A DNA stretch of 38,175 bases from Patescibacteria group bacterium (lineage in GTDB: Bacteria > Patescibacteriota > Minisyncoccia > Phycocordibacterales > CAIRYW01). The stretch is from positions 1 to 38,175 of the forward strand of contig JAZJXR010000025.1 of the NCBI GenBank assembly GCA_040390775.1, written 5' to 3'. Made by a program: the position numbers and the translations under genes. Below, piece after piece: positions 1 to 38,175 of this stretch; within the stretch, counting starts at the first letter, position 1; each line of letters opens with the position of its first letter. The notes under the pieces were generated by a model, which ran no database searches, was not told where the DNA came from, and worked only from the letters and a program-made list of their open reading frames with translations.

Positions 1-260
1 ATATAATCGCAGCGGAAAAGGGTAAAGATTCTGTGATCCACGGCATTCAATTTATCCAGAATCAGCGCATCTCAATGACTAAGCGCTCAATCAATATTAT
101 TAAAGAATATCGAAACTATCTTTGGATGACTGATAAAGATGGTAGAATACTGAACGAGCCGGAGCACACCTTTTCTCATTCAATGGATAGTATTCGTTAT
201 GCTCTGATGCCTTCCAGTCCGCGCCATAAGACATCTTTCTTTGCCCCAGACGACATATGA
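1..260 (+). CDS. terL: Terminase large subunit, 3' part (gene begins at 37284 and reads across the window ends)
   Basis: The frame is open from base 3 to TGA 258-260. The translation ..IIAAEKGKDSVIHGIQFIQNQRI..EPEHTFSHSMDSIRYAL resembles the conserved C-terminal (nuclease) end of PBSX/T4-type large terminases. G38175 plus A1 T2 gives GAT, joining both parts in frame. Confidence 0.85.
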   Translation, partial: IIAAEKGKDSVIHGIQFIQNQRISMTKRSINIIKEYRNYLWMTDKDGRILNEPEHTFSHSMDSIRYALMPSSPRHKTSFFAPDDI

Positions 261-676
261 AAATAATATTTCTCGATATTGACGGTGTACTTAATTCCAA
301 CCAATCCAAAGGCTTGGATCCGCGCTTTCCTATCGATCCACATCTCGCCTCCCACATAGAACGAATCAAAGAAAATACTGGGGCCGAAATCGTGCTTTCA
401 TCTTCTTGGAGACATTCGGATGAAGGAATCAGTGCTGTGGAAAAATATATCGGCAAGATTCACGATATTACTCCAACTGTGGATAACGGATTTCGTGGCG
501 ATGAAATAAATGCCTATCTGGATAACCATCCGAATATAACTCAACATGCAATCATTGATGATTCTAGCGATTTCCATCCCGACCAGCCGCTATTCCAAAT
601 CTCTGCTGAAGAAGGATTGACAGAAGAAGTGGCTGACGATATCGCAGCGCACTTTGCCAGCGAGAAATATGATTGA
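257..676 (+). CDS. HAD-superfamily phosphatase-like protein (resembles the HAD domains of Swiss-Army-Knife RNA repair proteins)
   Basis: N-terminal FLDIDGVLN (DxDG nucleophile motif), SSSWR, and a late acidic IIDDSSD motif. ATGA overlap with the terL stop. Confidence 0.6.
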   Translation: MKIIFLDIDGVLNSNQSKGLDPRFPIDPHLASHIERIKENTGAEIVLSSSWRHSDEGISAVEKYIGKIHDITPTVDNGFRGDEINAYLDNHPNITQHAIIDDSSDFHPDQPLFQISAEEGLTEEVADDIAAHFASEKYD

Positions 677-699
677 CTCCAATATGATTGTGATATACT
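673..699 (+). promoter_or_regulatory. Sigma70-like promoter upstream of the portal gene
   Basis: TTGACT (673-678), 15-nt spacer, extended -10 TGaTATACT (691-699). The 13-mer ATTGTGATATACT (687-699) recurs at 27052-27064 in another intergenic gap. Confidence 0.4.
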
Positions 700-732
700 T
701 CTCTCATACATTTTAATATCTAAAAAACTAAT

Positions 733-2829
733 TTGATCGGGCAACAAATTACTGGCGAAGACGGAAATCCACTACCACAGTATCAAAAGCTGACGCCTTC
801 TGAATATCAGCCCCCGAAGCAAGTAAAAGAATTGTTCGCCAAAGTGCAGCATGATTATCAAGTGGCATGGGCGCTGCAACATAGAACATTCGACGAATTC
901 GATGGATATTCACTCCTTAATCGCGCTAGAAAGGATCAAGAGACTTTCGCGGCATATGTGGGCTGCGAATTCGTGCCATCACAGAAGCGCTGGCGCTGGC
1001 GTGGCCGAAAGAATACGGCTAGAAACAAGCTAATTAGCCTGTGCTCGCGTGCACTCGCTGGAATGCTCTATCCATACGTTTATGCTAAGAACGATCAGAA
1101 TGAAGAGGATAAAATGACAGCGCGGGTAATGCGAATCCTCATTGAGGATCATCTCCGGAAGGCAAAATATGAAGTGAAATTCCTATACATGGCGCTCTCT
1201 GCTCTTGTAAACCCTGCTGTATTTGTCCAAGTGGAATATGTCGAAGCGATGCAGAGAATCAAGCAGCAGATGAAAGATGGTACGGCAAAAATCCTCGAGG
1301 TAGTGGATGAGATATTATCTGGCCTACAGCTCAATATCCTTCCAATAGACGAAATCATGCTTTGCGACTATTTTTCTGGCACTGGTAATATCCAAATCCT
1401 GCCTGTGATCCTGCGCATACGCCGAATTCCCTACGATTACGCTCGAGCGATATATGCTGGAAAATATTTTGATAAAAATGGTAGAGATTTGTTTGACTAC
1501 GTGGTAGCAGGCAAAACTAGGATATTCCTATCTGGCCAAGACAATGAAACGCTATTCGATGTGGAATGGACAGAAGCCGATCGAAACTATGTGCAAGTGA
1601 TCACGGCTAAATATAGACCAGAAGATCTCGAAGTGGATTTCGTTGGTGGCGTAGGCATGCTGAATGAGGATGATTGCTACAATACCAATCCATTCAAACA
1701 TCGCCGCATGACGTTCTGCGAGACTGACAATGGCCAAGAATGGCTCTCAATCCCTCTCTATGATATTGCGATGTCTGGCTTTGAGCCGATCGATCCCGCT
1801 GGCCGATTCGCTTTCTATAAATCCGGTGCTTTCAAAGAATATTGGGATGCACTCGGAGAAGATAAGATGCACCAGCTAGCATTTGATGCTACACAGCTTG
1901 ATGTGTTCAAGCCAGTGTTCCTCTCTGGTGCTGCTGCCTTTGATTCGACTGTGATGCGCCCCGGTGCCTCCGTAGGCATGCCTTTGGGAGCGAGCGTGAC
2001 TCCATATGCCCTTGGCCCAAATCTAGCCGCTGCGCTCCGCATGATGCAATCAGAAAGAACTGACCAAGAAGACAGCACTAAATCGACACCTGTGCCGACC
2101 GATGTACAACCAAATGTAACTGCTACTCAAACAGCTGCAGCTGTGCAGCAAGCTAAAATGTTTTTCAGCGTGTTCTCACTTATGATTGCAGACCTTGTGA
2201 ATCAAATTGGTGGCTTGGCTATGGATTGCGCTGTGCAATATTCCACCGTTGGCGAACTGGATGCATCTATACCTGGGGCTCTTGGCATGAAATTCAAGAC
2301 ATTTCTAGCCCAAGGCAAAGATAAAGGAAAAAATGTGACGAATAAGATTATATTTTCTGATAAGAGGATAGGTAAAAAATATACCAAGGCGCAGATAGAT
2401 AAGACTGAATGGGATATGTATAACAAATCGGGCGCAACGCCACAGGAGCGCTACTACAGCGATCAAAGAATATACGAAGTGAATCCATATCAATTTGCTC
2501 GTACTTCCTACACAATGTTTGTAGATGCTGATAAAATAGCTATGAAATCCATGGGCGCGGATAAGATGGAAAAGCGCGAATCATTTGAGATGATGTCTGA
2601 CCCACGCGTGGCGCCATTTACCGATAGACAGGCGGTAGCTACGGATTTCGTAATCGAAGAATATGGAGGCGATGACCCAGATAAATACAAGGCTAAGACA
2701 CCGCCGAGCGACGAAATGCTGAACTCCATATTTGGCGGAGGGACCCAAGGCGCAGACGGTGGCGCGCAAGGTGCAGTAAAGAGTCCAGCAGGGATGGTCG
2801 GCCCAGCGGCAAAACCACAATTAAAATAA
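733..2829 (+). CDS. Portal (head-to-tail connector) protein
   Basis: 698-aa ORF just downstream of the terminase genes. NTARNKLISLCSRALAGMLYP and KYEVKFLYMALSALVNPAVF resemble conserved N-terminal helices of T7-type connectors. TTG is the only start candidate after the in-frame stop at 721-723. Confidence 0.65.
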   Translation: MIGQQITGEDGNPLPQYQKLTPSEYQPPKQVKELFAKVQHDYQVAWALQHRTFDEFDGYSLLNRARKDQETFAAYVGCEFVPSQKRWRWRGRKNTARNKLISLCSRALAGMLYPYVYAKNDQNEEDKMTARVMRILIEDHLRKAKYEVKFLYMALSALVNPAVFVQVEYVEAMQRIKQQMKDGTAKILEVVDEILSGLQLNILPIDEIMLCDYFSGTGNIQILPVILRIRRIPYDYARAIYAGKYFDKNGRDLFDYVVAGKTRIFLSGQDNETLFDVEWTEADRNYVQVITAKYRPEDLEVDFVGGVGMLNEDDCYNTNPFKHRRMTFCETDNGQEWLSIPLYDIAMSGFEPIDPAGRFAFYKSGAFKEYWDALGEDKMHQLAFDATQLDVFKPVFLSGAAAFDSTVMRPGASVGMPLGASVTPYALGPNLAAALRMMQSERTDQEDSTKSTPVPTDVQPNVTATQTAAAVQQAKMFFSVFSLMIADLVNQIGGLAMDCAVQYSTVGELDASIPGALGMKFKTFLAQGKDKGKNVTNKIIFSDKRIGKKYTKAQIDKTEWDMYNKSGATPQERYYSDQRIYEVNPYQFARTSYTMFVDADKIAMKSMGADKMEKRESFEMMSDPRVAPFTDRQAVATDFVIEEYGGDDPDKYKAKTPPSDEMLNSIFGGGTQGADGGAQGAVKSPAGMVGPAAKPQLK

Positions 2830-2833
2830 CAAC

Positions 2834-2956
2834 ATGGCAAAACCAAAAGCAGGAATGAAGCTACATAAATTCATCGCAACAGGTGGAAAGCCGAAAGACT
2901 TTCCAAAGAATCCGGCCTTGAATTCAAGCACAGTGCCAAACCTAAAGAAGAAGTAA
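2834..2956 (+). CDS. Small basic protein (40 aa), hypothetical
   Basis: ATG ORF MAKPKAGMKLHKFIATGGKPKDFPKNPALNSSTVPNLKKK fills the gap after the portal gene. It is below the ORF-track size cutoff. Confidence 0.3.
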   Translation: MAKPKAGMKLHKFIATGGKPKDFPKNPALNSSTVPNLKKK

Positions 2957-2957
2957 A

Positions 2958-3059
2958 ATGGAAGAGGAAGAAGCAGAAATTGGAGACGAATATTGTGAGG
3001 AATGTGGTCTCTTGATTGAGGAGTGTGTCTGTGAATTGAACGAAGATTTTACAATTTAA
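2958..3059 (+). CDS. Small acidic Cys-rich protein (33 aa), hypothetical
   Basis: ATG ORF MEEEEAEIGDEYCEECGLLIEECVCELNEDFTI, starting 1 nt after the previous stop, with a CxxC..CxC pattern. Confidence 0.25.
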   Translation: MEEEEAEIGDEYCEECGLLIEECVCELNEDFTI

Positions 3060-3070
3060 TTTAAAAAACC

Positions 3071-3322
3071 ATGAATGAACTTATGAACGGATGCAATTGG
3101 GCAGTAAACAGGATCAAGCTCGAGCAATCAATCTCTGCGCTTGAGACTAAGAAGAAGATCGATCCAAAGATTGAAATTACAGAAGAATCTGTAAAGGAAG
3201 AGTACATTAGACGCGCAGGCAAGGTGGTAGAGAAAACACCATCAGCGATTGCAAAATCTGCAGATGACGCAGATGAATCCGAAAACGATTCAACACCCAC
3301 GCCGCGACGCCGCGCACGATAA
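3071..3322 (+). CDS. Hypothetical protein (83 aa)
   Basis: ATG ORF in the co-directional head module with a charged, Lys/Glu-rich sequence. No recognisable motif. Confidence 0.5.
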   Translation: MNELMNGCNWAVNRIKLEQSISALETKKKIDPKIEITEESVKEEYIRRAGKVVEKTPSAIAKSADDADESENDSTPTPRRRAR

Positions 3323-3324
3323 TT

Positions 3325-3735
3325 ATGATCGGAAGATACGCTGCAAGATTGGCCGCATGGCTACTTAAAAAAACCGATTTGGCTCTGCCAGAAAGAAACT
3401 TATTAACAGCTTCTGTATTGGAAAATCTTGCAGCGCTTTCTTTACGTGATATCATAAAAGTAGAAGACGGAATTTTGCTCATCGGAGGGAAGCCTGTAGA
3501 TATGGAGCTAGCGCGCGTGCTGCGAGAGAGTGCGCGAGGAGCTCTAAATAATACAGCTTTCAAATTAATCCGAGAGCAGGTGATGTTTGAAGCGATGTCT
3601 ACCGGAACATACACCGCAAAAAGCGATTTGGATGTATATTTCGGGAAGGCATCGGTCTGGTATGGACAAAGGGAGCAAGCATTCCTAGAAATCCTAGCCG
3701 GGCAAAATGTAGAAAGCGAACTCGACGCGAATTAG
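3325..3735 (+). CDS. Hypothetical head-module protein (136 aa)
   Basis: ATG starts 2 nt after the previous stop. No recognisable motif. Confidence 0.55.
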   Translation: MIGRYAARLAAWLLKKTDLALPERNLLTASVLENLAALSLRDIIKVEDGILLIGGKPVDMELARVLRESARGALNNTAFKLIREQVMFEAMSTGTYTAKSDLDVYFGKASVWYGQREQAFLEILAGQNVESELDAN

Positions 3736-3818
3736 ATCGAGATTACGCCTGAAAGGGCCGGAGCTCTTCCGCAAAGAGATTTGAATAATATGCAACGTGC
3801 GCTATAAGCACGATATCA

Positions 3819-4475
3819 ATGACCCCAGAACAACAAAAAGCGGCAGATGAAGCTGCAGCCGCTGCAGCAAAAAAGGCAGAAGAAGACGAGGCTGCTAAAA
3901 AAGCCGCCGAAGATGAAGCTGCCAAAGCCTCCCAAGATCTTTTAAAACAAGAGCTAGAAAGAAAGCAGAACAGAAGCGGACACACTAAGCTTGAAAAAGC
4001 TAGGCATGCTGAAAAGAAGATCCAAGATGAGATCGCGAAGCTTGAAGCAGAGGAAGGCGTACATGCTGACCTAGATGATGACCAACCCGTCACCGTCGGA
4101 ATGCTCAAGGAGCGCCAGAAGCAAGATGCCGTAAAAACGGCTCTAAATATGGCGGAATCGGAGATTTCAGACGAAACCGAAAGGGAACTCGTCAAACATC
4201 ATCTTGAAAATTCTATCCGGCCGACCGGAAATCCCGCTGAAGATCTGCGCCTCGCCCGAGCAATCGTTAACGATACAAAAAATCGCCAGATTGCAGAGGA
4301 AATTGAGCGTAAAAAAGTGGCTCAACGAAATGGTACAGGATCTGGAGCCCCCGCTAAAAAAGAGGGCGACGAATTCGTACCGACTGCCGAGGAAGCTGCC
4401 TACATGAAGCCGCCATTCAGCCTAACAAAAGAAGCTGTATTGACCGCTCGTAAGCAAGCAGAAAAAACTTCTTAG
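3819..4475 (+). CDS. Scaffolding protein candidate
   Basis: 218 aa, Ala/Glu/Lys-rich with coiled-coil character (AADEAAAAAAKKAEEDEAAKKAAEDEAAK). Located between the portal and the major capsid gene. Confidence 0.55.
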   Translation: MTPEQQKAADEAAAAAAKKAEEDEAAKKAAEDEAAKASQDLLKQELERKQNRSGHTKLEKARHAEKKIQDEIAKLEAEEGVHADLDDDQPVTVGMLKERQKQDAVKTALNMAESEISDETERELVKHHLENSIRPTGNPAEDLRLARAIVNDTKNRQIAEEIERKKVAQRNGTGSGAPAKKEGDEFVPTAEEAAYMKPPFSLTKEAVLTARKQAEKTS

Positions 4476-4498
4476 CTCTAAATTTACATAGAAAACTT

Positions 4499-5047
4499 GT
4501 GGAGGATTATTTACTCAATAATCTATTCACTTTTATGGCTAGAGGAGACTTTAAAGTTAAGAATCAGACTGGCTCTGATTTCTCGTTGAAGCGCAATGTG
4601 CCATCTGGTACAGCTGTTTCAATCAATGCAGGTGAGCCAACAAAAAGCGTGGATGCCGCTGCCGCATCTCCATACCTAGGTACAGTAGCAATCTGTGTCG
4701 ACGGCGATGGTTCAACAGCGCAGCGCTTTACAGGAGTTTCTAAGGATGATTCTACAGACACAGCTGCTGCTGCTGGATATGTGAATACAATTATGCCTCT
4801 ACCGGGAATCATTTACAGCGGAAAGGCAAAATCAACCACAGCTGTGGATACTGTAGCCGAAGTAGAAGCGCTAATTGGAAAGCGTGTGGTATTCGACTTG
4901 ACTGGAACAGCTTGGACAATTGATACAGCCGCGGCCGATGCTGTAGCAAACTGCGTGGTAATAATCGGAGGAGACTATCGAACATTCGATGTCTTCTGGA
5001 CATATTCTCCGCACGGAACATTCCTAGACTTCGCTATCTCTGCTTAA
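4499..5047 (+). CDS. Capsid-associated protein (possible decoration protein, DUF2190-like)
   Basis: Beta-rich Gly/Ala/Thr/Val sequence immediately upstream of the major capsid gene. The start is GTG 4499 or ATG 4535 (MARGDFKV..). The function is a guess from position. Confidence 0.4.
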   Translation: MEDYLLNNLFTFMARGDFKVKNQTGSDFSLKRNVPSGTAVSINAGEPTKSVDAAAASPYLGTVAICVDGDGSTAQRFTGVSKDDSTDTAAAAGYVNTIMPLPGIIYSGKAKSTTAVDTVAEVEALIGKRVVFDLTGTAWTIDTAAADAVANCVVIIGGDYRTFDVFWTYSPHGTFLDFAISA

Positions 5048-5067
5048 TAATCTAATACTATTATTTT

Positions 5068-6009
5068 ATGGACGGATTGAACCAATCAACAGGCCCATCA
5101 CTGATACTCGTAAAGACAGCTCTCGACAAGCTTCGCGATGACGCGACGCTACAGATGGCTAGGACGGGTAAGGTGGAGGCCACAGATGCTGTAGTGTTCT
5201 CACAGGATACTGCAAACAACGCAGCGGTAGTGACATCGGTAATCGGTGGAGGTGGATACTTCGATAAGACAACGGACGATCTAGCGCTAAGGAAGCAGAG
5301 CTCTAAAAAGGCGGCTGCTCCGAAGACGACAATCATCGCAGAATTCGATAAGAATCTGCAGATCGCTCGTACTTTCATGGCTGACCAACAGCAAGGTGCT
5401 GTAGGAAAGGCTGTGAGCCAAGCTACAAAGAGCTGGCTGGCATCGCGAGACAGGAATGCAATCTCTGTTTACGCTCTTGGATTCGGTACTACACAGAACA
5501 CAACGATTGACGCGGTAGCTCCTTTCTCTAACAGCCATGTGAACCAGAATGGCGACACAATTGATAACCTTGAGACAGGTGTGCTTTCAGAAGACAATCT
5601 TAACGTGCTAGTAAACAGCCTCCGAACCCAGATCAACCAATCTGGTGTGAAGGTAGGATATGAGCCAGACTTCTTGCTCACTCCTTCTCTTATCCACCGA
5701 ACAGGTATGGCTATCGCCAAATCTGTGCTTCGCCAGGGAACTGGAAACAACGATCTAAACTACTGGTCAGAAATGTATCCTGGTATGAAGGTCGTTTACT
5801 CTCCATTCCTAGATGAAGTGTCTACAACGGCATACTTTATCGGCTCTATGGGACACGGCATCGTGCGCTATGAGAGAGAGGCGTTCTTCACGACACTTGT
5901 CGGATGGGAGACACAGCAAAACAACGCATACCAATACAAGATGATCGCTAGAGAGGAAGTAGACTCTATCGAATATTCTGGTCTTGCTGCTTCTAACGGA
6001 ACTGTCTAA
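5068..6009 (+). CDS. Major capsid protein candidate
   Basis: 313-aa soluble protein directly after the scaffold and decoration genes. Size and position fit an HK97-fold capsid protein. No search was run. Confidence 0.6.
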   Translation: MDGLNQSTGPSLILVKTALDKLRDDATLQMARTGKVEATDAVVFSQDTANNAAVVTSVIGGGGYFDKTTDDLALRKQSSKKAAAPKTTIIAEFDKNLQIARTFMADQQQGAVGKAVSQATKSWLASRDRNAISVYALGFGTTQNTTIDAVAPFSNSHVNQNGDTIDNLETGVLSEDNLNVLVNSLRTQINQSGVKVGYEPDFLLTPSLIHRTGMAIAKSVLRQGTGNNDLNYWSEMYPGMKVVYSPFLDEVSTTAYFIGSMGHGIVRYEREAFFTTLVGWETQQNNAYQYKMIAREEVDSIEYSGLAASNGTV

Positions 6010-6034
6010 TTACTAGCGTAAATAAAGCAACCAT

Positions 6035-6598
6035 ATGGACTTCATCAAAAAGAATTCAGTGGCCTTGGTTGCGCTTGTAATCGCAATTCTCGGTCTATTT
6101 ACTCCTGCTGGACAGCAGGTAGTAAAAGAAGTGCAGAGTCTAGGCGGCATCACGAATTATGATGCTATAACGCTTGATAAAGGAAGCCTCACGATCTCCA
6201 CAGCTGGCCAAGGTACCACGTACCCTGGCGGCGCGGATGTGACGGATGCATCTGCTTCCCTATCATCTACAGCATCAACAACGCCATGTGCAATCGCAAA
6301 TCCATTTTCAGCAACTAGCACGCTGGTAGGATTCCTATTGAACATCACAACATCGACTTCTACAGGCGGAACGCTTGTATACGATGTGGGCGTAGCAAGC
6401 ACAGCATTCGCAACTACAACAATCATTAGCGGAGGAAATACCCTAGCTCAAGGAGCACAGGGCAACTATTCCGCGACATCTTCTCCAACTGTTGGAGTAG
6501 GACAGTATGTAGTCGTAAAGTTTAACCCTGCATTCGCTGGCACAGCTTTCGGCCCAATCTTGGGAGGAACTTGCACAGGATTGTTCATGGAAAACTAG
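6035..6598 (+). CDS. Thr/Ser/Gly-rich structural-module protein with an N-terminal hydrophobic anchor
   Basis: N-terminus MDFIKKNSVALVALVIAILGLFTPAG. The rest is Thr/Ser/Gly-rich and beta-like. Confidence 0.55.
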   Translation: MDFIKKNSVALVALVIAILGLFTPAGQQVVKEVQSLGGITNYDAITLDKGSLTISTAGQGTTYPGGADVTDASASLSSTASTTPCAIANPFSATSTLVGFLLNITTSTSTGGTLVYDVGVASTAFATTTIISGGNTLAQGAQGNYSATSSPTVGVGQYVVVKFNPAFAGTAFGPILGGTCTGLFMEN

Positions 6599-6610
6599 AT
6601 AGTGCTTTCA

Positions 6611-6635
6611 TTCTCTGCCTCTCTGGGGCAGAGGA
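6611..6635 (+). terminator. Hairpin after gene 6035..6598 (weak terminator or attenuator)
   Basis: TTCTCTGCC / GGCAGAGGA stem (one G-U pair) with a 7-nt loop. No clear U tract follows. Confidence 0.25.
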
Positions 6636-6673
6636 TTGAGGGTGCTATTATTAAAAACTCTCGCTAAATAAAA

Positions 6674-7261
6674 ATGAAAAAATATCTAAAAATTGTGGCG
6701 GTGATGGGATCAATCTTCATTACTGCTCTGCTTCTTGTTGGTCTTACTTCAAAATCAGCATCTGCAAATCCTTCCTTTTTCGTACCCTATGCTTATATCA
6801 CTGGATTGACAGCTGCAACTGGCACGCCCGCATATCTGACGCCAGGCACGGCCACAACCACTCTTGTCTATGATACAAATAATTCTGGCAGCACTTACAA
6901 GACAAATTCAGCTACTCTTTTGCTGGAACTCGTCGGATCTACAACAGGTACGATCCTAAAAACCGACCTAGAATATTCACAGGACGGCATTGATTACTAT
7001 CAAGACGGAGGTGTAGGACCAGAGGTATTCTCCACTACTACAAGGCCAGTAGACATTAGCTATGTGAATTCATTTAGCCTCACATTTGCTTCTTCTACAG
7101 CTGGACTCGCAGCAGTAAGCGCAACGCAGGCAACCACTACTAGGGCTATGAATATCAAGACACCAACAAGATTCGTCCGAGCAGTATTCAGCCTACCAAT
7201 TGGTAGCAAGAACGGCGCTGTATGGGCGCAGCTCGTGCCTAATAAGGAGAAGTCTGAATAA
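6674..7261 (+). CDS. Secreted-type (Sec signal peptide) Thr-rich structural-module protein
   Basis: MKKYLKIVAVMGSIFITALLLVGLTSKSASA/NPS shows a classic n-h-c signal peptide with an AxA cleavage site. Confidence 0.6.
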   Translation: MKKYLKIVAVMGSIFITALLLVGLTSKSASANPSFFVPYAYITGLTAATGTPAYLTPGTATTTLVYDTNNSGSTYKTNSATLLLELVGSTTGTILKTDLEYSQDGIDYYQDGGVGPEVFSTTTRPVDISYVNSFSLTFASSTAGLAAVSATQATTTRAMNIKTPTRFVRAVFSLPIGSKNGAVWAQLVPNKEKSE

Positions 7262-7266
7262 ATACT

Positions 7267-8454
7267 ATGAGAGACATCGCCCAGCTTCAAGATGGTGTAG
7301 CAGGCTTGCTACAAGCCACTGATCTGAATAACGTCACCAATCTAAATGGGGCGTTGGAGCGCGCGGCCAGAATAATGTGCCAGAAGGTAGATATCCCCGA
7401 AGCTTCCGGTCGGCAAAACTATACGATATATGATGGTGTCTTTGACTATCTAGCACCGGATACAATTTTTGGAGGAGCTTTGGTGGATTTCCGTCCTCAA
7501 GGCGTAAGCCGAGTACCAACCGATTTCGTAATCAAGCGACCGATCGCCCAATTTGACCGCACTAAAGCCGTGGTAGCAAACGGCGTGGAGATGACCTTTG
7601 AATACACCAAGGGTACACCCATCGTGCGCGTAGCAGGTTCTAGGGCAGCACAGAAGGTGATCATAGACGCTATGAGCGAAACTACTGGCTGGACAGCGGC
7701 AGGAAGCGCTTCTGGCCTAGCAAAAGATGCCACTGTGTACTATCAATCACCTGCTTCGCTTCGATTCTTGCTCACTGGCGCTTCCACTGGATCTTTGACT
7801 AAGACTCTAACCAACGCCATAAACATCTCGGATTATGAGGATGTGGGCGTGATATTTCTTGCCATCGATACGCCTTCGGCTGCTGATCTGACTTCAATCG
7901 AAGTGCGCATCGGCTCGAGCTCGGGGAATTACAATAACGTCTCGGCTATGGCGGGATTTCTTGGAGCATGGCCTGCAGGAGAATTTACTCTCGTGGCCTT
8001 CGATCTATCGGCAGCTAGCCAGACAGGCACACCAAATTTCTCGGCTATAAACTATATCCAAATAAATATGACGCATGCAGCGACGCTAACAAATATGCGC
8101 CTTGGAGGTATCTTCATTTCCCTGCCAACTCCCTATGAAATGCTCTTCCAGAGCTCGGCTATATTTCAACTCGCTAGCGATGGATCTCTATCAAATACCA
8201 TTCAATCTGTAAATGATACTGTGATCCTAAATGAAGCGGCCTATAATATATATGAGCATGAATGTGCCTCGACAATCGCTTTCCAAAATGGTGGATCATT
8301 TTCAAGCGGAGTAGTGGCGACTATAAACCAAGTACTGCATGGAATTCGCGCAGCGCGTACAGGAGCTTTGATTCAGCCAGGACTCTATGATCACTATCGA
8401 GCTGATAATCCTTCTCAAGAGCTTAGAACGGTAGGAAACTACTACGACGATTAA
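7267..8454 (+). CDS. Virion structural protein (adaptor / tail-tubular-A position) with a central beta-sandwich-like domain
   Basis: 395-aa ORF, first of the tail block. The function is inferred only from gene order in T7-like layouts. Confidence 0.35.
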   Translation: MRDIAQLQDGVAGLLQATDLNNVTNLNGALERAARIMCQKVDIPEASGRQNYTIYDGVFDYLAPDTIFGGALVDFRPQGVSRVPTDFVIKRPIAQFDRTKAVVANGVEMTFEYTKGTPIVRVAGSRAAQKVIIDAMSETTGWTAAGSASGLAKDATVYYQSPASLRFLLTGASTGSLTKTLTNAINISDYEDVGVIFLAIDTPSAADLTSIEVRIGSSSGNYNNVSAMAGFLGAWPAGEFTLVAFDLSAASQTGTPNFSAINYIQINMTHAATLTNMRLGGIFISLPTPYEMLFQSSAIFQLASDGSLSNTIQSVNDTVILNEAAYNIYEHECASTIAFQNGGSFSSGVVATINQVLHGIRAARTGALIQPGLYDHYRADNPSQELRTVGNYYDD

Positions 8455-8458
8455 ATCT

Positions 8459-10627
8459 ATGGTAGACAACTTTAATTTTGATACGGTATCCGACTACAAG
8501 GGCTATGTGAGTGCCCGAGATAAAACAAACGTCTCTAAAAACGTACTAGTGCGCGGCTCAAAGAACGTATACAAAAAACTATCGGGCACGATTTCCGTGC
8601 GCGACGGGCTCAAAAAAAGAGGTTCTGCAGACACGACTGTAGCCGGAATCGCTTCTAGCTTTGAATGGAATACCTCGCTTGGTGTTGTGCGACCGATTCG
8701 CGTCGTTGCTGCGACATCAGCTGGAAGTGACGCTAAACTACAGGTAGAAAGCGATGCGCTGACTTCTGGCACATTCGTATGGTATGACCTAATGACTGGC
8801 CTCTCCAAAACTAGATTTGTATTTGATCCGTGGTGGGATAACACAAATAAAAAAGATAAACTGATTTTCGTCAAAGGAGATTCGAATCTTTATTATTGGA
8901 GCGGAGGGGTAGCAGGTGTGACGAGCGGCGCTGGCACGACTTTGACCAAATCCAATAGCGCAAAAACATGGGCACAAGATGGCTTTGATGCTTCTACTCT
9001 AGCGACTGCCGGATCAACTACGACTCAATTTGATATCACAAATCCAGCAGGTACTACATTTCGATACACATACGATGGAACAGGGACTGATCCTTTGATA
9101 AGCGCCACCACCATTCCTATAGGATCATACGTGTACCTAGGCGCGCAGAACTTTGCCGCGGGGAATAATGGCTTTTTCGTAGTGACTGGTGTAGGTACAA
9201 ATTACTTCGAAGTAACAAATGCCGTGGGCGTGGTGGAGAGCAATAAAACTATCGGATCGGGATTCGTGTATTTGAACTTTGTAAAGGTGATTGATATCGG
9301 GGGAGTAAAGTATGCCTATACGGGTGGAGAGAACACACAGACATTGACAGGCATGCTTCCCTCAACTGCTGCTATCACTTCTAGCGTAGCTGTGCAGGCT
9401 CCTGTGCTTGTATCTACCGCGCTACCTGCCTCTGGCTTTAATAATGATTTCATCAAGGTGATTGGCAATAGACTTCACGTGGGATCATATACATCGAGAG
9501 TAATATATATATCTGCCAACACGGATTTTTCTAGTTTTACGGTGCCCTCGCCACGCACTCCCGGATCGGCCGAGCTTTTGACACTGGATAATGCTGCCGT
9601 TGGTATCAGCGTGCGTAATGGAAATGCCCATATTTCGGCGGGCACTTCTGATTGGTATGAAATACTATACGAATCCATTACTGTATCAACCACCTTGACC
9701 GAGGCCACAAAGGTAGACAAAAAGCCTGTGTCATATCTTGGGGCCGCGCTGGCTCATGAATTCATCGATACTGTGGGCAACGACATCGTATATATTTCTC
9801 AAGATCAACAACTACGCGTATTCGGAGCTTTCCGAAACTTGGCCCAAGCGAAATATCCGTCCCTCTCTCAAGACGTGCAGGTAGAATTCGCCCAAGAAAA
9901 CTTTACTGGCGGAGCCCTGCGCTGCGTTGGCGATTTCATCTACGTTACTGCGCCTGTGAATGGCCGAGATTGGATGCATCAGACTCGAGAAACTGTGGAT
10001 GCTGCAGGAAATGTAGTGGCCGAAAGATTATGGCATCCGCCACAGATACGAAATATATCCAGATTCGCTGTAATCTCGGGCGTGCTTTATGGACATTCAA
10101 ATGCTAACCCAATGATCTATCAAGTATGGGATACCCTGCAATGGAGCGATGACGGCCCAGCTGGCGATGCGCTGCCCTATACGGCTGTGATGAAAATGAG
10201 CTATAGAAATCTAAAAGGGCGCCGCCAAGGCTTGATGTACTTCGATAAAGTATATTTCGAAGGATATATGACTCAAGGTACTCTGCTCTATGCAAATATC
10301 TATATGGACTACCAAGGTAATGCTGGCATTCAGAATATAACAATCAATGCGCTCCAAAATCTGGCACAATTCTTCTTCGGAATAAATCCACCATCAATGG
10401 GTACTTCAAGCCTTGGGGATAACCCACTTGGAGATGGATTAACGCCAGATGTGAATGATCAAGAACTCTTGCCGAAATTCCGCGCTATCCGTGGTGTGGA
10501 TTCCGTCAACGTATTCGAATATGATATCGAGATATATTCGAGCGACTTGGATTGCCGATGGGAGATCCTTTCCGAAGGTGCAAATCCGGTAATAGCACCA
10601 CAACAGGCTACTTTTCTTAGGAAATAA
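8459..10627 (+). CDS. Large virion structural protein (tail-tubular-B / nozzle position)
   Basis: 722-aa ORF following 7267..8454. The call is based on size and order only. Confidence 0.4.
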   Translation: MVDNFNFDTVSDYKGYVSARDKTNVSKNVLVRGSKNVYKKLSGTISVRDGLKKRGSADTTVAGIASSFEWNTSLGVVRPIRVVAATSAGSDAKLQVESDALTSGTFVWYDLMTGLSKTRFVFDPWWDNTNKKDKLIFVKGDSNLYYWSGGVAGVTSGAGTTLTKSNSAKTWAQDGFDASTLATAGSTTTQFDITNPAGTTFRYTYDGTGTDPLISATTIPIGSYVYLGAQNFAAGNNGFFVVTGVGTNYFEVTNAVGVVESNKTIGSGFVYLNFVKVIDIGGVKYAYTGGENTQTLTGMLPSTAAITSSVAVQAPVLVSTALPASGFNNDFIKVIGNRLHVGSYTSRVIYISANTDFSSFTVPSPRTPGSAELLTLDNAAVGISVRNGNAHISAGTSDWYEILYESITVSTTLTEATKVDKKPVSYLGAALAHEFIDTVGNDIVYISQDQQLRVFGAFRNLAQAKYPSLSQDVQVEFAQENFTGGALRCVGDFIYVTAPVNGRDWMHQTRETVDAAGNVVAERLWHPPQIRNISRFAVISGVLYGHSNANPMIYQVWDTLQWSDDGPAGDALPYTAVMKMSYRNLKGRRQGLMYFDKVYFEGYMTQGTLLYANIYMDYQGNAGIQNITINALQNLAQFFFGINPPSMGTSSLGDNPLGDGLTPDVNDQELLPKFRAIRGVDSVNVFEYDIEIYSSDLDCRWEILSEGANPVIAPQQATFLRK

Positions 10628-10655
10628 TTATTATTTAATGATAAAATAAAACTAT

Positions 10656-11882
10656 ATGGAAATACTCAAATCAATAGGAAGCGCGATAGCTGGAACATGG
10701 ATGGCAATCTCGTCATTCTTTGGAATCCAAAAAGAAATTCCACAAGCACCTGTGATTCCAATTGTAGCTACCGAGTCTCAAAATCTTGGCGGATTCAATC
10801 CAGCTGGCGGATTGACATATCGATTGCAAGCATCGGTAGGTACGACCGATACGACGGTACGCCTTTCTTCTTTCAAGAATCGATCTGGCCTCGCATTGAC
10901 AATGGGATCGAATTCCCTCAATACTTCGATCGGCTACGGAACACTTGATCCGCAGAATCCGACTCGATCGGAATTTATTTCCTTTACTGGCGTCACTCAA
11001 AATACCGATGGCACAGCAATATTGACGGGCGTGACACGCGGGCTTTCGGACATATTCCCATATACTGCATCAACAACTCTACGTCTCTCACACTCCGGCC
11101 AATCGATCTTCATTCTTTCTGATTCCCCACAGCATTTCTCCGAATATGCCGTGAAGCAGAATGCGCAACTTATATCAGGCCAATGGACAGCATCATCTAC
11201 AGCTCCGCTGGCATATGACAATCTTTGGTATGCAACAGCGGCATCATCTACCAATCCACAGATTCAAAGCGTGGCGTATACATACAATAATTACGTACGC
11301 AGCAAAGAATCTACGACTGTTACGGCCACCACAACGTATAGCTCTGCTGGTGGAATTGTACTAACAAATGCCCCATCAAATGCCACAGATGCAGCGAATA
11401 AAGCCTACGTAGATGGCGTGGCTTTGGTAAGCGCACCAAATGCAGACTATACGACCAGGGGTGTCGTAGAGCAGGCCACAGTGACAGAATTGAATGCTGG
11501 TACGGCCAATGGAGGCACAGGCGCGCGACTGTTTATAAATCCTTCAGATCTTCTGAATTCTAATTATGCATCTTCAACTTCAAGATCATTCGCTACTTCT
11601 ACAACTGGATACTTGCAAAGATCTATCAGCATGAGTGCAAATCAAACGGTGCTTTTCTGGGGTACATGTGAGAGAGCTGGAACAGGAAACTTTTCTCTTT
11701 CCTATCGAGTAGTAAGCAAAACAGCATCGACTACCCTTGTCACATTTTCACAGCAAGCTAATACGCCTTCCTCCGCATCTTCCATGTTCACAGCTACGAC
11801 TACTTCTACTGTAATCGTGGCAGCTTCATCGGATCAAGGCTGTGACACTGCAGGTTCTTTATTGACGCTTGTAATGCCTTAA
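10656..11882 (+). CDS. Tail fibre / receptor-binding-like protein
   Basis: Motifs common in phage fibres: NAPSNATDAANKAYVDG and TRGVVEQATVTELNAGT. Ser/Thr-rich, with a hydrophobic N-terminus. Confidence 0.5.
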   Translation: MEILKSIGSAIAGTWMAISSFFGIQKEIPQAPVIPIVATESQNLGGFNPAGGLTYRLQASVGTTDTTVRLSSFKNRSGLALTMGSNSLNTSIGYGTLDPQNPTRSEFISFTGVTQNTDGTAILTGVTRGLSDIFPYTASTTLRLSHSGQSIFILSDSPQHFSEYAVKQNAQLISGQWTASSTAPLAYDNLWYATAASSTNPQIQSVAYTYNNYVRSKESTTVTATTTYSSAGGIVLTNAPSNATDAANKAYVDGVALVSAPNADYTTRGVVEQATVTELNAGTANGGTGARLFINPSDLLNSNYASSTSRSFATSTTGYLQRSISMSANQTVLFWGTCERAGTGNFSLSYRVVSKTASTTLVTFSQQANTPSSASSMFTATTTSTVIVAASSDQGCDTAGSLLTLVMP

Positions 11883-11886
11883 ATAT

Positions 11887-13404
11887 ATGAATGATTTTTC
11901 ATATATCGATACTGCTGGGAAAAGCCAGACCATATCGGCCCCAGATTCCGCGACCGCTATTCGAAAGGCGACTAATATAGATCCACACAGTGGCGTGCAG
12001 CTAATGACAAGCCCGACTGTGATGACTGACGCGAACGTGCGCGAAAGCACGATTCCAAATCTGAATGCTAAAGCCACTACCCTGCTTGCCCCGCCCGTCG
12101 TACCAGTAAATCCAAATAACGGAGATAATTATGGTGTTGTAGGAGGTAATGGATCTCCGAATTACACCAATGCGGATGGAAGCGTGAATTACGATAGCCT
12201 TTATGCCACTCTCCAAGGCAGTGCACCAGTCAATGATGCAAATACAGCTGGCGAGCTTTCACTACTTCGCGGCTTGCAAACAAGCAATGATGCTGAATAT
12301 AATTCGACAGTAGAAGCTATAAAATCGAACTATACGAATAAAGAAGCGACATTGAAAGAAATGCAGGATAATCAGACCAAGGGCATTGAAAATAGCCTAC
12401 TCTTAGCTGGATCATCGCGCTACGCTCCAATTTCTAGCGCTGGGGTGCTATCTCTAAAGCAAAAATCTGACATCGAATCATTGACACAATTACAAAACGA
12501 AGAAAACTCACTCATTGCGCAGGCTCGTTCGGCTAAAACTTCTAAAGATTACCAAGCCCTAAGCGAGGCTATGAAAGGCATCGAAGCTAATCAAAAAGTA
12601 AAAAATGATTTAGCTACAAAGATAAGCGAAGGAATCGCAGCGGATAACAAGAAAGCAAGAGATCAGCAGATCCAAGCATCAAGGGATGGCGCTGTGGCTG
12701 ATTTGCTACAGCAAGGCGTCACGGATCCAGCCGAGCTGCTTACTTCTTTGAATTACGATAATACTGGAAAACTTGTGGGAGACTTCACGGCTAAAGAGAT
12801 ATCAGATACTCTCGGCGCTATTGCTAAAAACAATGGCCTTGGAGATATGAAGAATTTGACAGGGGAAGTAAAGAATTTCCAAATCCTAAAAGAACATGGA
12901 GCGCTACCAGATGGCATAGATTCACTGCCACCAGAGCAACAGTTAGCTGCATATTTGAAATTCATCAAGCCTGGGAAGGTACTCGGCGCTCCTTCTGCTG
13001 GAAAGAAAGTATCCATGACCGAAGCTAAAAATAATAGCTGGCCTCTTTCGACTGTAGGAATGTCTGAAACTGATATTTTGAACAGCCTGCAATCAGAAAC
13101 AGCTCCAAAATGGTTCGTAGAAAAACTACAGGGCCAAGAGCAGCAATCACTGCAGCCACAATTCATCCAAACTCAATGGGATTCTTTCAGACAGCAAGCC
13201 AATAGTGGACAGAAAAGTGCCGCTAAATCGACAAGCAGCTCAACAGATTCCTCCCAAGCAGCATCATATTTCAAAGGAATTCTTGGTGATCAACTATCAG
13301 ATGATGATTTAAAGCAACTGACTGATCGCGTGGATCTATACATGAAGGGCGGATATACCTATAAGGCAGCGGTGGCGCAGGTGATGAAAGACGCAGGGCA
13401 ATAA
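11887..13404 (+). CDS. Internal virion / ejection protein candidate
   Basis: 505-aa, coiled-coil-rich protein immediately before the giant gene, as for T7 gp14/15-type genes. Position-based call. Confidence 0.3.
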   Translation: MNDFSYIDTAGKSQTISAPDSATAIRKATNIDPHSGVQLMTSPTVMTDANVRESTIPNLNAKATTLLAPPVVPVNPNNGDNYGVVGGNGSPNYTNADGSVNYDSLYATLQGSAPVNDANTAGELSLLRGLQTSNDAEYNSTVEAIKSNYTNKEATLKEMQDNQTKGIENSLLLAGSSRYAPISSAGVLSLKQKSDIESLTQLQNEENSLIAQARSAKTSKDYQALSEAMKGIEANQKVKNDLATKISEGIAADNKKARDQQIQASRDGAVADLLQQGVTDPAELLTSLNYDNTGKLVGDFTAKEISDTLGAIAKNNGLGDMKNLTGEVKNFQILKEHGALPDGIDSLPPEQQLAAYLKFIKPGKVLGAPSAGKKVSMTEAKNNSWPLSTVGMSETDILNSLQSETAPKWFVEKLQGQEQQSLQPQFIQTQWDSFRQQANSGQKSAAKSTSSSTDSSQAASYFKGILGDQLSDDDLKQLTDRVDLYMKGGYTYKAAVAQVMKDAGQ

Positions 13405-13408
13405 TATT

Positions 13409-16400
13409 ATGGCAAATCTTGATTTCTTATCTGCTCCGATACCTATAGCAAAGGCGAACGGCTCGAGTTTTGCTCCAGTAATCAGCCCTGCACCTTTTCC
13501 AGCTGGAATCGCGACGCCTAAAACAGCTTCGATAGCTTCCCCAGCACCTAAACCCATTTCCTTTTTACCTATAGAAAATGGCCATATCACCCCTCCTACT
13601 GAATTAGGAAAAACTACTCAAGGAGCTATAAAAGAATTTGCAGAATCTGGAATAGAAAGCATCGCTAATTTTGCGAATAATTTGAAGGATTTGGTATGGG
13701 ATACTACAGCGGCCCCTTTGATAAAGGCTACAACAGGCATCAATGCTTCTTCCTCTGCAAATAAGGATTTAAACTTTCCACAGTTTACCCACACCCCAAA
13801 GCCGGGAATGGAGCCCGCATCTACTGCTGGAAATATTGTGGGATCCGTGATCCCTTATATAGGAGGCGGAGAGGTATTGAAACCTGTGAGCGCTTTACTT
13901 TCTAAAGCTCCAACATTGATTCGTATTCTCGGCACAGGACTCATGAATGCAGGCATCCCGGCTGTGATAAACCAAGTAGCACCTCTTGAGCAAATAAAAG
14001 ATGGTGACTATTCGCATCAGCAAACACATTGGGGAAGATTCGTGGCCGACCTGCCTAGCAATCTACTTTTTGGATTGACTTCTTTGATAGGAGGAAAACC
14101 GATCGTTTCTGCTTTGGCAACGGGAGGATCACAATTTGCTCTCGGAGCATCACAAGGCAAAGATCTCACTTCAAATATTGTAAACTCGACAGTGCTCACT
14201 CTATTCGGATTGACTGGACATGGCCAAACTGACCAGAAATCAGATATAAATACAGTAGAAGGCATGAGACAAAGGGCGCAGGAAGTATTGAACACAGACC
14301 TAGGGCCAAACCCAACACCCCAAGATCAAGCTGTCAAAGAAGCAGCAAAAAGTTTCTTGGAATCCAATCCAGCAGAACAGCAAAGCTTCATTGGGCAAGC
14401 AAAAGCAATATGGCAAAAGGTAGTAGATCATTACAATTCAATCCCTAATAAACAAGGTGGAATTATAAAAAACCCATTCTACAAAGGAGAAGAGAATCTG
14501 ACTCCAGTAGATGTGATCAATAAACATATAGATACAGCAAACGAAGTGCTGGATAATCCAGACACAAAAGACATTCTGAAAACCAACACCGAACACCCAA
14601 AAGAATATCTGAATCAAGTACAGAATGAAATCGCGACTGGCCTAAAGGCCGAAGGATTTGAGGCTGAATCAAAGGCTGTAGCCAGTCTAGACGCGCAAAG
14701 CTACGGATCTATAGAAGAGCTAGCAAGCGCTGCGCATGAGGCTGTAAGAAGCCTAAAAATAGCTCCTAGCGAAGCTACAAATCCTTTGGCAGCATTGTCT
14801 AAACCCATTGATATCGTGGGTGAAAAACCTACTGCAAATTTTGATTTCATGACTAAACCAATCGAGATCAAGACTAAGGAAGAAGTGCCAGCTAAAGTAG
14901 CAGAAGCTGTCCAGAAAAAGAGTCAATTTGAAAGCAAACAGATAAGGCCTTTAACAGAAGAAGAAAAGCCTGCTTTGGCTAAAATAAATTTAGTACTCTC
15001 TGGAGAAAGCAACTCTGAATCTATCTCTGATATTCCGGGCTTCGTATCCGAAGATGGTAAAAAACGACCTCTTATTTTCAACAATATAGTAGCGCCGAAA
15101 GTAGCAGAAGGAGGGAAACATGGGCAAATGACCCCAGAAAACCTTGTCATAAATGCCAACGATTGGGAAGGAGTATTAAAAAATGTTCGAGAATTTGAAA
15201 ATGGAAAATTGGGCAAACCAAATCCAGACAAGATAAATCTGATAAAAAGGATTCCTGACTCGGATAATGTACTTCTGATTGGAGCTGACAGGGAAAATGG
15301 ATATTTTATGCTCACTCATTATGAAATAAAGCCTATTGAGGGTAATGAAATAAAAAGCCTCCTCGGAAGAGGAGATCTTTTCACGCCCGATGGGACGCCC
15401 CTGGGTCCAAAGGACTTCCTTACCACGCCCCCTGCACAAGGCAGTCTCGAGGGGGTTTTAGGACGTGGAGGCAACGATACTCTACATAATAAAGACAAAG
15501 AAGTCAATAAAACATTACAGGCTGAAAAAGATGCCGAGAGAAGCCAAGCGGGTGCCATGAAAGAAGCAAAGAATTATACGAATTCAGAGGAGCTCATGAA
15601 AAGCTTAGAGGAGCGCAAAGCATCGCTTGAAAAAATCCATACTGATGATCCGAAAGACAAAGTGATCATCCGAGCGATGGAATCGTTGGATAGAAAAATA
15701 CAAGAAGCGAAAAATCTGCCCGCGGATGCATTCGGCCATAACATAGTAGAAAAAACGCCCGCACCAAAAGCGGAGCCAACAGGAGATAAGGCATTCAAGA
15801 TGAGAAATCTATATTATTTGAACCTTGAAAAATCTTTCTTGGAAGATGCCATCAAACAAAACTCGGCAAAAGAATTGAAGCGATACATGATAGATGGAGC
15901 GCTGCCAGAAGTGACTGGTAAAGAATTCAAACGATCTACTTCCCGGACTGGAAAAATGGTAAAAAACAGTCTCTATGGACGCTTCGGAGATGATATTGCA
16001 AAGACTCATGGATTCGAAGATACGGCGCATGCTGATGTGGAATTTGAAAAGCTACAGAAAAATGAAAAGCGTCTACAGGAGATCAAAAAAGAGATAGCGG
16101 ACTCTAAACGAGAATTGGCAAATGACAACAAAGATGTCAAAGACAAGGCTGCGATGAATAGATTTCTCAATCAATCTTTTAAAGATCAAGGACAAGAGAT
16201 CCACGAAGCTGCTAATTTGGAGCGCGCTAAAGCGGAGGGCTACGACGAGGTGATCACAAAAGCTAACGGTGGAGTGACTCCGAAAGCTGTGCGAGGTGGA
16301 ATCAAATCGCCAGAGCTTGATTTTGAACATTGGAAAGATCCAAGCCTATTTGGAATGAACCGCGATACATTAGAGCGCAATGTAGATAAATTCGCACCAG

Positions 16401-18325
16401 AAAAAGATGCAAAGGCCATAAAAGAATTCATGGTGGATCCGCTTCGCGAGAATGAAAAAAATGCTGTAAAAGCAAAAAATGCTCGGAAAATAGAAGTAAA
16501 AGCAAAAATGAAAGAATTGGGTATAAAACCTAATTCTAAAGAGGATCTTCTTATCCGTCTTCTGGGAGAGAAAAAGATAAATATGGATTCTGCCATTGCT
16601 AGTAGCGATAATATAGAAGGAATACAGAAGATGATTTCATGGTATCGAAATAATTATGAAGATATCATTGATAATGAATGGAATCCAAAACGTGCAGAAT
16701 TTGGCTATAAACCTGTCCCGAAAAGAGAAAATTATTTCCGCCACGCTTCTGATATAAGCTGGTTTACCGATAATTTTGGCTTCCTAAAAGATGATAAAGA
16801 ACTTCCAACATCCATAGTGGGTGAGACTCAATACTATAAGCCGGGTAAGCCATTCTCCACAGCAGAACTCCGAAGATTAGGAAACAAAACAAACATAAGC
16901 GCCTCGAGAGGATATGATAATTATTTGGAATCTGTATACAAACAAATCTATCACATCGACTCTATCCAGCGCGGCCGCGCAATACTCAAATATCTAAACG
17001 ACGTAGCCAAGGCTAAGGAAGAAGAAGGCCAGCCGCTACAACTTCAAAATGTGAAGCAAAACATCACTCAATTCGTAGATTCTGGCATAGCTGGAAAGCA
17101 AGCTACGCTTGATCGAGGGATAGAAGGACTTGTCGGCCGCGGATGGATTCAGAGGATCAATGCCTTTAGCCGATACATCGGAAATAACATCATTCTTGGA
17201 AATATCTCTGCGGCCATGTCGCACCTTGCATCCTTGCCTCTAAACTTCGCGACAACGGCCAAGGGAGCTCTCGCAAAGGGAATCATGCACACTATGACAT
17301 CTCCTTTAAAAGAAGCACCTTTCACTATGATCGATGGCCAAGAATCATCATTCCTAACGCGACGATATCCAGAAGGAAAAATTGCACCTAAATGGTGGGA
17401 AACGATGAAAGACACCATGAACTTTGTGATGGATACTGCCGACAAATTCAAAACAAAGCTCGCTGTGTCGGGTAAATACTACGAAGGTCTAGACAATGGA
17501 CTTTCCAAAGAAGCAGCAATGAAGCAAGCGGATGAATATGCCGGAAAGATCATCGGAGACTATTCGCTCGGTAATAAGCCAAACTTCTTTAACAACCGCG
17601 CTCTTGGCCCACTCGTACAATTCCAGCTTGGCATGAATGATGGCCTTTCTGTACTGCTTCACGATATACCAAAGGATAACGAAGGAAATAAATATGCTAT
17701 CGCAAGCAAATATGCACAATTCGTCATTTATTCCTACTTACTTAATAAGATGTACAAAAATGTAGGACACGGAGAAAAGGGAATCAATCCCCTAGAATGG
17801 GCGTTGACTTTGCTTGGTCTGAATGATGAAGGTAAAGATAAAGCATTATTCGATCGAGTGAAAACAGCAGGAGGACAGGCGGCAAGCGAGCTTCCTTTCC
17901 TTAACATGTTTACCGGCCAATTCCCTGTGGCTACTACTTTGAAATATGCTGGTACAGATGTAATGGGATTGATAAAAGATTTGACTGCCGAAGAATGGTG
18001 GAAAGCGACAGGCGATGTAGGAAATCTAGCAAGCACTTTTGAGCCATTCGGAGGTGGCACACAAATCAGAAAGACTGTGCTTGGCATTTTGGCCGACACA
18101 AAAGGATCCTACACAAAAGGCAAACAGGAGATAAAAATAGATCCATCACTTTGGAATAAACTGAAAACAGCGGTGCTCGGTACTTCGGCAGCTACCCCAC
18201 TATCAAAATCATCGGGACTCCCACCAATGCCAAAATTAAATCTGCCTTCGCTCCATCTTTCGACAGGCGGCAAGCCGCTCCCTAAGCTGAATCTGCCACC
18301 GCTAAAGCTGCATCTAAAAAAATAA
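13409..18325 (+). CDS. Giant virion protein (internal core / ejection or tape-measure-like), 1638 aa
   Basis: Uninterrupted 4.9-kb ORF. It has Gly-rich hydrophobic segments near both ends, a Lys/Glu-rich centre, and a C-terminal PKLNLPSLHL..PKLNLPPLKL duplication. Confidence 0.45.
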   Translation: MANLDFLSAPIPIAKANGSSFAPVISPAPFPAGIATPKTASIASPAPKPISFLPIENGHITPPTELGKTTQGAIKEFAESGIESIANFANNLKDLVWDTTAAPLIKATTGINASSSANKDLNFPQFTHTPKPGMEPASTAGNIVGSVIPYIGGGEVLKPVSALLSKAPTLIRILGTGLMNAGIPAVINQVAPLEQIKDGDYSHQQTHWGRFVADLPSNLLFGLTSLIGGKPIVSALATGGSQFALGASQGKDLTSNIVNSTVLTLFGLTGHGQTDQKSDINTVEGMRQRAQEVLNTDLGPNPTPQDQAVKEAAKSFLESNPAEQQSFIGQAKAIWQKVVDHYNSIPNKQGGIIKNPFYKGEENLTPVDVINKHIDTANEVLDNPDTKDILKTNTEHPKEYLNQVQNEIATGLKAEGFEAESKAVASLDAQSYGSIEELASAAHEAVRSLKIAPSEATNPLAALSKPIDIVGEKPTANFDFMTKPIEIKTKEEVPAKVAEAVQKKSQFESKQIRPLTEEEKPALAKINLVLSGESNSESISDIPGFVSEDGKKRPLIFNNIVAPKVAEGGKHGQMTPENLVINANDWEGVLKNVREFENGKLGKPNPDKINLIKRIPDSDNVLLIGADRENGYFMLTHYEIKPIEGNEIKSLLGRGDLFTPDGTPLGPKDFLTTPPAQGSLEGVLGRGGNDTLHNKDKEVNKTLQAEKDAERSQAGAMKEAKNYTNSEELMKSLEERKASLEKIHTDDPKDKVIIRAMESLDRKIQEAKNLPADAFGHNIVEKTPAPKAEPTGDKAFKMRNLYYLNLEKSFLEDAIKQNSAKELKRYMIDGALPEVTGKEFKRSTSRTGKMVKNSLYGRFGDDIAKTHGFEDTAHADVEFEKLQKNEKRLQEIKKEIADSKRELANDNKDVKDKAAMNRFLNQSFKDQGQEIHEAANLERAKAEGYDEVITKANGGVTPKAVRGGIKSPELDFEHWKDPSLFGMNRDTLERNVDKFAPEKDAKAIKEFMVDPLRENEKNAVKAKNARKIEVKAKMKELGIKPNSKEDLLIRLLGEKKINMDSAIASSDNIEGIQKMISWYRNNYEDIIDNEWNPKRAEFGYKPVPKRENYFRHASDISWFTDNFGFLKDDKELPTSIVGETQYYKPGKPFSTAELRRLGNKTNISASRGYDNYLESVYKQIYHIDSIQRGRAILKYLNDVAKAKEEEGQPLQLQNVKQNITQFVDSGIAGKQATLDRGIEGLVGRGWIQRINAFSRYIGNNIILGNISAAMSHLASLPLNFATTAKGALAKGIMHTMTSPLKEAPFTMIDGQESSFLTRRYPEGKIAPKWWETMKDTMNFVMDTADKFKTKLAVSGKYYEGLDNGLSKEAAMKQADEYAGKIIGDYSLGNKPNFFNNRALGPLVQFQLGMNDGLSVLLHDIPKDNEGNKYAIASKYAQFVIYSYLLNKMYKNVGHGEKGINPLEWALTLLGLNDEGKDKALFDRVKTAGGQAASELPFLNMFTGQFPVATTLKYAGTDVMGLIKDLTAEEWWKATGDVGNLASTFEPFGGGTQIRKTVLGILADTKGSYTKGKQEIKIDPSLWNKLKTAVLGTSAATPLSKSSGLPPMPKLNLPSLHLSTGGKPLPKLNLPPLKLHLKK

Positions 18326-18326
18326 A

Positions 18327-18602
18327 TTGGCCATGGAATACCATAAACTACACAAAATGATGAAAGCAGAAATACGCAATCCTTCGAATGGCGTTTGGGT
18401 GCAAGATCCGCTCCAACCTTTGGAATCTTCTTTCGCCCGTCCAGCACTTTCTGGTAATAGTCTGATAGCAAAAGGAAGCAAAAAAGCTGTCGAAGCTATA
18501 AATAGGGCAGATGTAAAAATGTTTAAACTAAGATTCATACCTATACAATACATTAAACATATACAATATGCAAATAGATATCCACAGGTGTCAATATGCT
18601 AA
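18327..18602 (+). CDS. Doubtful ORF (91 aa) in the 285-nt gap after the giant gene
   Basis: TTG start (ATG at 18333). The last third looks like translated AT-rich non-coding DNA and carries regulatory-looking motifs. Confidence 0.2.
   Translation: MAMEYHKLHKMMKAEIRNPSNGVWVQDPLQPLESSFARPALSGNSLIAKGSKKAVEAINRADVKMFKLRFIPIQYIKHIQYANRYPQVSIC
18576..18589 (+). repeat. AGATATCCACAGGT element, copy 1 (DnaA-box-like core TATCCACAG)
   Basis: Identical 14-mer at 27018-27031, with a near copy AGATATCCCCA at 26461. Both exact copies lie in non-coding gaps. Confidence 0.5.
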
Positions 18603-18605
18603 AAT
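18597..18605 (+). promoter_or_regulatory. Extended -10 element TGcTAAAAT, 6 nt before ATG 18612
   Basis: TG-n-TAAAAT motif. The hexamer ends at 18605 and the ATG is at 18612. Confidence 0.3.
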
Positions 18606-18611
18606 AATGCT

Positions 18612-19556
18612 ATGAAAACTAAGCCAGCTCCTACTCTATCCCCAATACAAATAGACAAAGTGAAGGCTGATCTTTTGCGCCTTAAATTCTTCTCTGAAAT
18701 GACGGCAAAATCGGACGCGGAAGGTAAAGCAATGCCCATCATGATCCGTATGATGGCTGATCTGATGAAAATGCACGAAACTCTCTTCTCCAAAATCGAC
18801 GATATCAATGAAGTGATCAAAAACAACGTCGGGCCACAGGGAGAAAAGCCGTCCGAAGAAGAGCTGCGCGCTATCATTGAACCTTTGATTGAGCAGCCAG
18901 AAGATGGCCATACTCCGACCGAAAGCGAACTACTTTCGCTCATTACGCCTCTCATTCCAGACGTAGAAGATGGATACACTCCATCGGATGAAGAACTACT
19001 CGCGCTAATAAAGCCACTTATTCCCAAGATGCCGAAGGTGGATTTGGACAGACTAGCTCTGCTCGCGGCAGAAAAGGCAAGAGGGATGATAAAGATGCTA
19101 GAGGCACCGAAGGCAACAGAAATAGACCACGAAGCGCTTGCGGGCATTGTGTTAGATAAGATCGTGAAGGGAAAGAAACTGAAAATGGAGCATCTGGTAG
19201 ATGGTATGCAGCAGACCGAAAGCGTGGCGAGGCGATTCCTAGCTAATGGAAGCAAACACGGTGGCGGAGATACTGTGGCTGCGGGTCCCGGGGTAAGCAT
19301 CGCTGATGTAAATGGCCAAAAGGTGATATCTGCTTTGGGCGCATCTGGTACGGCTGTGCGAGATGAAGTGCCGACTGGTTCGGGCACAGCATTTACCCTA
19401 GCCCACACTCCGACAGCAAACACCTTGCAGCTATTCCGTGGAGGATCGAGGCAACAGCCAGGCGCAGGAAATGATTACACAATTACGGGCGCAAATATCA
19501 CCCTCGCCGTAGCACTTGCCACGGGCGAAATTCTGCTAGCCGACTATAACTATTGA
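18612..19556 (+). CDS. Tail-associated protein with a 3x tandem peptide repeat
   Basis: 314-aa ORF upstream of the long fibre gene. It carries the repeat below and a C-terminal beta-type domain (..FTLAHTPTANTLQLFRGGSRQQPGAGNDYTITG..). Confidence 0.45.
   Translation: MKTKPAPTLSPIQIDKVKADLLRLKFFSEMTAKSDAEGKAMPIMIRMMADLMKMHETLFSKIDDINEVIKNNVGPQGEKPSEEELRAIIEPLIEQPEDGHTPTESELLSLITPLIPDVEDGYTPSDEELLALIKPLIPKMPKVDLDRLALLAAEKARGMIKMLEAPKATEIDHEALAGIVLDKIVKGKKLKMEHLVDGMQQTESVARRFLANGSKHGGGDTVAAGPGVSIADVNGQKVISALGASGTAVRDEVPTGSGTAFTLAHTPTANTLQLFRGGSRQQPGAGNDYTITGANITLAVALATGEILLADYNY
18849..19028 (+). repeat. In-frame tandem repeat, three units of about 20-24 aa
   Basis: PSEEELRAIIEPLIEQPEDGHTP / TESELLSLITPLIPDVEDGYTP / SDEELLALIKPLIPKMP. 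Confidence 0.7.
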
Positions 19557-19557
19557 T

Positions 19558-22500
19558 ATGAAAAAGATTATCAGAATCATTGCTGGACTTATCCTCATAA
19601 TCCCTGCATTCGCCGGAGCGACTGTACTTTTCCCCGTGAATGGAGGATCGGGCTGGGGCACGCCAGGAGGCATCCAGATGGGCCATCTTATCTATGGAAA
19701 TAATCTAAATCCTTTTGCTACCACATCTGGCGAAGTGACTGGCTATATATTGCAATGGAATGGGGCGATACCAGTATGGGTATCAACTACAACTCTAGGA
19801 AATCAGATATCTGGAAATTACATTACTGCTTTGACTGGCGATGTGACTGCATCTGGCCCAGGAAGCGCCGCAGCGACGCTCGCGACTGTGAATGCGAATG
19901 TGGGCTCATTTACTAATGCAAACATCACTGTGAACGGCAAGGGGCTTGTGACAGCAGCGTCGAATGGCACAGCAGGATCTACTTTCGGCCAAGCGTGGGA
20001 ACTATTCTCTGGCGCTCTCTCACCGACAACATCTGTACCGATCATCGTAAATAATTCGACAAGCACAATTACAAATCTCGTCACGGTAAATGCAAGCTCA
20101 ACCAATGCGACATCTTCGCGAGGATTCTTTGACTTCCTGCGAGTAGCTGGGACTTCTACAGCTAGCCAATTTAATGCGACATCAACCACTGCAACCTCTA
20201 CCTTTGCAAATGGTATTGAAATGAGCGGTGGCTGCTATTCCTTCCTTGGTACATGCTTGCAAACATATATCCAAAATGCGACCGCATATAAATCAGCGGC
20301 AAACTATGCGACTGCCGCAGTATTGCCGGGCACGCCATCATATAACAACGGATCAAGCGGTGTAGGCGCGACGTTGACAGAGATCGGGCTTGGCGCTCTG
20401 ACTGTGGATGGCCAAACTGTATCAGTGGGCCAAAGAATCCTCGTAAAGAATGAGGCCGATCAGACTACAAACGGTGTGTATGTAGTGACAAATGCTGGCT
20501 CTGCCCTCGCAAATTACATACTTACTCGTTCAACAGATTTTAATACTTCAAATGATGTCTATGCGGGCGTGACCGTGCCTGTGCTTGCAGGAGGTACTGC
20601 CAATGGCGACACTGCATGGGTACAGACTACGACAGGCACGATCACAATTGGCAGCTCCAATATTACCTTCATCGAATCTTCATTCGGTACGAATGTCGTA
20701 AATTCTGTCTCAAATTCTGATGGATCACTTACAATTTCCCCAACTCAAGGCGCTGTGATTGCTTCTATCGCACTCGCGCATCCAAATACATGGACTGGCT
20801 TGCAAACTATCAATAACGCTTCCACAACGGCCCTGACGGTGTCTGGCGTGGCTTCTACTACAGTATTACGCATAGATCGTTTGGCTGATGGCTGCCTCAA
20901 CATTGCAAGCGGACTCGTCGGATCGCAGGCTTGTGGTGGGTCAACTTTCGGCCAGTCATGGGAAATCGGTGGCGCTGGTGGCCCTGCAGGATTCCTTTCA
21001 CCTACTACAACGCAAAAGGTATATATCGGCCAAGCTAGCTCTACGATATTTAGCACGGCTTCTACCACTTGGCTTGCTTTGAATGGAGGCACAGTAGGTA
21101 TTGGTACTACAAGCCCAAAAGCTTTACTAGCCATAAATCCCGTCGCTGGTAATGATGACTCTTTCTACATTGGCTCTTCCACTGCTTCTATTTTCCGAAT
21201 AGGAAACAATGGTTTTGTACAATCAAATGCTAAAAATAATGCAATAAACTTTACTTCAGAAGCTGGCCAGCCACAACTTGGAGTATTTACAAATGATGCA
21301 CAAGCTGTAAACAAAGGAGGTTGCATAGGACTTGGAGGAAATATTGACAACGCTGCAATTGATCAAAGACAATTCGGAAATATTTGCGGAAGAAAATTCA
21401 ATAACGTCACAAACTCTGCGGGAGGATATTTAGCTTTTTCTACAGCAAGCGGTGTGGGAGATTCCATGGCAGAAGTAGCAAGAATGACGAATGCAGGAAA
21501 CCTAGGAGTAGGTGATACTACACCAGACTTTAGACTTGAGACTGTAGGAATTAATAACCAAGGATACTTCGGAATCACGAGTCTTACAGGTTCTGATGGT
21601 GATATATTGTTTGTAAATAATGCTGGAAATTTCGGCATAGGATCTACATCTCCATTCTCTACTCTTTCTGTTTCGACTACTACAAACTCTGATGGCACGT
21701 TTTCTCTCTTTGCTGTAGCTTCCTCTACAAACGCTTCACTCTTCAATGTCTATGGAAATGGAAATGTAGCCGTAGGTTCTACAACACCATGGGCCACATT
21801 AGCTGTGAATCCTCTACCCGATATAGCCGCGAATCAATTCGTTGTGGGATCGAGCACGGCTACCAACTTTATCGTAAAAAATGACGGGAAAGTAGGCATT
21901 GGTACTACTACTCCATTTGCCACTCTTGCTGTGAATACAATCGCGGGCGTGTCACCATTCTCTGTCGGAAGCTCTACGGGCACGTACTTCAATATCAATT
22001 CTATTGGCAACGTAGGTATCAGTGCCAATAATTATCTGAATTTCGGTGCTGCATTAGGCTCGACTGGCTATGGTTTTAGAGACAACTCTGGCTCTATAGA
22101 AGTAGCCGATTCTAGTACTACTCCTACATTCGTGCCTGTTAACGATTATCAAATGTCCGACAGAGGTTATAGAGCTTTGGGTAGCAAAATCGCTGGGGAA
22201 ACACTATATGGCAGCGTCTCTGATATGACCACTAATAACGCTTTGACAGATAATGCGGGAAGATTCTCTGCGATTTATATTCCAAAGCAAACAACGATTG
22301 TTGGATGTGAATTCTTCATGGTGACGCAAGGTAGCTATACTGCCGATCAAACAAATCAATGTGCCCTCTATTCATATTCAGGAGGTACTTTGACTCAAGT
22401 GGCGTCATCTACAAATAACGGAAACCTATGGAAAGCAGCCAATAATACATTTATAAAAGAACCTTTTGCGCTTACATATTCTGCTTCTCCTGGGTTATAT

Positions 22501-22719
22501 TTCGTGGCAACCCTCTATAACAACTCTGCTCAAGTAACAGCACCGACATTAGGCTCTTTTGCAGCATTTTTAGCTGCGAGTGTAAGCACACAAGACTTTA
22601 CAAATAGCGCTAAATTATCAGCTTCACTAGGTACCCAAAATACCCTAACTACATCAAGCGCTGCTTCAGCACTAGGTAATACTACAGCTCGTTATTGGGC
22701 TGCAGTATATAGTAATTAA
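19558..22719 (+). CDS. Long tail fibre protein (1053 aa) with an N-terminal signal-peptide-like segment
   Basis: Fibre-type motif ITALTGDVTASGPGSAAATLATVNANVGSFTNANITVNGKGLVTAASNG, many Gly/Thr/Ser repeats, and N-terminus MKKIIRIIAGLILIIPAFA/GA. Confidence 0.6.
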   Translation: MKKIIRIIAGLILIIPAFAGATVLFPVNGGSGWGTPGGIQMGHLIYGNNLNPFATTSGEVTGYILQWNGAIPVWVSTTTLGNQISGNYITALTGDVTASGPGSAAATLATVNANVGSFTNANITVNGKGLVTAASNGTAGSTFGQAWELFSGALSPTTSVPIIVNNSTSTITNLVTVNASSTNATSSRGFFDFLRVAGTSTASQFNATSTTATSTFANGIEMSGGCYSFLGTCLQTYIQNATAYKSAANYATAAVLPGTPSYNNGSSGVGATLTEIGLGALTVDGQTVSVGQRILVKNEADQTTNGVYVVTNAGSALANYILTRSTDFNTSNDVYAGVTVPVLAGGTANGDTAWVQTTTGTITIGSSNITFIESSFGTNVVNSVSNSDGSLTISPTQGAVIASIALAHPNTWTGLQTINNASTTALTVSGVASTTVLRIDRLADGCLNIASGLVGSQACGGSTFGQSWEIGGAGGPAGFLSPTTTQKVYIGQASSTIFSTASTTWLALNGGTVGIGTTSPKALLAINPVAGNDDSFYIGSSTASIFRIGNNGFVQSNAKNNAINFTSEAGQPQLGVFTNDAQAVNKGGCIGLGGNIDNAAIDQRQFGNICGRKFNNVTNSAGGYLAFSTASGVGDSMAEVARMTNAGNLGVGDTTPDFRLETVGINNQGYFGITSLTGSDGDILFVNNAGNFGIGSTSPFSTLSVSTTTNSDGTFSLFAVASSTNASLFNVYGNGNVAVGSTTPWATLAVNPLPDIAANQFVVGSSTATNFIVKNDGKVGIGTTTPFATLAVNTIAGVSPFSVGSSTGTYFNINSIGNVGISANNYLNFGAALGSTGYGFRDNSGSIEVADSSTTPTFVPVNDYQMSDRGYRALGSKIAGETLYGSVSDMTTNNALTDNAGRFSAIYIPKQTTIVGCEFFMVTQGSYTADQTNQCALYSYSGGTLTQVASSTNNGNLWKAANNTFIKEPFALTYSASPGLYFVATLYNNSAQVTAPTLGSFAAFLAASVSTQDFTNSAKLSASLGTQNTLTTSSAASALGNTTARYWAAVYSN
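21088..22030 (+). repeat. Five to six degenerate coding repeats of about 40-45 aa (core N-x-G-N-V-G-I-G-T-T-x-P-x-A-T-L-A-V-N)
   Basis: GTVGIGTTSPKALLAINP, NLGVGDTTPDFRLETVG, NFGIGSTSPFSTLSVS, NVAVGSTTPWATLAVNP, KVGIGTTTPFATLAVNT, NVGISANN. Confidence 0.65.
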
Positions 22720-22728
22720 CCAAAATAT

Positions 22729-22971
22729 ATGAACGAAAAATATGAAGCAACAGAAGATGGAAAATTGAGGTGCTACAAAGCGGAAGATGTTTCTATAAAC
22801 GATCTTTTAAATCAGAAAGAAAAATATTCTGCATCTAGGCAGCAATTTGTGGATCAATTAGCTGAACAAACAGAAACTGCAAATGCCAAAATATCTGAAT
22901 TGGATGGGCAAATAGCTAGTGTAGATATTCTGATTGAAGAAGCAAGAAAATTAGGATTGGTGAATGAATAA
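22729..22971 (+). CDS. Hypothetical coiled-coil protein (80 aa)
   Basis: ATG ORF after the fibre gene. No recognisable motif. Confidence 0.5.
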   Translation: MNEKYEATEDGKLRCYKAEDVSINDLLNQKEKYSASRQQFVDQLAEQTETANAKISELDGQIASVDILIEEARKLGLVNE

Positions 22972-23176
22972 TATGAAAGCAACACTCACTATAAGAATAG
23001 TATTGATTGTGGCCGTGATACTCGGATTCTTTGTCTATATAGGCCATGAAGCAAACAACAAAATCATTCAAAAGCGTTGTTCTGCATTTAAAACGCAGCG
23101 CGAAGCATTGAAACATTATCAATCTTCCCTCGATCGAGACAGGGATGGAAAACCATGTGAAAATTTACCAAAATGA
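22964..23176 (+). CDS. Membrane-anchored Excalibur (Ca-binding) domain protein
   Basis: N-terminal TM segment (LTIRIVLIVAVILGFFVYI) followed by CSAFKTQREALKHYQSSLDRDRDGKPCE, which matches the Excalibur C..DxDxDG..CE pattern. Confidence 0.5.
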   Translation: MNNMKATLTIRIVLIVAVILGFFVYIGHEANNKIIQKRCSAFKTQREALKHYQSSLDRDRDGKPCENLPK

Positions 23177-23436
23177 AAGGATCAAAAGGACAAATTTCGA
23201 TTTCTTTAGGATTGGCTTGGGCTGGAATTGTAGCCATCATTAGTATGATATCTTCGTATTACACTACCAATTCTTCTATCACTGACAAGGTAAATAACAG
23301 CGCCTCTGCTCTTAATGCAGAGATATCTTCTGATCGGCAAGATATAGCATCATTAAAAACTTCCATTGAATACATCAAAGATAGTCAAGCTGAAACACGT
23401 AATGATGTCAAAACTATTCTAAAAATACTCAAATGA
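23173..23436 (+). CDS. Single-TM protein with a C-terminal coiled coil (holin or lysis-accessory candidate)
   Basis: TM segment ISLGLAWAGIVAIISMISSYY. ATGA overlaps on both sides within the lysis block. Confidence 0.4.
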   Translation: MKGSKGQISISLGLAWAGIVAIISMISSYYTTNSSITDKVNNSASALNAEISSDRQDIASLKTSIEYIKDSQAETRNDVKTILKILK

Positions 23437-24359
23437 ACGAAGAATATATAAAACAAGACGGATTCGGACTGCATCCATTACCACCCAAAGCACCAAAAGA
23501 GCAGGAAGACTTCTCGCTAGCCGGGGTATTCGGCATTCCTGCCCTACCCTGCCTGCCAGAAGGCGATTTCTTCGTCTCTAGCCCTATAAAGATCAAGACG
23601 CAGGCATTGGACGACAATTGCTCTGGGTGCGCCACAGCAGCTGTTTCAGAGGATCAGGAAGGAGAAGAGCTATCGGGTGAATTCCAATTTTTCGTCACGA
23701 AGACTATCGTGCTCAAAGGATCTAAAACATGGGGCGCAGATCTGCGCTCTGCAGCACTTTCATCTGTAAACGTAGGATCGCTGCCGCAATCCATCGCTGA
23801 TATGCATCTAAAAGATCCCCACGATCGAGATGCTGTATTGAATCCCGATACTTGGCCGTGCGCCCTGTTTGAAATAGCCAAACGATATGCCAAAGGATCG
23901 ATGTTTAAAATTGACTATCCATGGGATACCTTCACAAACATCCGCGCGGCCCTATATCAGCATCGCTATGCAATCACATCAGAAAAAAACTCTATCCTGC
24001 TCGGCAGCAAATGGTATCCAGATTGGACACACGCTCCTAATGGCGTAATCCCAAAATTCTATAGCCAAGATAATGCAGGCGGGCATGCTTTCAAGTGCTT
24101 TGGCCAGAAACTCATTAACGGAGAAATATATCTAGCAATGCAATTATCAAATGGGGAAGAGATTGGCGATAAAGGAGAATTCTATTTTCCAAAGGATGTG
24201 GTAAACAAGGAATTCACGCCATACGGCCAATTCATGCTAAACGACATGCCAAAAGAAAAAGCAAAATTCCTTTCAAATAATGGCCTATCTGTAAACTCCA
24301 GCCCGATTGCAAAAGGGCTTGCACACGTTATCCACTTCTTCGATAGATTCTTTCTCTAA
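23433..24359 (+). CDS. Papain-like (C1-family-like) cysteine peptidase, endolysin candidate
   Basis: Q..NCSGCATAAV (compare papain QGSCGSCWAF), NAGGHAFKCFG (compare DHAVAAVGY), and LSNGEEIGDKGEFYF (compare NSWGxxWGxxGY). Confidence 0.45.
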   Translation: MNEEYIKQDGFGLHPLPPKAPKEQEDFSLAGVFGIPALPCLPEGDFFVSSPIKIKTQALDDNCSGCATAAVSEDQEGEELSGEFQFFVTKTIVLKGSKTWGADLRSAALSSVNVGSLPQSIADMHLKDPHDRDAVLNPDTWPCALFEIAKRYAKGSMFKIDYPWDTFTNIRAALYQHRYAITSEKNSILLGSKWYPDWTHAPNGVIPKFYSQDNAGGHAFKCFGQKLINGEIYLAMQLSNGEEIGDKGEFYFPKDVVNKEFTPYGQFMLNDMPKEKAKFLSNNGLSVNSSPIAKGLAHVIHFFDRFFL

Positions 24360-24377
24360 TGAGAGTATAATTATTTT

Positions 24378-24881
24378 ATGGAACCCGAAATCTATGAGGA
24401 TGAAGGAGATAGAGGAATTGCTGCGGGAACGTGCGCACCGATAAATCTCCAGACTTCGAATTCAATCAAACTCTATGAAGCAGCAGCAGCTGCTTTCAAT
24501 GCCGGCAGATCTCTTGTACCACCAAACTACAGCAAGATGCTTGGCTGTGCTATCTCTATCAATACTCTTTACCGAGAAACTTTCGGTCATGAGATTGGGG
24601 GAGAAGCATCGACATACCAGTTCTGGCAAGCCATAAAAAACAGCAATGATTTTATCCAAGTGCAAATACCTCTCCCCGGCGACATTATCATTTCCCCTAC
24701 TGGCACACAGCCATCACAGAGCCCACTACGGAATGGACATGTGGGTGTCGTGGCGAAATTCGGCATTCTCTCAAACAACTCCGCTAATGGACTATTCCAA
24801 GAACACTATACCCTCGGCAGCTGGGCGGATCGATATGTGAAGCTGGGTGGATTTCCGATATTTTATTTTCGCGCAGTTTAA
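24378..24881 (+). CDS. CHAP / NlpC-P60-like cysteine peptidoglycan hydrolase
   Basis: Candidate catalytic Cys in KMLGCAISIN and His in RNGHVGVVAKFG, with GDIIISP between them. Lies in the lysis-block context. Confidence 0.5.
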   Translation: MEPEIYEDEGDRGIAAGTCAPINLQTSNSIKLYEAAAAAFNAGRSLVPPNYSKMLGCAISINTLYRETFGHEIGGEASTYQFWQAIKNSNDFIQVQIPLPGDIIISPTGTQPSQSPLRNGHVGVVAKFGILSNNSANGLFQEHYTLGSWADRYVKLGGFPIFYFRAV

Positions 24882-24897
24882 TCGCTAATTTATTTCT

Positions 24898-25101
24898 ATG
24901 GAAACATATTCAACAACGCAGACAACCAATATTGCAGCATTCGCAGCGGCCATATCCCTCATCGTATCGCATCCAAATCTAAGCAATCCTGCAGACGTGC
25001 AGACACTAATCACCGCTCTCGTGATTGCTGTGACCGCAATCATCTCTTGGATCAACCGATTCAAAAAGGGCGATGTGACGGTGACTGGGCGGAGACTCTA
25101 A
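24898..25101 (+). CDS. Holin candidate (67 aa, two TM segments, basic C-terminus)
   Basis: TM segments NIAAFAAAISLIVS and LITALVIAVTAIISWI, followed by RFKKGD. Sits between two hydrolase genes. Confidence 0.45.
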   Translation: METYSTTQTTNIAAFAAAISLIVSHPNLSNPADVQTLITALVIAVTAIISWINRFKKGDVTVTGRRL

Positions 25102-25105
25102 ATAT

Positions 25106-25516
25106 TTGTCTAAAAACTTACAAAAAGGCTTGGCAAGCCTCATCGTATTGGCATCCCTCGCAAGCCCTGCGCTTGCTGTGGCAGAAGAAACGCCCACACC
25201 TCTATCAATCCCCGAACTGATATCAAAACTCGCCCTAGAGGCAAATTTGAGCCAAAGAGATGTGGCTGTGTTCAAAAAGATAGCTAGCTGTGAAAGCGGT
25301 ATGAGACAATTCGATGAAAACGGTAAACTGCTGCGCGGGCTCGTAGACGATCGAGATATCGGTATTATGCAGATCAATACCTTCTACCATGGTGCTCGGG
25401 CCAAAGAACTTGGCCTAAGCCTTTACAACAGCGAAGACAATATCCGATTCGGTGTGATGCTTTATAAAGACGGCCCAGAGAAGTTTTGGAGTGCATCCGA
25501 GCATTGCTGGGGATGA
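25106..25516 (+). CDS. Secreted lytic transglycosylase (SLT / lysozyme-like)
   Basis: TTG start. Signal peptide LASLIVLASLASPALA/VAEE. Motifs CESGMRQF..DIGIMQINTFYH resemble the catalytic Glu-Ser and GxMQ motifs of SLT domains. Confidence 0.6.
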   Translation: MSKNLQKGLASLIVLASLASPALAVAEETPTPLSIPELISKLALEANLSQRDVAVFKKIASCESGMRQFDENGKLLRGLVDDRDIGIMQINTFYHGARAKELGLSLYNSEDNIRFGVMLYKDGPEKFWSASEHCWG

Positions 25517-25517
25517 T

Positions 25518-25622
25518 ATAATCATTCTGCTGGTCAGCTCTAATTTGAACTAGAGCCAGGTAATGTGGCGGTGCAATAATCACTGGTCAACTAATAGCCT
25601 GTGGAAGTAATCACATAATCAG
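25518..25622 (+). repeat. Iteron-like TAATCA repeats (4 copies in 105 bp)
   Basis: ATAATCA at 25518-24, ATAATCAC at 25576-83, GTAATCAC at 25607-14, ATAATCAG at 25615-22. Confidence 0.45.
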
Positions 25623-25636
25623 CCACGGCCAGCTTT

Positions 25637-25645
25637 TGATATAAT
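25637..25645 (+). promoter_or_regulatory. Extended -10 promoter TGaTATAAT inside the non-coding region
   Basis: Perfect TG-n-TATAAT. No long ORF lies downstream; a hairpin and a terminator follow. Confidence 0.35.
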
Positions 25646-25651
25646 ATCTCT

Positions 25652-25720
25652 ACCCTTGCATAGGTCGAATCATGCAAAGACGACGCAAAAATATCCCGTA
25701 CTCTGGGATATTTTTGTTTT
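25652..25720 (+). ncRNA. Candidate small RNA of about 70 nt (promoter to terminator unit)
   Basis: Predicted TSS about 7 nt after the TATAAT. Hairpin 1 is TTGCAT (25656-61) / ATGCAA (25672-77). Hairpin 2 is the 12-bp terminator stem plus TTTT. Only a 16-codon ORF lies inside. Confidence 0.2.
25686..25720. terminator. Intrinsic terminator, possibly bidirectional, ending the late/lysis transcription unit
   Basis: CAAAAATATCCC gtactct GGGATATTTTTG forms a 12-bp stem with a 7-nt loop. An A tract lies 5' and TTTT lies 3'. Confidence 0.5.
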
Positions 25721-25726
25721 AGGCAC

Positions 25727-25768
25727 TGTGGATAACGAGTGGATATTACGGATGATTTTTGTGGAAAA
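25727..25768. promoter_or_regulatory. DnaA-box cluster (putative origin core)
   Basis: TGTGGATAA at 25727-35 is the perfect complement of TTATCCACA. AGTGGATAT (25738-46) and TGTGGAAAA (25760-68) share its orientation. Opposite-orientation TCATCCCCA (25830-38) and TTATCCCCT (25863-71) lie beyond an AT-rich tract. Confidence 0.5.
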
Positions 25769-25839
25769 AGCTGTTGGTAAACTGTGATTAAAAAGTAGAT
25801 AACTTGTCCTAAAATTAAAAAGGTCAAAATCATCCCCAG

Positions 25840-25852
25840 ATCTGTCACAGAT
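25840..25852. promoter_or_regulatory. Palindrome ATCTGT-c-ACAGAT (operator candidate)
   Basis: 6+1+6 perfect inverted repeat about 55-70 nt upstream of the first early gene. Confidence 0.3.
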
Positions 25853-25875
25853 TATTAGTAAGTTATCCCCTGTTT

Positions 25876-25911
25876 TTGACATTTGACTTATATACATCAT
25901 TAAATTATGAT
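25876..25911 (+). promoter_or_regulatory. Early promoter candidate (tandem TTGAC motifs)
   Basis: TTGACA at 25876-81 and TTGACT at 25883-88. TTGACT, a 17-nt spacer, then TATGAT (25906-11). This would favour ATG 25922 as the start codon. Confidence 0.35.
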
Positions 25912-26494
25912 GGGGAGAATTATGGACAAAAACACCAGAATTGATCATGTGAATATGAGGAGAATTGCTAATGTACTTGAGAATTTTTCAAAAGAAATTA
26001 ATTGTTCTTATGAAGAATTAGTGAGTAAAAATAGGAGATCAGATATGGTACGAGCTAGAGCAACGCTTACTTTGGCTTGTTTGAAAGAAGGATTTTCATA
26101 TTCCAGTATTGCAAAATTTCTTAATAGAGATCATACAACCATCATGTACTTAGCCAATGCGTACAAAGATGATTTTTCAATAAGAAGGATTGTGGCTGAA
26201 AAACCTATAAAAAAAATACTAAAACCTATAAAAGAACCAAGAGAGATCGAGCCCGGTGTACGCGTACCCCTAAACCATAGTATCTATAATGAAGTATATA
26301 TAAAATTTCAAGCAAGATGCGCTGTATGTAATTTTGACGAAGTCACAGAGGTTCATCATATAATCCCAGTGAAATTAGGTGGTTCAAACGATATAGAGAA
26401 TTTGATACTTTTATGCCCGAATCATCATAAATTAGCTGATAAAGGTATGTTGAATATAAAAGATATCCCCAATTCATCCACGCCGTCCACATAG
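25907..26494 (+). CDS. DnaA domain IV (DnaA-box-binding HTH) fused to an HNH endonuclease
   Basis: RRSDMVRARATLTLACLKEGFSYSSIAKFLNRDHTTIMYLANAY matches the DnaA C-terminal signature, including RDHTT. The C-terminal CAVCNF..EVHHIIPVKLGGSNDIENLILLCPNHHKLAD is an HNH core. No AAA+ motifs. Alternative start at ATG 25922. Confidence 0.7.
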   Translation: MMGRIMDKNTRIDHVNMRRIANVLENFSKEINCSYEELVSKNRRSDMVRARATLTLACLKEGFSYSSIAKFLNRDHTTIMYLANAYKDDFSIRRIVAEKPIKKILKPIKEPREIEPGVRVPLNHSIYNEVYIKFQARCAVCNFDEVTEVHHIIPVKLGGSNDIENLILLCPNHHKLADKGMLNIKDIPNSSTPST

Positions 26495-26581
26495 CATTCT
26501 TCTTATTATTAAGTATTTATATATAAAAGATCTAGGGCGCTGGGGATAGGAAAAACTTGGCTTGCTCGATTTGACGTGGGG

Positions 26582-26587
26582 TATAAT
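26582..26587 (+). promoter_or_regulatory. Perfect TATAAT located 6 nt before ATG 26594
   Basis: TATAAT-atttct-ATG. The -35 is weak (TTGGCT at 19-nt spacing). Confidence 0.3.
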
Positions 26588-26593
26588 ATTTCT

Positions 26594-27016
26594 ATGAAAC
26601 CAAAATTTAAGAGAAAATTAGTATTCTTCCTTTCCATAAATCCGTACTCCCAAGATTTGTGCGTAGTACTAAACGGTCAATTTTCGGATGCTATTGCCGA
26701 AATCAGAAAATTGAAAACGGAAAATGCGAAATCTATCGTAAATTTCTACGAAGAAAACAAAGAAATCTACAAAAATGATCATGAGGTAGGAAAAGGATGT
26801 GCGAAGCTTTTTACCGAATTGCCTGTAGGTTATGTGATGCTGATCGAACATTGCGATAGCTGGATTGAAAGCGTAGGACTTGTGGTGCATGAATCATTGC
26901 ATCTCGTCCATTACATCCTCCGCCGGGCAGGTATTGATCTATGCAAGGATAGCGAAGAGGCTTTTACTTATCTTCAAGAAAAGATTGTAGAAGATATTCT
27001 GGCAAAGATGTATTAG
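26594..27016 (+). CDS. Small HExxH zinc-metallopeptidase-like protein
   Basis: VVHESLHLVHYI contains HExxH. About 140 aa. An upstream GTG at 26576 is an alternative start. Confidence 0.45.
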   Translation: MKPKFKRKLVFFLSINPYSQDLCVVLNGQFSDAIAEIRKLKTENAKSIVNFYEENKEIYKNDHEVGKGCAKLFTELPVGYVMLIEHCDSWIESVGLVVHESLHLVHYILRRAGIDLCKDSEEAFTYLQEKIVEDILAKMY

Positions 27017-27017
27017 A

Positions 27018-27031
27018 AGATATCCACAGGT
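27018..27031 (+). repeat. AGATATCCACAGGT element, copy 2
   Basis: Identical to 18576-18589. It begins 1 nt after the stop at 27014-16 and ends 5 nt before a -35 hexamer. Confidence 0.5.
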
Positions 27032-27036
27032 AAGCA

Positions 27037-27064
27037 TTGCGTCTGCATTGCATTGTGATATACT
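27037..27064 (+). promoter_or_regulatory. Sigma70-like promoter with an extended -10, 6 nt before ATG 27071
   Basis: TTGCGT, 16-nt spacer, TGaTATACT. It shares the 13-mer ATTGTGATATACT with 687-699. Confidence 0.45.
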
Positions 27065-27070
27065 GCCTGC

Positions 27071-27217
27071 ATGAAGAAAGATATTATGCAAAACATCGTA
27101 TTCCGTGTGCCATCAAAGCTCCGGAGAGTATTTATTATCAAAGCAAACAAAGAAAGCACGCCGTCGAGCGTGCTGCGCGCCTTTGTCGGGGCGTATGTAA
27201 ATAATCAAGCAAAGTAA
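27071..27217 (+). CDS. Ribbon-helix-helix (CopG/Arc-like) DNA-binding protein, 48 aa
   Basis: MKKDIMQNIVFRVPSKLRRVFIIKANKESTPSSVLRAFVGAYVNNQAK shows a beta-strand IVFRVP followed by two helices, typical of the RHH fold. Below the ORF-track cutoff. Confidence 0.45.
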   Translation: MKKDIMQNIVFRVPSKLRRVFIIKANKESTPSSVLRAFVGAYVNNQAK

Positions 27218-27218
27218 T

Positions 27219-27455
27219 ATGTACTACGTTTTTTTAGCAATTTTTGGTCTTTTAATTCTGATGCTGCGCCGCAATAATCTCATTTATGAAGAGAGGAGAA
27301 GGGTGCTCGATGTGATATCAAAAATGGCGGATGAATCAATCGAAAAGGGCGAAGAGTGGAAAGTACACTACAAAATCCTAGATCGCTATACCTACAATCA
27401 GATGATGCTTAAATTCTGGCGGCCGGTGAGCTGGTTTTATCAAGATATTCAATAA
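27219..27455 (+). CDS. Small membrane protein (78 aa)
   Basis: N-terminal TM segment YYVFLAIFGLLILML followed by a charged domain. Confidence 0.5.
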   Translation: MYYVFLAIFGLLILMLRRNNLIYEERRRVLDVISKMADESIEKGEEWKVHYKILDRYTYNQMMLKFWRPVSWFYQDIQ

Positions 27456-27460
27456 ACAAA

Positions 27461-27526
27461 ATGAGAAATATTATTACATTTATCGTAGCGGTATTGGTGG
27501 GAGGAAGCTTGGCAATTTTAATTTAA
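27461..27526 (+). CDS. Tiny hydrophobic peptide (21 aa), speculative
   Basis: MRNIITFIVAVLVGGSLAILI, followed by a terminator hairpin. Confidence 0.2.
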   Translation: MRNIITFIVAVLVGGSLAILI

Positions 27527-27537
27527 AAATCGAAAAT

Positions 27538-27565
27538 AGATGAAGGGGATCAACCCTCTTCATCT
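27538..27565 (+). terminator. Intrinsic terminator-like hairpin
   Basis: AGATGAAGGGG atcaa CCC(t)CTTCATCT gives 11 bp with one bulge. A second small hairpin and an AT/T-rich tract follow. Confidence 0.4.
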
Positions 27566-27603
27566 GCTCTCGAAGCAGAGATTATTATTTAAAATATTCA
27601 TTT

Positions 27604-27807
27604 ATGAAAACAAAAATAATGAAAGTGGCGATAGTGGCAGCGGCAGTGATGTCTTTTGCTCCTTTAGCGCTCGCGTCTTGTGTTCCAGCAGGGCTCGGTC
27701 ATATTTACTATGATCCTACGTACGTTCCTTTCTATCAAGAAAAGACTGTATTCGTAGAGGACTCTGGTGCGACACAGCCAGTACAGCCAGCGGCGCCTGT
27801 ATGGTAG
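27604..27807 (+). CDS. Lipoprotein (67 aa)
   Basis: Signal peptide with lipobox: MKTKIMKVAIVAAAVMSFAPLALA-S-C. Hairpins flank the gene on both sides. Confidence 0.6.
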   Translation: MKTKIMKVAIVAAAVMSFAPLALASCVPAGLGHIYYDPTYVPFYQEKTVFVEDSGATQPVQPAAPVW

Positions 27808-27828
27808 ATGGCAGATAGAGCTTTCAGA

Positions 27829-27850
27829 CTGGAGATCCTAGGATCTCCAG
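27829..27850. promoter_or_regulatory. Perfect 22-bp palindrome CTGGAGATCCTAGGATCTCCAG
   Basis: Read directly from the sequence. It can form a 9-bp stem with a 4-nt loop, but no U tract follows. Confidence 0.4.
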
Positions 27851-27880
27851 AAATGAGGACTTTATAAATCAGAAAAATAA

Positions 27881-28438
27881 ATGTGGAATTCAACCTTTAA
27901 AACCAAATCATTTGATGAGATCGCTAAAGCGCGAAGAATCAAAGATGATAAAAATCGGGCCAACATTCTCAAAAATGGAATGACTACCTTCTACACAAAT
28001 CCTAGAAAGGCTCTTCGAAAGCACTCTACAGCCCCCACTGCGCGCTTAGAAAGGGCTCTCTGGGCGATCTTCTCCCTGTTTGTGAAGATACGCGACGGCT
28101 GGCGATGCTTTCTCTGTGGCAAGCGTTCTGTGGGCTCTGGCATGCATGCCGGACACTTCATCGAAGATGCTGTTGGTGGTGTGGCGCTCCGATACCACGA
28201 AATGAACGTGCACGCTGAATGTTCTTTCTGTAATCTATACCGAGAAGGCCACAAGGAAGCCTATGAAAAGAAAATGCTTGAGACATATGGCGAAGAAGCT
28301 GTACAAAAGCTAAAGGATCTAAAAAACACCACAATCTATGGCTTTGACTACAAAACTCAAACAGCCTATTACAAAGAGCAGGTATCAAACATGAAACTTC
28401 ACGGTCCATTATCATTTAACGAATCCATAGGATATTAA
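27881..28438 (+). CDS. ninG: NinG/Rap-like structure-specific (HNH-type) endonuclease
   Basis: LFVKIRDGWRCFLCGK....HAGHFIE....LRYHEMNVHAECSFCNLYREGH matches the NinG family core (IRxRD, C..C, GH, N..QC..CN). Confidence 0.7.
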   Translation: MWNSTFKTKSFDEIAKARRIKDDKNRANILKNGMTTFYTNPRKALRKHSTAPTARLERALWAIFSLFVKIRDGWRCFLCGKRSVGSGMHAGHFIEDAVGGVALRYHEMNVHAECSFCNLYREGHKEAYEKKMLETYGEEAVQKLKDLKNTTIYGFDYKTQTAYYKEQVSNMKLHGPLSFNESIGY

Positions 28439-28439
28439 A

Positions 28440-28880
28440 ATGTCTCTAAAAAACTCTACAAGCAATACCACTCGAACATTCGAGAAGATTCAAAAAGTGC
28501 TTTCAGAGCACGGGGCGAATAAGATCATGTTTGACTATGAGAAAAATCTACCTTCTTGCATCACTTTCCAAATCGATGTGGAGGGCAATCCGATATCATT
28601 CCGGCTTCCTGCATTGATCGACAACGTAATGCAGATCATGTATGGCGGCAAGGATAGATACGGAAATATTAAGAAAATCACGGATATACAGCGCGAGCAA
28701 GCATACCGCACTGGCTGGGCCAATATCCGAGATTGGGTAGATGCCCAGATGGCGCTCATAGACACAAAGCAGGTAAAACTGATTCAAGTGTTCCTGCCAT
28801 ATGCTGTCACAAAATCCGGGCAGACTGTATTTGAAAAGATGGCCGAGAATCCCCAATTTTTACTAGGTGAATCAAACTAA
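28440..28880 (+). CDS. Hypothetical protein (146 aa)
   Basis: ATG starts 1 nt after the ninG stop. No motif recognised with confidence. Confidence 0.6.
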   Translation: MSLKNSTSNTTRTFEKIQKVLSEHGANKIMFDYEKNLPSCITFQIDVEGNPISFRLPALIDNVMQIMYGGKDRYGNIKKITDIQREQAYRTGWANIRDWVDAQMALIDTKQVKLIQVFLPYAVTKSGQTVFEKMAENPQFLLGESN

Positions 28881-28881
28881 A

Positions 28882-29085
28882 ATGCCCAAACCCACACAAC
28901 AAGAACAATTCCTCCGCATTAAAGATTTCGTAGATTCTGTATCTATGATGGCGAATAAGCTGCTGCGCGATGTACCCAAAACCCTTGAGATCCTCGAGCA
29001 ATCGATGGAGACCGACACGAGCCAGACTGGCCCGGCTTTGCTACAGCTTCTCAAAGCATTGAGAGAGGATAAGGAGGGATTTTAG
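28882..29085 (+). CDS. Hypothetical protein (67 aa from ATG 28882)
   Basis: The ORF track starts at 28867. ATG 28882 lies 1 nt after the upstream stop and avoids the overlap. Confidence 0.5.
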   Translation: MPKPTQQEQFLRIKDFVDSVSMMANKLLRDVPKTLEILEQSMETDTSQTGPALLQLLKALREDKEGF

Positions 29086-29092
29086 CCGTTCT

Positions 29093-29230
29093 TTGAAAGG
29101 TAAGAGAGAAATCGCCCCTCCCGTAGAGATTGTGGGCCGCCCGCCTAATGCACAGAATAAGCGGGACTTGGAAACAAGTGTACACGCTTTCCGCAATCTC
29201 TACAGGGGTGGTGAAGGGATTATTAAATAA
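29093..29230 (+). CDS. Speculative 45-codon TTG-initiated ORF filling the 154-nt gap
   Basis: The frame is open across the whole gap. AAGGAGGG lies 15 nt upstream, which is too far for a canonical SD. A structured RNA is the alternative reading (see findings). Confidence 0.25.
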   Translation: MKGKREIAPPVEIVGRPPNAQNKRDLETSVHAFRNLYRGGEGIIK

Positions 29231-29239
29231 AGATAAAAT

Positions 29240-29425
29240 ATGAACAAATTTGTGTACAAAGTAAGTGGGTTGAAAGGTTCTGTTGTTTATACCGACTTTC
29301 AATCTGAAGTAGAAATAACAATTGAGGCGAAGAAAATCAGCGAAGCAACAGATAAAATAAGGCAATATTTTGCTGATAATTTTCTCCAAGCAAATCAAAT
29401 AGTCTTGATTAAGATTGCTCTTTAA
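29240..29425 (+). CDS. Hypothetical protein (61 aa)
   Basis: ATG ORF, first gene of a tightly coupled gene chain. Confidence 0.5.
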   Translation: MNKFVYKVSGLKGSVVYTDFQSEVEITIEAKKISEATDKIRQYFADNFLQANQIVLIKIAL

Positions 29426-29451
29426 TTTTTACCCCCTAAAGACAAATCACT

Positions 29452-29949
29452 ATGAAAACATATAAAGTAAAACCAAATCGCAATCAATCACCAGAAGAGA
29501 TGCTAAAGGCTACTGGATACAAACTATACACTGATAGCGATGTAGTGAAGACTATACCAAAAGGCGAAGGCGAATCAGAGATGCATTTCTTTAAGCTTGA
29601 TAGATATGTCACAGATGAAGAGCTGGAAAAAGAATATACAGATAGAGGCTTAATCCCTGCCGATCCGTATTCCATGCTAGCTCTTCCTACTAAAGATCTT
29701 GATGAAATGAAATACGTAGGAACGCATTGGAAAGATGCCGACAGAAAGTGGTGCTTTGCCGCGTGGAGCCTCTGGCGCGGCGAGCGTTACGTGCACGTCA
29801 GTCGCCGCGACGCGCACTGGCGCGGCCCTTGGTTCTTTGCTGGCCTTCGCAAGTTAGATCTTGGCGCTAAAACCCTTGAATCCAAGCCCTCAAAACCTTT
29901 GACTTTTTGCCCTTTCTGCCAGCATGAGCTAAAAATAACAATAGAATGA
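29452..29949 (+). CDS. Hypothetical protein (165 aa) with a conserved-looking Trp/Arg-rich C-terminal half
   Basis: ..HWKDADRKWCFAAWSLWRGERYVHVSRRDAHWRGPWFFAGLRK.. is encoded by a locally GC-rich stretch. C-terminal CPFC. Confidence 0.6.
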   Translation: MKTYKVKPNRNQSPEEMLKATGYKLYTDSDVVKTIPKGEGESEMHFFKLDRYVTDEELEKEYTDRGLIPADPYSMLALPTKDLDEMKYVGTHWKDADRKWCFAAWSLWRGERYVHVSRRDAHWRGPWFFAGLRKLDLGAKTLESKPSKPLTFCPFCQHELKITIE

Positions 29950-30125
29950 CTAAACCAAAATCAAAAGAGAGGATAGCAAAATTGTCTAAAGTAGAAAAAG
30001 CAATTGTTTACCTAGCCGAAATGATGCAAGACCCTATGCACGACCAGTATAGAATAAGAGCACAGGTAATAGATATTCTTGGCTATGAATGGCAACCACT
30101 CCCCTCTACAAAACCAAAGCGATGA
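29946..30125 (+). CDS. Hypothetical protein (59 aa)
   Basis: ATGA overlaps at both ends. Below the ORF-track cutoff. Confidence 0.45.
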   Translation: MTKPKSKERIAKLSKVEKAIVYLAEMMQDPMHDQYRIRAQVIDILGYEWQPLPSTKPKR

Positions 30126-30547
30126 AAGAAGAAACACCAATAGATAGCTTTGCGGAAAGATTGAATGTATTTTGGAATGAACACGACGGCGATACTTTCT
30201 ACAAAGATGAACTTAGGAGCTTCATCAAAGAAGAAAAATCCCTCTCCTACTCCCAAGGCCATAAGAGTGCTGTGGAGGAGGTGAGGGGGATATGGGATAA
30301 TTTGGAGATTCTTTTAGAAAATACGCTTTCAACAGAGATTCTCGCCCGCAGCCCAGAAGATACAAATATTGAAAGAAATATTCGCAAACCACTACAAAAC
30401 ATCCTCTCCCTCCTATCCCACTTAGATGAGGAGAAATGTAATCACATGATCCTCACACCTTCACCAGAGCATAACGGTGGCGCGTGGTGCTACGAAAATA
30501 AACCTTGTCCGTGGCACCCTATTACCAAAGACGATAATAATAAATAA
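30122..30547 (+). CDS. Hypothetical protein (141 aa from ATG 30122)
   Basis: In frame with track ORF 30089. ATG 30122 forms an ATGA overlap with the upstream stop. Confidence 0.55.
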   Translation: MKEETPIDSFAERLNVFWNEHDGDTFYKDELRSFIKEEKSLSYSQGHKSAVEEVRGIWDNLEILLENTLSTEILARSPEDTNIERNIRKPLQNILSLLSHLDEEKCNHMILTPSPEHNGGAWCYENKPCPWHPITKDDNNK

Positions 30548-30548
30548 A

Positions 30549-30707
30549 ATGATCCACTACAAAGACAAAACATTCTGCGCAAGTAAGGTAAGCGAGCATA
30601 CCTGTGGCCGAGAGCTAACAAAAGAAGACGAAGAGGATGCGAAGAGAATAGGATTGCCAATAGCGTACGGCAAGTTTTGTGAAGAGATTATCCAAGAAGA
30701 AGTATGA
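30549..30707 (+). CDS. Small Cys-containing protein (52 aa)
   Basis: ATG starts 1 nt after the upstream stop. The track ORF 30477 is an upstream GTG extension overlapping the previous gene. Confidence 0.45.
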   Translation: MIHYKDKTFCASKVSEHTCGRELTKEDEEDAKRIGLPIAYGKFCEEIIQEEV

Positions 30708-30898
30708 GATACAAACATAAACACAAATGGGTACTAGAATACACTAACGCTGGAACTTGCGGAGAAGGATTGCTTTACTTCTGCAAGCGGGGCAAATGTG
30801 GGCGATGCAAAGAATTTAAGGAAACTACTGGTGAAATCCACATCGCTTATAGAAATGAAATCAATAGATTAAAAGAACTTATCCAAGAAGAGCAATGA
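30704..30898 (+). CDS. Small Cys-rich (zinc-ribbon-like) protein (64 aa)
   Basis: CGEGLLYFCKRGKCGRC. ATGA overlaps at both ends. Confidence 0.5.
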   Translation: MRYKHKHKWVLEYTNAGTCGEGLLYFCKRGKCGRCKEFKETTGEIHIAYRNEINRLKELIQEEQ

Positions 30899-31089
30899 AG
30901 AACTTTCTTTACTACATCATTATTTACGCAGGAATGTGTATAGGATTACGATTTGAAGGCATACACAGTATCTTCGATTGGATTGTGCAAATGTTCTGTA
31001 TTATGCCAGCTTTTTATTTATATGCTGTTGGATTTTGGAAAGTATCGAACGAAGAATTACCAGCCCCCCAAGAAGAAATAAACAAATGA
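30895..31089 (+). CDS. Small membrane protein (64 aa, two hydrophobic segments)
   Basis: FLYYIIIYAGMCIGL and MFCIMPAFYLYAVGFW. Confidence 0.5.
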   Translation: MKNFLYYIIIYAGMCIGLRFEGIHSIFDWIVQMFCIMPAFYLYAVGFWKVSNEELPAPQEEINK

Positions 31090-31376
31090 AAAACAAACCT
31101 TTTTTTAAAGAATGGGAAGCCACAACGAATCAGCTAGCCGAGCAATTCGCCCTGAAGTATTTCGGTAAAGACGTAGAAACCTATTGGATAGCCGATGAAA
31201 TTGGCGGTGTGTATTCTGTAGCGGATTATTTCTTCAACGTGAATACTATGGCCGATTTTCTGCGCTATAATTACACTCGAAAATCAATGTTTGAGTATTA
31301 TGATTATCATTTAAAATGCCTTGAGAACAAAGAAAGTCCTATTAATATTAAAGCTTGGAGGCATCTAAAAAAATGA
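31086..31376 (+). CDS. Hypothetical protein (96 aa from ATG 31086)
   Basis: The track ORF 30978 extends upstream over the previous gene. ATG 31086 gives an ATGA junction. Confidence 0.55.
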   Translation: MKNKPFFKEWEATTNQLAEQFALKYFGKDVETYWIADEIGGVYSVADYFFNVNTMADFLRYNYTRKSMFEYYDYHLKCLENKESPINIKAWRHLKK

Positions 31377-31534
31377 AAGACACCATAGAAATACCAAGGA
31401 AGTGGCTGGAGAGATTGATGCAGGTAGCTAAATTCGTAGACAAATCGCAAGATTACAAAATAAAAAACGCTTATATTTCTCAAGTACTCGGCTACATAGA
31501 ATCTGCGGAGTACTTATTAGATAACAAACAATAG
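31373..31534 (+). CDS. Hypothetical protein (53 aa)
   Basis: ATGA overlap upstream. MKDTIEIPRKWLERLMQVAKF... Confidence 0.45.
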   Translation: MKDTIEIPRKWLERLMQVAKFVDKSQDYKIKNAYISQVLGYIESAEYLLDNKQ

Positions 31535-31536
31535 AA

Positions 31537-31707
31537 ATGAAAGAGAAACAAATAGAGGAGATGATAAAAGAATGGCAAGATGTTTATTATGAATGGGTTA
31601 AAAGTTTTGATCCAAGAGAGCTTCAACAGGTAGCCTCCGACTTCTGGCTCTCTAAAGTAAAAGCCGCATATGAGCAAGGATTATCAGAACAAGAGAATGG
31701 GAGATGA
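31537..31707 (+). CDS. Hypothetical protein (56 aa)
   Basis: Starts 2 nt after the upstream stop. ATGA overlap downstream. Confidence 0.45.
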   Translation: MKEKQIEEMIKEWQDVYYEWVKSFDPRELQQVASDFWLSKVKAAYEQGLSEQENGR

Positions 31708-32042
31708 CATACGAATTAGCTAAAAAATTGAAGGATGCAGGATTTCCACAAAAGAGTGGGAATTATTATGTTGGTGATGAAGTGTGGGATGAAACAGCAC
31801 AGAGCGATTATGAGACTAGGGCGACACCAAAAAGAGACAATTGGATTTATGCCCCTACCCTCTCCGAACTCATAGAGGCATGTGGGCCCACTTTCCGAAA
31901 ACTAAAAGCACCTACCTCGACAACAAATCAATGGATAGCGGCGCAATTCAAAGCAGAAGAAAATAACGAACCAGCATATGCTGTAGGAAGTACCCCCGAA
32001 GAAGCAGTAGCAAATCTCTGGCTCGTATTGAATGAAAAATGA
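31704..32042 (+). CDS. Hypothetical protein, YELAKKLKDAGFP family, paralogue 1
   Basis: Shares its N-terminus, the PxLSELIEA core and the TPEEAVANLWLV tail with 34035..34360. Confidence 0.6.
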   Translation: MTYELAKKLKDAGFPQKSGNYYVGDEVWDETAQSDYETRATPKRDNWIYAPTLSELIEACGPTFRKLKAPTSTTNQWIAAQFKAEENNEPAYAVGSTPEEAVANLWLVLNEK

Positions 32043-32155
32043 AACCCCTAGACACTCTTGTACTACTAGGATACACACTGTTTTGGATGCCGGTGGAGGT
32101 GGTGTGGGAAGTGTCGGGATTTATTATAAAAACTACGCTAAAATATACTAAATGA
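32039..32155 (+). CDS. Small hydrophobic protein (38 aa)
   Basis: ATGA overlaps at both ends bridge the neighbouring genes. Confidence 0.35.
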   Translation: MKPLDTLVLLGYTLFWMPVEVVWEVSGFIIKTTLKYTK

Positions 32156-32424
32156 ATAAATTATGCATTATCTGCAAGCATACTCCTTGCTATGTCAAAT
32201 CACCTTGTATCACTCATCAAGGTATTCTAACAAAATCAGAGATAGAAGAATTGGATGCTAAATATCCTGATAACAATACAATCATCGGACCCGATACTCT
32301 ACTGTTTTGTTGGCAAAAAGCTCGGTTGAACAAAGATTGGATAAGAGCTGATGAAATAAAGGTTGAGGGTGGAGCACTAGGATTCAAAGTAGCTTTTTGT
32401 GGGACACACTACGAAATCCATTAA
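32152..32424 (+). CDS. Small Cys-rich protein whose C-terminal half resembles the C-terminal extension of cysteinyl-tRNA synthetase
   Basis: WQKARLNKDWIRADEIKVEGGALGFKV compares with the CysRS end AR..KD(W/F)..AD.IR..L...G. This is a weak similarity seen by eye. Confidence 0.5.
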   Translation: MNKLCIICKHTPCYVKSPCITHQGILTKSEIEELDAKYPDNNTIIGPDTLLFCWQKARLNKDWIRADEIKVEGGALGFKVAFCGTHYEIH

Positions 32425-32504
32425 AAGGATAGGATAACTTACGTGCTGGCAATACTTTTTTAGTATAAACTTTGAATGGCAACGCTCTTCATTGAAAGGA
32501 AAAT

Positions 32505-32624
32505 ATGCAAATACTATTCATCATAGCGAGCATGTTCTACTACGCGGATGATGGAGAATGGGATTTCAGCCGCGCTGACATTCCACCACCCACCACCGAG
32601 AATCAAGGGGTCTACATACCATAG
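32505..32624 (+). CDS. Speculative small ORF (39 aa)
   Basis: ATG preceded by AGGA. It fills the gap before 32631. Confidence 0.3.
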   Translation: MQILFIIASMFYYADDGEWDFSRADIPPPTTENQGVYIP

Positions 32625-32630
32625 CCAATC

Positions 32631-32834
32631 ATGTATGAATGCCTTAATTGTGGTGGTGTTTTTGAAGGAGAACCCCACGCAACTACTCGTGATGGTGATT
32701 TCCATTCCTTCGCTTGCTTAGACGATCATCGCCAAGAGATCGCCTTGTCGTATGTGACTTCTTCACCCGAAGAAGAGGGAGATTTTGGAATCTTTAGCCA
32801 ACACTTCCATGCCTACAATCACGCATCATCTTGA
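32631..32834 (+). CDS. Small zinc-ribbon-like protein (67 aa)
   Basis: CLNCGG....HSFAC. Confidence 0.5.
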   Translation: MYECLNCGGVFEGEPHATTRDGDFHSFACLDDHRQEIALSYVTSSPEEEGDFGIFSQHFHAYNHASS

Positions 32835-32841
32835 AAAGGAT

Positions 32842-32982
32842 ATGGGCCACAAAAGCTGGATTGCTCAATATCTTCATGCAAGGAGAGAAAGGCAAATCCA
32901 GAATTTGAGCGCTCTCGTAGAAAGGACAAAGACCCTTCCTTTCATTCCACGACGGTATCCCAAAAATGATAGTGCAGCATAA
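32842..32982 (+). CDS. Small basic protein (46 aa from ATG 32842)
   Basis: In frame with track ORF 32785. ATG 32842 follows AAGGA and avoids the overlap. A terminator follows. Confidence 0.35.
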   Translation: MGHKSWIAQYLHARRERQIQNLSALVERTKTLPFIPRRYPKNDSAA

Positions 32983-32988
32983 ACAAAA

Positions 32989-33024
32989 GCACCGCTAGCC
33001 TTTCGGCTGACGGTGCGATTTTAG
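32989..33024 (+). terminator. Rho-independent terminator
   Basis: GCACCGCTAGCC tttc GGCTGACGGTGC (12 positions, one mismatch, one G-U pair), followed by gaTTTT. Confidence 0.6.
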
Positions 33025-33061
33025 TTGCGCGCGGGTGCCTCTTTATTTTCGAGGACTTCTA

Positions 33062-33067
33062 TATAAT
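33062..33067 (+). promoter_or_regulatory. TATAAT -10 element after the terminator
   Basis: Perfect hexamer 31 nt upstream of ATG 33099, which has an AGGAG SD. No good -35. Confidence 0.3.
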
Positions 33068-33098
33068 AACACATAGTAAGAAAAGTACAATAGGAGAA

Positions 33099-33233
33099 AT
33101 GAAAACCGCCCGGCAAGAACGGGAGCTTTCGATAGAAAATGCTTTAGACAAAATTTCAAATTGTATATCTATGCCATCGCTGGCTAGTGAGATTCAGAAA
33201 GAGCAAGCTTGCTGTATAATCATATCACGATAA
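33099..33233 (+). CDS. Small protein (44 aa)
   Basis: One of the few genes with a clear SD (tAGGAGaaATG). Confidence 0.4.
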   Translation: MKTARQERELSIENALDKISNCISMPSLASEIQKEQACCIIISR

Positions 33234-33235
33234 AA

Positions 33236-33442
33236 ATGAGCGACGATTTATACAAACCATATATACCCAGCTTGGATCAAATATTTAGAAAGCACAATCA
33301 CTGGATGGATCTATACGCCGACAGGGATCACATACTTGCCATTACATTCGAGCGCGCTAAGGAGCTCGTGGATCAAAACATCTGGGAAACCGAAAAGAAG
33401 AAGTACTACGTGATGCTGCCTAAGATATGGCCAAAGAAATAA
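33236..33442 (+). CDS. Hypothetical protein (68 aa from ATG 33236)
   Basis: In frame with the TTG-initiated track ORF 33209. Confidence 0.5.
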   Translation: MSDDLYKPYIPSLDQIFRKHNHWMDLYADRDHILAITFERAKELVDQNIWETEKKKYYVMLPKIWPKK

Positions 33443-33789
33443 GATTCAAGATAGAGGGCCTCGTACCAAGTAAAAAGAATAAAGTGCGCCATAGATTCGG
33501 TGGTGGAGGATTCTATGATCCAGAAACTCGGCGTGAGATAGATTGGCTCGTGATGCAGCTACGCTCCAAGGCCCCAAAAGAGACATTTAAGTGCGAAATG
33601 GAGGTACACACTGAAATACATACTAACCGGCGCCAAGACGGCGACAATGCCCATACAACCATCCTAGACTGCCTCCAAAGCGCCGGGATCATCAAGAATG
33701 ACAAAGATATCATCCGAGGCTCATGGGAGCGCAAAACTGTAAAAACTATCGAAGAGTGCAAAGTGTGGATAACTATTTGCTTGCTATAA
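33427..33789 (+). CDS. rusA: RusA-like Holliday junction resolvase
   Basis: LVPSKKNK near the N-terminus. NRRQDGDNAHTTILDCLQSAGIIKNDKDI matches the RusA acidic core ([29 protein letters not shown]). Confidence 0.65.
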   Translation: MAKEIRFKIEGLVPSKKNKVRHRFGGGGFYDPETRREIDWLVMQLRSKAPKETFKCEMEVHTEIHTNRRQDGDNAHTTILDCLQSAGIIKNDKDIIRGSWERKTVKTIEECKVWITICLL

Positions 33790-33816
33790 AATATGTAGAA
33801 CATATAATACACATAC

Positions 33817-34038
33817 ATGAAGGCAAAAATAAAACCAAAAGCTAGGAATTATTCTCAAGCACTGATGGAGCATGATTCCCTGCAGCGCATCAAATTGCTT
33901 TCTCTACAATCTGGCTGTAAGAATATGGTGGAATTTTTCCGGCATGTATCATTCATGAATCCATCCGATATTTCGCACTTCATGGAGATAAACGTGCGAG
34001 ATGCGAAGAAGTGGAAAGGATCTAACGGTATATCATGA
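33817..34038 (+). CDS. Hypothetical protein (73 aa)
   Basis: ATG ORF with an ATGA overlap downstream. Confidence 0.5.
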   Translation: MKAKIKPKARNYSQALMEHDSLQRIKLLSLQSGCKNMVEFFRHVSFMNPSDISHFMEINVRDAKKWKGSNGIS

Positions 34039-34322
34039 TTTCATACGAACTAGCCAAAAAACTGAAAGATGCAGGATTTCCATTTCTTTTACTTCCTTTT
34101 GAACTTTTTCATCAGAAAGAGCGAGCAATAGAGACTCTAAACGGAATTGAAATTGACAGTGAATTTTATAGAATCCCCCTCCTCTCCGAACTCATAGAGG
34201 CAATAGGTGAAAATTTTTGGCAATTACTTAGATATACTGTCGGATTTTGGGCATGTTCGTATCCTTTAGGAATTCTAGCGAAGCCCATAATTTGTAATGG
34301 AATGACCCCGAAGAAGCCGTAG
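34035..34322 (+). CDS. YELAKKLKDAGFP family, paralogue 2, with a frameshifted 3' end
   Basis: The conserved tail PEEAVANLYLVINKTND lies in the -1 frame (to 34360). The C run at 34306-09 has 4 C, against 5 C at 31993-97 in paralogue 1. Confidence 0.5.
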   Translation: MISYELAKKLKDAGFPFLLLPFELFHQKERAIETLNGIEIDSEFYRIPLLSELIEAIGENFWQLLRYTVGFWACSYPLGILAKPIICNGMTPKKP

Positions 34323-34352
34323 CAAATCTTTATTTAGTAATAAACAAAACAA

Positions 34353-34643
34353 ATGATTGAAACAACTCTAGTAAAAGGAACAACGAGTCAACCGGACCTC
34401 CTGCTCTTGAAAGTAATATTGGATGATAACTTATATGTCGCCTTGATGAGAGGAGAAATGTCGGGCATCGGGGATAAGATTGTGGAAAAGATTGCCGAGC
34501 ATATCCTGCCGGAAATGGAGCAAAGGGTGCTCTCTGACCCTACGTTCAAAGATAGGGTAATTGGGGATATTCTGATACGGATAGCAAATAGATTGGCAGA
34601 CAAAGGATTTTTAGAGAAAAAGCAAAACGATGGGAAAGTGTAA
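34353..34643 (+). CDS. Hypothetical protein (96 aa)
   Basis: ATG ORF. No motif recognised. Confidence 0.55.
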   Translation: MIETTLVKGTTSQPDLLLLKVILDDNLYVALMRGEMSGIGDKIVEKIAEHILPEMEQRVLSDPTFKDRVIGDILIRIANRLADKGFLEKKQNDGKV

Positions 34644-34758
34644 AAGATGCGGAGATTCTTTCGAATCTCATTACGATTCAAGCCAAGAGTATTGCGATAC
34701 ATGTTTAGAATTAATAGCAGAAGAGGGAGAAATCCCTAGAATATCAATAGATAAATAA
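34630..34758 (+). CDS. Small CxxC..CxxC zinc-ribbon protein (42 aa)
   Basis: MGKCKRCGDSFESHYDSSQEYCDTCLELIAEEGEIPRISIDK. It ends 4 nt before the chaperonin gene. Confidence 0.4.
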   Translation: MGKCKRCGDSFESHYDSSQEYCDTCLELIAEEGEIPRISIDK

Positions 34759-34762
34759 AATC

Positions 34763-36319
34763 ATGGCTGGAAAATCAAAAGTAATGAAGACAGGAGACGA
34801 AGCGCGAAGCAAGATCATGCAGGGAGTAGACCTGTACGCGGATGCTATCAAAATGACTCTTGGCCCGTGGGGCCAGAATGCCATTATGGGTATCCGCGGC
34901 GGCGATCCAGAGATCACAAACGATGGCAAAAAGATCGGAGACAATATCTCATCAAAGGATGAGCTTGTAGATCTCGGCATCCGCGCTATCCGTGGTGGTG
35001 TCAAAAAGACCAATGAAGAAATTGGTGACATGAGCTCGACTACTACAACTCTGATCCAATCTATCACCAAAGCTGTAATCAAAATGATGCCGAAAGGAGA
35101 TGTAGTAGCTGGCAAAAAGAGCATCATGCAGATACACAAACAGCTTGATGATGAATGTATCGACGTGATTGGGAAGCTTGAAGCGATGGCCGAAAACATT
35201 ACAACCGAAGAAGAGCTTGTCGGTGTGGTGCGCGCTTCCGTGGAAGATGAGAATTTGGCCGAAATGATTGGCAAGATGCAATGGAAAATCGGATCGGAAG
35301 GATCCATCATTCCAGAAGAAGTGAACGATGCCGAAACGACTATCGAGAGAATCAATGGTATCCGAATAGATAATGGATTCGGAACATCAAGCATCGTGAA
35401 TAATCTTGAGAAGCAAAGCTTAGAAATAAACGATGTGCGAATTATACTCACCAACTCTACATTCCAGAATCTGCAGCCAGTATTAAAATTGCTCGAGCAA
35501 ATAGTGAAGCTACGTAATAAAGATGGATCAACTGCTCGCGTGGCTATCCTTGGTCGAGGCTTTTCTGAAAATGCTATTAAAGCTTGTATGAAGAATCACG
35601 AAAATGGCTTCCAAGTATTTCCTATTAACGCTCCATATTTGAATCAGAATCAAATGCTGAAAGACATGGCAGCTGTGCTCGGCGGGACTTTCTTCAACGT
35701 GGAAGAGCGCGATCTCGAGGATATGCAGATGTCTGACGTAGGCTTTGCAGAAAAGATATCAGCAAGTAGATGGAGCGCGATATTTACTGGCACAGCGGAT
35801 CAAGAAGCGGCAGCGAGGATCTGTGGACGAGCGGAAGATCTTAAAAAGGAAATGGAGGGCGAGTCATCACTCTTCGAAAAGAAGCACATCCAAGCCAGAA
35901 TCGCACAACTAGAAAATGGCTTCGCTATCATCAAGGTAGGCGGATTGACGGAGCAGAACAGAAAATATAAGCGAGATAAGATAGAAGATGCTGTCAGCAC
36001 GGCCAGATTAGCTCTACAAGAAGGTGTGGTGCCCGGAGCTGGACTTGCGCTCAAGGCCGTGGCGGATGAACTGCCAGAAACAAGTGTGCTCAAAAAAGCC
36101 CTCAAAGTGCCCTACGAGCAAATCATGGCCAATGCTGGCGAAGACTTCACAGTAGAGCCATGGGTGAAGGATTCCTTCAAGAGCCTGCGCATCTCTATTC
36201 GAAACGCTATAGAGACGGCGAAAGATCTCTCAACTGCAGCAATCGCTATCAACCACGAAAACGAATTGACACAATTCGTGGCTAAGACTCCACAACCAGA
36301 ATCAGAAGGTGTACAATAA
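34763..36319 (+). CDS. groEL: GroEL-type (group I-like) chaperonin, divergent, 518 aa
   Basis: Collinear with GroEL by eye: TLGPWGQNAIM (TLGPKGRNVVL), ITNDGKKIG (ITKDGVSVA), GDMSSTTTTL (GDGTTTATVL), ARIAQLENGFAIIKVGGLTEQNRKYKRDKIEDAVSTARLALQEGVVPGAGLAL ([53 protein letters not shown]). No GGM tail. Confidence 0.85.
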   Translation: MAGKSKVMKTGDEARSKIMQGVDLYADAIKMTLGPWGQNAIMGIRGGDPEITNDGKKIGDNISSKDELVDLGIRAIRGGVKKTNEEIGDMSSTTTTLIQSITKAVIKMMPKGDVVAGKKSIMQIHKQLDDECIDVIGKLEAMAENITTEEELVGVVRASVEDENLAEMIGKMQWKIGSEGSIIPEEVNDAETTIERINGIRIDNGFGTSSIVNNLEKQSLEINDVRIILTNSTFQNLQPVLKLLEQIVKLRNKDGSTARVAILGRGFSENAIKACMKNHENGFQVFPINAPYLNQNQMLKDMAAVLGGTFFNVEERDLEDMQMSDVGFAEKISASRWSAIFTGTADQEAAARICGRAEDLKKEMEGESSLFEKKHIQARIAQLENGFAIIKVGGLTEQNRKYKRDKIEDAVSTARLALQEGVVPGAGLALKAVADELPETSVLKKALKVPYEQIMANAGEDFTVEPWVKDSFKSLRISIRNAIETAKDLSTAAIAINHENELTQFVAKTPQPESEGVQ

Positions 36320-36345
36320 CGGCATTAAAAGCCAATTGTAAAAAC

Positions 36346-36552
36346 ATGGCAAAACTCACAACAAAAGCAAGAAAGAAATTATCAAAGAAATCTTTTGCTA
36401 TTCCTAGCAAGAAAGCCTATCCAATCGAAGACAAGGCGCACGCTAGAAATGCTCTGGCGCGAGTATCTCAATTCGGATCGCCAGCACAGAAAGCAAAAGT
36501 GCGAGCAGCTGTGCATGCAAAATTCCCTAGTATTGGTAAAAATAAAAAATAA
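36346..36552 (+). CDS. Small basic protein (68 aa) with a YPI..D..HARNALAR motif
   Basis: ATG ORF, Lys-rich. The motif recurs in small phage proteins as I recall it, but I cannot name the family. Confidence 0.55.
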   Translation: MAKLTTKARKKLSKKSFAIPSKKAYPIEDKAHARNALARVSQFGSPAQKAKVRAAVHAKFPSIGKNKK

Positions 36553-36553
36553 A

Positions 36554-36697
36554 ATGGCATACAAAAGCAAAGCACAAGAAGCATGGGCGCATACGCCGAA
36601 AGGAATCAAAGCTCTTGGGGGTAAAGCCAAGGTGGCTGAATGGGATCGCGCTAGCAAAGGTATGAAACTTCCAAAGAAAGTGAAGAAAAAGAAATGA
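36554..36697 (+). CDS. Small basic protein (47 aa)
   Basis: MAYKSKAQEAWAHTPKGIKALGGKAKVAEWDRASKGMKLPKKVKKKK. The track ORF 36395 is an upstream extension overlapping 36346..36552. Confidence 0.45.
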   Translation: MAYKSKAQEAWAHTPKGIKALGGKAKVAEWDRASKGMKLPKKVKKKK

Positions 36698-36852
36698 GAA
36701 ATAAACATCCTAAAAGAGAAATGGCAATCAAGATGCTCTCACAAGAAGAAAGGGCGCGGGGTACTTCGGTATTCAACAGCGTAGCGTGGATTCATCGAAA
36801 GCTCGGTATCGTCGCATATCTGCGAAAAAAACATCCTGTAGTGTACATATAA
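36694..36852 (+). CDS. Small protein (52 aa)
   Basis: ATGA overlap with the upstream stop. It ends 7 nt before terS. Confidence 0.4.
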   Translation: MRNKHPKREMAIKMLSQEERARGTSVFNSVAWIHRKLGIVAYLRKKHPVVYI

Positions 36853-36859
36853 AATCAAT

Positions 36860-37333
36860 ATGAAAACAAAGACTAAAAAAATTGAAACGTCTAAAAAGAA
36901 AAGCAAAAAACATCAGATAGAGGATATCACTGATATTTTATCGGAAAGGCAAGCGCTCTTCGCTATTCTGTATACCACTGATAAAACATGCTTTGGCAAT
37001 GCTACTTTGGCATACAAGCGTGCATATAATTTAAAAGATTCGCAGTACAACGCGGCAGGGGTTTCTGCTTATCATCTCCTAAGAAATCCTAAAATGCAGG
37101 CATTTATAAAGAAATTTCTGCAAGATCGCTTCAATAGCGCCTCTATTGATAATGAAATATCAAAAGTGGCAACTCAAGATAGAGATCTCCATGCCAAGAT
37201 GCGCGCTATAGAAGAATTTAATAAATTAAAACAGCGAATCACGGATACTCCGATCACTATCAATATGCCTAGCCCTCTTTTAAATGCCCTATTCCATAAC
37301 AACCGCAACGCGAAAGCTAGCGCAGCTAAATAA
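36860..37333 (+). CDS. terS: Terminase small subunit
   Basis: Lys-rich N-terminus followed by the HTH-like LSERQALFAILYTTDKTCFGNATLAYKRAY..AAGVSAYHLLRNPKMQAFI typical of small terminases. Lies directly upstream of terL and overlaps it. Confidence 0.6.
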   Translation: MKTKTKKIETSKKKSKKHQIEDITDILSERQALFAILYTTDKTCFGNATLAYKRAYNLKDSQYNAAGVSAYHLLRNPKMQAFIKKFLQDRFNSASIDNEISKVATQDRDLHAKMRAIEEFNKLKQRITDTPITINMPSPLLNALFHNNRNAKASAAK

Positions 37334-38175
37334 GAGAATCCGCGCAACGCCAGGGGGAACATCTGCGGGCAAGACTATTTCTTGGCTCTCAATTCTGATT
37401 CATCTGGCCCAAAGCGACAAAACACCCACAACGACAAGCATCGTATCGGAATCATTTCCCCATCTCGCCCGCGGCGCTGAAAAAGATTTCCTTTCCATTC
37501 TCAAAGAACAGAATTACTATCAAGAAAAAAGATGGAATAGGACTATCCATACATACACGTTTGAGACTGGCAGCAAAATAGAATTCTTTAGTGTAGATCA
37601 GCCATCAAAAGTGCGCGGGCCAAGGCGTGACCGGCTATTCATAAATGAGGCCAATAACGTAGATTATGAGACATTCGAACAGCTGGAAATTCGTACCAAA
37701 GAATTCATCGCCCTTGACTGGAATCCTACGAATGAATTTTGGTATTACACTGAAATCCAAGGGCGCCGAGACGATACGGATGAATGCGTGCTTACATATC
37801 TTGATAATGAAGCGCTGGATCCAGCCATTATTGCTACGATTGAAATGCGAAGGAATCGCAAAGGCTGGTGGCAAGTGTACGGCCTTGGCCAGCTCGGCGA
37901 AGTGGAAGGCAAGATCTATAAAGATTGGCAGATTATTGAAGAAATACCGCATGAAGCGCGCCTTGAGCGCTATGGCCTAGACTTTGGATACTCTAATGAT
38001 CCGACAGCCATTACCGCCATTTATTACTACAACGGAGGCTATATCCTCGACGAAATTTGTTTCCTCAAGGGACTTTCGAATAAGCAGATCGCTGATACTT
38101 TGCTTGCCGTAAAAGATGCTCTTGTGATTGCCGATTCAGCCGAGCCGAAATCTATCGATGAAATTAGAAGCTATG
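37284..38175 (+). CDS. terL: Terminase large subunit, 5' part (ATPase domain), open at the window end
   Basis: ATG 37284 immediately follows in-frame TAA 37281-83. Walker A is GGTSAGKT (37353-76), DRLFINEA is Walker B-like, and YGLDFGYSNDPTA marks the start of the nuclease domain. There is no stop before base 38175. It is missing from the ORF track because it runs off the end. Confidence 0.85.
   Translation, partial: MPYSITTATRKLAQLNKRIRATPGGTSAGKTISWLSILIHLAQSDKTPTTTSIVSESFPHLARGAEKDFLSILKEQNYYQEKRWNRTIHTYTFETGSKIEFFSVDQPSKVRGPRRDRLFINEANNVDYETFEQLEIRTKEFIALDWNPTNEFWYYTEIQGRRDDTDECVLTYLDNEALDPAIIATIEMRRNRKGWWQVYGLGQLGEVEGKIYKDWQIIEEIPHEARLERYGLDFGYSNDPTAITAIYYYNGGYILDEICFLKGLSNKQIADTLLAVKDALVIADSAEPKSIDEIRSY

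Follow-up and report, generated by a model that had tools for sequence, protein, structure and literature searches.

A DnaA-box field and a gene for a DnaA domain IV-HNH protein at the late/early boundary of a phage genome: an origin-like arrangement that may belong to a mobile cassette

Initiators, origins and phage-encoded nucleases

The low-affinity DnaA boxes of the Escherichia coli chromosomal origin, oriC, form arrays with a spacing of 11 bp. DnaA-dependent origins of plasmids and prophages, such as P1 oriR, pSC101, F and R6K, combine DnaA boxes with Rep iterons and a rep gene. The host DnaA is also a known transcription factor. Free-standing HNH homing endonucleases occur in phages, and the homing endonuclease I-TevI is autorepressed at an operator that resembles its target. 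HNH endonucleases of the HK97 gp74 type are associated with the terminases of cos phages.

The basal unwinding system of bacterial origins consists of a run of DnaA-trios within 16 bp of a DnaA box, followed by AT-rich DNA (PMC8287927). In the Odn protein (Gp88) of phage ICP1, the origin-binding domain of an initiator is joined to a nuclease of the homing-endonuclease type, which cuts that origin; the specificity is borrowed from the initiator and the nuclease is therefore aimed at the initiator's origin (PMC8263062).

The window, which is the whole 38,175-nucleotide stretch of DNA that was analysed, is a phage genome that encodes a chimera of the same general kind, with an origin-binding domain of an initiator joined to a nuclease domain. 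Odn has the RepA_N domain of a satellite and a T5orf172 nuclease, whereas the protein described here has DnaA domain IV and an HNH domain. For the Odn gene, unlike genes of the present family, neither flanking target sites of its own nor a position inside an origin has been reported. Odn is directed at the iterons of one satellite; the protein described here would be aimed at the DnaA box, which is nearly universal. The best explanation of the non-coding region in front of the gene, held with moderate confidence, would be that it combines a transcription boundary with the upstream arm of a cassette built round the DnaA-domain-IV-HNH endonuclease gene at 25922-26494.

The intergenic gap

The gap at 25517-25906 is the longest non-coding stretch of the genome, as had been claimed in the original prediction. 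The length given there, 390 bp, becomes 405 bp with the public gene call, which places the ATG of the nuclease gene at 25922, and the coding density was computed as about 93%, not more than 94 percent. A rival gap of 332 bp (37334-37665) is apparent only; it is coding, because the ORF of the terminase large subunit crosses the window junction. All genes are on one strand, and the gap is situated at the boundary between the late (lysis) and the early genes. Every motif listed in the original prediction was found in its place, but the gap combines two parts that are unrelated to each other, a left half (25514-25721) and a right half (25727-25921). The features are listed in Table 1. No credible Rfam match was found anywhere in the gap region, and no tRNAs were found in the genome.

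Table 1. Features of the gap region, the adjoining gene and the second box cluster
Feature	Position	Strand	Remarks
Four tandem -10-like promoter elements	25514..25645	+	motif scan
-10-like element TGaTATAAT	25514-25522	+	
-10-like element TGcAATAAT	25572-25580	+	
-10-like element CATAAT	25614-25619	+	
Extended -10 TGaTATAAT	25637-25645	+	identical to copy at 25514-25522
Small hairpin CTTGCAT...ATGCAAG	25656..25677	+	downstream of last promoter; RNA fold
Intrinsic terminator	25686..25721	.	12-bp perfect inverted repeat, GGG/CCC top; inverted-repeat search and fold
Distal DnaA-box-like array	25727..25802	-	all TGTGGATAA-like on + strand; 11-bp register
DnaA box TGTGGATAA	25727		perfect, 0 mismatches
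DnaA box AGTGGATAT	25738		2 mismatches
DnaA box TGTGGAAAA	25760		1 mismatch
Further boxes in 11-bp register	25772, 25783, 25794		2 mismatches each
AT-rich spacer between the two box groups	25803..25829	.	
Opposite-orientation box-like 9-mers	25830..25896	+	palindrome between
Opposite box TCATCCCCA	25830		2 mismatches
Palindrome ATCTGT-C-ACAGAT	25840-25852		
Opposite box TTATCCCCT	25863		2 mismatches
TTGACATTTGACT motif	25877-25889		
Opposite box-like 9-mer TTATATACA	25888		
Promoter-like TTGACA/TTGACT -35, 17-nt spacer, TATGAT -10 (25883-25911), then Shine-Dalgarno GGGGAG	25877..25921	+	10/12 match
Gene, 190-aa protein	25922..26494	+	Pfam, alignment, structure model
Downstream arm	26463..26535	+	three box-like 9-mers, TAG stop, AT-rich flank with TTTATATATAAAAG
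Second cluster, three DnaA boxes	436..525	-	inside gene 257-676, between terminase and portal genes

Transcription signals in the left half

The left half is a transcription boundary, composed of tandem promoter elements of the sigma-70 type, a small hairpin and an intrinsic terminator. The extended -10 element of the original prediction is present together with a second, identical one; TGNTATAAT has two matches genome-wide, both of them in the left half of the gap and on the gene strand. The hexamer TAATCA occurs four times within 110 bp (25519, 25577, 25608 and 25616), a number that was reached in none of 300 random genomes. The clustering of these repeats thus stands, but their interpretation as iterons does not, the spacing being irregular (58, 31 and 8 bp) and a Rep gene being absent. 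Three of the four copies are the tails of -10-like hexamers, accompanied by one further copy, and the "iterons" are read here as probable tandem promoters.

An iteron-type origin was ruled out by the irregular TAATCA spacing, the promoter hexamer tails and the absence of a Rep-like protein and of tandem repeats. The locus resembles P1 oriR, pSC101, F and R6K in having DnaA boxes beside an AT-rich region, on a mobile replicon and with host replication proteins. It differs from them in lacking iterons, TAATCA belonging to promoter hexamers, and a Rep gene.

What had been described as a strong hairpin with A and T tracts is a canonical intrinsic terminator. The hairpin at 25686-25716 has perfect 12-bp arms, is preceded by an A tract and followed by a TTTTTGTTTT tract, and has a predicted RNA folding energy of -22.2 kcal/mol (z = -3.6). 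Flanked by these two tracts, the terminator can act on both strands. It would close the late (lysis) operon and insulate what lies after it. The small hairpin and the terminator together would yield an RNA of about 70 nt, for which no convincing antisense target was found in the genome and no match in Rfam.

The DnaA-box field of the right half

The first DnaA box is situated 5 bp from the end of the terminator, and in three loci that carry related genes (L083, L084 and L347) a hairpin or terminator likewise lies directly before the box field. When a box-like 9-mer is defined by at most 2 mismatches to the consensus, the region contains 10 of them, compared with 1.96 +/- 1.37 in simulations at its own composition (0/5000 simulations). 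The gap is the densest box window of the genome, other low-GC windows averaging 1.7 and reaching 5 at most. The best period among those of 9-14 is 11, with a score of 36/63, which equals the highest score among 200 random genomes. Genome-wide there are 19 boxes with no more than 1 mismatch, as against 9.4 +/- 2.8. The oriC-like grammar that had been proposed for the region is thus statistically strong.

Perfect DnaA boxes were found at 478, 25727 and 33764, exactly where they had been reported. With these three perfect boxes present, a nuclease that reads DnaA boxes should be a danger to the very genome that encodes it, and this counts against a nuclease cassette. The three same-orientation boxes of the original prediction are also present, but the array is longer. 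The boxes at 25772, 25783 and 25794 keep the 11-bp register, so that the earlier "AT tract" consists partly of boxes. The two opposite-orientation boxes, the 6+1+6 palindrome and the TTGAC motifs are all in place. The same layout of box group, AT spacer and box group is found in other family loci and in the native origin of Saccharibacteria. At the DNA level no homology of the box field to the other family loci was found; the conservation is at the level of motifs only. A helically phased array of many boxes with an AT spacer goes beyond the needs of a simple operator and is exactly origin-like, which is a second point against the nuclease cassette.

The field has one strong box followed by weaker boxes of the same orientation, at the 11-bp spacing also found in the low-affinity arrays of E. 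coli. As in oriC, the arms face each other with an AT-rich tract between them, and the consensus TTATCCACA is common to both (PMC8287927; PDB 8BTG). Unlike oriC, the field belongs to a phage, has no adjoining dnaA or dnaN, and is split by, and mobile with, a nuclease gene.

In the fashion of an operator, the boxes nearest the nuclease gene adjoin or overlap its promoter. In many other family members a box, for example TGTGTATAAT or TGTGCATAAT, overlaps the gene's own -10 element. By analogy with I-TevI, boxes over the gene's own promoter suggest self-repression.

The boxes of the second cluster, TTTTCCACA at 436, TTATCCACA at 478 and TTATCCAGA at 517, are candidates for further binding or target sites.

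The DnaA-IV-HNH protein

The protein consists of a complete DnaA domain IV (residues ~10-90), a linker, and an HNH nuclease domain with a CCCH zinc site (~125-175). The two domains were recognised by Pfam as PF08299 (39.8 bits, cut-off 31.5) and PF01844 (HNH, 40.6 bits). A structure was predicted by AlphaFold2 from the family alignment with a pLDDT of 86, the single-sequence prediction having a pLDDT of 50; this model can be superimposed on the DnaA-DBD/DNA structure 3PVP with a TM score of 0.74 and an rmsd of 1.8 A. The family profile matches DnaA structures in the PDB with E = 8e-15 to 5e-13 over profile positions 4-89. The bases of the DnaA box are reportedly contacted in E. coli by R399, P423, D433, H434, T435 and H439, according to the 1J1V work. 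In the alignment to 1J1V an arginine of the family falls on R399 and the sequence RDHTT on R432-T436. This base-reading motif is conserved, its histidine being invariant in 56 family sequences, while the window protein has S at the P423 position and Y at the H439 position. The claim that the adjacent gene has a domain of the DnaA-box-binding type was thus correct, since these E values and the retained RDHTT identify a genuine DnaA domain IV. In the HNH part, C133, C136, C165, H169 and N160, the HNH and zinc residues, are invariant in the family alignment, and conservation is 90% or more at H145, H146 and H168.

From the conservation of these residues and the co-occurrence of boxes and gene, we infer that the 190-residue protein binds DnaA boxes. 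Its cutting and repressing activities, like the binding, are predicted from sequence.

A word-indexed search, which returned matches to the HNH domain only, had made the fusion appear unique to the window. This was overturned by an exhaustive protein search, in which a family of about 70 cluster representatives was found. DnaA-IV-HNH is a recurrent and apparently undescribed family; in the full text of a limited literature collection neither a DnaA-IV-HNH fusion nor a dnaA-dnaN origin harbouring an HNH gene was described.

The downstream arm and the DnaA-trio core

The last 32 nt of the ORF contain three box-like 9-mers, ATATCCCCA (26463), TCATCCACG (26474) and CCGTCCACA (26483). The stretch at 26463..26535 is a degenerate copy of the flank conserved in the family, which is made up of a box, a trio run and an AT tract. 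At many family loci the 3' end of the gene is followed by one or more boxes, then by a run resembling DnaA-trios and finally by an AT tract. Six independent family loci have, within ~400 bp of the gene, a box that leads into at least 4 consecutive trios, where 0.02 would be expected from the 10 matches in 2.57 Mb of control loci. Family relatives follow the plan of the native Saccharibacteria dnaA-dnaN spacer, with a box pair, a spacer of ~4 nt, a run of TAA/TAG trios and an AT tract. The strict trio run (at least 4 [T/A]A[G/A] triplets) has no match in the whole window; the loose published rule (at least 3 NAN triplets) is satisfied too readily in AT-rich DNA to tell anything. If the locus is an origin, the unwinding-type core of the family would lie where the gene ends, beyond the coordinates of the original prediction, and is degenerate here.

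Mobility of the gene and its box field

The same phased box field precedes the family gene in 14 independent loci. Within 250 bp upstream there are 2.0 boxes (at most 1 mismatch) per family gene, compared with 0.098 for 174 HNH-only controls. Family-wide, same-orientation box pairs number 26 at lag 11 and 18 at lag 22, compared with 1.3 and 1.1 in the controls. These figures bear on the reading of the region as an ordinary control region, in which a late terminator and early promoters would be joined by boxes acting as operators for the host DnaA, the domains of the neighbouring protein being incidental. Such a reading agrees with the clear promoter and terminator elements, with the late/early boundary in a single-strand gene layout and with the overlap of boxes and promoter elements. 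However, the phased field accompanies the DnaA-IV-HNH gene into unrelated genomes while HNH-only genes lack it, and such control would not explain why the gene has a conserved box/trio flank on its 3' side. Ordinary control is consequently considered improbable.

The position of the family gene varies. It is upstream of the terminase in L083, L244 and L347, between terminase and portal genes, directly after the large subunit, in L085 and L323, after SSB in L341, and inside the dnaA-dnaN origin in L243. The terminase and portal proteins of L085 and L323 are 99-100% identical, but their family genes are only 42% identical. At the L085/L323 site the gene is polymorphic for presence and absence (L324-L336), as it is at the L243 site (L348-L351), and in ten gene-less relatives of L085 and L323, among L324-L336, the box cluster is absent at the junction. 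The box field had been taken for a replication feature of the phage; it moves instead with the DnaA-IV-HNH gene and is missing from relatives without it. Since the field and the flanks move with the gene, the right half of the gap is probably the upstream arm of a cassette that is mobile, origin-like and low in GC, the GC content being 0.33 in the box field, 0.34 in the gene at 25922-26494 and 0.44 in the whole genome.

Positions next to terminase genes might indicate a packaging site, with the protein as a terminase-associated HNH endonuclease, the boxes as recognition elements, and genome ends in or near the gap. The gene lies directly upstream of the terminase or after its large subunit in the five loci given above, the second box cluster of the window comes just after a terminase gene, and the gap parts late from early genes, where many linear phage genomes have their ends. 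The family shares with HK97 gp74 the small HNH protein and, in some members, the adjoining terminase genes. It differs in having DnaA domain IV as an extra part; in the window the gene is distant from the terminase, the small subunit (36860) lying 10.4 kb downstream, and the family also occurs inside the origin of a bacterial chromosome, where packaging plays no role. Moreover, the same terminase and portal are found in relatives without the gene, and no terminal repeat or depth step is visible. A packaging site is thus very unlikely.

In the Saccharibacteria locus L243 the box pair TTATACACA|TATCCACA of the native dnaA-dnaN origin is split precisely by the gene, whose stop codon coincides with the first TAA of the trio run. 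The gene is missing from relatives whose DnaN is 75-87% identical, and these have a homologous, uninterrupted origin spacer. The interrupted origin was found in 8 contigs from several samples, and therefore must still work. The native origin has a layout of boxes, AT spacer and opposite boxes alike to that of the window, and contains trio runs. On the assumption that the recognition sequence is the DnaA box, the L243 gene would sit within its own recognition sequence.

The family behaves as an origin-directed, homing-type element, because it is found inside an origin core, is present or absent in close relatives, is exchanged as alleles and carries origin-like flanks. Like free-standing HNH homing endonucleases, the gene is a small intergenic HNH ORF of low GC with its own promoter. 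It is also sporadic among near-identical genomes, subject to allele replacement at one site (L085 vs L323) and, in L243, located within the presumed recognition sequence. In contrast to homing genes, its DNA-binding module is DnaA domain IV rather than NUMOD or another HTH, and it is flanked by intact arrays of consensus sites rather than by a destroyed target.

Presence and absence of the gene were seen in the family and not in the window's own lineage, no relatives having been found in IMG/VR by two flanking proteins. There were likewise no close relatives among 50,697 phage records by DNA or flanking-gene proteins, and Logan yielded only one 4-kb contig of the same sequence. Terminase relatives are many, but they have almost nothing else in common with the window and are therefore unable to supply a homologous junction. 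The sequence occurs in assembled contigs of one metagenome only, with a flat depth of 8.5 and no joints.

Is the region an origin of replication?

Protein searches of the phage found no recognisable initiator, helicase, primase or polymerase, and the phage therefore needs some host-dependent origin. Tandem repeats or iterons that might mark another origin were not found in the genome. The gap may be such an oriC-type origin. The host DnaA would bind the perfect box and spread along the 11-bp-phased weak boxes, the opposite boxes and the AT-rich DNA would allow unwinding and loading of the host helicase, and the DnaA-IV-HNH protein would be a passenger, a regulator or a nickase aiding priming, the origin perhaps having been imported with the cassette. 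This proposal is regarded as possible but doubtful.

In its favour, the grammar of oriC is matched by a strong box with a 2-bp-spaced array of the same orientation, by convergent arms and by an AT spacer. The native Saccharibacteria origin is laid out alike, and its interrupted form in L243 must still function. The lack of recognisable replication proteins and of other origin-like repeats points in the same direction, as does the minimum of the detrended cumulative GC skew at 25237. The box-trio-AT core of the family fits the basal unwinding rule, the orientation of the trio run aside (PMC8287927).

On the other side, a strict trio run is missing genome-wide. The cassette is dispensable in the L085 lineage, where relatives have neither gene nor boxes, and positions between terminase and portal or before the terminase are unusual for phage origins. 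At third codon positions the best two-segment split of the skew separates 20000-25500 from the rest, with no antipodal break that would mark a terminus, and the break coincides with the boundary of the late and early modules. The skew extremum predicted near 25.5-25.9 kb thus has a counterpart in a change near 25.2-25.5 kb but lacks its antipodal partner. Because of this, and because the break is the late/early gene boundary, the change neither supports nor refutes an origin. GC skew was dropped as evidence, being not diagnostic.

The proposed cassette and its significance

In the preferred reading, a nuclease cassette behind a transcription boundary, the protein would read DnaA boxes through the domain that resembles DnaA. 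Its own binding field would consist of the phased distal array together with the boxes near the promoter; there it would repress its own expression, the nuclease being potentially toxic, and would occupy its own copy without cutting it. By this specificity the HNH domain would also be brought to DnaA-box clusters elsewhere, in the origins of the host, of competing elements and of relatives that lack the gene.

A more far-reaching proposal, which seems unlikely at present, is that the DnaA-IV-HNH proteins are an undescribed class of origin-homing endonucleases that land in the DnaA-box/DnaA-trio core by means of the initiator's DNA-reading domain. It is equally speculative that this class would shuttle between bacterial oriC and phage genomes, bringing a working oriC-like origin with it. 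That the imported module would be the sole origin of the phage, with an HNH nick possibly aiding priming, is given the same low credence.

For annotation, a phage DnaA-box cluster next to a gene for a "DnaA C-terminal domain" should be checked for such a cassette before it is called an origin. The protein has just 190 residues, the sites are known to the base, and L349 and L243 are natural empty and filled alleles of one origin. If the preferred reading is true, there is a nuclease aimed at the DnaA box, the most conserved cis-element of bacterial replication, and the idea of an origin-directed nuclease, so far that of one Vibrio phage against a satellite, would be widened to nearly every bacterium and many plasmids and phages. 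A selfish gene could then inhabit the core at which a chromosomal origin unwinds and yet leave that origin alive. A route by which oriC-like origins reach phage genomes would be suggested as well.

Genome organization

The terminase large-subunit ORF is uninterrupted over the junction between the end and the start of the window (about 37284 to 260; 37284-38175 joined to 1-260). At 38,175 bp, the window therefore represents a complete circular phage assembly opened within that gene, and what looks like a gap at 37334-37665 belongs to coding sequence. No terminal repeat was found in the window, and searches of the phage, IMG/VR and Logan collections gave no close relatives of this genome. All genes lie on the + strand, in the order small and large terminase, structural genes to about 22.7 kb, and lysis-like genes up to 25516 (a weak assignment, the CHAP and SLT matches being below threshold). 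The non-coding gap at 25517-25906 is followed by small early genes up to 36852, among them NinG, RusA and a GroEL-like chaperonin encoded by the phage (518 aa, 34763-36319; PHROG 5725, 2.8e-70; Pfam Cpn60_TCP1). The early region (25907-38175) encodes junction resolvases of both the NinG/Rap and the RusA type; most of its proteins have no assigned family, and no recombinase was recognised among them. The genome as a whole has no recognisable DNA polymerase, helicase, primase or initiator.

With the gene set used here the gap is the longest non-coding stretch, as originally predicted; coding density is high, but at 93% rather than more than 94%. The second-longest stretch, of 374 bp (32835-33208), is inside the early region. 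Its GC-rich hairpin with a T run (GCACCGCT...GACGGTGCGATTTT) and its promoter-like TATATAAT element probably mark a second boundary of the terminator/promoter kind.

Coordinates of features in the gap and the early region
Feature	Position	Strand	Description
-10-like hexamer	25514		TGaTATAAT, TAATCA tail
-10-like hexamer	25572		TGcAATAAT, TAATCA tail
-10-like hexamer	25614		CATAAT, TAATCA tail
-10-like hexamer, fourth	25637		TGaTATAAT
Small hairpin	25656-25677		downstream of last promoter element
Intrinsic terminator	25686-25721	both	12-bp perfect inverted repeat, then TTTTTGTTTT
Distal boxes	25727, 25738, 25760, 25772, 25783, 25794	+	TGTGGATAA-like as read on the + strand; 11-bp register
Degenerate 3' flank	26463-26491		three weak boxes, then TAG stop and AT-rich flank with TTTATATATAAAAG
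NinG/Rap junction resolvase	27881-28438	+	
RusA junction resolvase	33427-33789	+	

Transcription signals in the left half of the gap

The left half of the gap (25514-25721) appears to consist of transcription signals. Its TAATCA cluster is non-random, being matched by none of 300 random genomes. These repeats had been taken for iterons, a reading that was rejected since three of the four copies form the tails of -10-like hexamers and hence point to transcription. Only two perfect extended -10 elements exist in the whole genome, both of them here (25514 and 25637). The predicted strong hairpin with flanking tracts is present and has the form of a canonical intrinsic terminator. RNAs starting at the promoters directly upstream of it would be about 70-200 nt long (about 70 nt from the 25637 element); neither an Rfam family nor an antisense target was found for these short RNAs. 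A low-depth 162-nt contig from a sister sample (run X3) matches the terminator hairpin alone (25685-25720), with small indels, and is probably a similar but unrelated hairpin. That the gap is a plain regulatory region is improbable, and that it is a packaging site more improbable still.

The box array in the right half

The motifs of the original prediction all lie at their assigned positions, and the DnaA-box cluster is real. The gap contains 10 DnaA-box-like 9-mers (boxes) with at most two mismatches, against 1.96 ± 1.37 in simulations with the region's own composition, none of 5000 reaching 10; all box statistics use the E. coli consensus. All other low-GC windows of the genome have at most five. 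Among periods 9-14, period 11 scores best for the distal boxes, its score equalling the maximum of 200 random genomes. The box field and adjoining gene have a GC content of 0.33, compared with 0.44 for the genome. A second cluster, of three same-orientation boxes (one perfect) within 90 bp, is found at 436-525, within gene 257-676, which separates terminase from portal; all three boxes share codon phase.

The DnaA-domain-IV-HNH protein

The 190-aa product of 25922-26494 is above the Pfam thresholds for the DnaA C-terminal domain and HNH, so that the adjoining gene does have the predicted box-binding-type domain. A word-indexed protein search returned HNH relatives alone, whereas HMMER, run exhaustively against 1.84 billion representatives, recovered about 70 full-length relatives, 160-200 aa long and covering both domains. 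In an alignment of 56 relatives (A1) the RDHTT histidine is invariant, the preceding arginine nearly so, and the nuclease residues CxxC...HH...N...CPNHH are conserved. The family profile matches DnaA structures over the whole of domain IV (8e-15 to 5e-13), including E. coli and M. tuberculosis domain IV/DNA complexes. On alignment to 1J1V, the RDHTT motif corresponds to E. coli R432-T436 and the family arginine to R399, the base-contacting residues of E. coli DnaA in that structure. An AlphaFold2 model built with the family alignment (pLDDT 86) fits the M. tuberculosis DnaA-DBD/box complex with a TM of 0.74 and an rmsd of 1.8 Å. Given the domain profiles, conserved residues and model fit, DnaA-box recognition and an active nuclease are expected of the protein.

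The C-terminal tails of the family are variable (YPQP, STCPQP; STPST in the window). They are encoded by DnaA-box DNA (alignment A1; L243, the chromosomal locus described below, 5491-5525; window 26463-26491), because TAT CCA CA translates as Tyr-Pro-Gln/His. Conservation in these tails is at the DNA rather than the protein level.

Boxes accompany the gene

Family loci were gathered from IMG/VR, metagenomes, genomes and Logan; since the HNH motif served as the seed of these searches, the contexts amount to a sample and not to a census. The 250 bp upstream of family genes contain a mean of 2.0 boxes (at most one mismatch), versus 0.098 for the 174 non-redundant genes with HNH alone that those searches also returned. 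Fourteen independent loci share a common plan, with TGTGGATAA-oriented boxes distal, an AT-rich stretch, and TTATCCACA-oriented boxes proximal; a further box, such as TGTGTATAAT or TGTGCATAAT, often overlaps the gene's own -10. Same-orientation box pairs in these loci peak sharply at lags of 11 (26 versus 1.3 in controls) and 22 (18 versus 1.1), with contributions from 13 of the 14. At one family locus (L084, 2790-2860) there are few upstream consensus boxes, and repeated GGGGAC/GGGGTG motifs (CGGGGACAGTTCGGGGACGGAATGGGGTG) stand in their place; the window boxes include the variants TCATCCCCA and TTATCCCCT, so family members may have diverged in their specificity.

Family genes in phage contexts are followed by a flank with the plan of the Saccharibacteria origin described below. 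The last ~40 nt of the ORF contain one to three TTATCCACA-oriented boxes; a spacer of about 4 nt leads to TAA, after which come a TAATAGTAATAG-like run and a TTATATATAAAA-like tract. A box followed, at a distance of up to 14 nt, by at least four strict DnaA-trio-like triplets (trios) adjoins the gene in six independent family loci; the 10 occurrences in 2.57 Mb of control loci give an expectation of 0.02. On balance, the right half of the gap would be the binding field of such a cassette, consisting of gene, upstream boxes and downstream flank.

Mobility among phages

L083, L244 and L347 carry the family gene ahead of the terminase genes. In L085 and L323 it separates the terminase large subunit from portal, in L341 it follows an SSB gene, in L342, L343 and L345 its neighbours are small phage genes, and in L243 it lies in a bacterial chromosome. 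The cassette appears to be mobile. The terminase and portal proteins of L085 and L323 are 99-100% identical, but their family genes, at the identical site, only 42%. Both loci have box fields, within which DNA similarity breaks: L085 973-1691 and L323 2564-3260 are 94% identical through the first two boxes, after which identity falls. The pair represents a natural allele replacement. Ten more distant relatives lacking the gene have terminase-portal junctions of 43-590 bp, in which no box cluster was found. The junction occupied in L085 and L323 corresponds to the site of the window's 436-525 cluster.

Several observations bear on whether the gap is a working phage replication origin. Its oriC-like grammar, a phage with no recognisable replication genes, and the failure to find another origin-like repeat in the window speak for this. 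Detrended cumulative GC skew is lowest at 25237; third-position skew does not break on the opposite side, and its change falls at the module boundary, so that skew is not diagnostic. Against an origin, no run of at least four strict trios occurs in the window, and another lineage does without the cassette. A working origin is a less likely reading than the cassette with its binding field.

Insertion in the Saccharibacteria origin

P0019, the homolog nearest to the window protein (47% identity), is encoded in the dnaA-dnaN interval of a Saccharibacteria chromosome. At this locus, L243, the order is rnpA-yidD-yidC-jag, dnaA, boxes, family gene, dnaN, and the dnaA-family gene-dnaN arrangement is found on 8 contigs. 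Saccharibacteria relatives with 75-87% identical DnaN lack the gene and have a dnaA-dnaN spacer of 202-224 bp, which is homologous to the L243 dnaA-to-gene spacer and contains native boxes. Its 3' end consists of TTATACACATATCCACA, GGGT, TAATAGTAATAGTAAT and TTATATATAT, then the dnaN ATG. The published basal unwinding system comprises one or more boxes, a short spacer, at least three trios with a central A, and AT-rich DNA (PMC8287927). In the order of its elements, the native spacer follows this plan. In L243 the family gene is inserted inside the native box pair: from the second box onward the sequence is again homologous to the empty allele, and the trio run supplies, as its first TAA, the stop codon of the ORF.

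A proposed origin-directed nuclease

The right half of the gap represents the upstream arm of an origin-like module associated with the DnaA-IV-HNH gene. All functional statements made here derive from sequence and comparison. Family proteins would bind the boxes flanking their own genes; the most economical reading is that the window protein binds these boxes and that the family represents origin-directed, homing-type nucleases. The boxes on the gene's own promoter suggest autorepression of the kind known for I-TevI. In ICP1 Odn an initiator's origin-binding domain is joined to a nuclease of homing-endonuclease type, and the protein cuts the origin of that initiator (PMC8263062); the family would follow the same logic. 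Full-text literature searches, of partial coverage and hence no proof of novelty, found no prior description of the fusion or of an HNH gene located in a dnaA-dnaN origin. Depending on the case, the flanking origin-like DNA would be either a conserved target or a co-conversion passenger: in Saccharibacteria it is native, in the L085 lineage imported.

Follow-up and report, generated by a model that had tools for sequence, protein, structure and literature searches.

A DnaA domain IV-like module joined to an HNH nuclease domain inside DnaA-box clusters: a possible homing-type endonuclease of replication origins

Why should a phage gene join the DNA reader of the bacterial initiator DnaA to a nuclease domain, and why should it lie within a cluster of DnaA boxes? 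The question is raised by a contig of 38,175 nucleotides (JAZJXR010000025.1, assembly GCA_040390775.1), hereafter the window, which was deposited under Patescibacteria. The window is a complete circular phage genome of about 38 kb, and TerL reads through the contig junction. No polymerase, primase, helicase or initiator was recognized in its 41 scanned ORFs with Pfam or PHROG. An earlier note on this DNA, made from the letters alone, had likewise seen no polymerase, primase or helicase; their absence is not proven by either reading, since many small ORFs lack any match. The gene is found constantly in a box cluster, once in the origin of a chromosome, and it is therefore most likely a mobile nuclease targeting replication origins.

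The longest ORF of the locus encodes 195 amino acids, and its translation is identical to that of the earlier note. The upstream promoter-like site places the probable translation start at ATG 25922, and a GGAG ribosome-binding site and the NCBI call of 190 amino acids agree with this start. The gene differs in composition from its surroundings: its GC content is 33.7%, compared with 43.9% in the remaining genome, it ranks second-lowest in GC among 55 ORFs, and the GC content of the gene is below that of its own locus in all 11 gene-bearing loci compared. An AT-rich, self-contained ORF with its own promoter-like site and intergenic DNA on both sides is a trait of homing-type genes, and the PHROG matches of the protein include families named 'homing endonuclease'. 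The features of the locus are as follows.

25686..25716, no strand: perfect 12-bp inverted repeat CAAAAATATCCC-7 nt-GGGATATTTTTG, terminator-like, between the late/lysis operon, which ends at 25516, and the box array
25727..25802, minus strand: array of DnaA-box-like 9-mers in one orientation, in steps of about 11 bp, helically phased
25727 (exact TTATCCACA), 25738, 25760, 25772, 25783 and 25794, minus strand: members of the array, the core of the densest cluster
25830..25896, plus strand: degenerate boxes oriented the other way, TCATCCCCA at 25830, TTATCCCCT at 25863 and TTATATACA at 25888
25883..25911, plus strand: promoter-like TTGACT-17-TATGAT, 10 of 12 matches
25907..26494, plus strand: gene of the DnaA domain IV-HNH protein, probable product of 190 amino acids from ATG 25922
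25967..26200, plus strand: DnaA domain IV-like helix-turn-helix domain (Pfam, residues 21–81; modelled helices, about residues 8–98)
26201..26281, plus strand: linker, residues 99–125, weakly conserved and of low model confidence
26282..26455, plus strand: HNH (beta-beta-alpha-metal) domain with a CCCH zinc site (C138, C141, C170, H173); its other residues are the pair H150-H151, N165, N172, H174 and D178
26463..26491, plus strand: three DnaA-box-like sites in the last 11 codons of the gene, ATATCCCCA, TCATCCACG and CCGTCCACA
26495..26535, no strand: stretch of 15% GC, richer in AT than any other of the region, a candidate unwinding element resembling DnaA-trios, with the trinucleotide run TTC TTC TTA TTA TTA (bottom strand 3'-AAG AAG AAT AAT AAT-5')
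27018..27031, plus strand: exact 14-mer AGATATCCACAGGT containing a DnaA box, with a second copy at 18576–18589

The N-terminal part of the protein matches Bac_DnaA_C (PF08299) over residues 21–81 with 39.8 bits (cut-off, 31.5), covering profile positions 2–64 of 69, and this is the sole DNA-binding family above its Pfam cut-off in the window protein. A profile built on 65 family members matched 1J1V with an E-value of 1.3e-14 and covered the full domain. The AlphaFold model has a pLDDT of 85.6 overall and of 90–98 across residues 21–100. It superimposes on 3PVP with a TM-score of 0.73 and an rmsd of 1.8 Å over 84 columns, and on 1J1V with a TM-score of 0.68. 1J1V is E. coli DnaA domain IV on a DnaA box, and 3PVP is the DNA-binding domain of M. 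tuberculosis DnaA together with DNA; the superposition that the earlier note proposed thus gave a match. The DnaA-like domain itself was correctly recognized there, but its span was too short, since residues 40–95 had been given for helices that the model extends over about residues 8–98. The possibility of a generic helix-turn-helix, which the note had weighed, was ruled out because families such as sigma-70 region 4 and LuxR stayed below their cut-offs and the best PDB matches are DnaA proteins.

Residues R43, R51, D75, H76 and T77 are equivalent to R399, R407, D433, H434 and T435 of E. coli DnaA, and these equivalents are kept across the family. R43 and H76 are invariant among the 22 closest sequences, in which D75 and T77 are conserved. 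The DNA-contact roles of R399, P423, D433, H434, T435 and H439 were reportedly described by Fujikawa in 2003. The window protein has Tyr81 at the position of H439, which is His in most relatives and in the consensus, and Ser66 at that of P423. The contact residues are mostly kept, so a DnaA-box-like specificity is predicted from the sequence; these two substitutions may have shifted it. The module thus shares with DnaA domain IV the whole domain, its fold, the basic-loop arginine (R399) and the D-H-T signature (D433, H434, T435). Unlike domain IV in DnaA, it is detached from domains I–III and has neither an AAA+ module nor a helicase-interaction domain: no Pfam match to Bac_DnaA/AAA+ (PF00308) or to the N-terminal domain I was found in the 195-residue protein. 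The lack of an AAA+ module, stated in the earlier note, is therefore upheld, and identity as a DnaA or Hda-like paralogue was ruled out, 195 residues being too short for such a module. The identity to domain IV of the Patescibacteria DnaA that adjoins one of the homologues is only about 34–36%; therefore, the capture of the domain is not recent.

The C-terminal part matches HNH (PF01844) over residues 138–175 with 40.6 bits (cut-off, 21.4), and this match does not overlap that of Bac_DnaA_C. The fusion of the two domains, which was the central proposal of the earlier note, is confirmed by these two separate matches. The HNH core is also complete, as had been claimed: it has the general-base His and the structural Asn together with the last metal ligand, and the structural zinc site CxxC...CxxH/C is found in the alignment of 65 sequences. 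C138, C141, C170 and H174 are invariant in these 65 members; H150, H151, N165, N172 and H173 are conserved in at least 90%; and position 178 is Asp or His. The closest solved HNH domain is the En domain of a group II intron maturase/reverse transcriptase (6ME0, E=3e-6), to which the core aligns as TEVHHIIPvklGGSnDieNLiLl against TEIHHILPkhkGGSdDLdNLvLi. The core also aligns to Cas8-HNH, and IscB is among the closest solved relatives. All three are HNH domains that cut single strands and derive from mobile or RNA-guided systems. In contrast to these proteins, which have the closest solved HNH cores, the present one has no reverse transcriptase or RNA guide, and a protein helix-turn-helix would direct it to its target. 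That the closest solved HNH is a nicking En domain, itself within a mobile element, speaks for a homing-type function.

The family was recovered by an exhaustive HMMER search, its hits number roughly 2,400, and its profile and alignment were built on 65 members, of which 63 match both Bac_DnaA_C and HNH (best Bac_DnaA_C E-value, 3.4e-21). The same architecture occurs in about 70 clusters at 50% identity from metagenomes, none of which bears a functional name. No description of this architecture was found in the literature on homing endonucleases, oriC, DnaA boxes and HNH, on Bac_DnaA_C-HNH and on domain IV nucleases in phages. Thus the earlier note was right that no characterized example is at hand, although the protein is not a singleton. 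With the protein as query, tblastn matched crAss-like and Lak phages in the HNH domain only, and a word-index protein search returned the identical NCBI protein and HNH-only matches. A megablast search of INPHARED with 12 kb of the window gave no match, and neither INPHARED nor IMG/VR yielded a close relative of this phage.

The DNA around the gene resembles an origin. Within 25601–26000 there are 14 DnaA-box-like 9-mers (at most two mismatches), where 400 bp of the genome contain 1.7 on average, and this is the densest box cluster in the phage genome. The origin-like region that the earlier note had placed to the left of the gene is therefore present, but it is not confined to that side and flanks the gene on both. 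The degenerate boxes at 25830–25896 stand upstream of the promoter-like site and overlap it. The C-terminal tail of the gene is not conserved as protein, yet it is box-like as DNA in the relatives, with differing reading frames.

For unwinding elements, a published search rule asks for a box, at least three NAN trinucleotides within 0–16 bp of it and then AT-rich DNA (PMC8287927). This pattern, here termed only 'BUS-like' and scored by presence alone, irrespective of strand polarity relative to B. subtilis, is seen at 26483–26535 and in relatives, and it matches the native dnaA-dnaN origin of relatives that lack the gene. The locus shares phased boxes, one or more boxes with a trinucleotide run only a few bp behind, and AT-rich DNA with the basal unwinding system of bacterial oriC (Richardson, Pelliciari and Murray; PMC6669920, PMC8287927). 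It differs in that a nuclease gene separates the distal and proximal box groups. Taken together, the box array, the tail boxes and the AT-rich stretch have the look of an origin that mimics oriC and would be served by host DnaA. In iteron replicons such as those of lambda O and P2 A, the origin lies in or beside the initiator gene, and the layout of the locus resembles theirs: phased repeats upstream, repeats in the 3' end of the gene and then an AT-rich stretch.

This setting is constant. The gene lies inside a DnaA-box cluster in 13 of 13 independent loci. With at most one mismatch allowed, their flanks contain 56 boxes in 6.7 kb, and the DNA elsewhere contains 60 in 145.5 kb, which corresponds to 8.4 versus 0.41 boxes per kb (20-fold; P=4e-44); for the phage loci alone, P=2e-37. 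Shuffled flanks of the same composition contain 2.25 ± 1.4 boxes, and the gene bodies of the 13 loci contain none. The most frequent spacing of same-strand boxes is 11 bp. Across the loci, boxes overlap the last codons of the gene in different frames, and an AT-rich stretch comes next. In most loci, a box precedes the start codon by 7–44 bp, a hint that a box-binding protein regulates the gene. Box clusters also occur without the gene: among 120 IMG/VR stretches sampled for a phased box pair, 60 hold at least four boxes, and the gene is in none of these 60.

The neighbors of the gene, on the other hand, are not constant, and it sits at different module boundaries in different phages. It follows the lysis genes in the window and in three other loci (L179, L167 and L169), and it stands directly before TerS in L007, 128–176 bp upstream of TerS-TerL-portal (128 to the first ATG of the ORF at 6656 and 176 to the start of the TerS homology at 6704). 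It is 1.7 kb upstream of TerL in L171, and in the window 10.4 kb and about 25 ORFs separate it from TerS (36860). Scans of IMG/VR with both proteins neighboring the window gene revealed no empty site in a phage. A lysin alignment gave no match in IMG/VR and 14 metagenome loci; none of the seven with enough downstream sequence contains the gene or the boxes. Similarly, 17 loci with relatives of the L007 TerL (43–51% identity) have neither the gene nor a box cluster at the matching place. These TerL and lysin relatives are too distant to be true empty alleles, and a phage pair differing solely by the gene was not found. The joint absence of the gene and the boxes means that they could travel together as one functional module.

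A more direct comparison is offered by the closest homologue (P0019, 47% identical), which separates dnaA from dnaN in a Patescibacteria chromosome and was found on four contigs. The dnaA-dnaN spacer is 810 bp long with the gene (L001) and 202–213 bp long in three relatives without it (L172, L175 and L177), which have the same synteny and DnaA proteins 92, 90 and 86% identical to that of the occupied site. In the occupied site, tandem boxes, a TAGTAATAGTAA run and an AT-rich element adjoin the 3' end of the gene, and the gene-less spacers keep all three. These occupied and empty alleles belong to the site of the closest homologue, not to that of the window phage; the chromosomal and phage copies are homologous as DNA over the 50 bp that precede them and over the tail with its boxes. 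An intact copy in one bacterial oriC, absent from close relatives, points to mobility rather than to phage replication. A GTDB scan of 185,579 species representatives, made with narrow peptide patterns from a set of 22 sequences, found the gene in this single chromosomal lineage.

We propose, with moderate confidence, that the gene encodes a mobile homing-type HNH endonuclease which targets DnaA-box arrays in origins by means of its copy of DnaA domain IV. The list of functions in the earlier note was open; the evidence now leans toward such an origin-resident nuclease and away from packaging. Its niche would be DnaA-dependent origins, with the nuclease gene in the middle of the oriC-mimicking origin of the phage. 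The N-terminal domain would bind DnaA boxes of an origin lacking the gene, either that of a competitor phage or the host oriC. The HNH domain, on its linker of about 27 residues (99–125), would nick or cut nearby, and repair from the gene-bearing copy would bring the gene and flanking boxes into the cut origin. The origin may tolerate the insert of about 600 bp because distal and proximal DnaA-box sub-regions can act at a distance; in the B. subtilis origin, as much as 462 bp between them is tolerated (PMC6669920).

The architecture, the predicted targets in the flanks, the empty sites, the shared DNA, the low GC content, the varied boundaries, the gene-less clusters and the tolerance of an insert are in favor of homing. 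Free-standing HNH homing endonucleases of phages are known, such as the T4 Mob proteins and I-HmuI-like enzymes. The present gene resembles them in being a small ORF between genes that combines an HNH domain with a sequence-specific DNA-binding module, has its own promoter-like signal, is AT-richer and sporadic, and has occupied and empty sites. It differs from them in that the reader of DnaA would provide the targeting, the DNA-binding domain is N-terminal, the home is a replication origin and not a conserved protein or RNA gene, and homing and cleavage are predicted. Some observations are against homing. Gene-bearing origins retain many good consensus boxes on both sides, and escape from self-cleavage is unexplained. 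One chromosomal lineage is few for an element with a universal target. Nearly all of the 65 diverged members have kept the nuclease residues, which fits sustained selection, and a purely selfish gene gains this only through continual transfer. The gene and boxes may move as one module instead of the gene invading existing boxes.

The last point leads to a different role, possible but rather unlikely, in which the gene is a working part of the phage replicon, as an origin-specific nickase, an initiator or a regulator. The protein would bind the box iterons around its gene and nick them, which would either prime rolling-circle replication or bring about the theta-to-sigma switch; alternatively, it would act on host DnaA at the origin of the phage as a modulator. 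The gene, boxes and AT-rich element would together be an origin module that is portable, as with lambda O/ori and P2 A/ori. It is doubtful that this module is a minimal one, in which a DnaA-box reader steers an HNH nickase as a new initiator that uses host enzymes only, for a nick-primed start or switch in a phage with no replication genes besides; such a module could recombine into a bacterial oriC. A replicon function would suit a phage with no recognizable initiator, helicase, primase or polymerase and with its densest box cluster here, as well as the iteron-like layout, the co-occurrence of gene and boxes in 13 of 13 loci, the absence of both from phages related by TerL or lysin, the catalytic residues kept over 65 diverged members and the box before the start codon. 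However, the protein lacks the DnaA domains I and III, which are used for recruiting helicase or melting DNA, and we know of no HNH-type replication initiator. Moreover, all 60 sampled phage box clusters manage without the gene, its composition is atypical in every genome, and an intact copy is present in the oriC of one bacterial lineage and absent from its close relatives. The host origin could instead be the victim. As a weapon of takeover or competition, the product of the first early gene, made immediately upon infection, would bind the host oriC or the origin of a co-infecting phage and cut or block it, leaving DnaA and the replisome available to the phage. There is overlap with the homing model, since insertion into oriC would be a rare by-product of repair. 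The gene comes first after the terminator of the late operon, a promoter-like site of its own precedes it, the predicted target coincides with the host origin boxes, and the oriC copy has flanks homologous to those of the phage copy; but the origin-like DNA of the phage bears the same boxes and would be a target too, and the gene in L007 is at the end of the early region beside TerS and is not the first early gene. We consider this role improbable.

Two further roles dispense with an attack on origins. The protein could be a non-catalytic box-binding repressor or DnaA competitor with the HNH domain as a zinc-finger or dimerization scaffold. This agrees with the overlap of boxes and the promoter region in most loci and with the existence of DnaA_C-only relatives, namely P0082, with a threefold repeat of DnaA_C but no HNH, and a 114-residue DnaA_C-like paralogue in L181. 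It is nevertheless very unlikely, because the general-base His and the Asn (at least 90%) and Asp or His at position 178 are kept as well as the zinc ligands, which is unexpected for a purely structural domain. A packaging HNH protein of the HK97 gp74 type, assisting the terminase in concatemer cleavage at a cos site marked by box-like repeats, was considered for the positions in L007, directly upstream of TerS, and L171, upstream of TerL. Both are phage HNH proteins, but gp74-type proteins have a single domain and the present one has two. HNH-dependent packaging is associated with HK97-type Terminase_1 enzymes, whereas the TerL of the window is Terminase_3/Terminase_3C and its TerS is distant. 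In addition, the contig assembles as a circle with TerL across the junction, and the chromosomal oriC copy has no terminase nearby. A packaging role is therefore scarcely credible.

If the homing-type interpretation is true, replication origins are invaded by selfish genes, as are rRNA genes and other conserved genes, and the invader has borrowed the DNA reader of the initiator itself to locate them. A mobile nuclease that lives in oriC, between dnaA and dnaN, would be a first. The protein would be a natural DnaA-box-directed nuclease and a potential probe or tool for origins. If it is part of the replicon instead, it would represent a new class of replication initiator. The locus also points to phages, probably of Patescibacteria, that copy the host origin rather than encode replication proteins, and to conflict over origins between phages and between phage and host.

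Both copies of the 14-mer AGATATCCACAGGT in the window are intergenic and immediately upstream of the next gene. The copy at 27018–27031 may be an accessory box of the origin.

The ORF at 25907-26494 (+) translates into a 195-aa protein that agrees with the sequence quoted in the earlier note. The features of the gene and its product are as follows.

aa 21-81: Bac_DnaA_C domain (Pfam, 39.8 bits, cut-off 31.5)
aa 138-175: HNH domain (Pfam, 40.6 bits, cut-off 21.4)
25883-25911: promoter-like TTGACT-17-TATGAT, upstream of ATG 25922
25922, + strand: ATG, probable start codon, preceded by GGAG; same start in NCBI MES2060224.1

The NCBI entry MES2060224.1 (190 aa, Patescibacteria group MAG) is named "helix-turn-helix domain-containing protein". 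The Bac_DnaA_C and HNH matches do not overlap and both exceed the curated Pfam cut-offs, as does HNH_2, whereas the generic HTH families HTH_38, HTH_40, and HTH_23 score below theirs. No Pfam match to an AAA+ module was found in the 195-aa protein, and PHROGs matches cover the HNH part only, with some families labelled "homing endonuclease". In an alignment of 65 full-length homologs, C138, C141, C170, and H174 do not vary, and R51, H76, H150, H151, N165, L169, P171, N172, H173, and G180 are at least 90% conserved. The N-terminal half is therefore not merely a generic HTH, nor is the HNH residue set incomplete, and the fusion of a DnaA domain IV reader to an HNH core, without AAA+, that the earlier note had claimed is real.

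A word-index protein search returned only the identical protein and HNH-only matches. An exhaustive HMMER search of 1.84 billion representatives gave 2,438 matches; among the best 150, about 70 were full length (160-200 aa, 25-49% identical, covering query residues ~20-190), which provides the survey of the architecture that had been proposed. The 65 aligned sequences were taken from these, and 63 of them matched both Bac_DnaA_C (best E=3.4e-21) and HNH. No family member carries a functional name. The same search found P0082, a 308-aa protein that has three Bac_DnaA_C domains in tandem but lacks a nuclease (E=7e-31); it seems to be one more case of the DNA reader of DnaA used on its own. In L181, a 2-kb contig with an uninformative context, a 114-aa DnaA_C-like paralog (897-1241) directly precedes the DnaA_C-HNH gene. 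The paralog has a degenerate signature (VEESYVY for RDHTTI) and shares 31% identity with the N-domain encoded by its neighbor.

With the family profile as query, the top match (E=1.3e-14, spanning the entire domain) was 1J1V, the box-bound domain IV of E. coli DnaA; other DnaA structures followed. On 1J1V numbering (chain index + 373), R43 corresponds to R399, R51 to R407, and D75, H76, and T77 to D433, H434, and T435; S66 corresponds to P423, and Y81, a position that is His in most relatives, to H439. The roles of R399, R407, P423, D433, H434, T435, and H439 are said to be those in the 2003 work of Fujikawa. An AlphaFold model built on the family alignment (pLDDT 85.6) has one confident domain on each side of a linker modelled with low confidence (aa 100-125). 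In the PDB its fold is best matched by DnaA DNA-binding domains in complex with DNA (3PVP, TM 0.73, rmsd 1.8 Å; 1J1V, TM 0.68), so the suggested superposition on domain IV was borne out. McrA, TagI, Cap5, and IscB follow for the HNH part. Among solved HNH domains, sequence comparison places the En domain from a group II intron maturase nearest (6ME0, E=3e-6), ahead of Cas8-HNH and IscB.

The gene lies beside an origin-like region, as had been proposed: 14 DnaA-box-like 9-mers (up to 2 mismatches) fall within 25601-26000, against a genome mean of 1.7 per 400 bp and 6 in the runner-up unrelated 400-bp stretch.

25727, 25738, 25760, 25772, 25783, 25794, one strand: phased six-box array
26463-26491: three box-like sites in the last 11 codons of the gene
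26495-26535: AT-richest stretch of the region (15% GC), directly after the tail boxes
Past the stop codon of the gene: trinucleotide run TTCTTCTTATTATTA

Between the lysis operon and the array, a perfect 12-bp hairpin (25686-25716) has arms AAATATCCC / GGGATATTT that are similar to DnaA half-boxes. A DnaA box followed by GG, AGATATCCACAGGT, occurs in exact copies at 18576-18589 and 27018-27031; each lies in an intergenic stretch, shortly past one gene's stop codon and ahead of the next gene, and could serve as an operator or an accessory DnaA site.

We compared 13 independent loci with full-length family members (the window, L001, L005, L006, L007, L009, L010, L089, L167, L169, L171, L179, and L181), taking as flanks 300 bp upstream and the last 75 bp of the gene to +150 bp. 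The gene is always inside a DnaA-box cluster.

Table. DnaA boxes (up to 1 mismatch) at the 13 loci
Flanks, 6,701 bp: 56 (8.4/kb)
Elsewhere, 145,518 bp: 60 (0.41/kb)
Flank enrichment: 20-fold, binomial P=4e-44 (P=2e-37 without the chromosomal locus)
Expected in composition-shuffled flanks: 2.25 +/- 1.4, maximum 7
Inside gene bodies: 0
Same-strand spacing: peak at 11 bp, next 12, 22, and 33 bp

Conservation at the protein level does not extend to the C-terminal tails, which are DnaA boxes translated in differing frames (LST, YPH/YPQ, IHx); it is the DNA, not the peptide, that is constrained. At many loci the stop codon is followed by a brief G/C spacer, next by a trinucleotide run (TAATAGTAATAG, CTACTACTACTA), and then by AT-rich DNA. 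This pattern fits the search rule for basal unwinding systems (a box, a 0-16 bp spacer, and at least 3 NAN trinucleotides; PMC8287927) and marks a candidate unwinding element. In L001, L005, L089, L167, L169, and L171, three to six successive in-frame stops close the family gene (TAA TAG TAA TAG TAA at 10562-10576 of L001). The ORF runs into the TAA/TAG trinucleotide run of the origin, and that run is also found in the gene-less origins L172, L175, and L177.

The interval between dnaA and dnaN is the customary site of the bacterial origin. The nearest homolog, P0019 (47% identical), was located on four contigs, where it separates dnaA from dnaN (rnpA-yidD-yidC-jag, dnaA, gene, dnaN). Relatives of one of these, L001, with DnaA identities of 92%, 90%, and 86% (L172, L175/L176, and L177/L178), share its synteny and lack the gene; their dnaA-dnaN spacers are 202-213 bp, and that of L001 is 810 bp. 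The gene-less spacers end with tandem boxes, TAGTAATAGTAA, and TTTATATATATATG, whose last ATG is the dnaN start, and the same elements adjoin the 3' end of the gene in L001. Together, the boxes, trinucleotide run, and AT-rich DNA are therefore probably the origin native to these Patescibacteria, with the gene as a lineage-specific insertion of ~600 bp within it. The chromosomal copy and a phage copy, L007, resemble each other as DNA in the tail that bears the boxes and in the 50 bp that precede the start codon. The distal and proximal DnaA-box sub-regions of the B. subtilis origin function up to 462 bp apart (PMC6669920); by analogy, an insertion between such sub-regions would plausibly be tolerated. 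Contig L087 (CAYSXR010000018.1), labelled "uncultured Gammaproteobacteria", has the same dnaA-gene-dnaN locus as L088, labelled Saccharibacteria, and its DnaA relatives carry Paceibacteria or Nomurabacteria names; taxonomic labels of such MAG contigs are unreliable.

Apart from the dnaA-dnaN copies (L001-L004, L087, and L088), the located copies with informative neighbors are on phage-like contigs or integrase-bearing elements, and neither dnaA nor dnaN is close to them. In 185,579 species-representative genomes, only three full-length copies were found, two in the dnaA-dnaN locus and one phage-like (L089). Placement relative to phage modules varies: in the window, L179, L167, and L169, the gene follows lysis genes as the first of a rightward operon, and in L007 it immediately precedes TerS-TerL-portal. 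Its GC content is below that of the locus in 11 of 11 cases (33.7% vs 43.9% in the window, second lowest of 55 ORFs). Among 120 IMG/VR stretches picked for a phased box pair (L215-L334), 60 were clusters of at least 4 boxes (4-13 within 500 bp); DnaA-box clusters thus seem common across phage genomes. None of the 60 contained the gene or a dnaA/dnaN homolog; a cluster thus accompanies the gene in every case, but few clusters carry the gene. In distant phages related via TerL or lysin, both gene and boxes are absent from the corresponding place.

The window, an entire NCBI contig of 38,175 bp, has a large-terminase ORF in frame over the 38175/1 junction (~37330-38175 and 1-260) with no terminal overlap; this contig, which was binned as a Patescibacteria MAG, therefore represents a complete phage genome, circular or circularly permuted. 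No close relative was found in INPHARED or IMG/VR. Recognizable genes encode TerL (Terminase_3/3C), TerS, a HAD_SAK_2 protein, CHAP-like and SLT-like lysis proteins, NinG/Rap, RusA, and a GroEL-like chaperonin. The reported lack of a polymerase, primase, or helicase held for the 41 ORFs scanned, among which no initiator or integrase was found either, but many small ORFs had no match at all.

The most economical reading, to which we give an even chance, is a homing-type HNH endonuclease whose DnaA domain IV recognizes DnaA-box arrays. Its gene would reside in DnaA-dependent origins, namely the oriC mimic of the phage and now and then the host oriC. The main weakness of the homing reading is that no phage pair differing by the gene alone was found; therefore gene and boxes may travel together as one functional origin module. 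Within such a mobile module the protein could be an origin nickase, initiator, or regulator. This main rival, which we regard as unlikely, is favored by the lack of any other recognizable replication gene among the 41 ORFs and by a layout resembling iteron replicons, where the origin is in or next to the initiator gene. Host takeover by cutting the host origin overlaps with the homing model and appears less likely still. Since the catalytic residues are conserved in the family, a purely DNA-binding role is disfavored and improbable; a packaging nuclease is highly improbable because the window gene is 10.4 kb from TerS and its TerL is a Terminase_3.

DnaA domain IV, HNH, homing-type genes, and oriC elements are known. 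In the literature searched, no description of the DnaA_C-HNH combination was found, and above all none of its niche, a nuclease with an initiator's DNA reader embedded in replication origins, the dnaA-dnaN interval included. If the initiator reading is true, the protein would be categorically new.

The window phage encodes both NinG/Rap-like (27881-28438) and RusA-like (33427-33789) junction nucleases, beside which no recombinase or replication protein was recognizable. The HAD_SAK_2 protein next to TerL (257-676, E=4.6e-23) has the HAD domain of "Swiss Army Knife" RNA repair proteins, and its coding sequence has a second small cluster of three same-strand box-like sites at 436, 478 (exact), and 517, ~40 bp apart. 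A 518-aa GroEL-like chaperonin (34763-36319; phrog_5725, E=2.8e-70; Cpn60_TCP1) is encoded in this phage of only 38 kb.
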